Source: Candidatus Saccharimonadales bacterium
Lineage (GTDB): Bacteria > Patescibacteriota > Saccharimonadia > Saccharimonadales > JBBQAJ01
Reading direction: 5' to 3'
Assembly (NCBI GenBank): GCA_038206875.1
Contig: JBBRAK010000005.1
Location: forward strand, 385-64,384
Length of the DNA stretch: 64,000 nucleotides
Shown here: piece after piece, positions 1-64,000 of the stretch
Position numbering within the stretch: the first letter of the stretch is position 1
Layout of the letters: each line of letters begins with the position of its first letter
Notes under the pieces: generated by a model
What the model was told of the DNA's origin: nothing
Database searches by the model: none
What the model saw: only the letters and a program-made list of their open reading frames with translations
Position numbers and translations under genes: made by a program

Positions 1-7
1 GCACGTT

Positions 8-571
8 ATGGCAGGTATCGAGTGGCAGCTACGCCACTTAACCAAACAGAGTGAAGAAGCGTACCGTATGTACATAGGCAGACTTGAATCACGCATTGCT
101 TCTCGGCGTGCAATCTTGGAGCGTAAACTTAATCAAGCGATGGAAGATAAGCGTACTAACGGTAAACAGTACACTCGTTTGCTAGACTTCCAAGTTGCCG
201 ATCCAAAGGCTTACGCAGCACATCATAAGGGTCGCCTAGAACACTATAAACATCTTGTAGAGCTGGCAAAGGAAGATATTGAGAAGCATGATGAAACTCT
301 GAAAGAACTAAATACTGCCCTCCCAACTAAGGAGGAGTTCTACGAACTCACCAAATCTAAACTGTTAGACCTACTACATGAGGATGATATTGTGGTTCTA
401 AACGCTATATGTAGCGAATTCGTTACGAACCTACGAGCTGGTAACGACTCTACCCCCGTTATAAACCTAAATCCACCATACGATTTAATGGTGGATTTGG
501 ACAAAATACTTATTGGTCGGGGTGAGAGGACTCGAACCTCCGACCCCCGCGTCCCAAACGCGGTGCGCTAG
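8..571 (+). CDS. Hypothetical charged coiled-coil protein, C-terminal part; it may start left of the window. Possibly belongs to an element integrated at tRNA-Pro.
   Basis: There is no in-frame stop between nt 2 and the ATG at 8. The sequence is heptad-like and charged (RLESRIASRRAILERKLNQAMEDK, LVELAKEDIEKHDETLKELN). The last ~19 codons and the stop (TAG 569-571) are read from the antisense of tRNA-Pro. No family was recognised; a recombinase role is only a guess from the tRNA adjacency. Confidence 0.4.
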   Translation: MAGIEWQLRHLTKQSEEAYRMYIGRLESRIASRRAILERKLNQAMEDKRTNGKQYTRLLDFQVADPKAYAAHHKGRLEHYKHLVELAKEDIEKHDETLKELNTALPTKEEFYELTKSKLLDLLHEDDIVVLNAICSEFVTNLRAGNDSTPVINLNPPYDLMVDLDKILIGRGERTRTSDPRVPNAVR

Positions 572-590
572 CCAACTGCGCCACACCCCG
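514..590 (-). tRNA. tRNA-Pro (anticodon UGG), CCA encoded
   Basis: The reverse complement reads CGGGGTGTGGCGCAGTTGGCTAGCGCACCGCGTTTGGGACGCGGGGGTCGGAGGTTCGAGTCCTCTCACCCCGACCA. It has acceptor CGGGGTG/CACCCCG, anticodon stem CCGCG/CGCGG with loop TTTGGGA, and T-arm GGAGGTTCGAGTCCTCT. The layout matches the canonical bacterial tRNA-Pro. Confidence 0.92.
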
Positions 591-643
591 ACAATGTAAT
601 ATGAAAAGTTTAATTGTTAACTTCAGCGCTGAGTACTAGCCAA

Positions 644-663
644 AGCCGACGTTTCAGTCGGCT
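644..663. other. Perfect 7-bp inverted repeat AGCCGAC-N6-GTCGGCT
   Basis: Read directly from the sequence. No T-run follows on either strand, so it is not a clear terminator. Confidence 0.6.
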
Positions 664-687
664 CCCCGTACATCCGCCCTGTGCGAA

Positions 688-716
688 TCGTCGGGGCTGC
701 GCCACACCCCGGCGTC
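688..716 (-). pseudogene. Internally deleted tRNA-Pro ghost, retaining the 5' 15 nt plus a 3' acceptor-like end
   Basis: Positions 697-711 are identical to tRNA-Pro nt 1-15 (576-590, CGGGGTGTGGCGCAG on the tRNA strand). On that strand they are followed by CCCCGACGA, which resembles the tRNA 3' end CCCCGACCA. The region folds as CGTCGGGG-N10-CCCCGGCG. Confidence 0.55.
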
Positions 717-737
717 AGAATTAACATTTCAGCTTAC

Positions 738-762
738 AAATAAACTTGAAATTAGTTTATTT
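738..762. other. Perfect 9-bp inverted repeat AAATAAACT-N7-AGTTTATTT flanked by CAGCTT direct repeats (730-735, 765-770)
   Basis: Read directly from the sequence. Confidence 0.6.
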
Positions 763-790
763 TCCAGCTTGCAGTTACTTCTTCCTTTTA

Positions 791-838
791 GTTTTTCAAA
801 CAGTCGAATCGGGAAACCCGCTCCTTGGTTTGAAAAAC
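791..838. other. Perfect 11-bp inverted repeat GTTTTTCAAAC-N26-GTTTGAAAAAC with a nested CGGG-AAA-CCCG mini-hairpin
   Basis: Read directly from the sequence. It lies in non-coding DNA; the only overlapping ORF (769-954) starts at TTG and is dubious. Confidence 0.65.
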
Positions 839-852
839 TGGCAAAAACCATC

Positions 853-869
853 GTAACTTATCAAGTTAC
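853..869. other. Perfect palindrome GTAACTT-ATC-AAGTTAC
   Basis: Read directly from the sequence. Confidence 0.6.
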
Positions 870-935
870 AGACCAGGATTATAGCTTAGTAATCTGTTTT
901 TTGCTAGTGGGACTGTGGCTCATATATTATTTTGA

Positions 936-944
936 TGATATAAT
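936..944 (+). promoter_or_regulatory. Extended -10 element TGATATAAT, 6 nt upstream of the ATG at 951
   Basis: TGnTATAAT matches the extended -10 consensus. The same 9-mer recurs at 11772-11780 ahead of the pilin genes. Confidence 0.45.
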
Positions 945-950
945 AATCCT

Positions 951-1109
951 ATGAAATACGCATCAGTTTTTTTGACCATACTGATGATATGGGTGGCTGT
1001 AATATTAATAGCGCTTACTAGGCATAACACTTCAGAAATTTTTCAGCTATATATAGCAACTATGGCTTCTACCATAATTTTGTTTCTTATAGGATTTTCC
1101 AAAAAGTAA
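951..1109 (+). CDS. Small two-TM membrane protein (52 aa), below the ORF-track size cutoff
   Basis: My translation is MKYASVFLTILMIWVAVILIALTRHNTSEIFQLYIATMASTIILFLIGFSKK*. It contains two hydrophobic helices. There is no SD, but TATAAT lies 6 nt upstream (leaderless layout). It ends 7 nt before the ABC1 kinase gene. Confidence 0.45.
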   Translation: MKYASVFLTILMIWVAVILIALTRHNTSEIFQLYIATMASTIILFLIGFSKK

Positions 1110-1116
1110 CTTTGAC

Positions 1117-2700
1117 ATGGTTCAGCAAACATATACAAACAGTCAAAAAAGCATCAGAAGAATCGCTGCGCAAATCAAGCGCAGGCGAACCATAAAACTT
1201 GCGCAAGTTGCCAGCAAAGCCTACAACCAACACCGCAAAGGTGACAAAGATGGCATGGCGGAAACAATCATAGATTCGTTCATTGACCTGGGTGGAGTAT
1301 ATGTAAAGTTTTTGCAGGGGGTGTTGTTACAGAGCACCAAATTAAAAGCTAGCAAAAACGCCAACAAGCTACGGATATTCGAAAACCTGGAAAGCGAGCC
1401 GATGGATATTAGCAGATATTTGCAATATCATTTGGGTCCAACCAGATTAAAAAACATCACTAGTATAAACCCGGTACCCTTTGCGGCTGGGAGTTTTGGT
1501 CAGGTATATTACGGCATCCATGCCGACGGAACTCCGATAATCATAAAAATCATGCGACCCTTAATCAAAGAAACCCTCAAATACGACCTAAAGCTGATTG
1601 GAATTTTTACCAAAAGGTTTATCAAAAAAGGCTACACCAACATGGACATAGACTTAAACCAGGCCTATGAAGAGTTTCGCCAAGCTACACTGCGCGAAAC
1701 TAACTACGTCGAAGAGGCAAATTTTGCCAACGAAATGTATGAACACTACAAAGAAAATCCCAAATTTATCATACCCAAAACATATCTAGACCTTTGCACC
1801 CCCAGCCTGATTGTCCAAGAATTTATAGATGGTATTTCCGCAGCACAGCTACTGACACTCAAAGAACAAGGTGTCGACCCCAAGCCATACATACAAGAAC
1901 AACTGGGTTCAGATATAGACGAACAGCTGATAACCGTCGGTTTCGAATATATGTACGGAGTTTACACTCTGGAAAGACTTCAGGGTGACCCACATCCCGG
2001 AAACATTAGGTTCATGACCGACAATCGAGTTGGACTTATAGACTTTGGAATATCTGCCAGAACTCCCAAAGAAAAAGCTGCGTTTTTGGATTTGTTGCAC
2101 GAATACGGCAAGCTTTACAAGGGGCAACAAGACGTGGCAAATATGTTCAATCAGTTTTTGCGGTTTTTTGTATCCGACCTGTACGGCGCACTTAAAAAAC
2201 TAAACACTATGATGCCAAAAAAGCCCACTGACGAAGATTTTACAAAAATTGTCGGCAAGATAGCCGAACAAGCTTTCAATAGCGAAATGGGCGACAAAGC
2301 TACCCTAACCTCACTGCTAAAAGATGCAAGCGAAACTCAGCTCATGATAACGCTCAACAAAATGGTAAACAAAGACAATCGGTTCGGTCTGGTTATGAAA
2401 CTAGAAACTTCGGAATTTACTCGAGCAACTTCTACCTACATCTCACTCGTCGGTGCGCTAGAGCGGAGGCCTCAAGTACTGCCAAACGTTTTTTTGCGCA
2501 GTGTAGCTGCTATCGAGAGAGATTTTGGCGACGTTATTGACGACCCCACCGGTGAAAAAAGTATCAGCCAAGCTCTAGAAATTATTAGTAGTTGGCTGGA
2601 GCGGATAGCACTGCGCGATCCACAGCTGTTTAAGCAACTGATGGAACGAATTAGAATTGGTGATAGTATAAACAATGTAAAGGAGATTCCAAATGCTTAA
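1117..2700 (+). CDS. ABC1/UbiB (ADCK) family atypical protein kinase
   Basis: Family motifs are present: GGVYVKFLQGVLLQS, PFAAGSFGQVYYG...IIIKIMRP (nucleotide-binding Lys), GDPHPGNIRF and LIDFG. Confidence 0.85.
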   Translation: MVQQTYTNSQKSIRRIAAQIKRRRTIKLAQVASKAYNQHRKGDKDGMAETIIDSFIDLGGVYVKFLQGVLLQSTKLKASKNANKLRIFENLESEPMDISRYLQYHLGPTRLKNITSINPVPFAAGSFGQVYYGIHADGTPIIIKIMRPLIKETLKYDLKLIGIFTKRFIKKGYTNMDIDLNQAYEEFRQATLRETNYVEEANFANEMYEHYKENPKFIIPKTYLDLCTPSLIVQEFIDGISAAQLLTLKEQGVDPKPYIQEQLGSDIDEQLITVGFEYMYGVYTLERLQGDPHPGNIRFMTDNRVGLIDFGISARTPKEKAAFLDLLHEYGKLYKGQQDVANMFNQFLRFFVSDLYGALKKLNTMMPKKPTDEDFTKIVGKIAEQAFNSEMGDKATLTSLLKDASETQLMITLNKMVNKDNRFGLVMKLETSEFTRATSTYISLVGALERRPQVLPNVFLRSVAAIERDFGDVIDDPTGEKSISQALEIISSWLERIALRDPQLFKQLMERIRIGDSINNVKEIPNA

Positions 2701-2878
2701 AGATTTCTTTCTTTTTATAAAATACCCTTACACAGCAGCAATAATAGCTACAATATGGCTAGGAAGCGCTGCACTTTTGGCGATGAACGACGGGCTTCCT
2801 CTAGTACAGATAGTGATAATTGATATGTTTGCCAGCGTGTTTATAGGTTTTTTTGGGTTTAGCGGAACACAAAACTAA
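2693..2878 (+). CDS. Small membrane protein (61 aa, 2 TM)
   Basis: A strong SD (AAGGAG) lies 7 nt upstream of the ATG. It overlaps the upstream gene by 8 nt and has hydrophobic helices. Confidence 0.6.
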   Translation: MLKDFFLFIKYPYTAAIIATIWLGSAALLAMNDGLPLVQIVIIDMFASVFIGFFGFSGTQN

Positions 2879-2887
2879 TTTAGCTTT

Positions 2888-3688
2888 TTAGTTATAGGAC
2901 TTTTGAATCTGGCTTATTGATTTTGCCAAACCTGTTTTGGAGTCGATGTCCACCAAAACTGCATTGAACTGGTATGGACCGGCGTTTTCGAGTACATTTC
3001 GGCTAGCTTTACCGCTTAGCCATCTCTCGACAATGATATTGGTTTTTACACCCAGAGAAGAGTGCAGGGCACCACACATGCCAACGTCAGTGATATGGGC
3101 AGTTCCGTTCGGCAATATCATGGCGTCTGCTGTGGGCACATGCCAGTGATCGCCAATTACTGCACTAACTCGACCATCCAGATAATAGCCAATAACCCGT
3201 TTTTGACTGCTATAGTCACCATGAAAGTTTACGATTGTTGCCGATAAATCCGTTTTGGATGTTTCTTTCAATATTTCGTCGATAATTTTTAGAGGATTTT
3301 GCATGGGATTGTCAGAATCTTTTCCTACGATATCACCAAGCAAACTAACTATTAGTACGCTACCTGTAGCGTGGCTGAGTATTTTGTACGCTACACCTGG
3401 TGTGCCTTCGGGGTAGTTTGCCGGACGGACTATTGGTTGTTTTGGGTCGTTTAGGGCACCGAAAATTTCCGGTTTATTCAAAGTCCAATTGCCTCCTGTA
3501 CAAAAATCCACCCCAATGTTGCGGAGTTTCTGGAAATCGTCCAAAGAGACGCCCTTCCCGTCCGTAGCATTTTCAGCTTGGGCAATTACGATATCTGTTT
3601 TTGATTCTTTGATCAGATCGGGCAAAATCTGTGCTACGACTTTCAGCCCAACTTCGCCCATAACGTCACCAATATATAAAATTCGCAT
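2888..3688 (-). CDS. ymdB: YmdB-like metallophosphoesterase (2',3'-cyclic-nucleotide phosphodiesterase family)
   Basis: It starts MRILYIGDVMG and carries GDHWHVPTAD and GMCG motifs. It lies directly downstream of rny, as in Bacillus. Confidence 0.85.
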   Translation of the reverse strand: MRILYIGDVMGEVGLKVVAQILPDLIKESKTDIVIAQAENATDGKGVSLDDFQKLRNIGVDFCTGGNWTLNKPEIFGALNDPKQPIVRPANYPEGTPGVAYKILSHATGSVLIVSLLGDIVGKDSDNPMQNPLKIIDEILKETSKTDLSATIVNFHGDYSSQKRVIGYYLDGRVSAVIGDHWHVPTADAMILPNGTAHITDVGMCGALHSSLGVKTNIIVERWLSGKASRNVLENAGPYQFNAVLVDIDSKTGLAKSISQIQKSYN

Positions 3689-3723
3689 GTTTAAAGTGTA
3701 CTATTTTTAGTAAAACTGTGGGA

Positions 3724-5247
3724 CTATTTGGCAAACTCAATTGCACGGGTTTCACGGATGACGTTTACTTTTATGGTTCCAGGGTACTGCATGCTGGCTT
3801 CTATTTTGGTGGCAATGTCTCTAGCAAGTTTAATGGCAGATAGGTCATCTATGGCGCCTGGGTTAACGAAAACCCTAACTTCACGTCCGGCGCTAATTGC
3901 ATATGATTTGTCGATACCAGGAAAGCCATTTGCGATGTTTTCAAGGTCTTTCATACGTTCAGCAAAGTTTTCTGAGCTAATATTTCTAGCGCCTGGGCGG
4001 GACGCGCTAATTGCGTCTACTACACGCACTATGACTGCTTCTGTACTGGTTGCCTCTACGTCGTCATGGTGTTGTTCGGCGGCAAGTGCTACTTCTTCTG
4101 GTGCGCCAAATTTGCGTAACATTTCGCCACTTATGTGGTGATGTTTGCCTTCCATTTTGTGTGATAGGGCTTTTCCGAGATCGTGTACAAGAGCGGCGTA
4201 TTTGGTGGTTTTTACATTTGCTCCCACTTCTTCGGCTATGATTCCTGCTATATGTGCCATTTCGGTACTGTGTTTTAGCACGTTTTGTCCGTAGCTAGTA
4301 CGGAACTTGAGTTCTCCAAGTAGTTCCAAAACTTCTTTTGGAATACCAATAATTCCTACTTCTCGAGCAGCATCTTCTCCGGCGTGAATAACCGTTTTTT
4401 GAACTTCTTTTTGAGCTTTTTCTACAATTTCTTCAATCCTACCAGGATGAACACGACCGTCTTTGAGCAACATCTCAAGTGCTTGACGGGCTACTTCACG
4501 ACGAACCGGATCAAAGCTACTAAGTACAATATATCCTGGTGTATCATCAACCATGATGTCTACTCCGGTTGCCCGCTGAAGTGCCTGAATGTTTCTGCCT
4601 TCTTTGCCGATTATTCGACCTTTCATCTCTTCGTCTTCTAGTTTTACTGAAGTTATGGTCCGCTCTGCAGTCACTTCGCTGGCCATTCGCTCCATAGCAC
4701 CTACCAATATTGCTCCAGCTTTTTCTTCAGCCAAGTCTTTGGCGTCGTTTTGGAGTTTTGAGACAAGTCCTGTTAGGTCATTTTTTATGTCACGCTCGGT
4801 CATTTGCAACAGCTTGTCGGCCGCATCTGATTTGGTAAGTTTGGCTATTTTTTCAAGCTTTTCTTGCTGTTTGCCACGAATGTCTCGGATTTCGTTTTTG
4901 AGTTCTACCAACTCGTCTTCGCCTTTTCGTAAAGACACTGCTCGCTTGTCTATGTCGTCTAGTTTTTTATCTAAAGCTTCTTCCCGACTAAGTAGACGTT
5001 GTTCGATTTCTTTGATTTCTTTGCGGCGTGTTTGGTCATCTTTTTTGGACTCTTCGGCAGCTTTTAGCGCTTCTTCGCGGGCTTCGTCAATTAGTTTGCT
5101 TGCTTCTTTTTTGGCTTTTGCTAAATCTTTTTTAGCATTTTCTTCTGCACTACCCAATTTTTGCTTGGTCACAACTGTGTTTGCGCCAAAGCCAATACCT
5201 AACCCGACTAATGCTAATACAATAGTTATTGGATCCATACTGGACAC
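3724..5247 (-). CDS. rny: Ribonuclease Y
   Basis: It has an N-terminal TM helix, a Lys/Glu-rich coiled coil, a KH domain (IIGKEGRNIQALQRATGVDI) and an HD domain (LVHDLGKA...HH). Confidence 0.95.
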   Translation of the reverse strand: MSSMDPITIVLALVGLGIGFGANTVVTKQKLGSAEENAKKDLAKAKKEASKLIDEAREEALKAAEESKKDDQTRRKEIKEIEQRLLSREEALDKKLDDIDKRAVSLRKGEDELVELKNEIRDIRGKQQEKLEKIAKLTKSDAADKLLQMTERDIKNDLTGLVSKLQNDAKDLAEEKAGAILVGAMERMASEVTAERTITSVKLEDEEMKGRIIGKEGRNIQALQRATGVDIMVDDTPGYIVLSSFDPVRREVARQALEMLLKDGRVHPGRIEEIVEKAQKEVQKTVIHAGEDAAREVGIIGIPKEVLELLGELKFRTSYGQNVLKHSTEMAHIAGIIAEEVGANVKTTKYAALVHDLGKALSHKMEGKHHHISGEMLRKFGAPEEVALAAEQHHDDVEATSTEAVIVRVVDAISASRPGARNISSENFAERMKDLENIANGFPGIDKSYAISAGREVRVFVNPGAIDDLSAIKLARDIATKIEASMQYPGTIKVNVIRETRAIEFAK

Positions 5248-5477
5248 CTCATCTTTCTATATGGTCCAAAGTAATTCGTTGTGCGTCACTATCACTTCAT
5301 TAGCACTAGATTTACTTTAGAAATTCAAATTAATACGATTTTTGGATTCTGCTCCCAAAGAACAGTGGTTATCCTGCCTAAATAATACCTTTTTTTGGAT
5401 TTTCTGACAACTAGTCTTGAGCCCTGGAATATTACAAATCGCATAATTGCTTTTCGGAAGTTGGTGAAATGTAACGT

Positions 5478-5867
5478 TTACTTACGTTGTTTCGTAGTTG
5501 TGGCTGGCGCGCCGTAGTTTGGAACGGGTATTTTTTCGGATTGACCGTCAAGCAGTCTGGCAATGCCCGATTCCAACCAATCCTCTGCACTCGAAACAAT
5601 TGGTATATTCAAGCCGTACGCTAGTGCGCCCGCCACAGACACTCCAATTCGAAGTCCCGTAAAACTTCCTGGACCTTCAAAAACCACGATACCCTCTACC
5701 TGATGAAGCGTTATGCTTTGTATATTTAAGAGGCTCTGGATTTTTTGGTGAATAGTTTCGGCAAGCAGTCGATGGGCTTGCCATTTGTCATATGCTAGTT
5801 GTTTTTGGTCATCATATAGACCAATTTCGGCTTCTGGCTTGTCGGTTCGGATGGTTAGAATAATCAT
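5478..5867 (-). CDS. tsaB: Short TsaB-like protein (t6A biosynthesis)
   Basis: It contains GPGSFTGLRIGVSVAGALAYGLNIPIV and overlaps tsaE by 4 nt. It is shorter than the canonical TsaB. Confidence 0.75.
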   Translation of the reverse strand: MIILTIRTDKPEAEIGLYDDQKQLAYDKWQAHRLLAETIHQKIQSLLNIQSITLHQVEGIVVFEGPGSFTGLRIGVSVAGALAYGLNIPIVSSAEDWLESGIARLLDGQSEKIPVPNYGAPATTTKQRK

Positions 5868-6328
5868 ATCGACTCTACCAAATATGCTAATCTACTGGGA
5901 TATGTTAGTTTAAGTTCTCGTGCTTCATCGGACGATTTTTTGATACTTATTGTCAGACGAGTTTCTGGTAATACGTGCCGAACAACTTCTCCCCATTCCA
6001 CCACAACCACTGCCGAGGGATTATCTAGAGATTCTTGAAGTTCATGTTCCATCAGGCCTGCTTCTGTCAATCGATAGAAATCGAAGTGATGAACAGTGAT
6101 GTTCGGGGACTTGTATATTTTACTCAGCATAAAAGTTGGACTACCTACCACGTCACTGCTCCCAACTCCTCGGGCAAGACCTCTAGTAAAAGTAGTCTTG
6201 CCTCCTCCCAAATCGCTCAATAGTTCAATTACCTCTCCTCCTCCAAGCCGTCGCCCAATTTTTACACCGATATTTTCTGTAGAATCTGCAGAATCACTTT
6301 TAACAATTTTCACTTTCACGGTGCTCAT
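5864..6328 (-). CDS. tsaE: TsaE (YjeE) ATPase
   Basis: It has the P-loop LSDLGGGKTTFTRGLARG, an SPTF motif and the DFYRL motif. Confidence 0.85.
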   Translation of the reverse strand: MSTVKVKIVKSDSADSTENIGVKIGRRLGGGEVIELLSDLGGGKTTFTRGLARGVGSSDVVGSPTFMLSKIYKSPNITVHHFDFYRLTEAGLMEHELQESLDNPSAVVVVEWGEVVRHVLPETRLTISIKKSSDEARELKLTYPSRLAYLVESI

Positions 6329-6387
6329 TTCACCATACTACAGTTGATGACCCAACTCGGGCAACAAATTTATGATACTTTATATAT

Positions 6388-6918
6388 ATGCTTCAGCTTA
6401 GTTCTACGCTTTTTAATCAGTCAGTTTTGTCACTCCGCACTGGTGGCGTGGTAGCAACAGCAGTAGAGCCGATTATAAATCCAAACAACCTCAAGGTGGA
6501 AGGTTTTTATTGTGACGATAGATTTGAAAAAAATCAGTTGATTTTACTCACGCAGGATATACGCGACCGTGTTGAGCGGGGATTTGTCATAAATGACCAT
6601 GAAGTTTTGGCAGAGCCCGAAGAGTTGATACGCTTAGAAAAAGTGCTGAAACTGCGATTTACTCTAATTGGCAAACCAGTTGTAACTGTCAACAAACACC
6701 GTTTAGGCAAAATAAACGATTATGCAGTTGATGACACTGCTTTGTATGTACAAAAAATATATGTGGGTCAGAGTGTTCTAAAAAGTTTCACTGGTGGCAA
6801 TTTGAGCATAGATAGAAATCAGATAGTAGAGATTACAGACCGCAAAATAGTGGTTCAGGAACCACTAAAAGGCGTTAGAGATGCTGTACCTGCAGGTGCA
6901 CCAGCACCTGCAGCATAA
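6388..6918 (+). CDS. PRC-barrel domain protein (two repeats)
   Basis: A PRC-barrel-like pattern (VLSLRTGGVVATAVEPIINPNNLKVEGFYC) appears, with a second similar half. The C-terminus is Pro/Ala-rich. Confidence 0.5.
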   Translation: MLQLSSTLFNQSVLSLRTGGVVATAVEPIINPNNLKVEGFYCDDRFEKNQLILLTQDIRDRVERGFVINDHEVLAEPEELIRLEKVLKLRFTLIGKPVVTVNKHRLGKINDYAVDDTALYVQKIYVGQSVLKSFTGGNLSIDRNQIVEITDRKIVVQEPLKGVRDAVPAGAPAPAA

Positions 6919-6924
6919 GCCTAT

Positions 6925-7527
6925 TTATGTTTCTTCTTTTAGGACGGATTTTATATCACCGTAGTTGTAGCCTTGGCGTACTAGGTATTGCATAAGTTTT
7001 AAATCGTCACTGTATTTGGATTGTTTGCGCTTTCGGGCTATCAGTTCACGGAGAACTTCACTTTCGTCTGTTTCGTCGTTTTCTAGCGTTGATTGGATGA
7101 TTTCATCGGGAACTCTCTTTTGACGTAATTCTTGAGTAAGGCGTCGTTTACTAGTGGATTTTAGTAGTCGACGAGACTCGACCCATCGCTTTGCAAAATC
7201 AGCGTCATCTACAAATCCCCTTTCACTTAACTTGTTAAGTATTGTATCGGTCACGTCCGTACTATAGTCTTTGCGTTTTAAATAGTCCCGTAGTTCCCAC
7301 TCACTTCTGGGACGTCGCATAATAAGATTTAGAGCGCGGTCGTATCCTTTGTCTACAACTGCCCTATTTTTGAGCTCGTCCAACTCTGTCTGAGAAAACT
7401 CCTGTCCAATCTTAATCCCAGTGCTTAAAAGTTCAGTTTCCCCCAATGGAAACGAATATTTGCCATCTACAAAAATAGAATACCTATCTACTCTCTTAAT
7501 CTGATGTTTAATGTCAGTAATTTTCAT
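6925..7527 (-). CDS. recX: RecX regulatory protein
   Basis: It shows the three-repeat helical pattern (ALNLIMRRPRSEWELRDYLKRK, ILNKLSERGFVDDADFAKRWVESR) and lies immediately downstream of recA. Confidence 0.85.
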   Translation of the reverse strand: MKITDIKHQIKRVDRYSIFVDGKYSFPLGETELLSTGIKIGQEFSQTELDELKNRAVVDKGYDRALNLIMRRPRSEWELRDYLKRKDYSTDVTDTILNKLSERGFVDDADFAKRWVESRRLLKSTSKRRLTQELRQKRVPDEIIQSTLENDETDESEVLRELIARKRKQSKYSDDLKLMQYLVRQGYNYGDIKSVLKEET

Positions 7528-7583
7528 GCGCGCGTACTAAATTTACTTCGATTCTGAATAACAAATATGCCGATATTTTTCTC

Positions 7584-8612
7584 TTAATCTTCTTTTTTGG
7601 CAGCGTCTTTTACTTTTTTAGCAATTTCCGCTAGGACTTTGGGATTTGCTTCTAGGTAGGTTTTGGCAGCTTCTCGGCCTTGACTGATTTTTTCACCATT
7701 ATAGGCAAACCAAGCCCCAGATTTTTCTACAATTCCCTTGTCTGTTGCCAGGTCTAATATGTCGCCACTTGCACTGATGCCCTGGTTGTACATGATGTCA
7801 AATTCAGCTTGTCGAAAAGGTGGAGCAATTTTGTTTTTGACCACTTTTACTCGAGTGCGGTTGCCAATAATCTCATCCCCCTGTTTGATCTGAGCTATTC
7901 TGCGAATATCCATACGAACAGAAGCGTAAAATTTTAGGGCATTTCCACCAGTTGTTGTTTCTGGGTTGCCGAACATGACGCCAATCTTCATGCGAATTTG
8001 GTTTATAAATATCACGGTGGTGTTGCTACGGCTAATAACACCTGTAAGTTTTCGCAGTGCCTGGCTCATAAGTCGCGCTTGGAGTCCCATGTGACTGTCG
8101 CCCATGTCGCCTTCGATTTCAGCGCGAGGAACTAGGGCCGCCACAGAATCAACAACAACCAAATCAACGGCGTTGCTTCGCACAAGTGTTTCAACGATTT
8201 CGAGTGCCTGTTCGCCGTTGTCTGGTTGTGAAAGCAATAAATTCCCAGTATCAACACCTATGCGTTTTGCGTATGCAGGATCTAGGGCATGTTCGGCATC
8301 AATAAATGCTGCCGTCCCGCCCTGTTTCTGAATTTCAGCAATTACATGAAGAGTTAATGTAGTTTTACCAGAACTTTCTGGACCATAAATCTCTATGACG
8401 CGTCCTTTTGGCACACCACCACCCAATGCCAAGTCTAGACTCAAACTACCGGTTGGTATGCATTCAACCTCTACGTCGACCCTTTCGCCAAGTTTCATGA
8501 TAGAACCTTTGCCGTACTGTTTTTCGATGGTTTCGATGGCTAAACCTAACGCCTTGGTTTTACCAGTCGTTTCTGCTGGAGATGCCTGCTTTTTGTCCTT
8601 GTCAGTCGCCAT
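7584..8612 (-). CDS. recA: Recombinase RecA
   Basis: It has Walker [11 protein letters not shown] plus [10 protein letters not shown] and the L1/L2 loop regions. The SD is AGGAGGG. Confidence 0.98.
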
Positions 8613-8720
8613 AGTTTTACCCTCCTGTTAATCCAAAACTTGTACTTATTAGTATAGCAAAACTGTTAGAGTTAAAAACTGCTTATGCTCAAAACCCTAG
8701 CATCACGCTTGTGGTTACAC

Positions 8721-8726
8721 TATAAT
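8721..8726 (+). promoter_or_regulatory. Candidate -10 hexamer TATAAT, 7 nt upstream of the pilB ATG (leaderless layout)
   Basis: TATAAT-AACAACA-ATG with no SD. No good -35 was seen. Confidence 0.4.
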
Positions 8727-8733
8727 AACAACA

Positions 8734-10548
8734 ATGCGAATTTCAGACTCTCTTGTTGAGAAACTTTTGACTGGTACTGGCAAAGTAACTACAGAACAGT
8801 TAAAGGGTTTACGTGAAGAAAAAACAGACGAGAAAAAACCCCTGCAAGATTTGGTAGTAAAGGGTAATTTATCTACGGAGAAAGAATTGACTAAGTTGTA
8901 CGCTGCGGAGATTGATTTACCTTATATTGAGCTTAATCCTAAAGAAATTAAACTTGAAATACTACGTCTTATACCTGAAAGAATTGCGCGCCAATATAAT
9001 GCGGTACTTTTTGGTGTAGAGGAAGATGGTAGTAAGTTGCTTGCCATGGCAGACCCGGATGACATACAAGCTATAAGCTTTTTGCAAAAACAGTTGGGTG
9101 ACAAAATCAAAGTTTCTGTAGCAACAAACACCAACATACAAAATGCACTAGACCAGTATAAAGGAACTATCGGCAATGAGCTTACAAAAGTTATTTCACC
9201 CGAAGATGCTGCCGACGAGGAAGCTGACGAGGATATAGACGAAGCAGAGCTTGCAGAAGATTCACCAATTGCCCAAACTGTGAATCTGGTAATTGAATAT
9301 GCTATTCGCTCTGGCGCTAGTGATATACATATTGAGCCCCGCGAAAACTACATTAGTGTCCGATACCGGGTAGACGGAATCTTACGTGAAGCCAACAAAC
9401 TACCCAAAAAGGTACATGGTGCATTCGTTTCTAGAATTAAAATTCTTTCAAATTTAAAGATTGATGAACGTCGTGCTCCACAAGATGGGCGATTCAAAAT
9501 CCAACTTGGAGGTGAAACGTATGCATTACGTGTCTCTACACTTCCAATTTCCGAAGGCGAAAAAGTAGTTATGCGTATATTGAACGAATCGTCTTCGGCA
9601 GCAACTTTGGAGGAGTTAGGTTTTTGGGGAATAAGTCTGGAGAGCATTAACAAAGCCATAACTCAACCTCATGGCATGATTTTAGTTACTGGACCGACAG
9701 GTTCTGGAAAATCAACCAGTCTATTCAGCACGCTAAGCTTACTAAATAAACCAAGTATCAACATTTCCACTGTTGAAGATCCAGTAGAGTACCGTATTCC
9801 TGGCGCCAATCAAGTTCAGCTAAACCCTAAGGCGGGTATGACTTTTGCAACTGGACTAAGGGCACTCATGCGACAAGACCCAAATGTCATCATGGTTGGT
9901 GAGATTCGAGATAGCGAAACTGCTGATATCGCGGTTCAGGCAGCGCTGACTGGACACCTAGTTTTTGCCACACTTCATACAAACAACGCCGCAACCTGCC
10001 TTCCTCGACTACTTGACATGGGAATTGAACCATTTTTGATTGCCAGCACCATAAGAGCGATTGTGGGTCAACGTTTGGTCCGCAGGCTATGTGTTGACTG
10101 CCGAGAGATGATAACTCCAGACGCACCTATACTAAAACAAATTGATGAAATTTTTGACACAGCAACTCCGTCTGTTATGAAAAATGTTCACAGCCTAGAA
10201 AAGCAGGCGATGGCAGGGGGCATTGGAAAAGCAAATACTGGCAAAAGCCAAGCAGACTCTTCAGTGCTTTCCACGTCAGATTCTAAAATTACAAGACTTT
10301 TCAAGTCGCACGAAGATGGATGTTCCACTTGCGGTCACACAGGCTACAAAGGGCGAATTGGTATATATGAAGTTTTGAATAACTCGCAAGCAGTTCAAAA
10401 ACTAATAGTAATGAATAGCACCAGTGATGACATTCAGGAACAGGCCGTTAAAGACGGCATGATTACTATGCAAGTTGACGGATTAGTAAAAGCACTTCGG
10501 GGTCAAACGACAATCGAAGAAATATTACGTGTGACGAGCGAGAAATAG
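8734..10548 (+). CDS. pilB: Type IV pilus assembly ATPase PilB (GspE family)
   Basis: It has an N-terminal GSPII-type domain, Walker A GPTGSGKST, Asp/His boxes, and a tetracysteine CVDC...CSTCGHTGYKGRIG. Confidence 0.9.
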   Translation: MRISDSLVEKLLTGTGKVTTEQLKGLREEKTDEKKPLQDLVVKGNLSTEKELTKLYAAEIDLPYIELNPKEIKLEILRLIPERIARQYNAVLFGVEEDGSKLLAMADPDDIQAISFLQKQLGDKIKVSVATNTNIQNALDQYKGTIGNELTKVISPEDAADEEADEDIDEAELAEDSPIAQTVNLVIEYAIRSGASDIHIEPRENYISVRYRVDGILREANKLPKKVHGAFVSRIKILSNLKIDERRAPQDGRFKIQLGGETYALRVSTLPISEGEKVVMRILNESSSAATLEELGFWGISLESINKAITQPHGMILVTGPTGSGKSTSLFSTLSLLNKPSINISTVEDPVEYRIPGANQVQLNPKAGMTFATGLRALMRQDPNVIMVGEIRDSETADIAVQAALTGHLVFATLHTNNAATCLPRLLDMGIEPFLIASTIRAIVGQRLVRRLCVDCREMITPDAPILKQIDEIFDTATPSVMKNVHSLEKQAMAGGIGKANTGKSQADSSVLSTSDSKITRLFKSHEDGCSTCGHTGYKGRIGIYEVLNNSQAVQKLIVMNSTSDDIQEQAVKDGMITMQVDGLVKALRGQTTIEEILRVTSEK

Positions 10549-10549
10549 T

Positions 10550-11761
10550 ATGAAGTTTATTTATACAGCCACCAACAGCGAAGGCAAAACTATCGAGGGT
10601 TCGGCAGACGCCACCGATCGAACGAGCTTGATAGCTTCTTTGAACAAGCAAGATTTACGCCCTGTATTAGTAAAGCTCGCTGGTGCAAAATCAAACAAAA
10701 AAAGCCGAGCCAAAAAAGTAAGACTCAAAGAACTAGTAATATTTACACGACAGCTGTCCACTATGGTTTCAGCCGGAGTTCCAATAACTCGCGCACTGTC
10801 AACCATGCAGTCACAAACAGAGAGTAAAAATTTCAAGGAAGTCGTAAGTGGCATTATAAAAGACGTCGAGGGTGGAATGAGTATGGGTGATTCGCTGGCA
10901 AAATATCCTGGAGTATTTTCTGATATCTATATAAACATGGTTAAAGCCGGTGAAACTGGTGGAATATTGGACGAGATTTTGAAAAGACTGGCATCTCAGA
11001 TGGAACAGGACTCTAGTATGCGCAAAAAAATCAAGAGTGCCATGATGTACCCAATTGTAATTTTTAGCATTACTATTGTAGCGTTTTTTGGGATTATGAT
11101 ATTTGTCATACCTAAAATAGGTGCGATATTGCTCGATTTAGGCGGCCCAGATGCCAAGCTTCCCGTATATACCCAAGTTTTGTTGGACATGAGTAAATTT
11201 TTACAAGGTAACTTTGTTTTCGTTGCTGCAATCGGTTTTGGAATAGTTTATGTGATACGGAGATACATAAAGACACCGAATGGAAAATATAAATTTCATG
11301 CACTGTTGTTGCGAATCCCGGTAGTAAAAGGATTGATAGTCAAAATAGCCATTGCCAGGTTTGCTCGAACTTTTGCTGCTCTTATGTCGGCCGGTGTGAG
11401 TGTGTTGGACGCGCTAGAAGTCACTGGTGGTGCGATTGGCAACAAAGTCATTGAAGCAGAACTAAAAGAAGCTGCCAAAGACGTTAAAAACGGCAAACAA
11501 TTAAGTGAGCCTTTGAGTCAAAGCAAACACTTTCCGGCAATTGTCAGTCAAATGCTAGCAGTCGGTGAAGAAACTGGTCAAATTGATACTATCTTGGTCA
11601 ATGTTGCTGATTCTTACGAAGAAGAAGTCGAAACCATGATTGACGGCCTAAGCGCACTAATAGAACCGCTAATGATAGTTGTGCTTGGAAGTATTGTAGG
11701 AGTAATTGCTGCTAGCGTGATGGGGCCAATAGCCAGTCTAAGTAAAAACATCGGCAACTAA
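10550..11761 (+). CDS. pilC: Type IV pilus platform protein PilC (GspF family)
   Basis: It has two T2SSF repeats (FTRQLSTMVSAGVPI / FARTFAALMSAGVSV) and three TM segments. Confidence 0.9.
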   Translation: MKFIYTATNSEGKTIEGSADATDRTSLIASLNKQDLRPVLVKLAGAKSNKKSRAKKVRLKELVIFTRQLSTMVSAGVPITRALSTMQSQTESKNFKEVVSGIIKDVEGGMSMGDSLAKYPGVFSDIYINMVKAGETGGILDEILKRLASQMEQDSSMRKKIKSAMMYPIVIFSITIVAFFGIMIFVIPKIGAILLDLGGPDAKLPVYTQVLLDMSKFLQGNFVFVAAIGFGIVYVIRRYIKTPNGKYKFHALLLRIPVVKGLIVKIAIARFARTFAALMSAGVSVLDALEVTGGAIGNKVIEAELKEAAKDVKNGKQLSEPLSQSKHFPAIVSQMLAVGEETGQIDTILVNVADSYEEEVETMIDGLSALIEPLMIVVLGSIVGVIAASVMGPIASLSKNIGN

Positions 11762-11771
11762 ATTACTGTAC

Positions 11772-11780
11772 TGATATAAT
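11772..11780 (+). promoter_or_regulatory. Extended -10 element TGATATAAT between pilC and the pilin-like genes
   Basis: It matches TGnTATAAT and lies 11 nt before the ATG at 11792. Confidence 0.35.
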
Positions 11781-11791
11781 TAAACATAAGC

Positions 11792-13363
11792 ATGAATGTC
11801 CAGGCATCAAGGGAAGCAGGATTTACGATTGCAGAGCTTGTTATAGGTCTGACTGTTATGGCTATAGTAATTTTGAGCGTTTTTGGGCTATTCATAAGCT
11901 TAGTCCACAGTACTGTTATTGCAAAAAAGAAGGCAGCGGCCACGACCCTAGCAACAAATCAAATGGAATATTTAAAATCATTGCCTTACGATAGTCTGGC
12001 GGTTGTTGGGGGTAGTATTTATATTCCAAGCCCCCTTCCGGCAACTTCATCAACTAAAGTAAATGGGATTAGTTATACCACAACAACTAGTATAAATTTT
12101 GTCGACGAAGCATTTGATGGTTGTGCGGACTATCCAAACCTGCAACTGAAAATGCAATACTGTAGAAACTATCCTGCGCCACCAGGAGCCCCCAATCCAG
12201 ATACCAATCCTCAGGACTATAAAATAATTCATGTCTCTGTTGCAGATGTTTCTGGACGTAAACTGGCAGAAGTCGACTCTACCGTTTCGGCAAGAGTTGC
12301 AGAAACCAATAGCACAACTGGAGCACTTTTTGTAAGTGTCATAGATAACAACGGCAACCCGGTTCAGGGAGCAACAGTTAATATTTCAAACCCGACACTT
12401 GTGCCAGTAGTGGCGCTGTCAGACTCAACTGATTCAAATGGGATTTCCATTTTTTATGGCCTCAACCCCGACACTACAGGAAATGATTATCTTATAACTG
12501 CCTCCAAACCTGGCTACTCAACACTATCGACCTTAAAGCCTGCTGGGTCCTTACAGCCTAACTATGCGAGTCAAAATATCTTCACTCAACTTTCTTCATA
12601 TGTCACACTCACAATCAAACTACAAGGAAACCCTAGCTTACTAATTGAGACCACCGATGTTAACGGTTCTCCTTTGGCAAACGTAAAAGCATACGTCAAG
12701 GGCGGATACAAAAAATATAGCGACAGCACGGACACGCAGTATTATTTCGACAATTTATCACCCAGTGACAACAGACCCGTAACTGACAGCAGTGGGCTGG
12801 CGACTATAAATAATTTGGTCCCTGGCGATTACATATTTTGTGGTGACGAAGGAGCTACAAGTTGTAGTGTTGGAGGCACAACATACTATTTGGTAGCGGC
12901 GGTTCCGTCTGTGGGCTCAAACTCCCTCAACCCCATAAATGTTCCAATTTTTGATTCATCATCTCCCCCTGCAACGACGTTTCCTTATGGTGGTCAAAAT
13001 TATTTGCAAAAAGTACGCCTGATGCTTTCAACATTTTCAAATTTTCCAAGAGTATTTAACATCTCTCCCTATGAAGTAAGTTTAAGTGGGGGGTCGATAA
13101 ACAATTTTTCATTTAGTTTAGCAGGTCAAAACCTACCATGTGACGCTAGTCCAGCAAGCTGTTCCACGACTGTGCGTGTTACTAAAGATACAAATGTATA
13201 TTCGGCCAGTTGCACTGGCGATTCAGCTGGAACGACAGTAAACTGCACGATAGATTTAACAGGAATATCTGTGGGTGTGGGAAGTATTTCTGTAATTGCA
13301 AACGGTCACACACTATCCCTTCCAACAAGTCCATTTTTGGGAGGCATAAATGTCACCCCGTAG
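11792..13363 (+). CDS. Large pilin-like protein (523 aa) with a class III (prepilin) signal
   Basis: The N-terminus is MNVQASREAG|FTIAELVIGLTVMAIVILSVF (G/F cleavage, Glu+5). The body has CarboxypepD_reg-like beta-sandwich stretches (NGNPVQGATVNISN...ITASKPGYST). Confidence 0.75.
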   Translation: MNVQASREAGFTIAELVIGLTVMAIVILSVFGLFISLVHSTVIAKKKAAATTLATNQMEYLKSLPYDSLAVVGGSIYIPSPLPATSSTKVNGISYTTTTSINFVDEAFDGCADYPNLQLKMQYCRNYPAPPGAPNPDTNPQDYKIIHVSVADVSGRKLAEVDSTVSARVAETNSTTGALFVSVIDNNGNPVQGATVNISNPTLVPVVALSDSTDSNGISIFYGLNPDTTGNDYLITASKPGYSTLSTLKPAGSLQPNYASQNIFTQLSSYVTLTIKLQGNPSLLIETTDVNGSPLANVKAYVKGGYKKYSDSTDTQYYFDNLSPSDNRPVTDSSGLATINNLVPGDYIFCGDEGATSCSVGGTTYYLVAAVPSVGSNSLNPINVPIFDSSSPPATTFPYGGQNYLQKVRLMLSTFSNFPRVFNISPYEVSLSGGSINNFSFSLAGQNLPCDASPASCSTTVRVTKDTNVYSASCTGDSAGTTVNCTIDLTGISVGVGSISVIANGHTLSLPTSPFLGGINVTP

Positions 13364-13955
13364 AATTGAAAATAATCAAAATGGATTTACTCTTGTTGAG
13401 ATATCGATAGTTATAGTGTTAATTGGCATAATCACAACTACTTTATGGACCGCAATAAATACTTCTTTTGCGCAATACTTGTATTTACAGGAGTCTAGCT
13501 CGTCGTTCGGGGAGCTCGCCTCAAATTCACAAAGAATTGCTGGCGTGGTTAGAGGACTAACGGATGTAAATTCTGCCTCTGCACACGATTTAGATATTTA
13601 TGCATACTTCTATCCCAATGATACATATGTATCGAAAGTTCACTACTACCTAAGCCCAGGAAATGATGTTTTGTATGCAGACATTACACCCATGACAGAA
13701 AATCCACCAACTGGTGTGCCAGTTACTTCTGAAATAAAAACCTATACGGTTATCTCAAAATATAATTTTCAGGCAAGTGTAAATTTGTTTGATTATCAAG
13801 ATGGTTCGGGCAACTCGTTAGGGCTGCCGATTACTGACCTAGACACCATAAAGAACATCAAGATCAATCTATCCACGGCACCTACATCCGGAAGCCCGGC
13901 AATTCAAAATCTGTCTACGGTCGTTAATTTGAGAAACCGAAAGACAAATCTATGA
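13350..13955 (+). CDS. Minor pilin-like protein with a class III signal
   Basis: The N-terminus is NQNG|FTLVEISIVIVLIGIITT. It overlaps the upstream gene by 14 nt. Confidence 0.75.
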   Translation: MSPRRIENNQNGFTLVEISIVIVLIGIITTTLWTAINTSFAQYLYLQESSSSFGELASNSQRIAGVVRGLTDVNSASAHDLDIYAYFYPNDTYVSKVHYYLSPGNDVLYADITPMTENPPTGVPVTSEIKTYTVISKYNFQASVNLFDYQDGSGNSLGLPITDLDTIKNIKINLSTAPTSGSPAIQNLSTVVNLRNRKTNL

Positions 13956-15544
13956 TTAACCTACGTCGAAGCTTCATTGACGAGAATGGTGCTATTTTGC
14001 CGATAGTTTTGGCTTTTATTCTTGCATCAACCATTTTGACTGGTGCTGTTCTGACCGTAATTCAGACCAATTTTTTTACAGTTAATTTAAATACCCAGAG
14101 GCAACAGGCACTAAATATCGCAGAGGCGGGAGTAAATTATTACCTGTGGCACATGTCGCATGATGCAAACGATTTCAAAGACGGTCAAAGTACGCCAGCT
14201 ACTCCAGACCCTGACTTGGGCTATGGTCCCTACGTGCACAATTACGTCGACGACAACAGTAAAACAACCGGTACATATACTCTATGGATAAAACCCCAGA
14301 GTGCTGGCTCTACAATTATGACAGTACGTTCCATTGGGAAAGTTAAAAATACAAATGTAATTCGTACAGTTGATGCCCAAATTGGAGCAACGTCTTTTGC
14401 GAGCTACGCGTTAGCTTCAGATTCGGCCCTTTGGTTTGGCAATACCGAAGTCGCAAATGGCCCTGTACATTCCAACGTAGGTGTTAGAATGGATGGAGCT
14501 AGTTTCGGAGACGTAACAAGCGCCAACGCAACTTACGTTCCGCCCGGATCACTTGGTGGTGACGGCGCGAGTCATCCAGGCGTTTGGTGCAAAAGTTCAG
14601 TCACAACACCCGTAAACTGTAATTCTAGATCTAAAGCGGACTGGCATTACCCAGTGCCTTTGCTGGACTTCAATCAAATTTCTTCAAGTTTGTGCACTAT
14701 CAAAAAAGTTGCATTCTCTAGTGATGCCACTACTTCAGCATTGTCACAGCTTAGCAACGCTTGCTCCCAAACACCCACCACTAGAACCCCGTCATACTTG
14801 CCACAGAGGAGTGCCAGTGGAAGTTTCAGTAGTACCCAAGGGTATCTTATAGAGCTCAACACCAATGGAACTTATAATCTTTATAACGTAAACTCGGAAA
14901 ACGATACTAAGGCTACATATGTAAGCGCTCTGGGCAAAAGCTTAGTATCTAGCAATGTTGTTATTCCAAGCACCGGTGTAATTTTTGCAGAAGACAACGT
15001 CTGGATACGAAGCAACCCGACATACAAAGGTCGCGTTACTATTGGTTCTGGCAGACTTGCACAAACCAACAGCACTGACATAGTTATCGCCGATGATCTA
15101 GTGTATACCACGAAAAATGGTGATGATGCTATTGGCTTAGTTACCGAAAATTCAGTAATAATTGCACCCTATGCACCACCAGCGTCAGGTGCGTTTACTT
15201 TCGAAGTTGATGCATCTATGATTGCACAATCTGGTAGCGTTACTTATCCACTACATTATAGATCCACGCCAAGCAAATACACACACGGATGGATAAACTC
15301 AAATCAAAAATTCATTTTTTATGGCTCTATATCCACCAGACAAACTTGGACTTGGACATGGCTAATTGGGTGTGGGTCTTGTGCGGACGCAGTTTATAGC
15401 GCCAGTAATAGTGCTTATATATCTGGAATTTTAAATAACAGCACTGATTATGACTATAATTTACTGTACGCACCTCCACCCAACTACCCAATTACGGGTG
15501 GGTATAATATTTTGTCTTGGCGCGAAGTCCTGACAACTCCATAG
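13952..15544 (+). CDS. Large pilus-associated protein (530 aa), PilX-like N-terminus
   Basis: It has an N-terminal hydrophobic helix (GAILPIVLAFILASTILTGAVLTVI) without the G/F-x-x-x-E signature. It joins the upstream gene by an ATGA overlap and sits inside the pilus operon. Confidence 0.5.
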   Translation: MINLRRSFIDENGAILPIVLAFILASTILTGAVLTVIQTNFFTVNLNTQRQQALNIAEAGVNYYLWHMSHDANDFKDGQSTPATPDPDLGYGPYVHNYVDDNSKTTGTYTLWIKPQSAGSTIMTVRSIGKVKNTNVIRTVDAQIGATSFASYALASDSALWFGNTEVANGPVHSNVGVRMDGASFGDVTSANATYVPPGSLGGDGASHPGVWCKSSVTTPVNCNSRSKADWHYPVPLLDFNQISSSLCTIKKVAFSSDATTSALSQLSNACSQTPTTRTPSYLPQRSASGSFSSTQGYLIELNTNGTYNLYNVNSENDTKATYVSALGKSLVSSNVVIPSTGVIFAEDNVWIRSNPTYKGRVTIGSGRLAQTNSTDIVIADDLVYTTKNGDDAIGLVTENSVIIAPYAPPASGAFTFEVDASMIAQSGSVTYPLHYRSTPSKYTHGWINSNQKFIFYGSISTRQTWTWTWLIGCGSCADAVYSASNSAYISGILNNSTDYDYNLLYAPPPNYPITGGYNILSWREVLTTP

Positions 15545-15630
15545 TCAGTTTACCGAAATTCATTATCACCTTTAACTGTGGTATAGTTTAGTAAAGAATT
15601 TATGCTTAATGATGGGCAGCATATCGACGT

Positions 15631-16692
15631 ATGAATAACTCAGTTTTTTATCAAGACAAACCGGTTTTCGGATTCGATATTGGTTATTCGAGTCTAAAAG
15701 TGATGCAAACATATCGGCAAAACAACAAGCAGTTCGTTTCGGGGTATGGAGTAGCCTCTTTTGATCCGAAAGCGATCAAAGACGGAATTATAGTAGATCC
15801 AGAAGCAATCGCAAAAGTGGCATTGGAGTTATTTGAAAATAATTTAGTTGGAGATATAACTACCAGACGTGTCGCTGTAGCAGTACCGGCAGCGCGTACA
15901 TTTACCAGGACAGTCACACTGCCCTTTCTTGACACAAAGGATCTGGCCGAAGCGATTCGATTAGAAACCGAGCAATACGTTCCAGTACCAATAGAAAAGC
16001 TATATGTTGACCATTCTATCATTAATAAATCTGAGAAAAATTTGGAAATACTAGTAGTAGCTGTGCCTAAAGATATTGTTGATTCATATATAGACCTAAC
16101 AAAATTAATGGGACTGGAAATTGTGACAATTGAATCAACGATAAGCTCGGCAAGTCGGTTATTTGTTCAGGCAGAACCGAGTGACGTCCCGTCTGTACTC
16201 ATAGATTTTGGGTCGCTTGCATCGGACATAACCATATACGATAAATCCCTGGTAGTAACCGGCACTGTGCCGGGGGGTGGAGATAGTTTTACAACTGCAA
16301 TAACTGCAAAGCTTGGTATCACGCGCGCAGAAGCACACATAGTTAAGTCAAAATATGGGCTAGGTCTCAGCAAGAGACAAAAAGAAATTACCGAATGTTT
16401 AACACCAATTTTGGACCAAATGTTGAAAGAAATACGCCGTATGATTCGTTACTACGAAGAACGTTCTGATACCCAACGCAAAATTGGCCAAGTAGTGACT
16501 ATGGGGGGTGGAGCAAATGTGCCCGGACTTTCCGAACATATGACAAATTTGCTACGGCTACCAGTTCGCATGTGTGACCCATGGCAACATTTAAATTTTC
16601 GTGGGCTTCAAGTGCCAAACACAACAGAAAAATCCATATATGTAACGGTTGCTGGCCTGTCCTTGATTAGGTCTGAGGAGGTTTTTGCTTGA
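15631..16692 (+). CDS. pilM: Type IV pilus assembly protein PilM (actin-like ATPase)
   Basis: It has the FGFDIGYSSLKVM phosphate-1 motif and an FtsA/PilM-like fold pattern. Its position before pilN fits. Confidence 0.85.
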   Translation: MNNSVFYQDKPVFGFDIGYSSLKVMQTYRQNNKQFVSGYGVASFDPKAIKDGIIVDPEAIAKVALELFENNLVGDITTRRVAVAVPAARTFTRTVTLPFLDTKDLAEAIRLETEQYVPVPIEKLYVDHSIINKSEKNLEILVVAVPKDIVDSYIDLTKLMGLEIVTIESTISSASRLFVQAEPSDVPSVLIDFGSLASDITIYDKSLVVTGTVPGGGDSFTTAITAKLGITRAEAHIVKSKYGLGLSKRQKEITECLTPILDQMLKEIRRMIRYYEERSDTQRKIGQVVTMGGGANVPGLSEHMTNLLRLPVRMCDPWQHLNFRGLQVPNTTEKSIYVTVAGLSLIRSEEVFA

Positions 16693-17294
16693 TGCTCAAT
16701 CTACTCCCAACTGATGCAAAAGATAACATTGTCTACGCCAGACGAAATACTCGATTGCGACGGTGGACAATAGCCTTGTTTTTTTCCATTGTTGGAATTT
16801 TTGGAATTGTTGGACTCAGTTATTTATACTTGCAACAATCTATCAACACATATGCTTCGGAGGTACAAAAAGGAACTGATAATTTGAAGTCCCAAAAATT
16901 AGATGAAACCCAAAAACAAGTTCAAGACTTAACAAATAGCTTGAAACTTGTCGATCAAGTTTTGCAACGTGAGGTTTTGTTTTCAAAACTTCTTCTACAA
17001 ATAGGATCGGCTTTACCAAACGGTTCAGTGCTGACAAATCTAAGCATCAACAAAGTCGAGGGTGGGCTAGACCTACAAGCGGCAGCAACAGACTTTCAAA
17101 CGGCCACGCAAGTACAGATTAATCTGAAAGATCCACAAAATAAGATATTCGAAAAAGCTGACTTAATCAATACTCAGTGCGCAACCTTAACGTCTCCAAC
17201 AGCTAACACCTCTTATCCTTGTACGGTGCAACTTCGTACATTATTTGCAAAAAACAATTCGTTTTCAGTGCTGGGCGGAGTAAAATCGCGATGA
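16692..17294 (+). CDS. pilN: PilN-like fimbrial assembly protein
   Basis: It has the LNLLP N-terminus, a single TM and a coiled coil. It shares a TGATG overlap with the pilM stop. The ORF-track start at 16689 is a TTG; the ATG at 16692 is preferred. Confidence 0.65.
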   Translation: MLNLLPTDAKDNIVYARRNTRLRRWTIALFFSIVGIFGIVGLSYLYLQQSINTYASEVQKGTDNLKSQKLDETQKQVQDLTNSLKLVDQVLQREVLFSKLLLQIGSALPNGSVLTNLSINKVEGGLDLQAAATDFQTATQVQINLKDPQNKIFEKADLINTQCATLTSPTANTSYPCTVQLRTLFAKNNSFSVLGGVKSR

Positions 17295-17938
17295 CAAGTA
17301 AAAAAATATATTTTGCAATGTTGGGCGTGCTGGGTGTAATGAGTATTTTGGTAATATCCAGCGTATTCCTGGGTAATGGTTTGCTTGAAAAGCAGTCTAA
17401 AAAACTTGTTGGGCTTAAACTAGATAGTCAGGTTATAGAGTCTCAAGAAATTGCGCTAGCGCAAGCAAAAAAAGATATCGTTAAGTACAGTGAGTTGGAA
17501 ACAGTTGCCAAGCAGGTCGTTCCTCAAGACAAGGACCAGGCCAAAGCCACTAGAGAAATCGTGAACCTAGCCCAACTTTCGGGTGTAAAAATTTCTAGTA
17601 TTGGCTTTCCAACCTCAAGCCTAGGTCAACCTGCAGCAAAAACTACAGCCAAGAAAAGTGAAGATGATACTTCAAAAACCCCAGCACCAACAACGCCAGC
17701 CACTACCGAAACTCAAGTTAAGCCTGTTACAGGGATAAATGGACTCTTCCAAATGGATATTAACGTAACTTCCGATTCTACAAGCCCCGTGAGCTATGGA
17801 AAGTTGATTGATTTTCTAAGCAGACTAGAGAAAAATCGAAGGACTTCGCAGGTGACACAGATATCAATACAACCCGACGCAGCTAATCGATCCGTTTTGA
17901 ATTTTTCATTAACCATAACCTTATATATAAAACCATGA
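17291..17938 (+). CDS. pilO: PilO-like pilus assembly protein
   Basis: An in-frame ATG at 17291 overlaps the pilN stop (ATGA). It has a single TM (IYFAMLGVLGVMSILVISSVF), a coiled coil and a Pro/Thr-rich linker. Confidence 0.5.
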   Translation: MTSKKIYFAMLGVLGVMSILVISSVFLGNGLLEKQSKKLVGLKLDSQVIESQEIALAQAKKDIVKYSELETVAKQVVPQDKDQAKATREIVNLAQLSGVKISSIGFPTSSLGQPAAKTTAKKSEDDTSKTPAPTTPATTETQVKPVTGINGLFQMDINVTSDSTSPVSYGKLIDFLSRLEKNRRTSQVTQISIQPDAANRSVLNFSLTITLYIKP

Positions 17939-18234
17939 AATTTGATACAAAAAACATTTCCTCCAAACTACAAAGTTACTTGTCGATGCTTAAGAAATAC
18001 GTAGTTTTTGTTTTTGCAATAACTATACTTTTAATTTTTAGTTTCTTTGTAGTTAGGATAAATCAAATTAGTCGGTCTGAACCAACTGAGCAGCAGATTG
18101 AAGAAAAACTTCAGACAGTTCAACGACCCAGAATCGATCAAGCTGTGCTAGACAAAATCGAGGAACTGCAGGGTCAAAATATTGAAGTCAAATCCCTTTT
18201 TGACCAAGCCAGAAACAACCCTTTTAGCGAATAA
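17935..18234 (+). CDS. Small single-TM protein, last gene of the pilus operon
   Basis: It joins the upstream gene by an ATGA overlap and has the TM segment VVFVFAITILLIFSFFVV. Confidence 0.5.
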   Translation: MKFDTKNISSKLQSYLSMLKKYVVFVFAITILLIFSFFVVRINQISRSEPTEQQIEEKLQTVQRPRIDQAVLDKIEELQGQNIEVKSLFDQARNNPFSE

Positions 18235-18238
18235 TGAA

Positions 18239-18874
18239 TCAGACTTGAGTTCTGGGCACATTCAAAATTTCGTTTGCTCTTTTAGCAATTTGTGGCTCGT
18301 TTTCTATGTATAATTCACGTGCGTGCAAAATAATTCTTGCATATTTGTTTGGACTCGGACAATAAATAAAATAAAAATTTGATCTTTCGCCTGCTGTTTC
18401 GACCTTTAGCACACCAAAGCCAAATAATTCTGCTAGCAATCCATTTTGTTCGGCTGTAACATCTTCTATATTTGCCATCGAAAGCTCTGACGTTTGGCGA
18501 CGAAAAAGACCAGTTTGGGAAATCTGACTAATACTATCATCTGTTACGATCCAGCGATTACTTCGATAAATCGAATTTGCGAGTACTAGAAATACTGCAA
18601 CCAAGGCAGCCAGCACCACGCCAGCTAATAATAAAAACCGAAGGGCTTGATCTTTGGAGTCTCCTGATAATAGTGTTGGTATAAGCAAATACAACATCAC
18701 AAACGCTACACCCATCCCAAATATCGCCTCAAAGAACAAAACAATAATGCCAAACGGATGTCTTTTTATGATTACTCTTTCCGTGTTTCCTTCCGGTACG
18801 CTACGATCAATAATTTCTTCGTTCGAATTTGGTTTTGTTGATACATCGGGGATAGGTTCAGTGTCAATATTCAT
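18239..18874 (-). CDS. Membrane protein with a bacterial PH (bPH_2/YdbT-like) domain
   Basis: It has two TM helices followed by FGVLKVETAGERSNFYFIYCPSPNKYARIIL, which is typical of bPH_2. Confidence 0.6.
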   Translation of the reverse strand: MNIDTEPIPDVSTKPNSNEEIIDRSVPEGNTERVIIKRHPFGIIVLFFEAIFGMGVAFVMLYLLIPTLLSGDSKDQALRFLLLAGVVLAALVAVFLVLANSIYRSNRWIVTDDSISQISQTGLFRRQTSELSMANIEDVTAEQNGLLAELFGFGVLKVETAGERSNFYFIYCPSPNKYARIILHARELYIENEPQIAKRANEILNVPRTQV

Positions 18875-18883
18875 TTGATATAA

Positions 18884-19915
18884 TTAAATCAGTCTTGTCT
18901 GATCTTGGCTGGTATGTTTTTTCCCTAAGTGTTTATACGCTTTGGGTGTCACTTTTCGACCCCTAGGAGTTCGCTCAAGTAATCCAATTTGCATCATGTA
19001 TGGTTCGTAGAAATCCTCAATCGTTGTCCGCTCATCACCCGTAAGTGCCGCAATGGTGTCCAAACCGACTGGACCACCGTTGTAGTGTTCGATAACCGCT
19101 TCCAACACACGCCTATCCGCTGGGTCTAGTCCTAGCTCATCAATTTCTAGCAGTGCCAATGCTTGATTCGATATGCTACGATCTATTGTTCCATCACCAT
19201 TTACGTCCGCGTAATCACGAACACGTTTGAGAAGCCTGTTTGCGATTCGAGGAGTTAATCTGGCTCTCTCTGCTAGATGGGCCGCCGCCTCTGGATTGAT
19301 TTTGACTTTTAGAATGCTTGCTGCACGTATTATAATTTGGGCAATCTCTTCCCGTGAATAAAACTCCAAGCGATGCTGTAATCCAAACCTATCACGAAGC
19401 GGTGCTGCCAGCGCGCCGGTACGTGTTGTTGCCCCAATGAGTGTAAATTTAGGCAAATCTAGCCGTAAACTTCGGGCGCTGGGGCCTTTGCCCAACATGA
19501 TGTCTAGCTTGAAATCTTCCATGGCACTATATAGCACTTCTTCTACGCTTCTGTGAAGCCTATGAATCTCATCAATAAATAAGATGTCGCCGTCTTGCAG
19601 ATTGGTAAGCAAACTGGCTAGGTCTCCTGCTCGCTCTATGGCTGGACCGCTAGTTATTCGTATGTTTGCATCCATTTCGTTGGCAATCACACTAGCTGTG
19701 GTAGTTTTTCCCAGTCCAGGCGGACCATAAAGTAGCACATGGTCTACTGGTTCCCCGCGTTTCTTAGCTGCGGCAATTGCCAATTTGAGATTTTTTACCA
19801 TTCTCGCTTGACCTATGTAGTTAGCAAAGTCTTTGGGACGCAGTGTAATTTCCATTTCCTGCTCTACTGGGTCGTCATCCGGAACAATAGGCTGCACAAT
19901 CCGTTCAATTGCCAT
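18884..19915 (-). CDS. ruvB: Holliday junction helicase RuvB
   Basis: It has Walker [10 protein letters not shown], Walker B FIDEIHRL and the RuvB C-terminal winged helix. Confidence 0.97.
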
Positions 19916-19931
19916 GATTATTTACCTACTT

Positions 19932-20510
19932 TCATAAGGATGAACCTTTTAGAGCCTGCTTGATACGTTCTTCCGTAGGGATTTTGTCATCGATATTTTT
20001 TAGCGCAAGTGTCGCATCTTGTGCAGTGAAACCTAGAGCTACTAGTGCCTGAACGGCTTCGTCTTGCATAGCAGGGCCTTGCAAGAAATCTGTTGCTCCC
20101 TCGCTACTAACTAGCCCCACTTTATCTTTTAGTTCAACAATTACACGTTCAGCAACACGCCTGCCTACTCCGCTGGCTGCTTGGATAAATTTAGTATCGC
20201 CACTTGCAATAGCAGTTCTAACAGCCTCTGCAGTCCCAACTCCCAGTATGTTTAAGGCCATCTTTGGTCCAACTCCATTTACATCTAATAGTTGTTCAAA
20301 CAAATGTTTTATATCCAGCTTCCTAAATCCGTACAAATCATGCGAATTTTCACGAATATGTTCGTAAACATATACTTTTGCTTCGTCACCGATTGCCAAT
20401 CCACTAAAGTCTTCATTTGTGACATATAGTCCGTAACCTACGCCTTTTACATCCAAAACTAAAATTACAGCCAGTTTTTCAGAAACTACACCGTTTAATG
20501 TCGCAATCAT
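19932..20510 (-). CDS. ruvA: Holliday junction DNA-binding protein RuvA
   Basis: The canonical start MIATLNGVV is preceded by the SD AGAGG. HhH motifs (LLDVNGVGPKMAL, IQAASGVGRRVAERV) are present. The ORF-track start at 20543 adds 11 unlikely residues. Confidence 0.9.
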   Translation of the reverse strand: MIATLNGVVSEKLAVILVLDVKGVGYGLYVTNEDFSGLAIGDEAKVYVYEHIRENSHDLYGFRKLDIKHLFEQLLDVNGVGPKMALNILGVGTAEAVRTAIASGDTKFIQAASGVGRRVAERVIVELKDKVGLVSSEGATDFLQGPAMQDEAVQALVALGFTAQDATLALKNIDDKIPTEERIKQALKGSSL

Positions 20511-20679
20511 CGGACCTCTTTCAAAACACTTAATCGTAGGCAAATCTACTCTAGGAATTGTAGCATGTGCGTGTTGTTTGGAGGAGGGATATCTATAAGA
20601 TATATTGACGAGAAAAACACACCCAGGCTACGGTTACTGTGGAGATTTGGTAGATGAAGTGGCTTGAAAGAGGTTCAAA

Positions 20680-21156
20680 TTATCTCACACTTTGGGCACA
20701 ACAAAGGGCAGCGGCAAGCGCATCTGCACAGTCATCTGGTTTTGGCGCCTCTTTTAATCCCAAAATCACTCTGACCATTTCTTGCATTTGTTTTTTGTCT
20801 GCTCGACCGTAACCAGTAATCGCCTGCTTAATTTGTAGGGGCGTGTATTCGTATAGCTCAAGACCGTTTTGCTGTCCAACAAGCAACACGACACCTCTGG
20901 CTTGCGCTACGGTCATAGCAGTAGTTACGTTTTGAGCAAAAAACAGCTTTTCAACAGACATTATCTGTGGTTTTGTACTAGATATAATGTCAACAAGCTC
21001 CTCATATATTGTGTGTAGTCGCACGGCGTCATCTTCTTTGACTGGCGTACGGATAACTCCTGCATCAACCAGATGCGCTTTGTTTTTAGCATCTATCTCA
21101 ATAACCCCAAACCCCAAAATCCCCGTACCCGGATCAATTCCCAGTATGCGCTTCAC
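20680..21156 (-). CDS. ruvC: Holliday junction resolvase RuvC
   Basis: It starts ILGIDPGTGILGFGVIE and has catalytic acidic residues, including the ...DCADALAAALC C-terminal motif. Confidence 0.93.
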   Translation of the reverse strand: MKRILGIDPGTGILGFGVIEIDAKNKAHLVDAGVIRTPVKEDDAVRLHTIYEELVDIISSTKPQIMSVEKLFFAQNVTTAMTVAQARGVVLLVGQQNGLELYEYTPLQIKQAITGYGRADKKQMQEMVRVILGLKEAPKPDDCADALAAALCCAQSVR

Positions 21157-21484
21157 GATGTTTCTTTATGTATTTGGCGATTAGAAAGATTGCCATAGTA
21201 GCAACATTAAATGCTATTAGATTGAATATGAACGCATCTCTGTTTGATATATTCCTGTTTTCAACTAATTCATTATCGTTTTTTTCGCTTTCTAACAGTC
21301 TACTAAGTGGTTTTGGCCATCCATACAATTCCGACGGACCATACGCCTGACAGTATGTCGCTCCTGCATAAGGATTATTCGGTTTGTCGCATCCTTGATT
21401 GTTTTGTCGCGAATATGCCAAAGTTGAAAAAGTAAGCAAACTTCCAAGAACAATCATTACCAGTACTGATTTTAGGAAGTTCAT
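21134..21484 (-). CDS. Hypothetical signal-anchored / C-terminal TM protein
   Basis: Its ATGA start overlaps the yebC stop, and its 3' end overlaps ruvC by 23 nt. It has N-terminal and C-terminal hydrophobic segments. No family was recognised. Confidence 0.45.
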   Translation of the reverse strand: MNFLKSVLVMIVLGSLLTFSTLAYSRQNNQGCDKPNNPYAGATYCQAYGPSELYGWPKPLSRLLESEKNDNELVENRNISNRDAFIFNLIAFNVATMAIFLIAKYIKKHREAHTGN

Positions 21485-22206
21485 GCCAACAATTCCTCTG
21501 GGATTTCAAAGTTAACATGCGTGGCGGTTACGTCATCAATGTCATCTAGGGCGTCCATTAGGCGCATGATTTTATCTGCCGTAGGAGAGCCTTCAACTAG
21601 CACAGTGTTGTTTGGTACATATGTGAGTTCTGCTTCTAGTACTCGAATCTTCGAATCTTTGAGATTATCGCGAACTTTGGCAAGCTGTTTGGGGTCAGTG
21701 TAAATAACTGATTCTTCCCCTTCTTCTTGAACGTCTTCGGCGCCAGCCTCAAGTGCAGTAAGTAACAAATCATCTCCTCCGCCAGCTACCCTTATCATGC
21801 CTTTGTGGTCAAACTGAAAGGCAACTGCTCCTTTTTCGGCTATGTTGCCGCCGTGTTTGCTAAATGCGAGACGTACTTCGGGGTAAGTTCGATTTATATT
21901 GTCTGTTGCGCACTCTACGATTATTGCGACCCCACCGGGTCCGTAGCCTTCGTACAGTACTTCTTGCACTTGTGCGGCAGATTTATCGCTTACTCTATCT
22001 ATCGCTCTCTGGATGTTTGCCATGGGCATATTGGCAGACTTGGCTTTGTCAATTGCCAAGCGCAGGGAAAAATTGGTGTCTGGGTCTATCCCGGTGCGAG
22101 CGGACAGCGCAATGGCGTTGCCAAGTTTGGTAAACACCGCACCCCTGGCCGCGTCTTTGACGCCTTTTTGCCTCTTGATTGTTGACCATTTGCTGTGACC
22201 AGACAT
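21481..22206 (-). CDS. yebC: YebC/PmpR family transcriptional regulator
   Basis: The MSGHSKWSTIKRQKG N-terminus is diagnostic of the family. Confidence 0.93.
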   Translation of the reverse strand: MSGHSKWSTIKRQKGVKDAARGAVFTKLGNAIALSARTGIDPDTNFSLRLAIDKAKSANMPMANIQRAIDRVSDKSAAQVQEVLYEGYGPGGVAIIVECATDNINRTYPEVRLAFSKHGGNIAEKGAVAFQFDHKGMIRVAGGGDDLLLTALEAGAEDVQEEGEESVIYTDPKQLAKVRDNLKDSKIRVLEAELTYVPNNTVLVEGSPTADKIMRLMDALDDIDDVTATHVNFEIPEELLA

Positions 22207-22280
22207 AAACTTTCCCTATTTATAACTGTGATTTTAACATTTCGACGTATATAGTTCAAAAACTCATCCCAGCTAACAGA

Positions 22281-22308
22281 TTGACATTTTTGCCAAAAAA
22301 CGGATAAT
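22281..22308 (+). promoter_or_regulatory. Sigma-70-type promoter (TTGACA-N16-GATAAT) about 100 nt upstream of tRNA-Lys
   Basis: The hexamers were read directly. The leader between promoter and tRNA contains hairpins TCCCTT/AAGGGA and ATGAGA/TCTCAT. Confidence 0.5.
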
Positions 22309-22410
22309 GTAAGGAGTTAATTTCCCTTGAAGCTAAGGGAAAAGAGCAGCCCGCCAAAATGTATTTCATTTTGACGGCGCGATGAGAAAACCGTAGGTTT
22401 GTCTCATTAC

Positions 22411-22486
22411 GGGCCCATAGCTCAGCTGGTAGAGCAGCGGCCTTTTAAGCCGCGTGTCGCGAGTTCGAGCCTCGCTGGGCCCTCCA
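22411..22486 (+). tRNA. tRNA-Lys (anticodon UUU), CCA encoded
   Basis: The sequence is GGGCCCATAGCTCAGCTGGTAGAGCAGCGGCCTTTTAAGCCGCGTGTCGCGAGTTCGAGCCTCGCTGGGCCCTCCA. It has acceptor GGGCCCA/TGGGCCC, anticodon loop CTTTTAA and T-arm GCGAG-TTCGAGC-CTCGC. Confidence 0.93.
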
Positions 22487-22494
22487 CGAAAGTA

Positions 22495-22517
22495 CCGTCC
22501 AATCTGGGCGGTTTTTT
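22495..22517 (+). terminator. Rho-independent terminator after tRNA-Lys
   Basis: The hairpin CCGTCCA-ATC-TGGGCGG (one G-U pair) is followed by TTTTTT. Confidence 0.6.
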
Positions 22518-22557
22518 CGTGGCAAGGTCTAGTCGGGTTTAAGTCGTGATATGCGAA

Positions 22558-22678
22558 GCGTGTCGCGAGTGAGAAATGCCGGGGGCATTTTGCAAGAGAA
22601 TCTTTCAGATTAGTAACTTGTTCCTAGTATGAAAGTTCTGGGCCCGCAGAATGTGGGCGAGCCTCGCTGGGCCCTCCA
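22558..22678 (+). pseudogene. tRNA-Lys 3' ghost: two exact blocks of the tRNA 3' part separated by an 88-nt insert
   Basis: GCGTGTCGCGAGT occurs at 22558-22570 and in the tRNA at 22452-22464. GAGCCTCGCTGGGCCCTCCA occurs at 22659-22678 and in the tRNA at 22467-22486. The insert spans 22571-22658. Confidence 0.7.
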
Positions 22679-22738
22679 AAACAGTTATTTTTGAAATGTT
22701 AGGAATTTATTAGTGCTATACTTAGTTTGGATTAAATT

Positions 22739-23269
22739 ATGGCGAACAAAAGTACCATAACAACAAATAAAAACAATCACCTAAAAGACCTAGCTCTACT
22801 TTTTGCTATTCCGATAGCTATAGCGGTATTTGCGGCGTTTGTAGTCTACTTTCCAAACTTTTTGACAAATCCAAAATATGATTTTGTCTACTCACTTTGT
22901 GATGACTATCGTTGCAAGAATAGCTACTCTGTAGAAAGTACAGGATATGTCACTCAAGACTATTCAAATCCAGCTGATCCAGACTATTACAACCAAACAA
23001 CGAACCTTTTTTATTATGATTCGGTGAATGATTCCACAAGAAGACTAACGCTGGATGAAGCAAAAATGTATCGTCTAAATACATCTTCTAAATCACCAGA
23101 CGGCTACGCCTTAACAAGAGAAAGCTCTAGTAGTGGCTTTTTATTCTGGGGTGATACAAATGAAGGTTGGTTTTTGAAGAATGGTGCAAAAAAGAAAATG
23201 GTTGAGTTAACAACCAATGGTTCCTACTATTCACGAGAAATTAATCTTTTAGGCTGGGTCAAAAAATGA
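22739..23269 (+). CDS. Hypothetical signal-anchored extracytoplasmic protein
   Basis: It has the N-terminal TM LALLFAIPIAIAVFAAFVVYF and a Tyr/Asp/Ser-rich ectodomain. No family was recognised. Confidence 0.55.
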   Translation: MANKSTITTNKNNHLKDLALLFAIPIAIAVFAAFVVYFPNFLTNPKYDFVYSLCDDYRCKNSYSVESTGYVTQDYSNPADPDYYNQTTNLFYYDSVNDSTRRLTLDEAKMYRLNTSSKSPDGYALTRESSSSGFLFWGDTNEGWFLKNGAKKKMVELTTNGSYYSREINLLGWVKK

Positions 23270-24321
23270 AAAACAAACTGGAGATTTTACAAGACGTACA
23301 AGAAGGTCTTAGCATAGGCACGATTTCGGAAGATGACCTTAAAACCTTTCTTCACACACCACCACCACAGTTAGTCGGAGCGTCTCCAATAGTAGAACCA
23401 ACAAACAAACCAGAAAAATTATCTGCAGTTGATGTTATGTTTTACATCGCTGGAATTGTGCTTTATTCTGCAATAATGTCGATAATTGTTCAGTCGTGGA
23501 ACGATGGTAATGCCATAGTGCATATACTACTAAGCGCAGTGATTGGCATAGGTCTATGGTCAATAGCTTATTACTTAATTAAGAGCTCATCACAAAGCGA
23601 TATCAGAAAAGGCTTGATAAACGCCCTCTTGTTAACTGGTTCGCTTTTGGTTGTTACTGGTGGATACATAATTACCAATGAGCTAATTGGTGGTTATGAT
23701 GAGGTTAACTTTATACCTGGTGCTATTATGCTTGCCGTTCTAGGCGGAATACACATTGGCTTCGACAGTTTGATTAAGAGAGACTTGGCACTTCTTATGG
23801 GCGTACTTCTTTTGGTGGCATCATTCCCAACATTGCTATTCGGATTCTTGAAAGATTCGGGTGTTCCAATGGACGTATGGTCCATCATACTTATAATTTC
23901 AGCAGGGCTACTTGCTTATGCCACAAGAGTTGTTGCCACAATTAACCCTGACAGACAAAAGATTCACAGTTCATTTGACTCTTCTGCTGCGTTCCTCGCG
24001 CTAATGGCTATGTACGCATCAAGCTTTGGAGACTACGGAGTTTTGTGGTTAGGGGTGTTGATTGCAGGTGTCTTTGGAATTTTTTATCTTAGTATTGTTC
24101 TTCAGAATAAACATTTGCTAGGTAATGCGTCCTTTTTCCTAGTTGTAACTGTAATAACAATCTCATTCAAGTACTTCTCAGGATATGGCGTAACTTCTAG
24201 CTTGATTTTGGCAACTCTTGGTCTGCTTGGTTCTGCTGCCATTGCTGCTAGTATTAACAAGAAATACTTCAAACAACCTTCTAAAGCACTTGCAATGCCC
24301 ACCGACGAACAGTCTGTTTAG
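23266..24321 (+). CDS. Hypothetical polytopic membrane protein (about 9-10 TM)
   Basis: It joins the upstream gene by an ATGA overlap and has multiple hydrophobic helices. No family was recognised. Confidence 0.6.
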   Translation: MKNKLEILQDVQEGLSIGTISEDDLKTFLHTPPPQLVGASPIVEPTNKPEKLSAVDVMFYIAGIVLYSAIMSIIVQSWNDGNAIVHILLSAVIGIGLWSIAYYLIKSSSQSDIRKGLINALLLTGSLLVVTGGYIITNELIGGYDEVNFIPGAIMLAVLGGIHIGFDSLIKRDLALLMGVLLLVASFPTLLFGFLKDSGVPMDVWSIILIISAGLLAYATRVVATINPDRQKIHSSFDSSAAFLALMAMYASSFGDYGVLWLGVLIAGVFGIFYLSIVLQNKHLLGNASFFLVVTVITISFKYFSGYGVTSSLILATLGLLGSAAIAASINKKYFKQPSKALAMPTDEQSV

Positions 24322-24388
24322 CTACATATGCTATTTCAAGGCAAAACAAATAAGACTCAAGTTTATATAAATATATAACTTATGCTGC

Positions 24389-24604
24389 TTATCTAAATTT
24401 TTTGTCGTAGTTTTTTATGTCGCAATCAATCACGGCATCTATCTCACGCGTTGGGCCACATTGACCCGCTGGAACACAATTATTGATAGCTCTGTCCCTC
24501 TTTGTACATCTGTCGTTTGGAACAGATTTGTTATAAAAAACTAGGCTAACAACTATAGAAATTGCTAAGAAAATTATTGTAATTTGTTTTGACTTCTTTT
24601 TCAT
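24389..24604 (-). CDS. Small signal-anchored Cys-containing protein (71 aa)
   Basis: It has the N-terminal TM ITIIFLAISIVVSLVF and four Cys residues in the short ectodomain. It lies downstream of a cohesin-like gene. Confidence 0.4.
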   Translation of the reverse strand: MKKKSKQITIIFLAISIVVSLVFYNKSVPNDRCTKRDRAINNCVPAGQCGPTREIDAVIDCDIKNYDKKFR

Positions 24605-24637
24605 TTTTTCGATGCCGACAAAAAGTTAATAATCCTT

Positions 24638-25201
24638 CTATCTGATAGAGTATATTCCTCCTACAGAATTTCCGAGAATATTGGTGTTGTCACTTGAATT
24701 GACGATTGCGGAACCCGACGCAAAGTCGACTGCCGTTTTATTATATTTTTTCAAAACTTTAAAGCTTACTTTTGCGACCTCCTGTTTTCCAGTCAAACTG
24801 CTGACGCGTGCACGGGCTATTTGTATCGTGCCATTACTGGCTTTGGACTGGGCGGCTAAATCAAAGGCACTTGATGCAGTGTCAAAAGATAGAAACTGTA
24901 GTGCATTTGGATCATAGCTCAAGTTAGCCTGTACGGCGTTAGTTTGATTGACTAAGGAATCTTCGCTAATTGTAATAGTCAACGTTCCACCAACTGAAGA
25001 TGTCTGTTGTGCGGGTGTCAGAAATAGCCGAGCAGGACCAGTATTTTGGGTACTCTTAGGAGCTGAACGGGTTTGCAGAATAGCAAATGCACCGACGAGT
25101 ACAAATACTACAATAAACATTAATGACCGCAGATGTTTTAATTTAAAAAGTCTGCCCCGTTGTTTTGCTTTAGAATGTTTATTTTTATGCTGTTTGTTCA
25201 T
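24638..25201 (-). CDS. Signal-anchored single cohesin-like domain protein
   Basis: It has a basic N-terminus plus a TM helix. The domain LFLTPAQQTSSVGGTLTITI...NAVQANLSYDPNALQFLSFDTASSAFDL...GKQEVAKVSFKVLKK is clearly paralogous to the N-terminal domains of the 38130-39380 and 40463-42007 proteins. Confidence 0.65.
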   Translation of the reverse strand: MNKQHKNKHSKAKQRGRLFKLKHLRSLMFIVVFVLVGAFAILQTRSAPKSTQNTGPARLFLTPAQQTSSVGGTLTITISEDSLVNQTNAVQANLSYDPNALQFLSFDTASSAFDLAAQSKASNGTIQIARARVSSLTGKQEVAKVSFKVLKKYNKTAVDFASGSAIVNSSDNTNILGNSVGGIYSIR

Positions 25202-25370
25202 TTCGCATCACCTAGATTAAAACTTAACTGTATTTTACTTCAGCAATAGATATTGTCAATCAGCCAACTGTTGCCTGGATCTAGCCTGAGCTTAAATCTG
25301 TATTTGTTATTTGATTGCATAATTTATCTATTAAGCTTATTCTTAAATAAATAATCAAAGGAGTTCTGTC

Positions 25371-25844
25371 ATGCAAAAACGTAATCCCATTGCCGTCGCC
25401 CTACTGCCCTTCATAACTTTTGGTATTTATTCTATTTATTGGATGGTCAAAACTAAGGGCGAAATGAACTCTCTGGGTGCAAAAATCCCAACTGCATGGC
25501 TTATAATTGTACCCTTAGTAAACATTTGGTGGGTGTGGAAGTACTCAGAAGGCGTTGAGCAAGTTACTGGCGGTAAGCTAAGTGGCGTACTCGCTTTTGT
25601 ACTACTATGGCTTCTTGGATCTATTGGCGGTGCCATTGTACAAGATTCTTTCAATAGCGTGACAGCCGTTGCGTCCGCAACCGCCGCTGGTGGTTCTCCA
25701 TTATCAGAATCTCCCACCACAATTCCAGTACCAGCTCCTGCAGAAACTGCTCCAACGACACCGCCTTTAACCCCCATCGACGTTCCACCTGTCGCAAATC
25801 CAACTCCCCCCGCTGAAATGCCACCGTCAAACAATGCTCAGTAG
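25371..25844 (+). CDS. DUF4234-like membrane protein with a Pro-rich tail
   Basis: The SD is AAAGGAG. It shows the FGIYSIYWMVKTKGEMN pattern and the C-terminus PVPAPAETAPTTPPLTPIDVPPVANPTPP. Confidence 0.55.
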   Translation: MQKRNPIAVALLPFITFGIYSIYWMVKTKGEMNSLGAKIPTAWLIIVPLVNIWWVWKYSEGVEQVTGGKLSGVLAFVLLWLLGSIGGAIVQDSFNSVTAVASATAAGGSPLSESPTTIPVPAPAETAPTTPPLTPIDVPPVANPTPPAEMPPSNNAQ

Positions 25845-25846
25845 TA

Positions 25847-26326
25847 CTATTTGTGTTTTTTACCGTGAAGTTTTGGTCTCATAAAAAACATTACGAGTAA
25901 ATGCAACCCCGCAATGGCCGCTATAGACACGTCGTGAGACTGCCTAAATATATTTCCAATGTTTGTTTGATATATAGCTCCCTGTGTACCAGCAGATAGA
26001 AGGGGCACTAAAAATGTTGCAAGTAGTATGCTGTCGGCAAGTAACAACACGAACTGAAAAGGAATTGATGACGTTGACAATGTTTTTCGCATCAGTAAAA
26101 ACGTAAAAAACAGCGGTATAAAAAGTAACCCGACGTTTGTCATAACTTCTGCATTTGATGATTTCACTATAGAACGAACAATCAATTCCGCCGTGCTCCC
26201 CAAAAACTGTACCCAAAAATATCCAGTGACAATTGCAACGAATAGATACAGTGGCTTGACCCTTAGAAATATCTCGAGTAAAAGTGGTATACCAATAATT
26301 AATGACAATAGAATGGTTGGTGGCAT
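25847..26326 (-). CDS. Hypothetical membrane protein (about 5 TM)
   Basis: The hydrophobic profile supports a membrane protein. No family was recognised. Confidence 0.5.
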   Translation of the reverse strand: MPPTILLSLIIGIPLLLEIFLRVKPLYLFVAIVTGYFWVQFLGSTAELIVRSIVKSSNAEVMTNVGLLFIPLFFTFLLMRKTLSTSSIPFQFVLLLADSILLATFLVPLLSAGTQGAIYQTNIGNIFRQSHDVSIAAIAGLHLLVMFFMRPKLHGKKHK

Positions 26327-26398
26327 GCCCTAATCATAACTAGCGTATGCATAAAAAGCTACAGCTTAATACCCAATTCTTACGAAATTGTATTTTGT

Positions 26399-27715
26399 CT
26401 ACGCCAAAGTTTTTGAACGAGCAGGTTTTCTAACTTTTATTTGTATAGCTTTTTCCAATCGTCGTATGTCAGCCAGTAAATTTGAGCGTTTAGGGTTAAA
26501 CAAAACTACGTCGAGCACTGGGTCGTCACCATTTCTAGCGAAGTCACACATGTCGCCTATCTTTTTTTTGATTTTTATCCTTGAAAAAGATTCTAGCTGT
26601 CGCACTCTATTAACGCCCTGAAGTGCTTGCAAACGCCCTTTTTCTTTGGAATATAATTGCAACACAGCGCACGAGCCTTTAATTTTTTTCGAAATCAGTG
26701 GTTTTTTTGGTATACGTATCAAAATATCATTTAAAGAATGGTCAAAACCATAGGCAAGTTTATACATTTCGTCTCTAAACCCTCCAATTCTAGGACCAAG
26801 TTCAATTACTTTCCATCCATCTTCTGTTTTCATAAGTTCTATATGGCAAGTTGTACTTCGCAATCCCAGTGCTTCAATGGCTTCTTTGGCAACTTTTTGC
26901 GCAGCTTCGACTTTATAAGGTTTTAGCTGAACGGGTGTAATACGCATATAGCCAAAAAAATCTTCAAATCCCACTGAACGACCGGTTTTTACATGCACTA
27001 ACGGTGTGTGATAAATAGTTCCACGTTGGTTTACATATGAATCTATCGAATACATGACACCGTCCATAAACCCTTCAACTAGTATTTGAGGTTCCCCTCG
27101 CCCTTTTTTCTTTTTATAAATCTGGTTTATTTTTCGAACTGTTTTACTCAAATATTCTTCCAGCTCTTCGCGGTGATAGCACAGGCTAACCAACAAACTA
27201 GCCGCCAAACCTGCTGGCTTGATTATAAGTGGGAAACCGACTACTTTTTCAATCCTATTCAACGTTTCTTCGCTTGCGTCATGTGCAACCAAGAATTTAG
27301 GAGAAATTGTTTTGTCGTATCCTCTGAGCAATTGCCTCATTCGAATTTTGTCTGTGGTCCAGTCTAGTGAGAGTTCTGTTGGAGTACTCAAATATGGCAC
27401 GTGTGGGAGAATTTTTTTCAGCAACGGGACGTTTTTTTCTGCCCTGTTCGTGACTGCAAGCAGATTATCCCGATATGGATACAGAGACTTTTGCAGTGCT
27501 AAGGGGCTTGAAAAATCACATGCCTGGATATGAGCAGTTGAATCTGCAACGATAGACTGTCTAGCTGAGGTGTCAGTTACGTCGTACAGTACAACTGCAC
27601 TTATATCTCTTCCCAACAATCTAGTCAATTTTTCGAGCGCTTTTTTTTGTGATTCCAGATAGGAACCTACAAAAAGTACTTTGTTACGATCTAAAGCTTG
27701 TGCATATGTTGACAT
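26399..27715 (-). CDS. ATP-grasp ligase (L-amino-acid ligase / D-aspartate ligase-like class)
   Basis: It has an ATP-grasp core (GFPLIIKPAGLAASLLVSLCYHREELEEYL, ILVEGFMDG, CHIELMKTEDGWKVIELGPRIGG) and a pre-ATP-grasp N-terminal domain. Confidence 0.75.
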   Translation of the reverse strand: MSTYAQALDRNKVLFVGSYLESQKKALEKLTRLLGRDISAVVLYDVTDTSARQSIVADSTAHIQACDFSSPLALQKSLYPYRDNLLAVTNRAEKNVPLLKKILPHVPYLSTPTELSLDWTTDKIRMRQLLRGYDKTISPKFLVAHDASEETLNRIEKVVGFPLIIKPAGLAASLLVSLCYHREELEEYLSKTVRKINQIYKKKKGRGEPQILVEGFMDGVMYSIDSYVNQRGTIYHTPLVHVKTGRSVGFEDFFGYMRITPVQLKPYKVEAAQKVAKEAIEALGLRSTTCHIELMKTEDGWKVIELGPRIGGFRDEMYKLAYGFDHSLNDILIRIPKKPLISKKIKGSCAVLQLYSKEKGRLQALQGVNRVRQLESFSRIKIKKKIGDMCDFARNGDDPVLDVVLFNPKRSNLLADIRRLEKAIQIKVRKPARSKTLA

Positions 27716-27763
27716 GTTACTTCCCTAGCCTTTTTGGGTGTCAGAAACAGACCAAAATCCGTT

Positions 27764-28780
27764 TCATTTGATACTCTCTATGTAATCAAGATATTTGTCA
27801 ATAGCCATAAGTTGCGCATCTGAATTTAGATCTTCGTAGTGTGTGAGCGACGGGCAACTATTTACTTCAATAACCTTTGCTTGTAATTCTTCCGAAGTGC
27901 TGGACGGCAATGGTTTTTTGGCAACAATAAAATCTACACCACACACTGGTAATTCCATGATTTTTGCGGCTTTTATGGCCATATTTATCAAAAATTCTGG
28001 AACTGTATTTTTGGTGTTTATCCTTGTGCCCCCTGTACCTATGTTAGATATACCAATCACCTGCACCTCTTCGTCGTCTGCAGCGATCCTATCCAATTCA
28101 CCTGGTTCCAAAAAAGCTTCTGCTTTGTCTATTGATATTTTTGCTAGCCGAGATTTGTATGTTTCGCCCCTATCTTCGTGCTGGTTAAGTTCCTCGATAA
28201 GCTCTCGAATGGTGTGTTGACCATCACCTATTATGTGTGGCGGTATACGGCTCATGGATTCTAAAAATTCATAACCAAGTGTAACTATTCTGATATCGTG
28301 ACCACGTAGTTCTTCTTGAATCAATACTTTTTTGCTTGGACTATTACTTGATGCATAGTCGATTGCTTTGTGAAGTTTATTTAAACTGTTTACGCCCATG
28401 GTGATACCTTTGCCATGAGCAGAATCAAGCGGTTTTACGACTATTTTTGTATGTTTGTCTATAAAATCTGAAAGTTTAGCATCTGAAATAGTGATTTTTT
28501 GAGTAATTAACATCTCTGCCGGAACGGGGATACCGCCTTGTGATAATAATTCACTTGTGATGTGCTTGTCCCGTGCGATTTTGGCAGAAATATATGAAGT
28601 GTCTGGAGTAAGTGCGCTAAAAACTTTGACAGGCTTGGCGTCGGGACGCGGATATATAAAAAGTATTGCTGGGTTTGAATCAAAACCAGCAACACGCCAT
28701 CCACGCAGTAAAGACCTCTGGATTATCAGACGAGCCGTAAACTGTCTTTCGCTCAAATCAATATCGTTATTCCACTGCAT
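27764..28780 (-). CDS. Stand-alone ATP-grasp ligase resembling the N-terminal (G) domain of cyanophycin synthetase / GshF
   Basis: The motifs VVKPLDSAHGKGITMGV, IQEELRGHDIRIVTLG, PPHIIGDGQHTIRELIEELN, ISNIGTGGTRINTKNTVPEF and VCGVDFIV...VIEVNSCPSL occur in the same order as in CphA (from memory, not a search). Confidence 0.75.
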   Translation of the reverse strand: MQWNNDIDLSERQFTARLIIQRSLLRGWRVAGFDSNPAILFIYPRPDAKPVKVFSALTPDTSYISAKIARDKHITSELLSQGGIPVPAEMLITQKITISDAKLSDFIDKHTKIVVKPLDSAHGKGITMGVNSLNKLHKAIDYASSNSPSKKVLIQEELRGHDIRIVTLGYEFLESMSRIPPHIIGDGQHTIRELIEELNQHEDRGETYKSRLAKISIDKAEAFLEPGELDRIAADDEEVQVIGISNIGTGGTRINTKNTVPEFLINMAIKAAKIMELPVCGVDFIVAKKPLPSSTSEELQAKVIEVNSCPSLTHYEDLNSDAQLMAIDKYLDYIESIK

Positions 28781-28896
28781 GTGTGATTGTTACTTTCGTC
28801 TAAATTAATGTTTATTTCGGTAGATTGCCAGAAGTTTTAATTCCAATTTCTGCTCTACCAAATTAGTATTATTTTAACATAGTTTTTATTATTTTG

Positions 28897-29022
28897 TCAA
28901 CTACTGACGCTTCTGACACGGAGGTACACAAACACTACACCAATAACTAGCAGAAAAATAAGTGCCAACATAAGTGGTATAAATCCAGACTGGTCGTTCG
29001 TTTTTGTCATAAGCTTTTTCAT
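28897..29022 (-). CDS. Possible small TM protein (41 aa from MKKLMTKTND...)
   Basis: It has one hydrophobic helix (FIPLMLALIFLLVIGVVFVYL). No SD or promoter was recognised, so support is weak. Confidence 0.25.
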   Translation of the reverse strand: MKKLMTKTNDQSGFIPLMLALIFLLVIGVVFVYLRVRSVSS

Positions 29023-29068
29023 TATATTAACTATTATTGTCCAAGACGACCAAAAAGTACAACCCCTA

Positions 29069-29098
29069 TTGACATTTATATACACCTTATGCTATAAT
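29069..29098 (+). promoter_or_regulatory. Sigma-70 promoter TTGACA-N18-TATAAT, 6 nt upstream of the GGDEF gene ATG
   Basis: Both hexamers are perfect consensus (29069-29074, 29093-29098). The ATG is at 29105 and there is no SD, which fits a leaderless layout. Confidence 0.6.
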
Positions 29099-29104
29099 AT
29101 ACTT

Positions 29105-29821
29105 ATGGCATCACCTAATAAATATTCCGTGAAAGAATTGCTCAAGCCAACTCCAGATACGCAATACTCCGACCCTAAAATGAATGCAATTGCCAAGGGT
29201 TACAGATTGGCGGGTCGCGCGACCTGGGAAGCATTCACGAAATCTCAAGAAGCAATGCATGATCCATTGACAGGACTGCTACGTAAAGAGTACTGGAAAG
29301 CTGATTTGGATGATCGAATGCAAGCCGGCGTTGCATTTGGAATAGCTTTTATGGACCTTGATTATTTCAAGTTGGTCAACGACAAGCTGGGACATGAAAG
29401 AGGTGACAAACTGTTGAATGCATTTGGTGATTTTCTTGAAGATAAATTTAAGCGTAAAAGCGACGTATTTGGTCATGAACGAATAATACAAAGTTCGGAT
29501 GCTCCAAATGAACCTGATGAACAACCCGTTAGTGGACGTTATGGTGGAGACGAATTTACCGCAACTTTTGATCTTCACGAAAACAGCCGTCGCAATAATC
29601 TTTCACCTCAAGAATCGATGGTAGATGAAATTGACTACATGCGTGGAGTGACGGCCGAATTTGTAGATATGCAACCGCAAGATATTAAGGATTTAGGGTT
29701 CAATATTTCCACTGGCTTTGCAGTCTGGGATCCGGAGCATCCAACCAGCAGAGAAACACTACTAGCCGAGGCGGATGAATCAATGTATGCCGCCAAAGCA
29801 CTCCAAAAACAACCTGCATAA
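29105..29821 (+). CDS. GGDEF-domain diguanylate cyclase
   Basis: It contains DPLTGLLRKEYW, FMDLDYFKLVNDKLGHERGDKLL, RYGGDEFTATF and ADESMYAAKA. The start is set at MASPNK because of the promoter geometry. Confidence 0.85.
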   Translation: MASPNKYSVKELLKPTPDTQYSDPKMNAIAKGYRLAGRATWEAFTKSQEAMHDPLTGLLRKEYWKADLDDRMQAGVAFGIAFMDLDYFKLVNDKLGHERGDKLLNAFGDFLEDKFKRKSDVFGHERIIQSSDAPNEPDEQPVSGRYGGDEFTATFDLHENSRRNNLSPQESMVDEIDYMRGVTAEFVDMQPQDIKDLGFNISTGFAVWDPEHPTSRETLLAEADESMYAAKALQKQPA

Positions 29822-29824
29822 ATT

Positions 29825-30928
29825 CTAATTAAATAGACCTCTTTTTTGGTTTTGTTTGAACTCTTCTAGAAGCTCTTGCTGGCGTTTACTCAGCTTTGTA
29901 GGCGTATCAACTAGCACTGTCACTATATGCGCCCCGCGGGTGTCGCTTTTTAGATGCGTTACACCGTGATTAGACAGTTTGAAATCTGTTCCAGATTGTG
30001 TACCGGCTGGGACTTTCATTTTTATCGGTCCATCTACCGTATCAACCGAAATTTCTGTTCCTAACGTAGCATCTACCATATCTATGTGCTCTTCGCTCAG
30101 AATTAAGTCGCCTTCACGGGTAAAGCGTTTGTGTGATTTGACCCGAACATGTACATATAAATCACCCTTTGGACCATTGGCTATAGCTTCTCCGTGTTCA
30201 CGCAAACGGATAGTTGCGCCGTCTTCGTCTATACCCGCAGGGACTTTCAGGCGTATTTCTTGTTTTTTGGACTTGGTACCTTTGCCATGACATACGGTAC
30301 ATTCTTTTTCGGGGATTTTGCCTGTTCCTTTACATTTTGGGCAAGTTTGCGCTTGTTGTATATTGCCAAATATTGTTCTTGTGGCTGTAACGACTTGGCC
30401 TGAACCTTTGCAAGTTTCACATGTAACTAGTTCGTGTCCGGGTTCAGCAGTTGTGCCTTTGCAGTGTTCGCAAGTATCTTCTAGGCTTAAATTCAAGTCT
30501 ACTTCCGTGCCAAAAACAGCCTGCTCAAAAGTAATTTCTATCGTTGTCTCAACGTCGCGTCCACGACTCCGTCTGCTTCTTTGACTGCCTTGCTGTCCAC
30601 CAAAAAAGCTTCCAAATATATCGCCTAGTCCAAGGTCTCCGAAATCAAAGTTTACTTCCTGACCCTGTCCACCAAATCCCTGATAAGGATTTCCACCACC
30701 TCCGGACGTACCTCCTACACCGGCATGACCAAACTGGTCGTATCGTTGACGTTTGGATGAATCTTTGAGTACTTCGTAGGCTTCGTTTATCTCTTTGAAC
30801 TTGGACTCATCACCGCCTTCTTTGTCTGGGTGATGCTGAACTGCGGCTTTACGAAAAGCCTTTTTAATCTCATCAGCACTAGCCGACTTGCCTACCCCCA
30901 AAACTTCATAATAATCTCTTTTAGACAT
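29825..30928 (-). CDS. dnaJ: Chaperone DnaJ
   Basis: It has a J domain (MSKRDYYEVLGV...HPDK), a G/F-rich region, four CxxCxGxG zinc motifs and a C-terminal substrate domain. Confidence 0.97.
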   Translation of the reverse strand: MSKRDYYEVLGVGKSASADEIKKAFRKAAVQHHPDKEGGDESKFKEINEAYEVLKDSSKRQRYDQFGHAGVGGTSGGGGNPYQGFGGQGQEVNFDFGDLGLGDIFGSFFGGQQGSQRSRRSRGRDVETTIEITFEQAVFGTEVDLNLSLEDTCEHCKGTTAEPGHELVTCETCKGSGQVVTATRTIFGNIQQAQTCPKCKGTGKIPEKECTVCHGKGTKSKKQEIRLKVPAGIDEDGATIRLREHGEAIANGPKGDLYVHVRVKSHKRFTREGDLILSEEHIDMVDATLGTEISVDTVDGPIKMKVPAGTQSGTDFKLSNHGVTHLKSDTRGAHIVTVLVDTPTKLSKRQQELLEEFKQNQKRGLFN

Positions 30929-30976
30929 GTGTTCTCTGCGATTTAATAATTTTTGTAGGTCTTATTATAGCTGAAA

Positions 30977-31003
30977 TTGGCACTATACACCATAGAGTGC
31001 TAG
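30977..31003. promoter_or_regulatory. CIRCE-like HrcA operator upstream of dnaJ
   Basis: On the dnaJ strand it reads CTAGCACTC-TATGGTGTA-TAGTGCCAA, against the consensus TTAGCACTC-N9-GAGTGCTAA. TATAAT (30964-30969) follows 7 nt downstream. The element overlaps the stop codon of the 971-aa gene. Confidence 0.6.
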
Positions 31004-33915
31004 TTTTTATCCGAATGTTTTTGCAACTGATATACTGCGAGTCCAATCAAAAAAGTGGCTAAAACAGTGAGTGCTGCCCATCCAAGATTTCGCAACTGAT
31101 ATAGTACCGCTCCTAGCGCTACATATAGCCCCCATTTTATAACTATTGGTTTGTGTATTGTCATGCCTAGCAACATAAAACCAATCTGTTCTAGCAGTAG
31201 CCACCATCCATATAATCCACCAGACGCTCCTGCCAGTGCTTGAAAAATGAGCGGTATAGTTGCACTTGCCAGCATGAGTATCAAATAATTGTCTGCGTTT
31301 GACGTTTCTCCCCTCTGTGTTCTCCAATATGCGTAGCCTGCAAATAAAGTCGCGGTAATATGACTATAGGCCTGGATTTCTCTAACGCCCGCGTAGTGCA
31401 AGAACCACATAAATCCTGCTACCACCACAGCACCGGCAAATTCGCGGTTGTCTTGTGTGGTTTCGCTCAAATAGTCATATAACAAATACCCGGCTATCAT
31501 TAACCCTAAAGGCATAGGCCATACCGTGAAGCCCACAAACAAAATCGAAAATGGTGCAATAAAGGCACACCATAATGAAGCAATTAATACGGATTTGTAT
31601 TTTTGATAGGTTTTTAAGTCCATAGCCAACAACCTGACCCCCAAATAACCAACGACCGAAAGCCCAGTGCTAAATAACAGAAAACTGTATAACCCGGTTT
31701 CAAGACTGGGTCGAATGGCACTCCATGCAGTAAATTGAGCCAAAATTGGAATAGTCACAAGTATATCAGCACGTTTTTCTACAAAACGACTAAGTAGCAT
31801 AACGATAGACAGCAATACCAGACTGATAAGAGTCGTATGTAGCTGTGAATTGTCAGAACTAAGAGACAAAACTATCGCCAATATAGCTGCAAAAATATAC
31901 CCAGCTACATACGACTGACTCGCAGACTTGACATAACTTGCCAGGGGTATGCGCGTAGATAAGAAAACCGAGCCCCGAGCGATGGCACGCGACAAAATCA
32001 GCCCTAACATGGCAACAACATATGCCCATGCATAACTTTCGATTTGCCAACTCGCAATTAAACCTATGTGGCCAAACCCTACTGGCAACAAAAGCCACAA
32101 TAATGTGCTTATCCACCTGTTTATATCCTGCCTGATCCACATAGTAAGCCCAATATTGTACGCGAGTGAAACAATTAATGATACCAGAAACAATCCCGGT
32201 TGCGACCATGCCACAACAAGTGGTGTGGCGATTAATATACCCCCTACGGTTGCCCAGGAGTTTTTATCATCAACAAACGCGAGCACTAAGGTAGTTATCG
32301 CTACAACTGCAGAAACCTGAAACGCTACACTTGGGTCTACGAATAGCGCGAAAACAAGCACAAAAATAGCACTTATTAGATACATGGTACGTGCGGTCAT
32401 TACCCAATCTGAAAGTTTGTCATCAAATCCGTGCGCTAGCATAACTGCAAAATGTATTAGGAGTGTAGCCAACAATAACAGCGTCTGCTGTCTAATATCT
32501 AGCTTATGGACCGCAACATATTGACCAAAAATTACTGGCAGAGACATCCAGGCAACAACAGCCATGCCATAAGCATCCGCTCGCTTCTGACGCAACCATA
32601 TTACTAGGGCAATCGCAGTAAGTGCAACTACTGTTCCAAAAAATAAACTGGGGTGACCTGCTGCAAAAACTATACTCGTACCCGAAGAAAGTAACAGTAC
32701 GTTTGCGTAGTTTTTGCCTATTTCTGTGGTAGATTTCAAATACCACAATCCAAAAATCTGTATAAAGTTCAGTGCAACTAGTATTTCGACGGTCGCGGTT
32801 GTACTACTCGTAACTGAGTATACCAAGCAAGTAATGCCCGCAAGTACTGCAATATGACTTACGAGGAAATTATTGTCTCGGTATGTGTCATTTGTGCGCC
32901 ACGCTTCAAGTGCGTAATACAAACTAGCTAGGATTAGCGAAACCCCCAATTGTCCAAAGCCCTGCTGTGATACTAAAACGGCCGAAACTAGAACGGAAAG
33001 AGGTAAAAATAATTGTCCACTATTACGCGAAGATTCTTGAAGTTCCGGCCAAAAACCTTTCCATTTACTGACTAACTGAAAACATATTCCAACTAGAGCC
33101 ATTGCCCAGCCAAAATAATAAACTGGGGCATTTGAGATGGATATTCCAGATTCAAACAACGACAAAAATGTGAAAATAAATATATAATTAATTAGTGGCT
33201 TGCGAAGCTTTATCAGTGCGTGTGCATATAACATCATTGATAAGATTGATGTCGCAAACCAAACTTCTCTAGCTTGATTCATGAACACATAGTTGTATGA
33301 TGCTAAACCTACCAACGGCATTGTTGCTATTCCAATTCCAGCAAATGCCAGTCCTGCCGGTCTGAGCTTTGGTTTGTTTTGGAACAACCAAATCCCCCCG
33401 GAATACATAACTAACGTAACCAGCCCGACCGCTAGAGTTCTTAATACTCCATTTGCTTGGCCAAATGCAACGAACAATCCTACAGAAGCTACAAACAAAA
33501 AAGCTCCAAAATACAGCAATAGGGTCGCGTTGTCTAGTGGAGCAGAGTCCGCTTTTTGTTTATTAGTCTTTAGCTCTGATACTGAGCCGACTGTCTGTGG
33601 ACTATTTCGGGATAAAATTGAAGTTTTGCGTGGTTCCGAGTCGTTTGTTTCATCAGTTAAATCTCCTGTTACGGACGTGTAATTTTCATATTTTCCTATT
33701 GGCAGTCCTCTGGCTTTTAGGTCAGAAAGCATAGTATCTATTAAATTTTTCTGATCTTTGTTTTTGGTTTTGGCCCTGTAGCCTGCTATGAATAATGCCC
33801 ATTCAATATTTCTCTGCTCTAATTCATTGGTTTGGACATTGCCTGGTGAATTCGATTTTCGTTTGGATAAATTCCACAGCAATACAACAAGACCGATAAT
33901 AATCAGTAGTTCCAT
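31000..33915 (-). CDS. Very large polytopic membrane protein (971 aa, more than 25 predicted TM); possibly DUF2339-like
   Basis: The SD AGAGGA lies 8 nt upstream. It has an N-terminal TM, a soluble region of about 120 aa, and then an almost continuous run of hydrophobic helices. The family assignment is tentative. Confidence 0.7.
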   Translation of the reverse strand: MELLIIIGLVVLLWNLSKRKSNSPGNVQTNELEQRNIEWALFIAGYRAKTKNKDQKNLIDTMLSDLKARGLPIGKYENYTSVTGDLTDETNDSEPRKTSILSRNSPQTVGSVSELKTNKQKADSAPLDNATLLLYFGAFLFVASVGLFVAFGQANGVLRTLAVGLVTLVMYSGGIWLFQNKPKLRPAGLAFAGIGIATMPLVGLASYNYVFMNQAREVWFATSILSMMLYAHALIKLRKPLINYIFIFTFLSLFESGISISNAPVYYFGWAMALVGICFQLVSKWKGFWPELQESSRNSGQLFLPLSVLVSAVLVSQQGFGQLGVSLILASLYYALEAWRTNDTYRDNNFLVSHIAVLAGITCLVYSVTSSTTATVEILVALNFIQIFGLWYLKSTTEIGKNYANVLLLSSGTSIVFAAGHPSLFFGTVVALTAIALVIWLRQKRADAYGMAVVAWMSLPVIFGQYVAVHKLDIRQQTLLLLATLLIHFAVMLAHGFDDKLSDWVMTARTMYLISAIFVLVFALFVDPSVAFQVSAVVAITTLVLAFVDDKNSWATVGGILIATPLVVAWSQPGLFLVSLIVSLAYNIGLTMWIRQDINRWISTLLWLLLPVGFGHIGLIASWQIESYAWAYVVAMLGLILSRAIARGSVFLSTRIPLASYVKSASQSYVAGYIFAAILAIVLSLSSDNSQLHTTLISLVLLSIVMLLSRFVEKRADILVTIPILAQFTAWSAIRPSLETGLYSFLLFSTGLSVVGYLGVRLLAMDLKTYQKYKSVLIASLWCAFIAPFSILFVGFTVWPMPLGLMIAGYLLYDYLSETTQDNREFAGAVVVAGFMWFLHYAGVREIQAYSHITATLFAGYAYWRTQRGETSNADNYLILMLASATIPLIFQALAGASGGLYGWWLLLEQIGFMLLGMTIHKPIVIKWGLYVALGAVLYQLRNLGWAALTVLATFLIGLAVYQLQKHSDKN

Positions 33916-33946
33916 GAAATGTTCCTCTTATAACAAGGAATATACT

Positions 33947-34066
33947 CTATTTTCTATTAATCAACAAAAGAAGCACTAGAATTTTAATTGGTAAGAAGAG
34001 TCGTATCGTCGATAGCTGACCGAATTTCCTTCCCCCCAATACTTCATAGTAGTCCCGCTTAGACAT
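33947..34066 (-). pseudogene. dnaJ 5' stub (remnant of a second or ancestral dnaJ start)
   Basis: ATG TCT AAG CGG GAC TAC TAT GAA GTA TTG GGG encodes MSKRDYYEVLG. These are identical to the first 11 residues of the real DnaJ (ATG TCT AAA AGA GAT TAT TAT GAA GTT TTG GGG) but carry 7 nt differences across 5 codons, all synonymous. Similarity decays after codon 11, and the open frame runs 39 codons to a TAG. Confidence 0.65.
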
Positions 34067-34074
34067 ATATTAAA

Positions 34075-34512
34075 TTACACTCCTAGTATGTTGAACTTTC
34101 TTAGCCACTGTAAGGCCCCTAATACTCTGGTATTTGCAAGTTCTCTTTGTAGCCGTGTGGAATCGTCCTGATTTGCTTCGCCTGTTCCTGATTGTTCTTC
34201 AATTATTTCGGCGGGCTGATCTCCAACCCAAAACTCTAACACTTTTCCAGCGGCACTTAACCTTGCCTTCCAACTGTCATTGACTATCTTTTCCGCTCCC
34301 ATCAATTCTCCGGTTTTTTGCACCAATAAACTCCTGTCCGCTTCGCTTTTGCCAAGCCAAACAAACCTATCAGGAGCACTTTCGTCTCCAGCATCGGCAT
34401 TACTCTCTGTCATATCAACATGCGCGCTGGTGCTATGAATTTCACTCAAGAGAACACTAATAGCAAATTCTTTGCCCGCTGTTTCGCTTGTTGGCTCTCT
34501 ACCTTGTGGCAT
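34075..34512 (-). CDS. Hypothetical acidic protein (145 aa) translationally coupled to dnaK
   Basis: Its ATG shares one nt with the dnaK stop (TAATG). No family was recognised. Confidence 0.5.
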   Translation of the reverse strand: MPQGREPTSETAGKEFAISVLLSEIHSTSAHVDMTESNADAGDESAPDRFVWLGKSEADRSLLVQKTGELMGAEKIVNDSWKARLSAAGKVLEFWVGDQPAEIIEEQSGTGEANQDDSTRLQRELANTRVLGALQWLRKFNILGV

Positions 34513-36449
34513 TATTTTTCCTTTTTGTCTTCTTTTTCCTCATCTACTACTTCGCCTTCAACTGGTTCTTCTTTGTCGTCTTTTTTCTTATCACCCTCTT
34601 CGCTTGATGTGTCTTCAGATTTTTCTGATTCTTTAGAGGCTTCTTCGTACATTTTGGCACCTATTGGCATGATTTTGTCATTTAGCTCTTTGGCAGCTTC
34701 TTCTAGTACTGTTTTGTCTGCTTTTTCATCGTCTTTGACTTTTTTCGCAGTCTCTATGGCATCTTCCAGTGTTTTTGCATCTTCTTCGCTAATCTTGTCT
34801 TTGTTGTCTGATTTCATTTTTTCTGCCTGATAGACTGAACTGTCCAATGTGTTGCGGGCGTCAATTGCTTCACGCTTGGATTTGTCTTCGTCAGCGTGTG
34901 CTTCGGCTTCTTTAGCCATTTTTTCTACTTCAGTTTTGTCTAAGTTACCGCTTCCGCTAATTGTGATTGATTGTTCTTTGCCGGAACCTTTGTCTTTGGC
35001 GCTGACATTTAAAATTCCATTTGCGTCGATGTTAAAGGTCACTTCGATTTGTGGCACGCCCCTGGGAGCGCTTGGAATACCGTCTAGCACAAATCGACCA
35101 AGTGATTTGTTATCAGCCACCATTTCGCGTTCACCTTGAACTACATGTATTTCTACTTGTGGTTGGTTGTCAGCTGCCGTACTAAACGTTTCACTTTTAC
35201 TGGTAGGAATTGTCGTGTTACGCTCGATTAGTTTTGTCGCTACGCTTCCCAAAGTTTCGATTCCAAGCGACAACGGGGTAACATCCAGAAGTAATACATC
35301 TTTTACATCACCTTGAAGCACACCGCCCTGAATTGCAGCACCTACTGCAACAACTTCGTCTGGATTTACGCCTTTCATAGGATCTTTTCCAAATATTTTC
35401 TTTACTTTTTCGATAACTGCTGGCATTCGTGTCATACCGCCAACAAGTACAACCGCGTTTATTTCACTGGCTTTCAGTCCTGCGTCTTTTAGAGCTTTTT
35501 CACATGGGGTAGCAGTCTTGTCTACCAAATCGCCTACTAGCTGTTCCAGCTTGGCGCGGGTAAGTTTGTGTTCGAAGTGTTTTGGACCATCTGCATCTGC
35601 AGTCAGGAACGGCAGGTTGATGTTAACTTCGTTGGTCGTGCTTAGTTCAATTTTGGCTTTTTCTGCTTCATCTCGCAATCTTTGCATAGCCGCCTTATCA
35701 TCCGTTACGTTAACGCCGTGCTCTTTCTTGAATTCGTCAGCAAGATAATTAACTACTACGCGATCAAAATCAGCTCCTCCTAAGTGAGTGTCGCCGTTGG
35801 TGCTCTTTACTTCAAAAACGCCATCACCGAGCTCTAGAATTGAAACATCAAAAGTTCCACCGCCTAAGTCATAAACTGCGATTTTTTCGTCTTTTTTCTT
35901 CCCCTTATCTAAGCCATAGGCAAGAGCCGCGGCCGTAGGTTCGTTGATAATCCGTTTTACCTCAAGTCCGGCAATCTTACCAGCGTCTTTGGTGGCCTGA
36001 CGCTGAGAATCATCAAAATACGCCGGTACGGTTATGACGGCTTCTGTTACTTTGTCACCCAAAAAACTTTCGGCGTCTGTCTTTAGTTTACCTAAAATCA
36101 TGGCACTTATTTCCTCAGGACTGTATTCTTTGTCACCCATTTTGACTTTGACACCTTTGCCACTTTTGACCATTTCGTAACCCATAAGTTTAATGTCGCG
36201 CTGAACTTCTTTGTCTTCCCAGTTCCGACCAATCAGCCTTTTGACTTCATACACGGTATTTTTGCTGTTGGTGACCTGCTGTCTTCTGGCAACTTGTCCA
36301 ACCAGACGTTCACCGTTTTTGTTCACGGCAACTACACTTGGAGTAGTTCGTGAGCCCTCGCTATTTGCAATGATTTCTGATTTACCAGACTGCATTACAG
36401 CCATTGCGCTGTTTGTTGTTCCTAAGTCTATCCCTATTATTTTTCCCAT
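34512..36449 (-). CDS. dnaK: Chaperone DnaK (Hsp70)
   Basis: [14 protein letters not shown] is preceded by the SD AAGGAGG. Hsp70 signatures occur throughout, and the C-terminal tail is acidic/Lys-rich. The ORF-track start at 36554 adds 35 non-homologous residues that overlap grpE. Confidence 0.98.
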
Positions 36450-36451
36450 TA

Positions 36452-36934
36452 TTATTCCTCCTTTATTACTTTCTTGTTCTCCATTTTCACTTTTACCATG
36501 GCATGTCGGATTACTTGTTCGCCTAGTACGTATCCAGGCTGTAGTTCCTCGCAAACCACTTCAACATCGCCCTTGCCTTCTTCCATATGAATTGCTTCGT
36601 GAAGATGGGGATTAAACACCTCACCCACAGTCTTTATTCTTGCAACACCTATGTCCAGTAAAGTTTTTTCAAATTGTTTGACTACACCTTGCACGCCTCT
36701 GACGTAGTCGTTGCCAACCAATTCTTTAGGTACATGCTTGAGAGAACGCTCCAGGTTATCGATTGCTGGCAAAAGCTCACTTATCACATTGGCTTTGACC
36801 ATATTCCGAAGTTCGCCAATCTGCTGTTCGTGCCTACGGCGCATGTTCTCAGCATCTGCCCTCTCTTGCTTTAATGCATTCGTAAGCTCTTCCATTTCTG
36901 TTCGTGGGTGCTGAGGTTTGGTGCTCTTAGACAT
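36452..36934 (-). CDS. grpE: Nucleotide exchange factor GrpE
   Basis: It has a GrpE coiled coil plus a beta domain (FNPHLHEAI...[16 protein letters not shown]) and lies between hrcA and dnaK. Confidence 0.93.
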
Positions 36935-37178
36935 GTTTTTTTACCCCATCTGCAAAAAAATTGTTTATTTCAAATGCCGTCATCAGCGCAAGAGTCGCTA
37001 GAGGACTTGCAGAATCCCAAGATGCTACGATTCCTTCCGCACCTACCCGGGTCCTAGCGGTTGTTATAGCAATGTCGTCACCAGCTCTAACAGAGGAGTC
37101 GCATACTCTGACTAGTCCTTCGAAATCAGGATAAGTCTCACCTATTGTTTCAAATACTTGTCTTGATACTTTACTCAT
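36927..37178 (-). CDS. Hypothetical 83-aa protein wedged between hrcA and grpE
   Basis: It overlaps both neighbours by 8 nt. No family was recognised. Confidence 0.4.
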   Translation of the reverse strand: MSKVSRQVFETIGETYPDFEGLVRVCDSSVRAGDDIAITTARTRVGAEGIVASWDSASPLATLALMTAFEINNFFADGVKKHV

Positions 37179-37875
37179 ACATGGCTCCTTCCAGCGCTTC
37201 GCCAGCGCGTTTTACCAGACTCATTACATCTTTGTAGTTTTGACGTGTTGGGCCTAGTACTCCAATGTAGCTTTCGTCACTGTATGAACTGCGAAATTTA
37301 CTAATAATTAGCGAGCATTGGGCACTACTGCCTATGGGGTTTTCGGCGCCAATATATACGCTAAGTGGTTTGTTGGGCGATGCTTCTCGTAACCACGGCT
37401 CTAGATTGTCTAATAAACTTGCGACCTGTTGAACTTGAGCACCACCAATAAACTCTGGTTGCCCAAACAGATTTGCAAGTCCACCCATGTATAACTGATC
37501 ACCGATTGTAGCCAGTCCTAGATTGTGCGTAAGCTCCACAAGAGTGTCTACGGCATTTCTTATGGTTCGCTCCGGCAATCCACCACCACCAACTCTGGCA
37601 GTTAAAGCGCGTTCACCTCGACTTTCGGTTGGCGTTTCAGTTTGCTCGCTAACGTTGTTTACGTAGTATCTGTAGCCTTTGTCTGTCGGCACGCGACCGG
37701 CGCTGGTGTGAGGTTGGTGAATAAACCCAAGTTTTTCTAGCTCAGCCATTTCAGCACGAATAGTCGCAGAACTTACGTTAAAAACTTTCGCAAGCAACGA
37801 AGAACCTACCGGACTGGCAACTTCAGCATACTGTTCAACTATAGCTGATAAAAGTAATGTTTGGCGTTCTGTCAT
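37171..37875 (-). CDS. hrcA: Heat-inducible repressor HrcA (short form, 234 aa)
   Basis: It has an N-terminal wHTH (LTERQTLLLSAIVEQY...GSSLLAK...SSATIRAEMAELEKLGFIHQPHTSAGRVPTDKGYRYYV) and the C-terminal GVLGPTRQNYKDV motif. Confidence 0.9.
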   Translation of the reverse strand: MTERQTLLLSAIVEQYAEVASPVGSSLLAKVFNVSSATIRAEMAELEKLGFIHQPHTSAGRVPTDKGYRYYVNNVSEQTETPTESRGERALTARVGGGGLPERTIRNAVDTLVELTHNLGLATIGDQLYMGGLANLFGQPEFIGGAQVQQVASLLDNLEPWLREASPNKPLSVYIGAENPIGSSAQCSLIISKFRSSYSDESYIGVLGPTRQNYKDVMSLVKRAGEALEGAMYE

Positions 37876-37899
37876 GGCACTCGTTTAGTTATAGTGCCA
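37875..37899. promoter_or_regulatory. Proximal CIRCE-like operator overlapping the hrcA start
   Basis: TGGCACTC-GTTTAGTTA-TAGTGCCA has one arm mismatch to a perfect palindrome. It sits between the -10 element and the ATG. Confidence 0.55.
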
Positions 37900-37929
37900 A
37901 TTATACTAAAGCTGGCACTCCTGTGTCAA
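37900..37929 (-). promoter_or_regulatory. hrcA operon promoter TTGACA-N18-TATAAT
   Basis: On the minus strand TTGACA (37924-37929) lies inside the spacer of the distal CIRCE, and TATAAT is at 37900-37905. Confidence 0.6.
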
Positions 37930-37938
37930 GAGTGCCAG
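37912..37938. promoter_or_regulatory. Distal CIRCE operator (perfect palindrome)
   Basis: CTGGCACTC-CTGTGTCAA-GAGTGCCAG keeps the GCACTC-N9-GAGTGC core identical to the CIRCE consensus. Confidence 0.75.
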
Positions 37939-38129
37939 TTCTTTTTGTTGATTGGAGATTCTGGAAAAGTATAGCTTGGAGGTTTTAACGAGTACCCGAG
38001 CAAGTTGTAGCTGGCTACTACTTGTTGGAACGGAGATAAAAACTTCAAGCTAGGCTATTTTAGAATTTCCAGACGTCGAAAAGATGCTGGCACTTTTGAC
38101 TGTAGCCCTTGAACCAATCCTACGCTGAC

Positions 38130-39380
38130 TTACTTGTCGCCGTCACCCGACCACACAATTGGTTTTTTGGAAGTAACACCCTCGCCTGCATTAGGTAAGA
38201 CCGTTTGACCAGACTCTGACTTTTGAGATTGTAGGCTTGGCTGAACGCTCGGGGGGGTTGTTTCTGCAGGTGACTTGAATGTGTTAGGTGATTTGTTTGG
38301 TTGATCTGGAAAATGATTCTTGTGAAAAAGTCTTTCGGCTCGAAATTTTCTATACCAAGCTCTAAAAAGCAGAAGCAGTATGATAATTCCAAAGAAACCG
38401 ATTATTGGAAGTACATAAACTAATATGTTCTTTTTAGGTGCGACGTTAACAGCAAATTCTTGTACTGTATAAGGGTCTCCGGGGGTGTCGTTCACAGTCA
38501 CACTGGCGAGCACCCTTCCCTTGCCATCTTTTTCTTCAGTTATATCGTAGGTGCCTGGTTTAATATTTACAAAACTAGCGATTCCGTTATCGTCAGAAAC
38601 AGCAGACTGTGCACCTATATATACTGTTTTTCCAACCACCGGATTGCCTTTTTTGTCCAAAATTTTGATGGCAACAAGATATCCTGGTTTTTCAACGGTG
38701 TCTTGTGCGGGTGTAGCAGGATCAGCTGTAGTGGGTGATGGCTTAGTTGAGGTTGAAGGGGTTGAGGTTGAAGGGGTTGAGGTTGTGGGTTTAGTTGGAG
38801 GAGATGTTGCTGGTGGAGTTGATGGTGGAGTTTCAGGTGATGTTAGAGTATATGTGCCTCCGGCGGTAGCACCATTCCATACATTTTGTCCATCAGAAGG
38901 ACGAACCATGGCACTACTTGATGCAAATGTAATTGCCGTGGAGCCAGAACCAACTAGAACTTTGAAGCTAACATCTGCAACTTTATTGGTACCTGTTAGG
39001 TTGCTACTGTGAGCACAGCCAATCTTTACACTACCACCACCCCCGCTCGTCGAGCAGTAAAGCGTAAAGGCAGACGCGGATTTATCAACACTGATAAATT
39101 CAAGTTGGCTGGTGTCGTAGTTTAAATCCGCTTCCACGGCGTTGATAGCATCAGTTGAAGTGGAATTAACCGTAACTTTTAGAGTGCTGTCTTTCAGATA
39201 ACTCCCGCTTGCAGGTGTCAAGGTCAGTTGTCCACTTCCAGCGGCACTTACGCTACTCAAACCTACGACAGCCAAAAATAGCGTTGTCAAAGAAGTAAGC
39301 GATACAAGCTTGGACATAAGACGCTTAGGGCTAAATGAGCTTTTGGGAATATTATTAATCATTGTTGAAATTTCCTTCAT
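38130..39380 (-). CDS. Surface protein: signal peptide, cohesin-like domain, PT-rich linker, CarboxypepD_reg-like domain, C-terminal TM anchor and tail
   Basis: An ATG at 39380 follows the upstream stop by 2 nt; the ORF-track start at 39395 is a TTG. Domain evidence: cohesin-like LTLTPASGSYLKDSTLKVTV...NAVEADLNYDTSQLEFISVD...NKVADVSFKVL; linker PPSTPPATSPPTKPTTSTPSTSTPSTSTKPSPTT; KKGNPVVGKTVYIG...IKPGTYDI; TM ILVYVLPIIGFFGIIILLLLF. Confidence 0.7.
   Translation of the reverse strand: MKEISTMINNIPKSSFSPKRLMSKLVSLTSLTTLFLAVVGLSSVSAAGSGQLTLTPASGSYLKDSTLKVTVNSTSTDAINAVEADLNYDTSQLEFISVDKSASAFTLYCSTSGGGGSVKIGCAHSSNLTGTNKVADVSFKVLVGSGSTAITFASSSAMVRPSDGQNVWNGATAGGTYTLTSPETPPSTPPATSPPTKPTTSTPSTSTPSTSTKPSPTTADPATPAQDTVEKPGYLVAIKILDKKGNPVVGKTVYIGAQSAVSDDNGIASFVNIKPGTYDITEEKDGKGRVLASVTVNDTPGDPYTVQEFAVNVAPKKNILVYVLPIIGFFGIIILLLLFRAWYRKFRAERLFHKNHFPDQPNKSPNTFKSPAETTPPSVQPSLQSQKSESGQTVLPNAGEGVTSKKPIVWSGDGDK
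38746..38790 (-). repeat. 15-nt tandem repeat x3 (third copy imperfect) in the PT linker
   Basis: The + strand reads GTTGAGGTTGAAGGG GTTGAGGTTGAAGGG GTTGAGGTTGTGGGT, which encodes the repeating STPST units. Confidence 0.8.
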
Positions 39381-39382
39381 TT

Positions 39383-40324
39383 TTATAATCCCCAATTAGC
39401 AGCTAAAATTGATAAGTCGAATATGTTCACCTGGGTGTCATTGTTTAAATCACCTTGGGATCTTGTTTTTGATGTTCCGCCCCAATTAGCTGCGAGTATG
39501 GAAAGGTCGAAGATGTTTACCGAATTATCCCCGTTGACGTCTCCAGCTTTGGATGGAGGTGGAGGCGCTTGACTAACAGTAATCGAGACTGATGAGGCTC
39601 TATTGTTTCCGGCGGCATCATAGGCTGTTGCCGATACAACATACGGACCATCATTAACGGATGTACTGTTCCAGTTGTAGCTGTAGGGACTAGTGGTATC
39701 AGTATTCACTATTGTTGCGCCAACTCTAAACTCAACTTTAGTGACACCAACGTCATCGCTAGCTGTAGCAGTCAACGGCACAGTTCCACTTACGGTTGCG
39801 TTGTTGGCAGGCGCAGTTAGAGAAACAGACGGTTGAGTGGTATCGCCAGGGTTTGAGCAATTTGTCCCAACGCCAGTAGGCACACATGTAGTGTCTGCTG
39901 TTAATATAACTAAATCTAAACTTACACTTGGCTCACGTCCAATCATTTTAAAAGTATGGTTCCCTGTGGATAAAGTTAGGTTAGTCTTGGTAGCACTATT
40001 GCCACTTTGATAATCCACCCATGTCCAAGTGTTTGCTGTAATTGCACTATCCCCAACTGTTATACAACTTCCGCCATCCACCTCTAGAAGATAGGAATTG
40101 TTCGTGGAGTCCGGAGCTTTTATACGACTCCAAACTCTATAAGTACTGGCGACTGGGACGTTAACTGTTATAGTTGAACTACCTAGGTCTGTGGGCTGAG
40201 TAGCACAAGCAGCATTTACTTTTTTTGAGTTGATACCAAGAAATAGTATTAAAAACAGTAGTCCGACGAAAAACATTAGTGGCGAGGTTACCATTCCTAA
40301 AAGTTGTTTCATGAATTTATCCAT
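39383..40324 (-). CDS. Secreted protein: CBM-like beta-sandwich, Ig-like domain, C-terminal double dockerin
   Basis: It has a signal/TM segment (LMFFVGLLFLILFLGI), a CBM-like pattern (YRVWSRIKAP..NSYLLEVDGG..NTWTWVDY..GNHTFKMIGREPSVSLDLVILT) and an Ig-like domain (TVSGTVPLTATASDDVGVTKVEFRV...ATAYDAAGN). The dockerin is GDVNGDNSVNIFDLSILAANWG ... GDLNNDTQVNIFDLSILAANWG. Confidence 0.7.
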   Translation of the reverse strand: MDKFMKQLLGMVTSPLMFFVGLLFLILFLGINSKKVNAACATQPTDLGSSTITVNVPVASTYRVWSRIKAPDSTNNSYLLEVDGGSCITVGDSAITANTWTWVDYQSGNSATKTNLTLSTGNHTFKMIGREPSVSLDLVILTADTTCVPTGVGTNCSNPGDTTQPSVSLTAPANNATVSGTVPLTATASDDVGVTKVEFRVGATIVNTDTTSPYSYNWNSTSVNDGPYVVSATAYDAAGNNRASSVSITVSQAPPPPSKAGDVNGDNSVNIFDLSILAANWGGTSKTRSQGDLNNDTQVNIFDLSILAANWGL

Positions 40325-40462
40325 AAGGGTCTGTTTATGTTGTTTGTGGAGTTCATTTGCCTAAAATTTAATTATTACTAGTTTACTCCCTAAATTAGCA
40401 TAAGGTCAATTAAATTCTTCGTGATACAATAAGCTTAATTAAAAATAGCGGAAAAGGTACAT

Positions 40463-42007
40463 ATGAAAAAACTTCGCAATTCCAATAGAAAAAATATCAA
40501 AAAAAGTCTACTTTCCAAGTTCGGACGAAAATCAGGCAACCAAAGTACGTCTGTACTACTAATCGCAATCCTGTTATTTGCCCTGGTAGGCGCAAGTTTT
40601 CTTGTTAGGTCGTTTGCTGCTAGCGCAACTCTGTATCTAACCCCAGCAACATCAACTATTAGCCTAGGTTCGACTTTTAGCGTGACAATACGAGAGAACA
40701 GTAACACGGAAGTAATAAACGCTGTTCAGGCAAATTTAACCTATAACGCAACTATGCTTCAGTATTTGAGTACAGACACAGCGACCAGCGCATTCGACCT
40801 ATCGGGATCTTCTACCGGAGGAAATGGAAGCGTAAGTGTTGCCAGAGCAAAGTCTGGCACTAGCCTAACTGGAGATCAAATCGTTGCTGTGGTAAGTTTC
40901 AAAGTTATTGGCACAGGCAGTGTTACTGTAGGCTTTGCACCGAATTCTTCACTAGTTCGTACATCGGATACGGCAAATGTTTTATCAGTGACTACTCCTG
41001 CTACCTATACTCTGAACGATTCAACCGCCCCAAGCGTTCCAACCGGGCTGGTTGCGGGGACGAGGACGGTTAACTCGATTGCCTTTAGCTGGACTGCCTC
41101 AACGGACAACAAAGCAGTTACAGGATATAAAGTATATAGAAACGGCACCCTCGTAAACGGCAATGTCACGCCCACTAGCTTTACTGACTCTGGTCTTGCA
41201 CCTAACACCAGTTATTCATATACGGTTTCGGCTTTTGATGCAGCTGCAAATACGTCCGCAGTATCTTCAGCTGTTGCAATTTCGACTTTGCCTGATACCA
41301 CCGCACCAAGTGTTCCCGCCGGTTTAACAGCGGGCACAAAAACGGTTAACTCGATTGCCTTCAGCTGGACTGCATCTACCGACAATGTTTCGGTTACTGG
41401 TTATAAAATATACAGGAGTGGTGTTCAGATAGGAACAACAGCTTCCACGAATTATAACCAAACTGGACTTACTCCCAATACCAGCTATTCATACACCGTT
41501 GCAGCGTATGATGGCGTCGGTAACACATCTGCGCAGACAAGCCCGCTAGTTACAAGTACACTAGCCGATACTTCAGCGCCCAGCGCCCCGCAGGGTCTGA
41601 GCTCTCCTTCGCAGGCAACAACTAGCATTGCACTAGCTTGGAATGCATCTACGGATAACGTAGGGGTTGCTGGCTACAATATTTTACGAAACGGTACCAA
41701 AGTCAACACCAGTACGTCTACTAGCTTTACTGACACAAGTTTGGCTCAAGGTGCCCAGTACACATATACAGTAACTGCCTATGATTTGGCAGGAAATACA
41801 TCGGCTGTAAGCAACTCTCTAACAACTACCACCAAGGTTAAAGCTGGAGATGTCAATAGTGATGGAGTTGTGAACATTTTTGACCTGTCAATCTTGGCAA
41901 ATAATTTTGGTCAGTCCGGCAAAACATTTGCACAAGGCGACTTAAATAATGATGGAGTAGTGAACATTTTTGACCTGTCAATCTTGGCGGCCAACTGGGC
42001 TACTTAA
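40463..42007 (+). CDS. Secreted protein: cohesin-like domain, three FN3 modules, C-terminal double dockerin
   Basis: It has a signal anchor (VLLIAILLFALVGASFLV), a cohesin-like domain (LYLTPATSTISLGSTFSVTI...NAVQANLTYNATMLQYLSTD...DQIVAVVSFKVI), three copies of (APSVP.GL...SI.F.W.ASTDN..V.GY..YR.G......T.....GL.PNTSYSYTV.A.D..GNTSA), and the dockerin GDVNSDGVVNIFDLSILANNFG ... GDLNNDGVVNIFDLSILAANW. Confidence 0.75.
   Translation: MKKLRNSNRKNIKKSLLSKFGRKSGNQSTSVLLIAILLFALVGASFLVRSFAASATLYLTPATSTISLGSTFSVTIRENSNTEVINAVQANLTYNATMLQYLSTDTATSAFDLSGSSTGGNGSVSVARAKSGTSLTGDQIVAVVSFKVIGTGSVTVGFAPNSSLVRTSDTANVLSVTTPATYTLNDSTAPSVPTGLVAGTRTVNSIAFSWTASTDNKAVTGYKVYRNGTLVNGNVTPTSFTDSGLAPNTSYSYTVSAFDAAANTSAVSSAVAISTLPDTTAPSVPAGLTAGTKTVNSIAFSWTASTDNVSVTGYKIYRSGVQIGTTASTNYNQTGLTPNTSYSYTVAAYDGVGNTSAQTSPLVTSTLADTSAPSAPQGLSSPSQATTSIALAWNASTDNVGVAGYNILRNGTKVNTSTSTSFTDTSLAQGAQYTYTVTAYDLAGNTSAVSNSLTTTTKVKAGDVNSDGVVNIFDLSILANNFGQSGKTFAQGDLNNDGVVNIFDLSILAANWAT
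41021..41835 (+). repeat. Three tandem ~273-nt FN3-encoding modules
   Basis: The modules align at both protein and nucleotide level, for example TTAACTCGATTGCCTTTAGCTGGACTGCCTC versus TTAACTCGATTGCCTTCAGCTGGACTGCATC. Confidence 0.7.
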
Positions 42008-42738
42008 TTGTTTTCTAGCCAGTTTTTTGTGTCTGCCTGAAGTTTCATGACCAACGCTTTTCCTTTTTTTTGAACCTCAGAATCAATACGTCCCTCCGCT
42101 ATATCTACAATATTGTTAACGGACTCGTGAAAATCATCATTTATAACAAATGAATAATATTCGTGGTTTAGAGCCGCATCAAATTCTAATACTGCACTTT
42201 CCAGTCGCCGTTTTTTTTCTGCCTTTGACATATCACCCCTGCCCTCTAGTCTTTTCATCCACTCCTCAAAACTTGGCGGAAGAACGAATATGGCAATAGC
42301 ACTTGGGCATGCTTCTACAATGTTGTGCATACCGACTATCTCTATTTCATTTACAGCGATTTTGCCATTTTGGTGAGCTTTTTTTAGTTCACGGATGCTT
42401 ATACCAGATACATGTTGATTGTGTATTATGGCGGCCTCTAGAAAGTTTCCGGCTTTTAAATCTGCCAATATTTCTGCTTCCGACCTAAACCAATATTCAC
42501 GCCCATCTTGTTCCATTACGCCGTTATTTGCACGTTTATGTCTAGTTGTGTCAGAAATTATGTAGTGAAAATCTCCTGTTTTTAGAATTTCAGATATAAT
42601 CGTATTTCGCCCACCAGCAGTCACTGATATAAGTAAAACTAGCTTTGTTTGATTTAGAATTGCTTTGCTTTCGTCTGATATACGATAATTTGCCAAAACA
42701 TCTTGAAATTCCGTAAGACGCTCTAGTTTGTTTTCCAT
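42004..42738 (-). CDS. Guanylate kinase-family protein with an N-terminal extension and an atypical P-loop
   Basis: GK-fold motifs are present: SDTTRHKR...GREYWFRSEAEILADLKAGNFLEAAIIHNQHVSGISI, VLPPSFEEWMKRLEGRG and FVINDDFHESV. The P-loop position reads SVTAGGRNT instead of GPSGxGK[ST]. Confidence 0.65.
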   Translation of the reverse strand: MENKLERLTEFQDVLANYRISDESKAILNQTKLVLLISVTAGGRNTIISEILKTGDFHYIISDTTRHKRANNGVMEQDGREYWFRSEAEILADLKAGNFLEAAIIHNQHVSGISIRELKKAHQNGKIAVNEIEIVGMHNIVEACPSAIAIFVLPPSFEEWMKRLEGRGDMSKAEKKRRLESAVLEFDAALNHEYYSFVINDDFHESVNNIVDIAEGRIDSEVQKKGKALVMKLQADTKNWLENN

Positions 42739-42818
42739 ATCTTCTATCTTATCAGCATAGTAGTTGTTTTTACGATTAAATAGGCGTATACCTTAAAACG
42801 TAAATTAAGGAGGGCTAT

Positions 42819-43238
42819 ATGCCGACAGTTGATATTAATTGGCTAGCAATTGTTGCTGCCGTGATCGTAAACATGATCATAGGAGCAATCTGGTATTCAC
42901 CGGCATTGTTTGCTAAAGATTGGTCAAAATTAGTTGGACGCAAAATGAACGAAATGGGTGATGGAGCTAAAAGTTACGCAATCACTACCGCCGGAGCATT
43001 CGTACAGGCTTTTATTTTGCTACACATCGTAACTTATTCTGCGTATTTTTATCCGGACTATTCCAATGTTTCTGTTGGACTAATAACTGCTGTTTGGCTA
43101 TGGCTTGGTTTCGTAGCCGTACCACAAGGAGTGAATACGATTTTTGCAGGTGGTCGTAAAAAACTTTGGGCAATTAACACTGGTTATTTTTTGGTAGTTT
43201 TGTTGATAAACGGTGTTCTTCTATCTGTTTGGAAATAA
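42819..43238 (+). CDS. DUF1761-like membrane protein
   Basis: The SD is AAGGAGG. It shows the pattern INWLAIVAAVIVNMIIGAIWYSPALF and has 4 TM helices. Confidence 0.55.
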   Translation: MPTVDINWLAIVAAVIVNMIIGAIWYSPALFAKDWSKLVGRKMNEMGDGAKSYAITTAGAFVQAFILLHIVTYSAYFYPDYSNVSVGLITAVWLWLGFVAVPQGVNTIFAGGRKKLWAINTGYFLVVLLINGVLLSVWK

Positions 43239-43318
43239 GCAATTTTTACACTTTAAAAATTAAAATCATGTGCAATTTTTGTCGCATGGGTGTAGCATAA
43301 GAACAAACAAATACTCGT

Positions 43319-43361
43319 AAAAAATGCCTTGTGAAGTTCTCGTAATTTCACAAGGCTTTTT
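43319..43361. terminator. Bidirectional rho-independent terminator between the DUF1761 gene and lepA
   Basis: A perfect 10-bp stem GCCTTGTGAA-N11-TTCACAAGGC is flanked by AAAAAA on the left and TTTTT on the right. Confidence 0.7.
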
Positions 43362-43374
43362 GATTTATATAGGC

Positions 43375-45156
43375 TCAATCTCGCTTGAGCAAAATCGTAA
43401 AAGCTTCGTTTGGGATGTCCACTTTCCCAAAGCGTTTTAGGCGTTTTTTGCCTTTTGCTTGTTTGGCTAAGACTTTTTTCTTCCTAGATACATCACCTCC
43501 ATACAAACCCGTTGTAACATCTTTTCTATATGCACTTAAATCCGCTCGAGCTATGAATTTGCCACCAATCGCTGCCTGCAAAGCGACTTGGAAGTTCTGC
43601 CTTGGAATTACATCTTTCAGCTTGTCGACAACCTCTCTTCCCAAACTTTGCGACTCAGACCTGTGGACCATTATACTCAAAGAATCCACACGCTCCCCAG
43701 CAACATAGAAATCAAGTTTAACCAAGTCCTCGGGACGATAATTATCCAAATCGTAATTGAATGACCCATAACCACTAGTAACACTCTTTAGCTGATCGTA
43801 AAAATCTGTCAGTAGGTTTGCCAGCGGCGCCTCAAATGCTACCAGCGCTAATTGGGCGTCGACGTAACTTAGGTTTTTTTGCAAACCGCGTTTGTTTGAA
43901 ATCAGCTGGATTACTGCACCAACATACTCTTTGGGCACTACCACTTCACCCTTTATCCATGGTTCACGAATTTCCAGAATTTTACTAACATCTGGCAAAT
44001 CCGTAGCTGACTTTATATCTATTTCTTTACCGCCGACGAGCGTGATTTGATAGTCAGTCGAGGGATTTGTTACGACTAACTCTAGGTCGTATTCGCGCTC
44101 CAGGCGCTCACGAACAATCTCCATGTGAAGTAATCCCAAAAATCCTATTCGCACACCAAAGCCAAGCACAGGGGAGTTTTCTGGAGTAAACTGCAAAGCC
44201 GAATCACTCAAACTTAATTTTTCTATTGCATCCTTGAGAGTTTGATAGTTTTCATTACTGTCCGGGAAAAAACCCGCGTAGACAAATGGTTTAATTTCTT
44301 TGTAGCCTGGCAGAGAAGTACTTGCTGGGTTTTTTGCCAAAGTCACCGTATCTCCAACTTTTGCTTCTCGCGTACTTCGTAAATTCGTTACAACGTAACC
44401 TATTTCGCCTGATTCAAGGGTCTTTGAGGCTTTCATTTCAGGCCTAAGCACACCAACTTCAAGTGCTATTCCTTCTGCACCCGTTGCCATCATGAGTATC
44501 TGTTCATTTTTTGATATTTCGCCATCCACGGTTCGAACATACAAGATTACTCCCCGATAATCGTCATAGTAGCTATCAAATATCAGCGCCCTTGTGGCGG
44601 AACTACCACCACCGGTGGGAGGTGGCACATCAGTTATTACCCGATCAAGAACATTCTCAACTCCTTGACCAGTTTTTGCAGATATGAGCAAAATGTCTTC
44701 TTTTTTACAGCCAAGCAAACTGATAACTTCTGCGCTGACGCGCTCAACATCGGAGGCTGGCAAATCTATTTTGTTTAGCACAGGAATTATCGTCAGTTCT
44801 GCGGCAATTGCAAGATATACATTTGCTAGTGTCTGTGCTTGTATCCCTTGTGATGCATCCACAACCAAAATTGCCCCTTCGCAAGCCTGTAAACTTCGGG
44901 ACACTTCGTAGCTAAAATCCACATGACCGGGAGTGTCAATTAAGTTTAATTCGATGCCTTTATATTCCATTCGTACCGGAGCAAGTTTGATAGTTATGCC
45001 TTTTTCCCGTTCAAGGTCCATTTTGTCTAACATTTGGGCTTTCATATCACGTTTGTTTACCGTACCTGTAATCTCCAACAATCTGTCTGCAAGAGTAGAT
45101 TTACCGTGATCAATATGGGCGATAATGCAAAAATTACGTATGTTTGACTGCTTCAT
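43375..45156 (-). CDS. lepA: Elongation factor 4 (LepA)
   Basis: It has IRNFCIIAHIDHGKSTLADR, DTPGHVDF and NKID motifs, plus the LepA-specific C-terminal domain. Confidence 0.97.
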   Translation of the reverse strand: MKQSNIRNFCIIAHIDHGKSTLADRLLEITGTVNKRDMKAQMLDKMDLEREKGITIKLAPVRMEYKGIELNLIDTPGHVDFSYEVSRSLQACEGAILVVDASQGIQAQTLANVYLAIAAELTIIPVLNKIDLPASDVERVSAEVISLLGCKKEDILLISAKTGQGVENVLDRVITDVPPPTGGGSSATRALIFDSYYDDYRGVILYVRTVDGEISKNEQILMMATGAEGIALEVGVLRPEMKASKTLESGEIGYVVTNLRSTREAKVGDTVTLAKNPASTSLPGYKEIKPFVYAGFFPDSNENYQTLKDAIEKLSLSDSALQFTPENSPVLGFGVRIGFLGLLHMEIVRERLEREYDLELVVTNPSTDYQITLVGGKEIDIKSATDLPDVSKILEIREPWIKGEVVVPKEYVGAVIQLISNKRGLQKNLSYVDAQLALVAFEAPLANLLTDFYDQLKSVTSGYGSFNYDLDNYRPEDLVKLDFYVAGERVDSLSIMVHRSESQSLGREVVDKLKDVIPRQNFQVALQAAIGGKFIARADLSAYRKDVTTGLYGGDVSRKKKVLAKQAKGKKRLKRFGKVDIPNEAFTILLKRD

Positions 45157-45164
45157 GTCGTATT

Positions 45165-45215
45165 AGTGTAACATCTCTGTTAAAATTGACAACATTAAAC
45201 TTTATATGTTATAGT
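45165..45215. promoter_or_regulatory. Back-to-back divergent promoters sharing the -35 region
   Basis: On the + strand, TTGACA (45186-45191)-N18-TATAGT (45210-45215) lies 7 nt before the ATG at 45223. On the - strand, TTGTCA (45187-45192)-N16-TACACT (45165-45170) lies 8 nt before the lepA ATG. Confidence 0.45.
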
Positions 45216-45222
45216 TTTATAC

Positions 45223-45432
45223 ATGCCTTCTTCTGAAAAATTAAACATAGATAGTCTAAAATCTGGTTTGCCAAACGATACAACTCCAAACTTTTTGCCA
45301 AGCACAGAACCAATCGAACTCCCGCAAACTCCAGGCGACGTGTCACGCGCTGAGCGTGATTCAGGTCCAGGCTTGCCCCACTCGATACTGGCACAAATAC
45401 ATGACATACCGCCAACGCCCCTCGACAACTGA
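45223..45432 (+). CDS. Possible 69-aa Pro-rich, probably disordered protein
   Basis: A promoter with leaderless geometry lies directly upstream. The sequence is MPSSEKLNIDSLKSGLPNDTTPNFLPSTEPIELPQTPGDVSRAERDSGPGLPHSILAQIHDIPPTPLDN. No homology was recognised, and overlapping ORFs exist on the other strand. Confidence 0.3.
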   Translation: MPSSEKLNIDSLKSGLPNDTTPNFLPSTEPIELPQTPGDVSRAERDSGPGLPHSILAQIHDIPPTPLDN

Positions 45433-45441
45433 TAACGGTAA

Positions 45442-47028
45442 TTAGAGCTTTATTGGGCGCATAATAAGCCGTTTGGTTTTGTTGACGATGATTTTGGCTT
45501 CTTCAAGTTCGAATAGTGCCGAAACACCAACGTGAACCATGACAGTCACTAAAGTAATACTGCCTAGCTTTGTTCCAAGAGTAACAATACCAGTATCGGT
45601 TATGGTGAGAGGAAGAATACTTATCATAAAAAATGCTGCAATTATGGTAAAACCAGCAACCGACAAAATTTTGGCAATACCGCGCCAAAAAGTTGGGTCA
45701 AGTAATTTTCTGTCTCTTTTTAACATAATAGCTATTAGTATTCCCACTTCAGCACCAGCAACGATCGATTGTGCTGCCGCAAGCCCAACTAGCCCGTATG
45801 CAGATGGCCTAGACAGCAAAAAGGCCAGCGTGATACCAAATGCAATCGACACTAGAGAAACTATCAGAGGGGTTTTTGTATCTTTTTGAGCGTAAAACCA
45901 CCTAGATATCATAGAATAAATTGATCTGAAAAATATTGCCGCAGCGAAATATCCAAAAACAACCGCAATTTCGGGAGCACTGTTGGTAAAAATCAAACGC
46001 GCAAAATAACCTCTAGCAAAATATGAAACAATAGCCACCGGAACAGTAATCCACACAACGACTCTGAGGATCTGTAAAAATTCTTTTCGAAACAAGTCTT
46101 TTCGACCATGCGCTAATAGCTCAGTAAGCTTGGGAAATGCAGCCGTACTGATACTGGTTCCAATCAAAATTATCGGCGTTGTGTGCAGGATATAAGCATT
46201 TTCATAATAACTAATATTACCAACTCCAAGTCTTGCGGCAAAGTTAGTCTCTGCAATACTGTTTATGGAATCTACTCCTTGGTCAATAGACCTTGCTGGT
46301 AACAACCTGAGAACTTTTCGAAAGTCAGAATTTTTCCACAAAATTTTGGGATTCCATTGAAAGTTTGCACCAATTAGTCCAAATGAAATAACAACTAACT
46401 GTAAGACCGCTCCCAACATCGCCCCAATACCCAGTCCAATTATTCCTATGTTGTCACGAAAAATATAGACACTTGCCATGATTGCAACATTGTAAAATAT
46501 TGGACCGGTAGCAAAAAAGAAAAACCTCCCAAATGCTTGCTGAGCTCCCGCCAATATGCCGGATATTGTAAATAATAGCGGGTTAAAAGATATAAACCGC
46601 ATAATTGTTATTGCGTTATGCATCTGGTCAGGGCTAAACGAAGTTGGAACTAGCATTTTGACTAAAGGTTCAGCAAAAATAAACATCAGCACGCCCACAA
46701 TAGCCATAATTACCGCCAGGAGGTTTAGCAAGCTACTTGTTAAATCCCAAACTCCTTTGCGATCACCCTTTGCAAGATGTTCTGATAATATTGGGATAAA
46801 AGCCACGCCTAATGCTCCGGCTGCTAGCGTGTAGAAAAAAAAGTCGGGTATTTTGAACGCCGCAAAATATGCATCTGTGCTTTCTGGTCCCAAGATTGGA
46901 AAGTTGGCGTTGACAATTTTGTAGCGCAAAAACCCCAGAACTTGACCAACCAAAGAGATTACCAACAACAATGTTGCCGCACTACTGACACCAAGCTTGT
47001 TGTTTGCGCGTCTGATAAATCGGTTCAT
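45442..47028 (-). CDS. murJ: Lipid II flippase MurJ (MviN)
   Basis: It has 14 TM segments in a MOP-superfamily profile, with an N-terminus (SAATLLLVISLVGQVLGFLRYKIV, FFAAFKIPDFFF) typical of MurJ. Confidence 0.88.
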   Translation of the reverse strand: MNRFIRRANNKLGVSSAATLLLVISLVGQVLGFLRYKIVNANFPILGPESTDAYFAAFKIPDFFFYTLAAGALGVAFIPILSEHLAKGDRKGVWDLTSSLLNLLAVIMAIVGVLMFIFAEPLVKMLVPTSFSPDQMHNAITIMRFISFNPLLFTISGILAGAQQAFGRFFFFATGPIFYNVAIMASVYIFRDNIGIIGLGIGAMLGAVLQLVVISFGLIGANFQWNPKILWKNSDFRKVLRLLPARSIDQGVDSINSIAETNFAARLGVGNISYYENAYILHTTPIILIGTSISTAAFPKLTELLAHGRKDLFRKEFLQILRVVVWITVPVAIVSYFARGYFARLIFTNSAPEIAVVFGYFAAAIFFRSIYSMISRWFYAQKDTKTPLIVSLVSIAFGITLAFLLSRPSAYGLVGLAAAQSIVAGAEVGILIAIMLKRDRKLLDPTFWRGIAKILSVAGFTIIAAFFMISILPLTITDTGIVTLGTKLGSITLVTVMVHVGVSALFELEEAKIIVNKTKRLIMRPIKL

Positions 47029-47119
47029 TCTATATCAGTATAGAGATTGCCGGTGATTTTTGGAATTTGGAATTTGCTAAAGGCAGAAAATGCATGTGGG
47101 GAGATAAAACCTCAGGATT

Positions 47120-48994
47120 TTAGTAGAGGCTAGCTTCTTTGGGCATTTTAGAACCCTTTAAAATTTCAAGAACTTGGTCAGCTTCTACTGTCTCTTTTTC
47201 TAGCAATTCTTTTTTGAGGTCCTTAAGTTTATCAAGGTTTGCTTTAATTACTATTCTAGCCCTATTTGCCGCTTCGGTTATAAGGGCTTCTACTTCGTCG
47301 TCAATCAATTTGGCAGTTTCGTCGGAATATTGTCGTTCATGCATGACACGCTCCAACATAATTCCTTCCTCAACATGGAACACCTGATCTCTTAGCTTTT
47401 TACCCATACCTTGGTTTACTACCATTTCCCTAGCTAACTCGGCAGCTTTTTGTAGATCATTTCCAGCTCCAGTCGTTACTCGGTCATTACCATATATAAC
47501 TTCTTCTGCTATTCTACCTCCCAACATACGAGAAAGGATGTCTTTGTACTCAATAATACTGTGGTAGCTACGGTCCTCGGGTGGTATAAACCAAGTCACT
47601 CCACCAGTACCACCACGTGGAATAATAGTAACTTTATGTACCATATCGCTATCCGGTAAGACATGGCCAACTATGGCATGGCCAGCTTCGTGATATGCAG
47701 TCATTTCTTTTTCTTTGTCGTTCATGATTTTGTTTTTGCGTTCTGGTCCAATAGCAACTTTTTCGAACGCCGAAGTTACATCGTTTTGATTTATAGTTTT
47801 TCGGTTGTGACGGGCGGCAACAATTGCAGCTTCGTTGGCTATGTTGGCCAAGTCTGCGCCACTGCTACCAGCACTTTTGGCAGCTAGTGCGTCAAGGTCC
47901 ACCTCACTATCAACAGGTTTTTTGGCAAAATGAACTTTAAGTATGGCCTCTCTGTCTTTTCTATCGGGTAAATCAATGTTCACCCGACGGTCAAATCGCC
48001 CTGGTCGTAGCAGTGCGGGATCAAGTACGTCAGAACGGTTAGTGGCGGCTAACACGATAACATTTGTGCCTTGCTCGAAGCCGTCCATTTCAACCAAAAT
48101 CTGATTCAAGGTTTGTTCACGCTCATCATGACCACCGCCCATCCCTGAGCCTCGACGCCGTCCAACGGCGTCAATTTCATCTACAAAAATTATACATGGG
48201 GCGTTTTTCTTGGCCTTGGCAAACAAGTCACGGACTCTTGATGCACCAACCCCAACAAACATTTCAACAAACTCGGAACCAGAAATGCTAAAAAACGGCA
48301 CTCCTGCTTCGCCGGCAACTGCGCGTGCTAGCATGGTTTTACCTGTTCCTGGAGGACCGATTAACATAACACCTTTAGGGATTTTGGCGCCAACAGATTC
48401 AAACTTTTTGGGAAATTTGAGAAATTCTACTATTTCTGCTAAATCTTGTTTGGCTTCAAGTGATCCAGCTATTTCTTTGAACATAATTTTGTCTTTTTCA
48501 TTCCCATACAATCGAGCACGACTTTTTCCAAAACTCATCGCTTGATTTCCCTGACCTTGAGCACTTTTAATCAGCCAAAAAATTCCTCCAAACATAAGCA
48601 GAGGGATAAATAACGAACCGCCAACCTGTAGCCATGTTGATGTAGAGTTGGACTCTTTTTGATTTATAACTTGAACGTCTTTGCTCGTAAGTCCTTGCTC
48701 GTATATGCTTGACCCTGATTCTTTTCTAGAAACTTCCAGTGGTTCTTTGTCATCTTTGTTTTTAAATACAGCAATCTCGTCACCTTTAATCTCTATTTTT
48801 TGAATTTCTCCTGAGTTTGCTTTGTTGATAACTTCGTTAAACGGTACAGGGGTTTTGGCTGGTGTTTGTGAAATACTAGCCCAAACAATAAGTCCAAATA
48901 GCGCAATTAGCGCAAAAAATCCAAGATTTTTTACACCCTGACGACCGGGTTTTTTACCACCACTAGATTTCCTGAAAGGTTTCTTGGGATCCAT
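47120..48994 (-). CDS. ftsH: ATP-dependent zinc metalloprotease FtsH
   Basis: It has two TM helices, AAA+ motifs ([27 protein letters not shown]), the SRH region and the zinc motif HEAGHA. Confidence 0.98.
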
Positions 48995-49030
48995 ATATGT
49001 GACTATTATACATAAACTGAAATTTTATTT

Positions 49031-49918
49031 CTAGCGCTCTCTACGTATGAGTGCTAAATTGTCTTTTCCAATTTTGAAAAACATGGAGTCATCAATGTCT
49101 ATTATTCGACCTGGCTTGCCTGTTTTCATTGCTACAATCATTCTTTCTATAGTTTTTTTGGTAATGTTTTTTGCGTCGTGCTTACGCAAAAAAGAGTGAA
49201 TTAGCTCTTTAGCAACTGAGTGTGGTAATCCGACAAACCATTGTCTGTCAATTTCATTTGTTGCTGGCTGTACGTGCAATAATGTATTTAGGTGTCTGTC
49301 AATTTCGTCATTGTTACTTCGTAAATTTTCTAGCAGAATAACAAATTCGGCGCGTTTGCCTGGTAAAAGACGTGGTATCACATTTGCTCTAATATAGTTA
49401 CGCAAATAGATGGTGTTTTTGTTGGTTGCATCTTCTCGCCAGGCAACAGCATGTTTCCCTGCATATTCAATTATTTGATCCTTGCCGTAACCAATCAAAG
49501 GTCGAATAATCCCGTCAGTTGTCTTCAAAGACGTCAGCCCCAACCGACCAGTGCCTCGAACCATATTGATAATCGCCGTTTCCAATACATCATCTTCGTG
49601 ATGAGCTGTAATAATTGCACTAGCACCGCTGGCTTTTTTTACACTTTCTAGGAATTCATATCTAGCTTCTCGTGATTTTGCTTCACTTGCGCTACGACCC
49701 AGTTTTCCTTGCATATGCACAAAAGGTAATTTGTGTTTTTTGGCTATTTGTTGAACTAATTTTCTGTCATCTTGGGAGTCTTTACGAATTCCATGATCGA
49801 AGTGGGCTACTGTCAGCTTAAGGCCTGGTCTTTTTTGCAACAAATCCAAAAGAACCATTGAATCCACTCCGCCACTCACCGCAACAATATATTTACCAGC
49901 ACCCACCGTAATCCTCAT
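49031..49918 (-). CDS. tilS: tRNA(Ile)-lysidine synthase TilS (short form)
   Basis: It has the PP-loop AVSGGVDSMVLLDLL and sits upstream of ftsH, the usual tilS-ftsH neighbourhood. No hpt gene lies between them here. Confidence 0.88.
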   Translation of the reverse strand: MRITVGAGKYIVAVSGGVDSMVLLDLLQKRPGLKLTVAHFDHGIRKDSQDDRKLVQQIAKKHKLPFVHMQGKLGRSASEAKSREARYEFLESVKKASGASAIITAHHEDDVLETAIINMVRGTGRLGLTSLKTTDGIIRPLIGYGKDQIIEYAGKHAVAWREDATNKNTIYLRNYIRANVIPRLLPGKRAEFVILLENLRSNNDEIDRHLNTLLHVQPATNEIDRQWFVGLPHSVAKELIHSFLRKHDAKNITKKTIERMIVAMKTGKPGRIIDIDDSMFFKIGKDNLALIRRER

Positions 49919-49939
49919 GCATTTAGTATACTAGGATAA

Positions 49940-50467
49940 ATGAAGAAACTTTATTTTATTCGACATGGTCAAACTGTTATGAACGTTAGCGGACATTTTG
50001 GAGGCATTATTGAAACTCCCCTCACTCAAAAAGGACAACTTGAGGCGAAAATAGCTGGTCAATCAGCTAAAGATCTTGGGATTGATTTAATTGTTGCTTC
50101 TCCTCTGGGTCGCACTCTGGAAACAGCCCGAATAATCGCAAAGGAAATTGGATACAAACAATCCAATATACTTTCTAGTCCATTATTGATTGAACGCTTT
50201 TTTGGTGAATTGGAAGGAAAACAAAACAAATTTAACAAAACATACGATCAAATTGAGGGAATTGAAAGCGACAACTTTCTAGTTCAGCGTGCTCACTATG
50301 CTCTAGACTGGATAAATAGCTTAGAAGCTGACCATATTCTAGTTGTTAGCCACGGCTCGTTCGGAAGAGCCATGCGAAGTATTTTGAAATCTGATTATCC
50401 TATGAGCCACCCTGATAAAATAAATAATGCCGAAATTCTTTGCTGGGTCGAAGAAAATATCAACTAA
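49940..50467 (+). CDS. Histidine phosphatase (phosphoglycerate mutase-like) family protein
   Basis: It contains the RHGQT motif and later VVSHGSFGRAM. TATACT lies 7 nt upstream of the ATG. Confidence 0.8.
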   Translation: MKKLYFIRHGQTVMNVSGHFGGIIETPLTQKGQLEAKIAGQSAKDLGIDLIVASPLGRTLETARIIAKEIGYKQSNILSSPLLIERFFGELEGKQNKFNKTYDQIEGIESDNFLVQRAHYALDWINSLEADHILVVSHGSFGRAMRSILKSDYPMSHPDKINNAEILCWVEENIN

Positions 50468-50473
50468 TACCCT

Positions 50474-53400
50474 TTAAATTCCGACAAATTCTTGCCATGA
50501 TTTTGGCTCACGTACTGCTCCGTTTGTTTCACCCAAACACTTCAAAAGAAGTCGTCCCGTTTCTGCATTACTAAGCAGTGGTATATGGTTGTCGATGGCA
50601 AGTCGTCTCATAATATAGCCGTCAGTAGTTTGCTCTTCCAAAGACGACGGAACGTTTATCATAAGAGCAATTTTATGATTTGCGATTGCGGTTGAAGCGC
50701 TGGGTTCTTTTTGTTCAGAAAATTTGTTTAGTAAGGAAGATTTTACGCCATACTTATTGAAGAATTTCTGAGTCCCAGTAGTTGTATAAATTTTCCATCC
50801 TTGGCTTGCGATTATCGACACCACGTCGACAAATTTAAACTTCTGATCATCTGGTAAACTCAAAAATAATGACTTGCCATTAATTTTCTGGTCTGTAGCT
50901 AACCACGAGGAATAAAACGCATCCCCGATATCTTCACCTAAACAAACAACTTCTCCGGTTGATGCCATTTCTACGCCAGCTACTGGGTCGGCCCCTTTTA
51001 GTCTGTTATATGAAAATTGTGGGTTTTTTACTCCTACATGATCTAACTCGAAAGTTTGATAAGTTTTATCATTTTTTATACCAAGCATGGCTTCGGTAGC
51101 AATTTCAATAAAATTGTAGTTGCTGACTTTTGAAACGAACGGAAATGATCTAGATGCCCGAACGTTGCATTCAATTACTTTTAGTTCGTTGTCTTTGGCA
51201 ATAAATTGAACATTAAATGGGCCGGTGATTTTTAGATTTTGGATTATTTGTTTAGTAATATTTTTTGCTTGTCTTACGGTTTCCAGATACAACCTCTGAG
51301 CAGGAAAAACAACCGTCGCATCACCGCTATGCACACCTGCGTTTTCGATATGTTCCGATATGGCGTAGATGATTAACTTGCCGTTTTGTGCAACACCATC
51401 TATTTCTAGCTCTTTGGCATTTGTAATGAATTGTGAAATAACTACTGGATGATCCGGTGACAATTGCGTGGCATCACTAAGATATTGTTTTAATTCCTGT
51501 TCGTTATTCACTACGTTCATTGCTCCGCCCGACAATACATATGAAGGTCGGATTAGAACTGGGTAGCCGACTTTTTTGGCAAACTTTTTGGCGCTTGAAA
51601 GTGTAGTCACCTCATCCCAATCAGGCTGGTCAACACCAATCTTTCCTAACATGGAAGAAAATTTTTGTCTGTCTTCGGCTCTGTCTATTTCTTCTGGACT
51701 TGTGCCAAGGATTGGATATTTCAGTTTGTGTAGTGGCAGGGCTAAATTGTTTGCTATCTGACCTCCCACAGAAACAATAATGGATTTTGGATTTTCAAAA
51801 TCTGCAATATCACGAATCCTCTCCTGGGTAAGTTCCTCGAAATATAACCTGTCCGATCTATCGAAATCCGTAGATACTGTTTCGGGATTTGAGTTGACGA
51901 TAATCGTTGGCAGTCGATGTTTGCGCAAGGTTTTTGCTGTGTTTACTGCGCACCAATCAAATTCGACAGATGATCCAATACAGTATGGGCCAGAACCGAG
52001 TACAATAATCGGTTTTTTGAGAGGTTCCACGTCATGACTACTGCCGTGATAGGTTGTATATAAATAATTCGTTGTGGCATCAAATTCACCAGCTAACGTG
52101 TCTATTTGTTTTATGGTTGGCACGATGCCGTAGTTTTGACGTTTTTTTCTAACCGCATTTTCATTTGAACCTACAAGCTTGGCAATCACTTTGTCTGAAA
52201 AACCTTTTTGTTTTATTTCCAACAAAAATTGTTTAGAAAGTTTACTTTTTTCAATCTTTTTTGAAGTTTCTACTATATCCTCCAAATGGTACAAAAACCA
52301 TTTATCTATTTTGGACATGTTATGAATTTTCTCGACACTAATTCCACTACGCAAAGCCTTTTCTATTGCAAAAATTCGTTTATCTGTAGGAGTAGCGATT
52401 AGTTTGAGCGAATTTTTCATGGGGAAAGGATGGTCTGTTAAGCCACTGGCTCCTATATTTAACATCCTGAGTGCTTTTTGTAGTGCTTCAGGAAAGCTTC
52501 TGCCAAGCGCCATGACTTCGCCGACACTTTTCATTTCTGTTCCTATTGAATGTTCGCTGGCTTTTAGTTTACCCAAATCCCAACGGGGGATTTTGACAGC
52601 CACATAGTCCAGAGCAGGTTCAAAAAACGCGGAGGTTGTTCCTGTAACTGAGTTTTTAAGTTCATAGAGTCTGTAACCAAGCATCAATTTACCAGCCACA
52701 AACGCAAGCGGATAGCCAGTCGCTTTAGACGCAAGTGCACTAGACCGACTTAGTCTGGCATTGACTTCAATCACCCTGTAGTCACCATTATTTGGGTTGA
52801 GGGCATATTGTATGTTGCACTCTCCAATAATCCCGAGATGATTGATGGTTTTTATAGCCACTTCTCGAAGTCTGTGATATTCCTCGTTTGTCATGGTTTG
52901 GGAAGGAGCAATCACAATACTCTCTCCAGTGTGAACGCCCATTGGATCAAAATTTTCCATGTTGCAGACGGTTATTGTATTGCCATCTTTGTCCCGCACC
53001 ACTTCATATTCGACTTCTTTCCAGCCGGTTAAGTACTCTTCAATAAGAACCTGGCCGACCACACCTAGAACCTCGTTAACCTTTATGACTAGTTCTTTTT
53101 CATTATCTACTCGTCCTGAACCTAAACCTCCCAAACTATAAGCCGAACGAAGCATTATAGGATAGCCGATCTTTTTGGCTGCTTTTTTGGCGTCTTTTAA
53201 GTTTCTCGCAGCAAAGCTTCTAGCTGTTTTGGTTCCAATTTTTGACAAGGCAATTTTGAACAAATCACGATCTTCAGTGGTTTTTATAACTTCTACAGGA
53301 GTTCCCAAAACTTGAATATTTAGTTTTTTAAATACGCCCATGTCATGCAAAGCCAGTCCTAAATTAAGTGCGGTTTGACCTCCAAAACTAAGGGTTACAG

Positions 53401-53647
53401 CGTCTGGTTTTTCTTTTTCTAAAATTTTGGTCACTGTATCTATGTTTAGAGGTTCGAAATATACTTTGTCAGCCATATCAGAGTCTGTTTGAACAGTTGC
53501 AATGTTCGGGTTAATCAAAACGATGTATATTTTTTCTTCTTTGAGAGCTTTGATTGCTTGCGAGCCAGAATAATCAAACTCCCCTGCTTGGCCAATTCTA
53601 AGCCCGCCAGAACCGAGGATTACAACTTTTTTAATCTGTTTTTTCAA
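50474..53647 (-). CDS. carB: Carbamoyl-phosphate synthase large subunit
   Basis: It has duplicated ATP-grasp halves, an oligomerisation domain and an MGS-like C-terminal domain. The 1057-aa length is canonical. Confidence 0.98.
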   Translation of the reverse strand: MKKQIKKVVILGSGGLRIGQAGEFDYSGSQAIKALKEEKIYIVLINPNIATVQTDSDMADKVYFEPLNIDTVTKILEKEKPDAVTLSFGGQTALNLGLALHDMGVFKKLNIQVLGTPVEVIKTTEDRDLFKIALSKIGTKTARSFAARNLKDAKKAAKKIGYPIMLRSAYSLGGLGSGRVDNEKELVIKVNEVLGVVGQVLIEEYLTGWKEVEYEVVRDKDGNTITVCNMENFDPMGVHTGESIVIAPSQTMTNEEYHRLREVAIKTINHLGIIGECNIQYALNPNNGDYRVIEVNARLSRSSALASKATGYPLAFVAGKLMLGYRLYELKNSVTGTTSAFFEPALDYVAVKIPRWDLGKLKASEHSIGTEMKSVGEVMALGRSFPEALQKALRMLNIGASGLTDHPFPMKNSLKLIATPTDKRIFAIEKALRSGISVEKIHNMSKIDKWFLYHLEDIVETSKKIEKSKLSKQFLLEIKQKGFSDKVIAKLVGSNENAVRKKRQNYGIVPTIKQIDTLAGEFDATTNYLYTTYHGSSHDVEPLKKPIIVLGSGPYCIGSSVEFDWCAVNTAKTLRKHRLPTIIVNSNPETVSTDFDRSDRLYFEELTQERIRDIADFENPKSIIVSVGGQIANNLALPLHKLKYPILGTSPEEIDRAEDRQKFSSMLGKIGVDQPDWDEVTTLSSAKKFAKKVGYPVLIRPSYVLSGGAMNVVNNEQELKQYLSDATQLSPDHPVVISQFITNAKELEIDGVAQNGKLIIYAISEHIENAGVHSGDATVVFPAQRLYLETVRQAKNITKQIIQNLKITGPFNVQFIAKDNELKVIECNVRASRSFPFVSKVSNYNFIEIATEAMLGIKNDKTYQTFELDHVGVKNPQFSYNRLKGADPVAGVEMASTGEVVCLGEDIGDAFYSSWLATDQKINGKSLFLSLPDDQKFKFVDVVSIIASQGWKIYTTTGTQKFFNKYGVKSSLLNKFSEQKEPSASTAIANHKIALMINVPSSLEEQTTDGYIMRRLAIDNHIPLLSNAETGRLLLKCLGETNGAVREPKSWQEFVGI

Positions 53648-54792
53648 GTGCTAATGCTTTCGTAAAATTTTTCAAACATCCAACCAGTGTCAGTTGGTCC
53701 AGGGCTTGCTTCAGGATGAAATTGAACGGAAAAATACGGTTTAGTTTTGTGCGCAATTCCTTCTACGGAATTATCATTCAGGTTTCTAAAAGAAACTCTC
53801 CATCCCGCAGGCAGTGTTTTCTCATCTATTGCGTAACTGTGATTTTGGCTGGTAATGTAACATTTTTCCGTCAAGTCATCCATGCATGGCTGATTATGGC
53901 CGCGATGTCCAAAAAGCAGTTTGTAAGTTTTTGCACCCGCTGCCAAGCCCAAAATTTGGCTACCCAAGCAGATTCCGAATATCGGTTTACCTATTGCTAA
54001 AGCCTTTTTAACATTTTCGATAGTTGGTTTGTAGTCGGTAGGGTCTCCGGGTCCGTTTGAAAGTAAAACACCATCATATTCATCTTTCGTAAAATCGTAC
54101 CCTGCTGGCACTTTTTTAATTCTGGCTGGAAGCTTCAGTAAACTCTGAAGTATGTTTTCTTTGGACCCACAATCAACTAAAATTATGGTTTTTTGTTGAT
54201 TTGCGTTATAAATTTTTGGTTTAAAGTCTTCGGGAATATTCACAACTGGCTTGAGCGTGCTAGTGTCAATTTGCACATCACTTATAGCACCCATCATTGA
54301 TCCACTGGTTCGTAAATGTTTTGTAACCGCCCTGGTGTCTACGTCCATAACGATTGGAATTTTCTGTGATTTGAGCCAGTCCAAAAACGAACTATCGGCT
54401 TTGGTATGGCTCCACGACATTGCAGCCGAACTAACTACAACTCCACTTACTTGGATTTTTTCTGATTCAACAGAAGCTAAATCTACGCCGTAGTTTCCTA
54501 TCATTGGATAAGTAAAAACTAGAATTTGATTGGAGTAAGATGGGTCTGTTAGTGACTCTACATACCCAGTCATACCGGTGTTGAAAACCACTTCTCCAAC
54601 AAAACTTCCTGTTTGCCAAGGAGGAACAATTCCGGAAAATTTTATGCCGTCACTTAAATATAAATAGGCAAATTTTTTGGTAAAAAAAATGCTCCCATTG
54701 GAGCTTTTGACGGATTGATTACTGATTTTTTTGGGCTTTTCTAGCATAGGCATACTAGGACTTGAGTATAGCATATTATTATAGAATTGCAA
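53644..54792 (-). CDS. carA: Carbamoyl-phosphate synthase small subunit (start codon uncertain)
   Basis: It has a CPSase small-chain domain (LYLSDGIKFSGI...TGMTGYVESLTDPSY) and a GATase triad (GICLGSQIL, HRGHNQP, QFHPE). The ORF-track start is a TTG, and about 40 extra N-terminal residues are questionable. It overlaps carB by 4 nt. Confidence 0.88.
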   Translation of the reverse strand: MQFYNNMLYSSPSMPMLEKPKKISNQSVKSSNGSIFFTKKFAYLYLSDGIKFSGIVPPWQTGSFVGEVVFNTGMTGYVESLTDPSYSNQILVFTYPMIGNYGVDLASVESEKIQVSGVVVSSAAMSWSHTKADSSFLDWLKSQKIPIVMDVDTRAVTKHLRTSGSMMGAISDVQIDTSTLKPVVNIPEDFKPKIYNANQQKTIILVDCGSKENILQSLLKLPARIKKVPAGYDFTKDEYDGVLLSNGPGDPTDYKPTIENVKKALAIGKPIFGICLGSQILGLAAGAKTYKLLFGHRGHNQPCMDDLTEKCYITSQNHSYAIDEKTLPAGWRVSFRNLNDNSVEGIAHKTKPYFSVQFHPEASPGPTDTGWMFEKFYESIST

Positions 54793-54856
54793 AAACTGTT
54801 TTCGCTCAGTACTGGTGCATGTGTTTCAGGACTGCTGTTTCTGATATCATGAGTCA

Positions 54857-56725
54857 ATGAAGAGCGACGCAGCAAAAACAGAGCCAACCGTAGTCGTACT
54901 AGATGCCGGAGGACAATATGTGGATCTGGTTAGACGAGCCTGTGAACGTATTGGCTATCCAACAGTTGTACTACCGCTAAATACTCCCGCTCAAGAATTA
55001 AAGTCGAAATATAAAGCAATAATCATTTCTGGCAGTCCTGCAAGTTCACAGGAAATCAACGCCCCCATGCCAGACCCAGAAGTTTGGAATTTGAACATTC
55101 CAATTCTGGGAATTTGTTATGGGCTACATGCTATGGTTACAAATTTTGGTGGAGAAATTATTCGTGGCAACTCTCGTCAAGATGGTCGAGCTACAACAAT
55201 AGTCGACAACAAACACCCCCTGTTCAAAAATACCAAAACAAACTTTAGTGCGTTGTTTACGCATGGAAATTTTGTATCTAAAGTACCGACTGGGTTTGAA
55301 ACGTTAGGTAAACACAAACTACCAGACGGAACTACTGTTTATTCCTCAATAGCAAAAAACAATTTGTTGGCAGTGCAGTTTCACCCCGAAGTTTTTGACG
55401 ATACACCTGAGGGATATCAAGTTTTCAAAAATTTCTTGCATGACATTTCTGGAATAGAACCAAACAAACAATTTCTTGAACAACAAACAGATACTTTAGT
55501 AGCAAACCTTCGCAGAAAAATTAATTCAACGGCTAAAAATCGACACGTAATTGCTTTTGTTAGTGGCGGAGTTGATTCGTCGGTTACTGCCACTCTCGCT
55601 GCAACAGAAATTCCAGAAAATTATCTGCATGCTTATTATATAGATAACGGGCTCATGAGAAACGAAGACGACAAGGTCATTGAAATTCTTCGTCACACTG
55701 GGGTAAAGGTGAATAAAATTGACTCTTCAAAAGAATTTTTGGAGCCACTAGAAAACGTTATAGATCCTCAAACCAAAAGACAAATAATTGGCAAAGTTTT
55801 TGTAGAAGTTCAGGGCAAAATAATTTCCGAACTGGGACTAGATGAAGCCTTGCTATTGCAAGGGACAAATGCCGCTGACCGGATTGAAAGTGGCTATAGC
55901 AAAGCTGGCAATGAAACTGCCGTTATAAAAACCCACCACAACCAAGTAAAAGAAATTCAAGATTTGAAGTCTAGGGGACTTTTAATTGAGCCACTTGATG
56001 ATTTGTTCAAAGACGAAGTCCGTGCAGTTGGCAAACACTTGGGCTTACCAGACGAAGTTACACAGCGCCAGCCATTCCCCGGGCCTGGCCTTGCCGTCAG
56101 GATTCTTTGTGCGACTGGCAAAGAATCAATTGCTGATATTACTGCGGTCGAAAACCAAATCAAATCTCATATAAATGTCGAAGACGCGGTGGTTAAGATA
56201 TTGCCGATTAGAAACGTCGGCGTAGGTGGTGATGAACGCTCGCACAAAGCAGCTGTTGCACTGCAAATAAATACAACTTGGGAAAATCTTGCAAATCTTG
56301 CTACAGAATTACCAGCCAAATTTAGCAATGATATAAATCGGGTCATTGTGGCACTTGGCAAACAATCCATAGCCAACTTCACCGTGACTCCAACATTTAT
56401 AAACAAAGACACTGTTGCTCAGTTGCAACATGCAGACAAAATTGTCTGGGAAGAAATGCGTGCTTTTGGTATATCAAACACAATTAGCCAATTTCCAGTA
56501 GTTCTTTTGCCTTTGTCGTTTGATAGTCCAGGCGAGCGCACAATTGTACTTCGACCGGTAACTACTTCTACGTTCATGACCGTACGGCCAATGATACCCG
56601 GCAAAGACATACCTATAGATTTTATTCAAAAAACAACCGAACGAATACTGGACGAAGTGCCAGGTATTAGCCAGGTTTTTATAGACCTAACACCCAAACC
56701 CCCCGCCACCACGGAGTGGGAATAA
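54857..56725 (+). CDS. guaA: GMP synthase (glutamine-hydrolysing), long form with a duplicated C-terminal subdomain
   Basis: It has a GATase domain (GICYG, FHPEV), the PP-loop FVSGGVDSSV, PFPGPGLAVR, and the C-terminal PKPPATTEWE. Confidence 0.9.
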   Translation: MKSDAAKTEPTVVVLDAGGQYVDLVRRACERIGYPTVVLPLNTPAQELKSKYKAIIISGSPASSQEINAPMPDPEVWNLNIPILGICYGLHAMVTNFGGEIIRGNSRQDGRATTIVDNKHPLFKNTKTNFSALFTHGNFVSKVPTGFETLGKHKLPDGTTVYSSIAKNNLLAVQFHPEVFDDTPEGYQVFKNFLHDISGIEPNKQFLEQQTDTLVANLRRKINSTAKNRHVIAFVSGGVDSSVTATLAATEIPENYLHAYYIDNGLMRNEDDKVIEILRHTGVKVNKIDSSKEFLEPLENVIDPQTKRQIIGKVFVEVQGKIISELGLDEALLLQGTNAADRIESGYSKAGNETAVIKTHHNQVKEIQDLKSRGLLIEPLDDLFKDEVRAVGKHLGLPDEVTQRQPFPGPGLAVRILCATGKESIADITAVENQIKSHINVEDAVVKILPIRNVGVGGDERSHKAAVALQINTTWENLANLATELPAKFSNDINRVIVALGKQSIANFTVTPTFINKDTVAQLQHADKIVWEEMRAFGISNTISQFPVVLLPLSFDSPGERTIVLRPVTTSTFMTVRPMIPGKDIPIDFIQKTTERILDEVPGISQVFIDLTPKPPATTEWE

Positions 56726-56729
56726 AGTT

Positions 56730-57257
56730 ATGAATATATGCGTGTTTTGTTCTGCAAATGATCTGGAAGATAAATATACTAAACCAGCAAAGGAGTTTGC
56801 TCAATTGTTAGCTAAAAATCGGCACACCTTGGTATGGGGAGGTTCTGATTATGGGATGATGAACCTCGTGGCTTCCTGTGTTCAGGAAAACGGAGGCAAA
56901 ATTGTTGGTATATCCGTAGAGTTTTTCAAAGAAAAAGCACGTAAAAACGCCGATGAAATGCTATTTACAAAGGACTTATCAGAACGAAAAGCCACACTAC
57001 TAGCCCGTTCAGACGCAGTTGTCATGATGGTCGGTGGCACTGGTACGCTTGATGAAGCGACTGAAATTATAGCACTCAAAAAAATCGGCAGGCACAATAA
57101 GCCAATCGTGGTCTTGGACACAGATAACTTTTATAATGGCCTTAGACTACAACTAGAAACTATGGAAAAAGAGGGAATGCTCCCTCTTCCTTTGTCAAAA
57201 ATAGTTTTCTTTGCAGATACTCCAAAGGCGGCGATCGACTACCTTAATGCTAACTAG
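56730..57257 (+). CDS. LOG family / TIGR00730 Rossmann-fold nucleotide-binding protein
   Basis: It contains the GGSDYGMMNLVA and VGGTGTLDEATE motifs. Confidence 0.8.
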   Translation: MNICVFCSANDLEDKYTKPAKEFAQLLAKNRHTLVWGGSDYGMMNLVASCVQENGGKIVGISVEFFKEKARKNADEMLFTKDLSERKATLLARSDAVVMMVGGTGTLDEATEIIALKKIGRHNKPIVVLDTDNFYNGLRLQLETMEKEGMLPLPLSKIVFFADTPKAAIDYLNAN

Positions 57258-57858
57258 CTAAAAAATCTAAGCACTGCTGGTATTTTTTTTCGTCAATTTT
57301 CTTTTCAGACTTCATGATATCTACCGCTTCACGTACAGTCATAAATGCGTGTAGCTTATAACCTTTTTTTCTAAGGTTTTCTGTTGCGCCTTTTCCATAA
57401 TCTAGCAAAACTACAGCATCTTTGACCACAAGGCCGTGATTTTCCATAGCTGGAATCGCTTCCAACAAAGAAGTTGCCTTTGTTGCTAAATCTTCAATCA
57501 TTACTACTGTTTCACCTTTTTTATATTCTCCCTCCAGGCTTTTTTGAAGACCATATTCTTTCTTTAGACCTTCTTTACGCATAAAAATCCAAGGCCGCTC
57601 AAGCTCCAGACTTATTGCCCCAGCTATTGGCAGAGCCGCATAGGCAACCCCCGCTAAACGGTCGTATTTTAGGGTTTCAAGTTTTTTTGCATAAACCTTA
57701 GCAACCTTTTTTAACAGTTGTGGGTGGCTAATAAACAGACGCAAATCCAAATACATTGGACTAACAATTCCGCTCTTAAAGGTATACTCACCAAACTTTA
57801 AAGCACCAATCTCGTGAAGGTTCAATGCGATTTCTTTTTTCGATACTTCTGCTTGCAT
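57250..57858 (-). CDS. pyrE: Orotate phosphoribosyltransferase
   Basis: It contains LKFGEYTFKSGIVSPMYLDLR and the PRPP motif VVMIEDLATKATS. The start is set at MQAEVSKK; the ORF-track start adds 19 unlikely residues. Confidence 0.85.
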   Translation of the reverse strand: MQAEVSKKEIALNLHEIGALKFGEYTFKSGIVSPMYLDLRLFISHPQLLKKVAKVYAKKLETLKYDRLAGVAYAALPIAGAISLELERPWIFMRKEGLKKEYGLQKSLEGEYKKGETVVMIEDLATKATSLLEAIPAMENHGLVVKDAVVLLDYGKGATENLRKKGYKLHAFMTVREAVDIMKSEKKIDEKKYQQCLDFLAS

Positions 57859-57958
57859 CCCACAGCCTCCATATGCTTTACAATCTTTATATTCAAAATT
57901 ATAACATATAGACAAATGAAATTTTGCATAAACCTCTACAAAGTAGTATAGTATAGAA

Positions 57959-58861
57959 ATGTCTGAGCGGGTTGGTCATAATATAGGTGGTACTGAGTTT
58001 GCGGACGATGCAGCAGCCGAAGCATATGCCCGTCAGTGTCATGGAATAGATGGAAAATTTCTTCTTGACCCGTTTTTTCTTCCAAGTTTGGTTGAATTAT
58101 CAAACAATCAGGATGTTGTTGATATTGGTTGTGGAGCTGCTCCTTGGTCAATTACAGCTACGAATGCTGGCGCAAACAGTGTGTTTGCCTTCGATTTATC
58201 TGGACCAATGGTAGGACAAGCGATTGATGCAACTAGTGAATTACCTAATAAGCCTTTACTGGGTAGGGCGAACGCTATGGATATACCAGCCCGTGATGGG
58301 TCATTTGGCCTTGCACTTAGCATAAATGTTGCCTGTAATTTACCAGGACTGAGTGACGAAAGATATCCAGTTTTCCGTCACTTTCAAGAGATATCTAGAG
58401 TGCTTAAGGATGGTGGGTGGGCTATATTTACAACTCCAAGTTCACTTAACGATACCTTCACGACTCAGGGATGTGAAGCTGACGCCGAAGCGCTAGAGAC
58501 TGCACTCGAAAGCATTAGCCTAGACGATGAGAACCAGATGCGGAAAGTAGTTGCCAGCTACGAACAAATTCTTAGGGCTACAGTTTTTTCCAGCGGAAAT
58601 AAATGGCGATTATCTAAATCAGACGACGAAATCCCACTCGGGCATCCAATTTGGCGCAAAATTCCTGGCTTGGTAGTACCAAATTACTACCACCCTGAAG
58701 AAGAATACCAAAGAGCCATCCAAGCTACCGGACTTGAAATAGTTGCCATTGATCAACCAGTTGTAGAGTCAGGGCAAATTAATCCCGAAGAAATGGATCT
58801 TGGATCACAGTACACAAAAACTAACGCATTTGCGGTGTATCTTCTGCAAAAAACAGCCTAG
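57959..58861 (+). CDS. Class I SAM-dependent methyltransferase
   Basis: Motif I is VVDIGCGAAPW, followed by an acidic post-I residue (FAFDLS). TATAGT lies 6 nt upstream of the ATG. Confidence 0.75.
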   Translation: MSERVGHNIGGTEFADDAAAEAYARQCHGIDGKFLLDPFFLPSLVELSNNQDVVDIGCGAAPWSITATNAGANSVFAFDLSGPMVGQAIDATSELPNKPLLGRANAMDIPARDGSFGLALSINVACNLPGLSDERYPVFRHFQEISRVLKDGGWAIFTTPSSLNDTFTTQGCEADAEALETALESISLDDENQMRKVVASYEQILRATVFSSGNKWRLSKSDDEIPLGHPIWRKIPGLVVPNYYHPEEEYQRAIQATGLEIVAIDQPVVESGQINPEEMDLGSQYTKTNAFAVYLLQKTA

Positions 58862-58870
58862 ATTAGGGTT

Positions 58871-59677
58871 TTAGCGGTATTTATTAATTTCATCACGCAA
58901 GGTTTTGGCTTTTTCACGCGCGGCTTCTGCAAAAGCTTTATCGTTAGATGCAAAGATTATTTCCCTGGATGCGTTTATGACCAGACCGCTTCCGGTTGAA
59001 GTAAGTCCTGCCCTAATTGCCGCTGAAGCGTTACCGCCCTGGGCGCCTAGCCCCGGCATGAGGAACGGCATTGTGTCGCCAGCAATTTGGCGTAGTATCT
59101 TAGCTTCATTTGGAAAGGTCGCACCAACAATAAACATGCAGTTTTTGTTTGTATTCCATTTTTCAACAATTTCTTTTGCAACATGTTGGTAAAGTGGAAT
59201 ACCTTCTAGTTTGAGATCCTGAAATTCACCTGCCCCAGGGTTTGAAGTCCGCACCATGAGAAAAATTCCCTTTTCTTTATTGTCCAAAAAAGTCTGTATG
59301 GCTTCTTGTCCTAGGTACGTGTGGAGCGTTACCGCATCGGCAAATAACCTATCGAAGGCAAATTCTGCGTATGCATTATTTGTGTTACCTATGTCGCCCC
59401 GCTTGAAATCAAAAATTATGGGCACATTGGGGTAGTTCGATTTTATGTAGGCGCATGTTTTTTCAAGATACGCGATTCCCTCTGAACCAAGCGCTTCGTA
59501 AAATGCGGGATTTGGTTTGAAAGCACAAACTAGGTCGGCTGTTGCGTCGATTATTGCTTTGTTGAACTCAAATTGATTCAACCCTGCCGGTAAACGCGTA
59601 TGGTCAGGATCCAGACCAACACAGAGTAGTGAATTGTTTTTAGCTACGGCCACGTCTAGTTTTTCAAGAAACGTCAT
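58871..59677 (-). CDS. pyrF: Orotidine 5'-phosphate decarboxylase (type 2)
   Basis: It contains LCVGLDPD and FDFKRGDIGNT (the DxKxxD network). The ~268-aa length is typical of the long form. Confidence 0.85.
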   Translation of the reverse strand: MTFLEKLDVAVAKNNSLLCVGLDPDHTRLPAGLNQFEFNKAIIDATADLVCAFKPNPAFYEALGSEGIAYLEKTCAYIKSNYPNVPIIFDFKRGDIGNTNNAYAEFAFDRLFADAVTLHTYLGQEAIQTFLDNKEKGIFLMVRTSNPGAGEFQDLKLEGIPLYQHVAKEIVEKWNTNKNCMFIVGATFPNEAKILRQIAGDTMPFLMPGLGAQGGNASAAIRAGLTSTGSGLVINASREIIFASNDKAFAEAAREKAKTLRDEINKYR

Positions 59678-59705
59678 TTGTATCTATGCTATTCTAAAAA
59701 GCAGT

Positions 59706-60788
59706 ATGGCACAACTGTTTTACGACCCCGCGAAGACTTTTGGCGAAAATGTTGACGATGGGCCTTTTTTCGATGATTTACCTAAACTTATTCGTGATGG
59801 TGAACCAAAATTTAAATTTTTGGGCTTTCCTGTTTATTTACCATTTGGTATTGCAGCCGGACCACTACCAACTAGCAAACATGTGAATGCTGCTTTTGAT
59901 TGGGGTTATGACGTGGTTCACTACAAAACTATGAGAACTGTGCCTTTTAAATCTAATCCATTTCCGAACGTGATTCCTGTAGATGCTAGTGGGGGTGTGA
60001 GCTTGGAACAAGCTGACAAAGGGCTAACGATGCTAGATGATTTTCCAAAAGATATCAGCAAACTTGTGATAACCAATTCTTTTGGAAACCCAGGACTTGG
60101 ACCGAAATTTTGGATGCCGGATATGAAAAAGGCAGTGGCTGGTGCTGGCAATGGTCAAGTCATGGTGGCAAGCACTTTTGGAACAGCAACAGAGGGTATG
60201 AGCAACGAAGATTTTTGGCAAGATTTTGCAGATGCATCAAAGCTTGCAGTTGAAGCTGGAGCTAAAATTATTGAACTCAATCTGTCCTGCCCAAACGTGG
60301 TCGGCGAAGGAATTGTCTGCTACACGTCAGAAGCTGTAATTGGTATCTGCAAACGTACCCGAGAAGTAATTGGCAATACACCACTTATGATAAAACTTGG
60401 GTACTTTACAAAAGAACAACAAGGATTGCTGGAAAACATGATGGCAGAGGTAGCGTCACTCATCCAGGCCGTTTCACTTATCAATACAATCCCAGCAAAA
60501 GTCTATGACAAAAACGGCAAACAGGCTCTTCCCGGAGAAGGCCGTTTAGTGAGCGGACTTTGTGGAGCAGGTATCAAATGGGCAGGTGTGGATATGGTCA
60601 AGCGTATGGATGCCCTACGAAAAGTAAAAGGCTACACATACGAAATAGTCGGAATTGGTGGCTGTATGACGCCGGCAGATTTCAAAGAATACCGTGACTC
60701 CGGAGCAGACTTAGTCCAGGCCTGCACAGCTCCCATGTGGAACCCTAACCTTGCCCACGAAACCGCAGAAAGTTATAAAAATGTTTGA
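59706..60788 (+). CDS. pyrD: Dihydroorotate dehydrogenase, class 1-like
   Basis: LNLSCPNV carries the catalytic Cys typical of class 1, and GIGGC is near the C-terminus. The start is set at MAQLFYD to avoid an antisense overlap with the pyrF start. No pyrK gene is adjacent. Confidence 0.78.
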   Translation: MAQLFYDPAKTFGENVDDGPFFDDLPKLIRDGEPKFKFLGFPVYLPFGIAAGPLPTSKHVNAAFDWGYDVVHYKTMRTVPFKSNPFPNVIPVDASGGVSLEQADKGLTMLDDFPKDISKLVITNSFGNPGLGPKFWMPDMKKAVAGAGNGQVMVASTFGTATEGMSNEDFWQDFADASKLAVEAGAKIIELNLSCPNVVGEGIVCYTSEAVIGICKRTREVIGNTPLMIKLGYFTKEQQGLLENMMAEVASLIQAVSLINTIPAKVYDKNGKQALPGEGRLVSGLCGAGIKWAGVDMVKRMDALRKVKGYTYEIVGIGGCMTPADFKEYRDSGADLVQACTAPMWNPNLAHETAESYKNV

Positions 60789-61212
60789 CTGGCGAATTAT
60801 TGCGTTTTCGGCACCAATATTTTTTGTGATCTATCAATCTTTATCAAAATTATTACCCAAGGGCTTGTCTGCGTTTTTAGTAACAGCCTATGCATCCCTT
60901 ATGGGGTTTGTGATAATGTTCAGCTTGCATCTAATCACGCAGACCGATAAATCAATTAGGCTTCCGAATAAAGCTCTTGGACTTGCTCTTGCTATGGGTT
61001 TATTTATTGGATTAGGTAATTTAGGAATTATCAAAGCGTTCTCACTCGGTGCTCCACAATCAAACTTTACTTTGTATTTTTATGTACCGTTAATAATCTA
61101 TGGCGTAATTTTTGGCGTAATTTTTTGGCATGAAAAACTACAACTCATTCAGTTAGCGGGCATACTTCTGTCAATTATTGGGATATACATAGTATTCCGT
61201 TTTAAGAAATAA
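60781..61212 (+). CDS. Small DMT/EamA-like membrane protein (single EamA domain, about 4-5 TM)
   Basis: The ATG at 60781 overlaps the pyrD end by 8 nt. The hydrophobic profile and the C-terminus LQLIQLAGILLSIIGIYIV are typical of EamA. Confidence 0.5.
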   Translation: MFDWRIIAFSAPIFFVIYQSLSKLLPKGLSAFLVTAYASLMGFVIMFSLHLITQTDKSIRLPNKALGLALAMGLFIGLGNLGIIKAFSLGAPQSNFTLYFYVPLIIYGVIFGVIFWHEKLQLIQLAGILLSIIGIYIVFRFKK

Positions 61213-62494
61213 TTTCGCCGTTGCCGTATTTAAGGTTGCCACTGACTATTGTGTATACGGCTTTACCGATTAGTTTTTTACCGTTAAAGGCACTGTTTTT
61301 GCCTTTAGACAAGAACTGCTCACTATCGACTATCCATTCTTTGTTAGTATCAAAGATTGCTATGTCAGCATCAGCACCAACAGAAAGGTGGCCTTTATCA
61401 ACCCCTATAATTTCAGCTGCGGAAATAGTCATTTTAGCTATACCATCAGTCAGGCTGATGTGTTTTGGTTTAACTAAATATGTATACATGGCTCCGAAAC
61501 TTGTTTCTAGACCGACCGTACCCCGTGCGGCGTCAACGAATGGTTTGATTTTGTCGGGTTCAATGTGAGGTGCATGGTCCGTACTCAAAGCGTTGATGAC
61601 GCCACTTTTGATACTATCAATTATTGCATCAACGTGGTCCTTTGAGCGCAAGGGGGGATACATTTTTGCATTGGTGTTGTAACCCTTAGTTTCTTCATCA
61701 GTAAGTGAAAAATGCTGTACTGCAACTTCTGCCGAAATGTTTTTAGCACCGCGAGCCCTAGCCTCAGCAATCGCGCGCACAGCACCTTTGGTCGAATTGT
61801 GCATAAGATGTAGCCTTACTCCAGTCTCTTCGGCCAGTAAAATATTCTTATAAACCGCAACGTCTTCGCCGACTGCTGGAATTCCTGCCAACCCCAGCTG
61901 AGTGGACACCCAACCTTCATGCATTACGCCGTCCTCAATCAAATCTTCAGTCTCACAGTGGCTCATCAACAATATATCGCAGGTTTTGGCGTACTCCATA
62001 GCCCGCTTCAATAGCCCTTCGTTTTGCACATCAAGACCGTCATCTGAAATCGCAATTGCACCGGAATTTTTTAGCTCATTAATTTCAGCCAACATTGAAC
62101 CGTCCTGGGCTTTTGTTATCGATCCAGCCGGATAGATGTTAATCAGATCGAGATTTCGTGAACGGTTGATAATAAATTCAATAACTGTTTGATTATCAGC
62201 CACCGGGTTGGAATTTGGCATAGCAACTGCGGAAGTTATTCCACCAGCAAGTGCTGCCCATGATCCGGTTTCCAGTGTTTCCATATCTTCTCTGCCTGGT
62301 TCACGGAAATGTACATGCAGATCAATCAATCCCGGTGTCACTATTAAGCCTGTGGCGTCAATTATTTGATCAGCTTTGCCAAGATTTTTACCAATCGTGG
62401 CAACTTTGCCGTCTTTGACAAGAATGTCAGTAACTTTATCTAGCTTATTTTTTGGGTCAATGACTCGTCCATTTTTGATTAAAAGTGTGCTCAT
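61202..62494 (-). CDS. pyrC: Dihydroorotase
   Basis: It has the DLHVHFREPG metal-binding motif and the ...STDHAPH motif. It lies directly downstream of pyrB. Confidence 0.93.
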   Translation of the reverse strand: MSTLLIKNGRVIDPKNKLDKVTDILVKDGKVATIGKNLGKADQIIDATGLIVTPGLIDLHVHFREPGREDMETLETGSWAALAGGITSAVAMPNSNPVADNQTVIEFIINRSRNLDLINIYPAGSITKAQDGSMLAEINELKNSGAIAISDDGLDVQNEGLLKRAMEYAKTCDILLMSHCETEDLIEDGVMHEGWVSTQLGLAGIPAVGEDVAVYKNILLAEETGVRLHLMHNSTKGAVRAIAEARARGAKNISAEVAVQHFSLTDEETKGYNTNAKMYPPLRSKDHVDAIIDSIKSGVINALSTDHAPHIEPDKIKPFVDAARGTVGLETSFGAMYTYLVKPKHISLTDGIAKMTISAAEIIGVDKGHLSVGADADIAIFDTNKEWIVDSEQFLSKGKNSAFNGKKLIGKAVYTIVSGNLKYGNGEIIS

Positions 62495-62496
62495 AT

Positions 62497-63507
62497 TTAA
62501 AGCCTGCTAAATTCTTTGGTTTTACCGTCAATCCTAGTACACATAAGCCACAGTAGAGCTTTTCTTACAGCCATTCCATTTTCGACCTGGCGTAGAATCA
62601 TCGACTGTTTATCAACAGCCGCTAATGCTGAATGCACGTCTATGTCACGCATAACTGGCCCGGGGTGCATCAAAATTGCATTTTTCTTAGCCAGATCTAG
62701 GCGTTTGCGTGAAATACCGTACATTTTTGAGTATTCTCTTAGGCTTGGAATAAAGCCGTTGGCACCATATTCTCCCTTTATGCGGCAGACATATACGATA
62801 TCGGCTCCAGTAACTGCTTCATCAACTGAGTAGTAGGTTTTCAGTCCAAAATTCTCAACATGTGAAGGTAGGAACGTTTGCGGTCCCGCAACCCGTATAG
62901 TTGCATTTAACTTCTTTGCCAGTCTAACTAATGAACCGAAAGGTCGATAGTGAATAATATCTCCTACAATCGTGAGTACTTTACCTTCAAGATTTTTTGT
63001 ACCGAAATGGTCAAGCATTGTCAAAGCATCTAGCAAAGCCTGGGTAGGATGCTCGTGCCAACCATCACCGGCGTTGAGGATGGATGCTTGGGTATGACGG
63101 GCAGCCATTTCAGGGACGCCTGATTCTTCTGAACGGATAATAATAATTTTTACGTTATAGTTGTCTAGCGTCTCGACAGTGTCTAGGTAGCTTTCACCCT
63201 TGGAAACACTGCTACTGGAACTCACAGACGTGGTATCCATTGAAAGCTGTTTGGCAGCTAAATCAAAACTCGACATCGTACGCGTTGAAGGTTCAAAAAA
63301 TGCGTTTACTTGGGAATTGCCTTTGTTGAATGAGAATTTGTAAGTTTTATAGTCGCGGAAGCGTCGGGCTACATCAAAAACAAGCTCCAGGTCTTTGTTT
63401 GAAGCTTGTTCTATAGATACTAAGTCGAAGAAAGATAGATCACGACCTTTTCGAACTTTAATAAGCTCAGTCTCTGCGTCAGAATTTTGTTTCGGCTTAT
63501 CTACCAT
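62497..63507 (-). CDS. pyrB: Aspartate carbamoyltransferase catalytic subunit
   Basis: It contains the EPSTRT, HPTQALLD and MHPGP motifs, plus an N-terminal extension of about 30 aa. Confidence 0.93.
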   Translation of the reverse strand: MVDKPKQNSDAETELIKVRKGRDLSFFDLVSIEQASNKDLELVFDVARRFRDYKTYKFSFNKGNSQVNAFFEPSTRTMSSFDLAAKQLSMDTTSVSSSSSVSKGESYLDTVETLDNYNVKIIIIRSEESGVPEMAARHTQASILNAGDGWHEHPTQALLDALTMLDHFGTKNLEGKVLTIVGDIIHYRPFGSLVRLAKKLNATIRVAGPQTFLPSHVENFGLKTYYSVDEAVTGADIVYVCRIKGEYGANGFIPSLREYSKMYGISRKRLDLAKKNAILMHPGPVMRDIDVHSALAAVDKQSMILRQVENGMAVRKALLWLMCTRIDGKTKEFSRL

Positions 63508-63595
63508 CTAAAAGCGAATTTTAACACAAACACGCGAACTTTACAAATACAATTTATGTGTTTATTTAAGTTTTTGTTAAGTCGTGAAGAAATTC

Positions 63596-64000
63596 TTAAA
63601 ACTGGTTTTTGCCGTCAAAGAGTGCGGAGACGCTATTTCCGGTATAGATTGCAGAAATTGCACTTGCGATAAGTGGTGCTATAGAGAGCACTACAATTTT
63701 GTCAGATTGAGCAACTGGTTCCGAGGGCAAAGTATTTGTCACAATAACTTTCGTAAATGCGGACTTTTCTATACGCTCTAGCGCTGGGTCAGACAAAACA
63801 CCATGTGTCGCTACGCAGTGGATTTCTTTTGCTCCTTTTTCAGCCAGCAGATCTGCTGCCGCGCAGATAGTTCCACCAGTGTCTATCATATCGTCTGTAA
63901 TAACGCAGATTTTACCTTTTGCATCGCCCAGCAAATACTTTGCCTCTACGCTGTCGTTAACTCTAGTTGAACGTTGTTTGTGAATAATTGCCATTTCGCA
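63596..64000 (-). CDS. prs: Ribose-phosphate pyrophosphokinase, C-terminal part (gene continues beyond the window)
   Basis: It contains the PRPP-binding loop VITDDMIDTGGTI and the flanking AIIHKQR. The frame is open to the window edge. Confidence 0.85.
   Translation of the reverse strand, partial: CEMAIIHKQRSTRVNDSVEAKYLLGDAKGKICVITDDMIDTGGTICAAADLLAEKGAKEIHCVATHGVLSDPALERIEKSAFTKVIVTNTLPSEPVAQSDKIVVLSIAPLIASAISAIYTGNSVSALFDGKNQF

Follow-up and report, generated by a model that had tools for sequence, protein, structure and literature searches.

Between dnaK and dnaJ in the 64,000-nucleotide stretch of Saccharimonadales DNA analysed here (the window), the minus strand carries a 39-codon open reading frame closed by TAG (33947..34066), whose first part is a dnaJ 5′ fragment and whose last part comes from the region upstream of the following gene. 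Our preferred reading, to which we give a probability of roughly 0.55, is that this stub is a functionless piece of the start of a second dnaJ allele, originally about 17 codons of which 11 can still be read, that it runs into the leader of its neighbor, and that it was left behind as a recombination scar. Judged by its sequence, the fragment is a dnaJ 5′ remnant; neither chance similarity nor recent duplication nor faulty assembly explains it, and it carries no indication of a function of its own.

Results

A dnaJ start in the heat-shock operon

Saccharimonadales are ultrasmall epibiotic bacteria with reduced genomes, and the best 80 matches to the DnaK encoded in the window all come from Saccharibacteria (order Saccharimonadales). 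The locus is read from the minus strand throughout. It starts at a CIRCE element (37900..37938, CTGGCACTC-N9-GAGTGCCAG) that overlaps a perfect TTGACA-18-TATAAT promoter ahead of hrcA (37171-37875), followed by grpE (36452-36934) and dnaK (34512..36449), the Hsp70 gene, which forms the conserved left anchor of a variable interval. This interval contains only orf145 (34075..34512), a 145-aa reading frame of a rare family whose ATG overlaps the dnaK stop codon as TAATG; the stub; and a gene for a 971-aa polytopic membrane protein (31000..33915) from a family of more than 150 members. The conserved leader of the 971-aa gene (33916..33985) includes AGAGG as a ribosome-binding site 8 nt ahead of the ATG and encodes stub codons 28–39. 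Beyond the interval lies the resident full-length dnaJ (29825..30928), which specifies a J domain, a zinc finger and a C-terminal domain. As the original prediction had proposed, this gene has a CIRCE of its own, a CIRCE-like inverted repeat located at 30977..31003 (CTAGCACTC-N9-TAGTGCCAA) that overlaps the stop codon of the 971-aa gene. The element has three mismatches to TTAGCACTC-N9-GAGTGCTAA, with 0.01 chance matches expected; hrcA is encoded in the operon, and control by HrcA is predicted.

Searches of Pfam and NCBIfam gave no match for orf145, the 971-aa protein, the 158-aa reading frame (orf158) found between dnaK and the stub in a congener, or the two cargo genes of the L050 locus described below. 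An Rfam scan of 30800-34600 yielded nothing beyond a chance match below threshold within the 971-aa gene, base composition revealed no block of foreign appearance, and database queries by exact sequence for DnaK, DnaJ and the stub peptide returned zero records. The stretch from dnaK to the stub has no predicted terminator and no CIRCE lies ahead of the stub, which probably rides on the heat-shock transcript begun at the hrcA promoter.

The stub frame reads MSKRDYYEVLGGRKFGQLSTIRLFLPIKILVLLLLINRK, from an ATG at 34066-34064, 8 nt past the stop codon of orf145 (34075-34512), to the TAG at 33949-33947. Its first 11 codons (34034..34066) encode MSKRDYYEVLG, identical at 11 of 11 residues to the N terminus of the resident DnaJ, which starts 3138 nt downstream at 30928; past this point the frame continues as GRKFGQLSTIRLFLPIKILVLLLLINRK. 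The two copies differ in codons 3, 4, 5, 6 and 9 by a total of six nucleotides, all synonymous, two of which fall in one codon (AGA versus CGG). The original prediction had described this frame 8 nt past the dnaK-coupled reading frame, its equality with the resident N terminus, the exclusively synonymous changes in those five codons and the terminal TAG at 33947-33949, all exactly as found here.

We searched both strands of the 64-kb window with an nhmmer profile in which 61 relatives were represented by their dnaJ 5′ regions, the window's own dnaJ excluded. The profile recovered the real dnaJ at E = 3.9e-57 and the stub at 34080-34021 at E = 4.6e-6, and the next match had E = 1.2, which disposes of the concern, voiced with the original prediction, that the similarity might be indistinguishable from chance. 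The claim that the frame is a true dnaJ remnant is supported both by this score and by the 11 identical residues. Stub and resident dnaJ form a direct repeat of 46 nt at 76% identity, 3138 nt apart, and the alignment stops near codon 15–17. Over approximately codons 12–17 (34016..34033) the continuation of the fragment is garbled, broken by small indels, and the corresponding stretch is in frame (VGKSA) in the orthologous stub of the congener L082. The indel-ridden similarity that had been proposed past codon 11 is thereby upheld indirectly, by an L082 copy that is in frame over codons 1–16.

These features are those of a gene fragment, with significant homology (nhmmer E = 4.6e-6) over part of the length of dnaJ and the remainder absent. 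A functional J domain comprises ~63–70 residues and includes the HPD motif between helices II and III; the stub has residues 1–11 only, without HPD and without a J domain of Pfam length. Its location is that of the parent gene in other genomes. Relatives in which dnaJ directly follows dnaK do exist, as the original prediction had envisaged: the dnaJ start lies 25–150 nt after dnaK in nine loci, and it lies 1 nt after the stop codon of P0123, a homolog of orf145 discussed below.

We attach practically no weight to chance similarity, or to a chimera assembled from two strains, as an explanation of the stub. The profile E value (4.6e-6) speaks against chance. A chimera could be suspected because the source is probably a metagenome-assembled genome, and an independent Logan assembly contig (L081, from SRR19962010) stops at 30899, within the repeated dnaJ start. 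That same contig, however, is 100% identical to the window over 30899-34807 and spans both stub junctions, and an equal structure is present in a different genome, GCA_039738715.1 (L082).

The scar is shared with a congener

L082 represents a congener of the window's genome, with amino acid identities of 95% for HrcA, 95% for DnaK, 97% for DnaJ and 80% for the 971-aa protein (best tblastn segments, 94–97% for the three chaperone-operon proteins and 81% for the 971-aa protein) and 56% identity at four-fold degenerate sites. Its gene order is dnaK, orf158, a stub, the 971-aa gene and dnaJ. The L082 stub, MPKRDYYEVLLVGKSAQVNSSK, is 22 codons long and retains dnaJ codons 1–16 in frame (MPKRDYYEVLLVGKSA) in a gapless alignment, and its distance from the 971-aa gene is 148 nt, compared with 151 nt in the window. 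Lys3-Arg4 is written AAG CGN in both stubs and AAA AGA in both resident dnaJ genes. By this comparison, the scar is common to the window and L082. Because the L082 stub is in frame over codons 1–16, the ancestral dnaJ fragment would have reached at least codon 16–17, and the window copy has evidently become garbled past codon 11 since the shared ancestral scar. The crossover that the original prediction placed at dnaJ codons ~11–12 accordingly moves to a junction nearer codon 16–17.

Past the stubs, the window and L082 become homologous again at 33985, codon 28 of the frame in the window, so that the hydrophobic tail of the stub is the translated upstream region of the 971-aa gene. The leader at 33916..33985 can be aligned with L082 throughout, and its last 34 nt can also be aligned with L083; in L082, this upstream region falls outside the stub frame. 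The suggestion that the stub might be a micro-protein with a hydrophobic tail thus finds no support, as the tail is the leader of the 971-aa gene and is missing from the 22-codon frame of L082.

The next closest lineage, L083, is a sister from the same sample and has dnaK, a 218-nt gap and the 971-aa gene; SRR19962010 contains two members of this genus. We found no reading frame in this gap and, by the dnaJ 5′ profile search, no detectable stub. MAFFT had placed part of the spacer under dnaJ codons 5–21 with an implied ATG 151 nt from the 971-aa gene, as though L083 held a third, more decayed stub; we rejected this candidate on the empty profile search and an ordinary local alignment score (p=0.68). 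A candidate CIRCE remnant upstream of the L082 stub (TATGAGGTATAGTGCC versus TATGGTGTATAGTGCC) was marginal (p=0.02–0.12) and is not used as evidence. Elsewhere in the operon, grpE is only 56% identical at the amino acid level between the window and L082 although its flanks are ~95% identical, and by this measure it is xenologous between the two genomes. As to the number of events, two stubs formed independently would need junctions that coincide within ~30 nt, and two stubs formed by one event would need either ‘refresh by recombination’ or selection for the amino-acid-level conservation of codons 1–10.

The stub derives from a different allele

If six substitutions are placed at random on the resident sequence, an all-synonymous outcome has P=4e-5. 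In L082, where the stub and dnaJ can be compared over 16 codons, 8 of 11 nucleotide differences are synonymous and three are non-synonymous (P=6e-5). The divergence between stub and resident dnaJ is as large as that between dnaJ genes of different species. Synonymous sites that are saturated next to replacement sites that are nearly untouched suggest alleles that diverged while both were functional, in different lineages. The original prediction had argued that the stub is not a recent duplication of the resident dnaJ, which the all-synonymous pattern (P=4e-5) bears out, and had called it the remnant of an alternative dnaJ allele, which agrees with differences that arose under protein-level constraint. 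Among the sampled dnaJ 5′ ends we looked for the donor, and none stood significantly nearer than the others to either stub.

Duplication of the resident dnaJ start in place, whether tandem or segmental, with an upstream copy decaying neutrally, would account for the direct-repeat geometry (46 nt at 76% identity, 3138 nt apart), and the 96%-identical repeat at L050 could be read this way if taken by itself. Such a copy should, however, carry many replacement changes, whereas in both the window and L082 the differences are concentrated at synonymous sites, with 0 of 27 non-synonymous sites changed in the window and three non-synonymous nucleotides over 16 codons in L082. Even in L050, five of seven differences are synonymous and clustered in codons 6–13. 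We therefore regard in-place duplication as highly improbable.

The direction of transfer

Homologs of the 971-aa protein number more than 150, are ~950–1000 aa long and lie between dnaK and dnaJ in all nine lineages sampled there, across the contexts L012, L039, L067, L082, L083, L084/85, L086 and L087/88. Their pairwise identity tracks DnaK identity (Spearman 0.83), as expected of an old resident. The original prediction had this gene, a CIRCE and a full dnaJ arriving together as a block, and it suggested asking whether the gene occurs elsewhere and how the phylogeny of dnaJ compares with that of dnaK and grpE. Every located homolog is between dnaK and dnaJ, in every sampled relative that has it, and the resident DnaJ is congruent with HrcA and DnaK, with L052 the nearest outgroup for all three. 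From these comparisons we infer that the direction was probably the reverse, with orf145 and the dnaJ 5′ end as newcomers placed before a 971-aa gene, a CIRCE and a dnaJ that were already resident as a block.

The source of the newcomer may be glimpsed through orf145. Among 1.8 billion representative proteins it has one homolog, P0123 (40% identity, E=6e-16), whose 4572-nt JGI contig (sample 3300050046) carries a partial upstream gene, P0123 with the same 1-nt overlap, a full dnaJ 1 nt after its stop codon and a GGDEF gene. The upstream gene is cut by the contig end and is probably dnaK. Given this contig and the homology of orf145, the series of dnaK end, orf145 and dnaJ start looks like a piece of a dnaK-orfX-dnaJ operon. 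Scans of a metagenome collection for close relatives with orf145 and with the 971-aa protein found nothing.

On the dnaK side, L082 is the nearest relative of the window in every 200-nt window along the gene, and we found no recombination breakpoint inside dnaK over its whole length at this scale. Identity between the window and L082 falls only in the last ~225 nt, to 0.69–0.75, and the C-terminal tail of dnaK is expected to be variable in any case. The non-homologous stretch between the two genomes begins at the stop codon of dnaK, which is a plausible homologous anchor for the mechanism proposed below, with no crossover point seen inside the gene.

In the opposite direction, an ancestral order of dnaK, orf145 and dnaJ would have received the block of 971-aa gene, CIRCE and dnaJ through one crossover in or beyond dnaJ and an illegitimate join in the recipient dnaJ near codon 12–17, and the stub would be the recipient's old dnaJ start. 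The geometry of the scar fits either direction equally well, as does the finding that stub and resident dnaJ are different alleles, which this account can also claim. The P0123 contig indicates that a dnaK-side gene, an orf145-like gene and dnaJ occur naturally in this arrangement, and the interval is without a 971-aa gene in many relatives, the nearest outgroup (L052) among them; a gain of the gene in the clade of the window, L082 and L083 costs no more events than a loss in L052. On the other hand, the 971-aa gene lies in the interval wherever it has been located and its divergence tracks that of DnaK, and L083 has it directly after dnaK with neither an orfX nor a stub. An incoming block also sits poorly with a resident DnaJ that is nearest to L052, which lacks the 971-aa gene, rather than to carriers of the gene (80% for L086, 78% for L087), and it leaves unexplained why congeners that share the scar differ in orf145 and orf158. 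We consider arrival of the block doubtful, though a serious competitor to arrival of the orf145–dnaJ piece.

An apparently constrained start beside a probably replaced gene

One feature of the shared scar is peculiar. Despite flanks at 81–85% nucleotide identity between the window and L082, orf145 and orf158 show no homology that we could establish (BLASTP E=2; hhalign E=0.069 over 17 columns; shuffles, p~0.09; no blastn alignment), and on these results we rejected their relatedness and treat them as unrelated. Stub codons 1–10 of the same two genomes agree at 19 of 20 first and second positions and at six of ten third positions (P=1.7e-4 against the neutral 56%, in a sample of two sequences of 30 nt), and four of their five differences are synonymous (P=0.007). 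The first ten codons therefore look protein-constrained. Since orf145 and orf158 show no detectable relationship and yet nearly all differences in these codons are synonymous, what lies between dnaK and the stub was probably exchanged again in one lineage, through a crossover in the dnaJ-like start of the stub that would have refreshed it from a functional allele. We favor this re-exchange over selection because it also explains the replaced reading frame and because the remainder of the stub frame is unconserved in length, sequence and distance.

Selection would be the natural explanation if the stub were a translated small reading frame whose first ten residues matter, either as a leader or uORF for expression of the 971-aa gene or as a chaperone-interacting peptide. 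The positional bias (19/20 versus 6/10, with four-fold sites at 56%; P=1.7e-4) and the excess of synonymous differences (4/5; P=0.007) would follow, both copies have an ATG with a Shine-Dalgarno-like motif (AGGAG in the window, AGGTG in L082), and no terminator is predicted from dnaK to the stub. Yet nothing is common past residue 10, the frames are 39 and 22 codons long, and their stops lie 31 and 79 nt ahead of the next ATG in the window and L082, respectively. Ten residues of J-domain helix I lacking the HPD loop cannot form a J domain, and L083 has no detectable stub. Recombinational copying from functional dnaJ alleles would give an equal synonymous pattern with no selection at all, replacement of the adjacent reading frame argues independently for copying, and the signal comes from two sequences of 30 nt. 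We find a selected small reading frame quite unlikely. The contrary outcome foreseen in the original prediction, a functional small gene conserved among relatives, is likewise not what relatives display: the two frames differ in length (39 versus 22 codons), sequence and distance, only residues 1–10 are shared and look constrained, and L083 has none.

A broader proposition is that the dnaJ-like start is not inert, being either a selected ten-residue leader or a standing homology ‘landing pad’ that, together with dnaK, lets diverged Saccharimonadales exchange the small gene in between through transformation. We rate it as unlikely. Were the landing-pad version true, the dnaK-dnaJ interval would be a dedicated cassette-exchange site under heat-shock control.

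Turnover in the dnaK-dnaJ interval

Across 59 related loci with both genes, the gap between dnaK and dnaJ ranges from 25 nt to 8.4 kb, and these gaps hold at least a dozen unrelated families of same-strand reading frames. The range of sizes and the variety of unrelated frames mark the interval as a hotspot of gene turnover, in support of the original view that the stub records a recombination event there. Of the 58 loci whose gap measures at least 160 nt, 21 have a CIRCE specific to dnaJ, and none of eight loci with a shorter gap has one, which suggests that an autonomous heat-shock promoter for dnaJ is a widespread companion of long inserts; this, too, counts against the proposed arrival of the CIRCE within a block.

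The dnaJ 5′ profile, applied to 88 loci, detected extra dnaJ starts in three only: the window, L082 and L050. In L050, which belongs to a third, unrelated lineage, a 167-nt direct repeat at 96% identity brackets a 2.1-kb, two-gene insert. The repeated sequence starts with the left CIRCE arm of dnaJ, takes in the 5′ UTR and reaches codon 41, and five of the seven differences between its copies are synonymous. L050 is an independent, young scar of like kind, which shows the process to be a recurrent one and illustrates the look of a fresh scar.

Discussion

Our favored sequence of events begins from a resident arrangement of dnaK, 971-aa gene, CIRCE and dnaJ. DNA taken up from a relative with a dnaK, orfX and dnaJ arrangement would have been incorporated by homology-facilitated illegitimate recombination (HFIR): one end would have crossed over by homology within or close to the dnaK 3′ end, and the other would have been joined, illegitimately or through micro-homology, immediately ahead of the 971-aa gene. 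The incoming strand would have ended ~50 nt into the donor dnaJ, and that end would now be the stub. The lack of a CIRCE before the stub is expected for a donor in which orfX and dnaJ were co-transcribed. Later, the slot between dnaK and the stub was probably exchanged once more, with the dnaJ-like start of the stub acting as the right-hand patch of homology.

The stub alone is a pseudogene fragment of no consequence for the cell, and its value is that of a dated marker. Together with its surroundings, it portrays the Saccharimonadales heat-shock operon as a mosaic in which hrcA, dnaK and dnaJ serve as anchors and grpE, small orphan reading frames and large membrane proteins are replaced between them by DNA from diverged relatives, a picture that fits natural transformation as an active force in the evolution of these genomes. 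The dnaK-dnaJ interval appears to be a repeatedly used slot that would place its cargo under HrcA/CIRCE control. Our analysis also flags a conserved ~970-aa membrane protein family, to which no function is assigned, as embedded in the chaperone operon of many lineages.

With the Bacillus subtilis-type hrcA-grpE-dnaK-dnaJ operon under CIRCE/HrcA control, the window shares the gene order hrcA-grpE-dnaK...dnaJ and a CIRCE that overlaps the operon promoter (37900-37938), and several relatives keep dnaK and dnaJ 25–150 nt apart. Unlike that operon, the window has dnaJ 3.6 kb from dnaK with a second CIRCE of its own and a gene for a 971-aa membrane protein embedded between the two.

An HFIR product has a homologous anchor on one side, a novel joint with micro-homology of a few bases on the other, and a transformable host. 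The stub locus would resemble this, with dnaK as a plausible conserved anchor, a non-homologous end and foreign DNA trapped beside a conserved gene, and the stub itself would be a truncated piece of a donor gene at which the incoming strand ended. Cultivated Saccharibacteria have been shown to undergo natural transformation by homologous recombination (PMC10633639), so the group is transformable. HFIR following natural transformation is documented in work cited in PMC5361080 (de Vries & Wackernagel 2002; Prudhomme et al. 2002; Meier & Wackernagel 2003); relative to the scars studied there, as that source reports them, the mechanism at the stub is read from comparative anatomy alone.

HFIR scars with displaced gene remnants have been proposed for the type VI secretion (T6SS) arrays of Vibrio cholerae (PMC5361080). 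In T6SS effector-immunity arrays and Rhs/CDI loci, as in the dnaK-dnaJ interval, successive arrivals at an anchored slot leave remnants, and close relatives differ in their cassette (PMC5361080). What remains in those systems are immunity genes and the 3′ tips of toxin genes, for which there is a selective rationale (PMC5361080), whereas the stub comes from the start of a housekeeping co-chaperone gene, and the dnaK-dnaJ interval carries small orphan reading frames and membrane proteins to which no function is assigned.

More generally, the stub is an ordinary kind of feature, a real and well-supported scar like those that HFIR leaves at a hotspot between core genes. Hotspots of integration with core genes on either side were reportedly described by Oliveira, Touchon and Rocha in 2017 in Nat Commun. 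The dnaK-dnaJ interval likewise concentrates gain, loss and replacement across the clade, with no mobile-element genes: we found no integrase or transposase in the interval, and the repeat formed by stub and dnaJ, 46 nt at 76% identity, is not the near-identical pair of ends that an integrative element would have. What sets this hotspot apart from hotspots in general is its place inside a heat-shock operon, where dnaJ has its own CIRCE promoter in 21 of 58 loci with long gaps.

Gene content between dnaK and dnaJ

The gene of approximately 970 codons that occupies positions 31000-33915 of the window encodes a membrane protein with many predicted transmembrane helices, for which searches of Pfam and NCBIfam returned no match, and more than 150 homologues of this protein were found. 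Among Saccharimonadales, its gene habitually lies between dnaK and dnaJ, as in the window and in the related loci L012, L039, L067 and L082-L088; in L056 and L066 it is found directly 3' of dnaJ.

An independent assembly, the Logan contig L081 from SRR19962010, is identical to window positions 30899-34807. Its end, at 30899, falls ten codons past the start of the resident dnaJ and within the short stretch that is repeated in the stub, the 39-codon ORF after dnaK that begins with a dnaJ 5' fragment. The same data set also contains the sister lineage L083, a related strain in which the 971-aa gene directly follows dnaK, and it is possible that the SRR19962010 sample is heterogeneous in strain composition at the dnaK-dnaJ locus.

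Apparent replacement of grpE and loss of the gene convergent with dnaJ

GrpE of the window (36452-36934) and that of L082 (4561-5076), the congener with the same stub, share only 56% protein identity, versus approximately 95% for HrcA and DnaK, whose genes flank grpE. The GrpE proteins of L002, L011 and L023 are nearer to that of the window (70-73%) than is that of L082. The pattern suggests that one of the two lineages has acquired a xenologue in place of its original grpE. Orphan ORFs beside grpE are likewise lineage-specific, with one of 83 aa in the window and two of 86 and 90 aa in L082.

At the dnaJ edge, a GGDEF-domain gene (29069-29821, plus strand) is convergent with dnaJ, an arrangement also present in L086/L087 and in the contig of P0123, the sole homologue of orf145. 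In L082 this gene is down to a 58-residue remnant (12097-12270; 74% identity), a further recent loss at the margin of the dnaK-dnaJ locus.

CIRCE elements and heat-shock control

Across the dnaJ upstream regions of L001-L088, a dnaJ-specific CIRCE was present in 21 of 58 loci with a dnaK-dnaJ gap of at least 160 nt and in none of the eight with a shorter gap, and most loci with inserts of more than 2 kb between the two genes have one. Where a long insert interrupts the operon, dnaJ seems to have its own putative HrcA-controlled promoter.

The young dnaJ stub of L050, a separate case, is one copy of a direct repeat (12304-12470 and 14459-14625) and retains the entire CIRCE, a promoter-like region and the 5' UTR, so that the inserted cassette, comprising genes for a 175-aa protein and a 358-aa membrane protein, lies behind a copied dnaJ heat-shock control region. 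Both cargo genes have homologues 3' of dnaK in L045, where dnaJ is absent within 6 kb. A second J-domain-encoding stretch in L002 (20084-20261; MHGVDYYRVLGVSASASNAQIK...HPD), approximately 8 kb 3' of dnaJ, is probably a separate J-domain protein rather than a stub, because its HPD motif is intact.

Beyond the elements upstream of hrcA and dnaJ, the window holds a third CIRCE-like element with two mismatches (49031-49057, minus strand), between tilS (49031-49918, minus strand) and ftsH (47120-48994, minus strand). Its position directly 5' of ftsH suggests that ftsH is a putative member of the HrcA regulon in this genome.

Follow-up and report, generated by a model that had tools for sequence, protein, structure and literature searches.

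The window analysed here (the whole stretch of DNA, 64,000 nucleotides or 64 kb) originates from a CPR bacterium of the Saccharimonadales, in agreement with the reduced genome that an earlier note on this DNA had suspected; the host is tiny and probably epibiotic. Three adjacent genes (A, B and C) combine cohesins or dockerins with other extracellular modules, and an unlinked paralog (D) adds a further cohesin. ORFs and a Pfam-A scan with curated cut-offs, which every cohesin and dockerin of A-D exceeds, confirm the coordinates, strands and domain layout proposed for the trio:

38130-39380 (-): gene A, membrane-anchored cohesin protein (candidate anchor), 416 aa (ORF, Pfam, AF2, Foldseek)
39243-39380 (-): A residues 1-46, Sec-type signal peptide (hydrophobic helix 18-40 in the model)
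38832-39242 (-): A residues 47-183, type-I-like cohesin (Pfam; AF2 pLDDT 91-98; Foldseek)
38694-38831 (-): A residues 184-229, Pro/Thr/Ser-rich linker (sequence; pLDDT 45-53, no secondary structure)
38445-38693 (-): A residues 230-312, membrane-proximal prealbumin-like / CarboxypepD_reg-like beta-sandwich (Pfam, AF2)
38364-38426 (-): A residues 319-339, transmembrane (TM) helix ILVYVLPIIGFFGIIILLLLF (sequence; model helix 320-354)
38133-38363 (-): A residues 340-416, predicted cytoplasmic tail, 77 aa, disordered (sequence, model)
39383-40324 (-): gene B, secreted protein with CBM-like domain, Big_7 and dockerin (candidate cargo or lectin), 313 aa (ORF, Pfam)
39839-40210 (-): B residues 39-162, CBM6/CBM35/CBM36-like beta-jelly-roll with four conserved Cys (AF2, Foldseek)
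39629-39832 (-): B residues 165-232, Big_7 bacterial Ig domain (Pfam 73.1 bits, E 3e-20)
39386-39553 (-): B residues 258-313, dockerin, two near-identical F-hand repeats (Pfam Dockerin_1 31.8 bits, cut-off 22.9)
40325-40462: divergent intergenic region between B and C, 138 bp (sequence)
40463-42007 (+): gene C, secreted protein with cohesin, three FN3 modules and dockerin (candidate adaptor or extender), 514 aa (ORF, Pfam)
40619-41026 (+): C residues 53-188, cohesin of the adaptor-type clade (Pfam Cohesin 28.6 bits, domain scanned alone)
41027-41827 (+): C residues 189-455, three FN3 modules (Pfam fn3, three stretches, 90.6 bits, E 7.6e-26)
41837-42004 (+): C residues 459-514, dockerin, two near-identical repeats (Pfam Dockerin_1 36.8 bits)
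24638-25201 (-): gene D, stand-alone cohesin with N-terminal hydrophobic segment, 187 aa (Pfam Cohesin 33.0 bits)

On one flank the trio borders hrcA, grpE and dnaK; the opposite flank carries a guanylate-kinase-like gene, DUF1761, lepA, murJ and ftsH. As had been claimed, no glycoside-hydrolase Pfam domain was found in these flanking genes; within the 64-kb window, neither a dockerin-bearing glycoside hydrolase nor any cohesin or dockerin ORF besides A-D was detected. The trio contains two cohesins, and D brings the count for the window to three, which corrects an earlier tally of three plus the paralog. The stop of B precedes the start of A by 2 bp; between B and C, a sigma-70-like match (TTGACC-18-TAAACT, 40409-40380, minus strand) is weak and not above shuffle expectation.

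Gene A exceeds the Pfam cut-offs for Cohesin (PF00963, 32.2 bits vs. 24.1) and for the SpaA prealbumin-like fold (28.8 bits vs. 23.1), while CarboxypepD_reg (25.3 bits) stays under its cut-off of 32.3. The predicted cohesin of A matches the fold of solved type-I and non-cellulosomal cohesins (Foldseek vs. 6kgf, 2xdh, 5nrm, 4ums and 2jh2: target-normalised TM 0.70-0.78, rmsd 2.2-3.0 A), and a profile built from 30 Saccharibacteria cohesins matched solved cohesins full-length among PDB sequences (E about 1e-6). Pfam, profile search and predicted fold thus agree with the original assignment of the N-terminal domains as cohesins. Signal-peptide cleavage and membrane topology were assigned by simple rules and the AF2 helix: given the small residues at -3 and -1, cleavage is likely at VSA|AGS, and A46-A47-G48-S49 (a small-x-A|A motif) is invariant among gene A orthologs. 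The linker differs in length and composition between orthologs; residues 230-312 form seven strands in the AF2 model (pLDDT about 90). The TM helix is followed by a K/R-rich segment, RAWYRKFRAERLFHK, consistent with the positive-inside rule. The tail that had been noted is present and disordered in the model, at 77 aa rather than about 85, with conservation only in the closest relative (L002). The unnamed anchor family comprises 117 clusters at E<=1e-30; in 135 of its 150 best representatives, a C-terminal TM helix comes after the cohesin or cohesins, and the tail beyond this helix has a median length of 72 aa.

Gene B encodes, behind its signal peptide, a domain (residues 39-162) with no Pfam match above cut-off, whose AF2 model (pLDDT 89.4, pTM 0.81) resembles carbohydrate-binding modules. 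The top PDB matches in Foldseek are CBM35 (3wnn, 2vzp/2w3j), CBM6 (2cdp/8j3x) and CBM36 (1w0n), with probability 1.0 and moderate TM values of 0.5-0.58; among its cysteines, C3, C110 and C119 are invariant and C50 nearly so. The CBM-like assignment made earlier from the letters thus holds at the level of the modelled fold. The Big_7 domain finds sequence matches in PDB (3pdd, 9x9r), as does the dockerin (2y3n_B, E 2e-4). In gene C, a signal peptide precedes a cohesin that is 46% identical to that of A, and full-length orthologs retain 53-71% identity. A neighbour-joining tree without bootstrap places adaptor-type cohesins in one clade, separate from the anchor-type cohesins.

The four dockerin repeats of B and C (DVNGDNSVNIFDLSILAANW, DLNNDTQVNIFDLSILAANW, DVNSDGVVNIFDLSILANNF and DLNNDGVVNIFDLSILAANW) had been read correctly, and they are indeed dockerins rather than generic EF-hands: Dockerin_1 scores above cut-off, whereas EF-hand models fall far short of their own cut-offs. 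All four have canonical Ca-loop residues (both B repeats carry D/N at loop positions 1, 3, 5, 9 and 12). The repeats within each dockerin are symmetric (73-77% identical), and the presence of two near-identical copies suggests a dual binding mode. Dockerins of different proteins at one locus are 83% identical; from one genome to another, identity is 50% (maximum 73%). Loop/helix positions 10-11 read IF, AI, II, VF, AL, EI or LL depending on the genome and are common within each; helix residues shared in this way across otherwise unrelated proteins are hard to explain without a common in-genome partner. The dockerins of B and C are identical at 41 of 56 residues and at 62% of nucleotides, and the two genes spell 22 of the 40 conserved degenerate codons differently. 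These synonymous differences imply that protein likeness is held by selection and not by recent gene conversion. Near-identity of the two dockerins points to one receptor type, which they probably share, the cohesin of A being the most likely candidate. Because both dockerins could seat on the same cohesin, B may sit directly on A, and the order of tiers (A binding C, C binding B) is not readable from sequence. With A-type and C-type cohesins 46% identical and in separate clades, it may be that only one of the two types binds these dockerins.

Genes A and C lie side by side in each of the nine genomes with readable neighbours; the pair is tandem and overlapping in six of the nine, and its flanking genes differ in six of the nine. 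Both of the closest relatives (L002, L034) carry the complete trio, and B orthologs occupy the position directly upstream of the anchor gene only there and in L011. The genes are thus co-conserved, with the qualification that the conserved unit is the A-C pair or, more generally, a dockerin gene immediately beside a TM-anchored cohesin gene, and not the trio. In the fetched loci, which were picked for having a cohesin gene and leave dockerin genes elsewhere in those genomes outside the sample, 16 of the 18 dockerin-only genes have a cohesin gene no more than 300 bp away, where 1.7 would be expected by chance. The cargo differs by genome while the anchor is kept, and includes Big_7 arrays, CARDB, FN3, and Polysacc_deac_1 with or without CBM_4_9. 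Ig, FN3 or lectin-like modules make up most of it; among enzymes, only CE4 deacetylases were identified with confidence, and one GH99 match is weak. Beta-helix (pectate-lyase-fold) proteins also occur on dockerins or beside the pair in related loci. The anchor-plus-dockerin arrangement recurs across Saccharibacteria, and the papers we searched contained no description of it. Southlakia epibionticum, a cultivated saccharibacterium, has an essential envelope protein that is rich in Ig domains and bears a dockerin (PMC10633639).

Overall, we are moderately confident that the locus encodes a non-cellulosomal, membrane-anchored cohesin-dockerin surface-display system. Domain identities, predicted topology, linkage, co-conservation and selection on dockerin sequence are the findings behind this reading; all binding events, pairing specificity, tier order and biological target are inferred. 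Following export and removal of its signal peptide, A would be kept in the cytoplasmic membrane by its C-terminal helix, the tail pointing into the cytoplasm; the prealbumin-like domain and the Pro/Thr linker of ~46 residues would distance its cohesin from the membrane, so that it probably extends through the cell wall or lies above it. Once secreted, B and C would each dock by their C-terminal Ca2+-dependent dockerin on a cell-borne cohesin. B would then use its Ig stalk to present a putative glycan-binding domain of CBM6/35-like fold, and C would present a second cohesin at the tip of a three-FN3 spacer, which could recruit B, another C or dockerin proteins encoded elsewhere and thereby extend the assembly outward. 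The likely purpose would be the display of glycan-binding or glycan-modifying proteins that attach to or process host or particle surfaces; connectors known from cellulosomes have apparently been reused for fixing sugar-binding and extender proteins to a surface membrane anchor. The parts fit surface display better than cellulolysis, as the earlier note had argued; its overall interpretation is partly supported, and the refutation tests that were run did not contradict it.

A reduced cellulosome-like nutrient system, in which cohesin-dockerin pairs would gather polysaccharide-degrading enzymes encoded elsewhere, B being a substrate-targeting CBM subunit and C a small scaffoldin, appears unlikely to us, although it survives best among the alternatives. 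It would account for the likeness of the B domain to CBM6/35/36, modules normally of glycoside hydrolases, and for the CE4 deacetylase with CBM_4_9, the weak GH99 match and the beta-helix proteins of related loci. True multi-cohesin scaffoldins, carrying 3-6 cohesins plus a dockerin, occur in other Saccharibacteria, and such CPR genes have previously been interpreted as serving the degradation of complex carbon (PMC3812714). However, the 64-kb window has no dockerin-bearing glycoside hydrolase and the genes flanking the trio no GH domain; CBM3 and an SLH or sortase anchor are absent; a single cohesin per protein makes a multi-enzyme scaffold impossible at this locus; and the cargo across loci comprises few enzymes. 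Among these, CE4 deacetylases, whose substrates are peptidoglycan or chitin-type glycans, suit host cell-wall modification at least as well as feeding.

We give slightly less credence to the idea that A, B and C do not interact, their modules being structural, Ca2+-stabilised spacers or ligands of partners elsewhere (e.g., host surface molecules) and their adjacency reflecting envelope co-regulation. In its favour, proteins that have no known dockerin partner can also contain a cohesin-fold domain, as in TMEM132 (PMC6030884), the supplementary tables on Southlakia list an essential dockerin protein without a cohesin entry (PMC10633639), and the fetched flanks of 9 out of 29 analysed cohesin loci contain no dockerin gene. 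Nevertheless, the excess of dockerin-cohesin adjacency, the constancy of A with C amid differing neighbourhoods, recognition-helix residues that are common within and varied between genomes and kept by selection, and canonical Ca-loops in every repeat all speak against it.

Least probable is self-polymerisation of C into a non-covalent head-to-tail fibre, a cohesin-dockerin analogue of the sortase-built pilus, rooted on A and capped by the CBM-bearing B: C could self-associate if its cohesin accepted the C/B dockerin type, and the union of cohesin and dockerin across a rigid three-FN3 spacer in all C orthologs, the translational coupling of the A-C pair in six genomes, symmetric repeats suited to flexible dual-mode binding, and a B dockerin able to compete and end the chain would all agree with it, but classical adaptor scaffoldins hold two distinct specificities for cohesin and dockerin, which avoids self-association, and the separate C-type and A-type clades are equally consistent with different specificities.

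Returning to the favoured display reading, D is a possible third dockerin receptor. No AxA-type cleavage motif is visible in D on inspection; its cohesin is 41% identical to that of A and, in the tree without bootstrap, groups with the single-cohesin anchors of multi-cohesin scaffoldin loci.

The best-supported reading of the trio of adjacent genes A, B and C is that of a non-cellulosomal surface-display module, and the trio exemplifies a probable cohesin-dockerin display system, anchored by a transmembrane helix, that is widespread in Saccharibacteria and unannotated there. The feature is real and its description in the earlier note was correct: the three open reading frames are present exactly as described there, and the cohesin, dockerin and fn3 assignments, which had been left for a Pfam search to decide, came out at or above the curated cut-offs. 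The trio and an unlinked cohesin paralog (D) are laid out as follows:

38130-39380, minus strand: A, candidate anchor, 416 aa
39383-40324, minus strand: B, CBM-like/Big_7/dockerin protein, 313 aa, stop 2 bp before the start of A
40463-42007, plus strand: C, candidate adaptor, 514 aa, divergent from B across a 138-bp spacer
24638-25201, minus strand: D, cohesin paralog, Cohesin (Pfam PF00963) 33.0 bits

In the Pfam-A scan (curated cut-offs of 24.1 bits for Cohesin, 23.1 for SpaA and 22.9 for Dockerin_1), A scores above cut-off both for Cohesin (32.2 bits) and, in its second domain, for the prealbumin-like SpaA fold (28.8 bits), with CarboxypepD_reg slightly under its own cut-off. The C-terminal transmembrane (TM) helix originally read in A stands (residues 319-339), and the tail behind it is 77 aa long rather than about 85. 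Protein B carries Big_7 (E 3e-20) and Dockerin_1 (PF00404, 31.8 bits), and C carries three fn3 stretches and Dockerin_1 (36.8 bits). Cohesin is not listed for full-length C in the Pfam scan; its N-terminal domain, scanned in isolation, did match (28.6 bits, above cut-off). Cohesin (residues 53-188) and dockerin (459-514) are thus combined in a single chain, an adaptor-scaffoldin architecture kept in all full-length orthologs of C. A six-frame scan of the 64 kb found no cohesin or dockerin beyond A, B, C and D; the trio has two cohesins and the window three including D, instead of the three plus a paralog counted initially.

The cohesins of A, C and D share 41–46% pairwise identity. When A was searched as a single sequence with phmmer against those of PDB, no cohesin came up (only its second domain matched 6hif_Y, weakly), and a profile built from 30 Saccharibacteria cohesins was needed; this profile matches 6kg8 (C. 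acetobutylicum CipA, E 9.5e-7) as well as 2vn5 and 1g1k (C. cellulolyticum CipC) over their full length, at E-values of 1e-6 to 5e-6 including 6kg8, and also the non-cellulosomal NagJ cohesin of C. perfringens. An AF2 model of full-length A, made from 26 sequences, shows the cohesin region at pLDDT 91–98, a seven-strand beta domain (pLDDT ~90) as the second domain, a disordered Pro/Thr linker, a long helix at residues 320-354 and a disordered tail. As modeled, the A cohesin has the nine-stranded flattened beta-sandwich (jelly-roll) of the family, and almost all top Foldseek matches of the model in PDB are cohesins. Type-I and non-cellulosomal cohesins (including 6kgf, 2xdh, 5nrm, 4ums, 2jh2 and 2vo8) align at target-normalised TM-scores of 0.70–0.78 and rmsd of 2.2–3.0 Å, vs. 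a TM-score of ~0.5 for type-II cohesins; the highest sequence identity to A among the best structural matches, 22%, is that of 2xdh (A. fulgidus cohesin). From their 41–46% identity to A, the cohesins of C and D probably adopt the same fold. In a neighbor-joining tree (no bootstrap), C-type cohesins form one clade apart from the anchor-type ones, indicating that both paralogs have persisted while these genomes diverged, and this separation would allow for different cohesin specificities. The D cohesin groups with single-cohesin anchors of multi-scaffoldin loci, not with A or C. D itself combines a long, basic N-terminus with a hydrophobic segment but lacks a small-x-small cleavage motif, and it may therefore stay N-terminally membrane-anchored.

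The N-terminal domain of B matches no Pfam family and no Pfam CBM, its best Pfam match being GH115_C (E 0.044, under cut-off). A model of B residues 38-162 (pLDDT 89.4, pTM 0.81) has the beta-jelly-roll fold of CBM6, CBM35 and CBM36, which account for most of its top 50 Foldseek matches in PDB (probability 1.0, TM-scores of 0.5–0.58). The designation as CBM-like made at first reading is thus right at the level of fold, and, given the absence of a Pfam CBM match, we file this domain as CBM-like by fold and not as a member of a curated sequence family.

The four dockerin repeats, whose sequences had been transcribed correctly, read D-x-N-x-D-x-x-V-N-x-x-D followed by LSILA(A/N)N(W/F), with D or N at Ca-loop positions 1, 3, 5, 9 and 12 and with starts 30 residues apart; the dockerins of B and C each comprise two repeats of ~22 residues, in which a 12-residue Ca2+ loop precedes a helix. 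The earlier note had allowed that these might turn out to be generic EF-hand repeats. EF-hand models score 10–11 bits on them, far under Pfam cut-offs of ~25, and Dockerin_1 is above its cut-off, so the repeats are dockerins; that of B additionally matches a PDB dockerin (2y3n_B, E 2e-4). The two repeats within each module are 73–77% identical, a symmetry of the kind associated with dual-mode binding.

Dockerin modules of different proteins in one locus are on average 83% identical (n = 8), compared with 50% (maximum 73%, n = 268) for modules from different genomes. In type-I dockerins, loop/helix positions 10-11 classically determine specificity. Here the modules of one genome have these residues in common, and they change from genome to genome: IF in the window and, in homologous loci fetched from other genomes (L002, L003 and so on), AI/AY in L002, II in L006, VF in L003 and L008, AL in L015, EI in L020 and LL in L023. 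We read this pattern as evidence for a putative dockerin partner encoded in the same genome. Recent gene conversion as the source of the likeness between the B and C dockerins (41 of 56 residues identical) is ruled out by divergence at synonymous sites: nucleotide identity is 62%, and 22 of 40 conserved degenerate codons differ, which argues that the likeness is held by selection on the protein. Because the two dockerins are nearly identical, their sequences give no hierarchy between B and C.

Homologs with a source name carry the label Candidatus Saccharimonadales or Saccharibacteria. The trio is flanked by hrcA-grpE-dnaK on one side and by a guanylate-kinase-like gene, DUF1761, lepA, murJ and ftsH on the other; none of the flanking genes has a glycoside-hydrolase domain, in line with the original remark that no glycoside hydrolases are nearby. 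Full-length C orthologs are common (53–71% identity), and an A ortholog adjoins C in all nine genomes with a readable neighborhood (the C ortholog of L005 lies at a contig end and is outside these nine). The tandem order A then C, with an overlap of a few bases, recurs in L003/L004, L006/L007, L013, L035, L036 and a JGI contig, in neighborhoods that are otherwise unrelated. Co-conservation, which the earlier note had named as a check on the three genes, is borne out for the A-C pair; the whole trio is found only in L002 and L034, with the same flanking genes, and B occupies this position in these two loci only. In the more distant L011, a B homolog immediately precedes the anchor gene. When species-representative genomes were scanned with the A-ortholog alignment, 26 loci came up, of which 20 have a Saccharibacteria or Saccharimonadales label. 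Across the analyzed loci, 16 of the 18 dockerin-only genes have a cohesin gene no more than 300 bp away, vs. 1.7 expected from random placement within the same loci. Together with the co-variation of the dockerins, this adjacency lends indirect support to the predicted binding between cohesins and dockerins.

Dockerin cargo across loci includes Big_7 arrays, CARDB, FN3 and polysaccharide deacetylase (CE4), and a large protein of L035 has weak GH99 and dockerin matches. Dockerin-bearing deacetylases and other genes recurring in these loci are located as follows:

L015, 6538-8037: CE4 with C-terminal dockerin
L020, 6271-7890: CE4 with C-terminal dockerin
L002, 11733-13823: beta-helix protein
JGI 3300050821 contig, 2379-4469: beta-helix protein
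L035, 1-655: beta-helix protein
L022, 7803-17228: scaffoldin locus
L025, 7941-14576: scaffoldin locus
L024, 7914-12063: scaffoldin locus

One of the two CE4-dockerin proteins also carries CBM_4_9; both genes lie directly upstream of a TM-anchored cohesin gene, abutting or overlapping it. The ~696-aa beta-helix (pectate-lyase-fold) proteins recur beside the A-C pair, the one in L035 with a faint dockerin match. In some Saccharibacteria (L022, L024, L025) the locus encodes a true scaffoldin, which pairs a dockerin with three to six cohesins: six in the protein of 1848 aa, three at ~1007 aa. Each scaffoldin gene is followed by genes for one- and two-cohesin TM-anchored proteins, and the dockerin repeats of these loci are asymmetric (36–50% identical), unlike the symmetric ones of B and C. 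Anchored-cohesin/dockerin clusters of Saccharibacteria type also occur on L021 (177 kb, labelled Gammaproteobacteria) and L024 (14 kb, labelled Limnocylindrales), where the foreign phylum labels could reflect mis-binning or horizontal transfer.

An exhaustive search with A among 1.84 billion representatives delineated a family of 2,512 proteins at E ≤ 1e-3 (1,001 at E ≤ 1e-10 and 117 at E ≤ 1e-30); a word-indexed homolog search, dominated by the low-complexity PT linker (residues 184-229 of A), returned 39 matches, and the family size is taken from the exhaustive search. All of the best 150 representatives have at least one cohesin, and in 135 of these 150 the last cohesin is followed by a hydrophobic helix and then by a K/R-rich stretch (3.6 vs. 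1.9 K+R per 15 residues), with a median tail of 72 aa; a dockerin motif is present in only three of the 150. Sources supplied no functional names for the family, and almost none were found among members of the clusters of 10 representatives, a scarcity that shows only that the family is unannotated.

Among known systems, the trio would work most like the anchoring and adaptor scaffoldins of cellulosomes (C. thermocellum SdbA, OlpB and OlpA; A. cellulolyticus ScaB and ScaC; R. flavefaciens ScaB and ScaE), in that a cell-bound cohesin, here predicted from genes, is available to hold dockerin-tagged secreted proteins, one component joins cohesin and dockerin, the cohesin fold is type-I-like and the dockerins contain two Ca-binding F-hand repeats. 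It differs from them in its anchor (a C-terminal TM helix and cytoplasmic tail instead of an SLH or sortase signal), in having one cohesin per protein, in the lack of dockerin-bearing glycoside hydrolases and CBM3, in the use of the same dockerin type by B and C with no evident two-specificity hierarchy, and in its host, a small-genome bacterium of the CPR superphylum. The window encodes no primary multi-cohesin scaffoldin (one cohesin each in A, C and D), its dockerins are borne only by B and C, both of which lack a catalytic domain, and Pfam gives no match to SLH, LPXTG or CBM3 in A, B or C. With neither such a scaffoldin nor a dockerin-borne hydrolase, CBM3 or SLH/sortase anchor in the window, the system is not a cellulosome.

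The glycosidases of C. perfringens (NagJ/GH84C cohesin with NagH dockerin; PDB 2ozn, 2jh2, 2w1n and 2vo8) offer a parallel in which single cohesins and dockerins join secreted FN3- and CBM-containing proteins without a cellulose context; their cohesins are matched by both the Saccharibacteria profile and the model of A, and the B dockerin weakly matches that of 2jnk/2ozn. However, the C. perfringens modules reside on large glycoside hydrolases and link enzymes to one another, and the system includes neither a dedicated cohesin receptor anchored in the membrane nor a conserved pair of anchor and adaptor genes. Archaeal systems (Archaeoglobus fulgidus 2xdh; ANME, PMC9012536) likewise unite cohesin and dockerin in one polypeptide in non-cellulolytic organisms, and for the ANME system, with its scaffoldin-like proteins, a role in surface-protein localisation and in interaction between cells has been proposed (PMC9012536). 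The archaeal systems differ in lineage, anchoring and cargo (ABC substrate-binding proteins in ANME), and a conserved TM-anchor gene beside a dockerin gene is not described for them. Within CPR, a "dockerin-like protein" and a "cellulosome anchoring protein" in SR1 and a "cellulosome-related gene cluster" in OD1 have been reported (Kantor et al., 2013, PMC3812714), and Southlakia epibionticum has an essential Ig-rich dockerin protein, SEML1_0315, for which the tables of that paper list no cohesin (PMC10633639). All of these share superphylum and domain families with the trio, and SEML1_0315 resembles the B-type and FN3-type cargo. Both reports (PMC3812714, PMC10633639) offer single-line annotations interpreted in terms of carbon degradation or glycan targeting, and neither specifies a cohesin partner, an anchor architecture, a gene pair or a pattern of specificity; among the full texts searched on cohesins or dockerins in these bacteria (Saccharibacteria/TM7 and Patescibacteria or CPR at large), we found no description of the anchor family or of the A-C pair.

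As a surface-display module, the trio would operate with A as a type-I membrane protein, whose prealbumin-like domain and PT linker would hold the cohesin outward. Secreted B and C would dock on cell-bound cohesins via their Ca2+-dependent dockerins, B presenting a lectin-like domain and C a further cohesin on a three-FN3 spacer; given the near-identity of the two dockerins, B may bind A directly, and C may self-associate if its cohesin accepts its own dockerin type. Domain identities, predicted topology, linkage, co-conservation and the selection pattern are what this scheme is built on, and from them we infer the binding events, their specificity and the target. A broader and rather improbable extension is that membrane-anchored cohesins with dockerin partners are a general means of modular surface building in Saccharibacteria, and perhaps in other monoderm CPR, in which a TM receptor of the A family would non-covalently hold interchangeable lectins, extenders and cell-wall-modifying enzymes through which the cell attaches to the envelope of its host bacterium and remodels it, polymerised C would form a cohesin-dockerin fibre with its root on A and B at its tip, and the conserved 70–80-aa cytoplasmic tail would couple occupancy outside to events inside. 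If this held, the A family would also supply the receptor that is so far missing for SEML1_0315, the essential protein of Southlakia epibionticum.

Saccharibacteria and other CPR bacteria are epibionts that live on host bacteria. To our knowledge, type IV pili apart, few of the molecules with which they build their surface and hold the host have been described. The locus provides a testable parts list (cohesin membrane receptor, extender, lectin-like cargo), in an anchor-plus-dockerin arrangement that is widespread in the phylum and whose cargo includes cell-wall deacetylases, and it suggests where to seek the partner of the essential dockerin protein in a genetically tractable saccharibacterium. 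Cohesin-dockerin biology thereby gains an anchoring mode (TM helix and cytoplasmic tail) and a lineage that are both new to it, and probably also a new role, in displaying proteins on the surface of an epibiont and not in breaking down cellulose. New, too, are the conserved gene pair and the connection to epibiont surface biology; the domains are familiar, and the function is one that we infer. Small single-cohesin/single-dockerin pairs with genome-specific recognition residues are, in addition, possible orthogonal connectors for protein engineering.

A terminator scan returned a single match, a hairpin after A (inverted repeat CTGGCACTC-N9-GAGTGCCAG, 37900-37938, minus strand). It was rejected as a terminator of a B-A operon, as it overlaps the -35/-10 pair of a perfect TTGACA-18-TATAAT promoter directly upstream of hrcA, and for the same reason it probably represents a CIRCE/HrcA operator that serves the heat-shock operon, hrcA-grpE-dnaK. 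The promoter scan found 10 promoters vs. 9.2 expected from shuffles, and no promoter is therefore claimed.

Further genes in the window and in relatives were noted:

Window 36927-37178, minus strand: small heat-shock-operon ORF
L002, 6662-6922: small heat-shock-operon ORF
L034, 3-251: small heat-shock-operon ORF
Window 31000-33915, minus strand: 971-aa ORF, no Pfam family at E ≤ 1e-5
L002, 310-3225: 971-aa ORF
Window 8734-10548, plus strand: PilB-type ATPase (T2SSE and MshEN), followed by several large ORFs

The small ORF (83–86 aa, no Pfam match) is kept between hrcA and grpE here and in relatives, and the 971-aa ORF is equally long in L002, flanked there by dnaJ and the dnaK region. The PilB-type ATPase opens a type IV pilus-like cluster (8734-18000, plus strand), in which the ORF at 11792-13363 has a weak CarboxypepD_reg-like match and that at 13952-15544 no Pfam match. 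Ordinary housekeeping genes are also present in the window, and its segment 50474-56725 encodes the large and small subunits of carbamoyl-phosphate synthase and GMP synthase, more biosynthetic capacity than expected of a Saccharibacteria genome.
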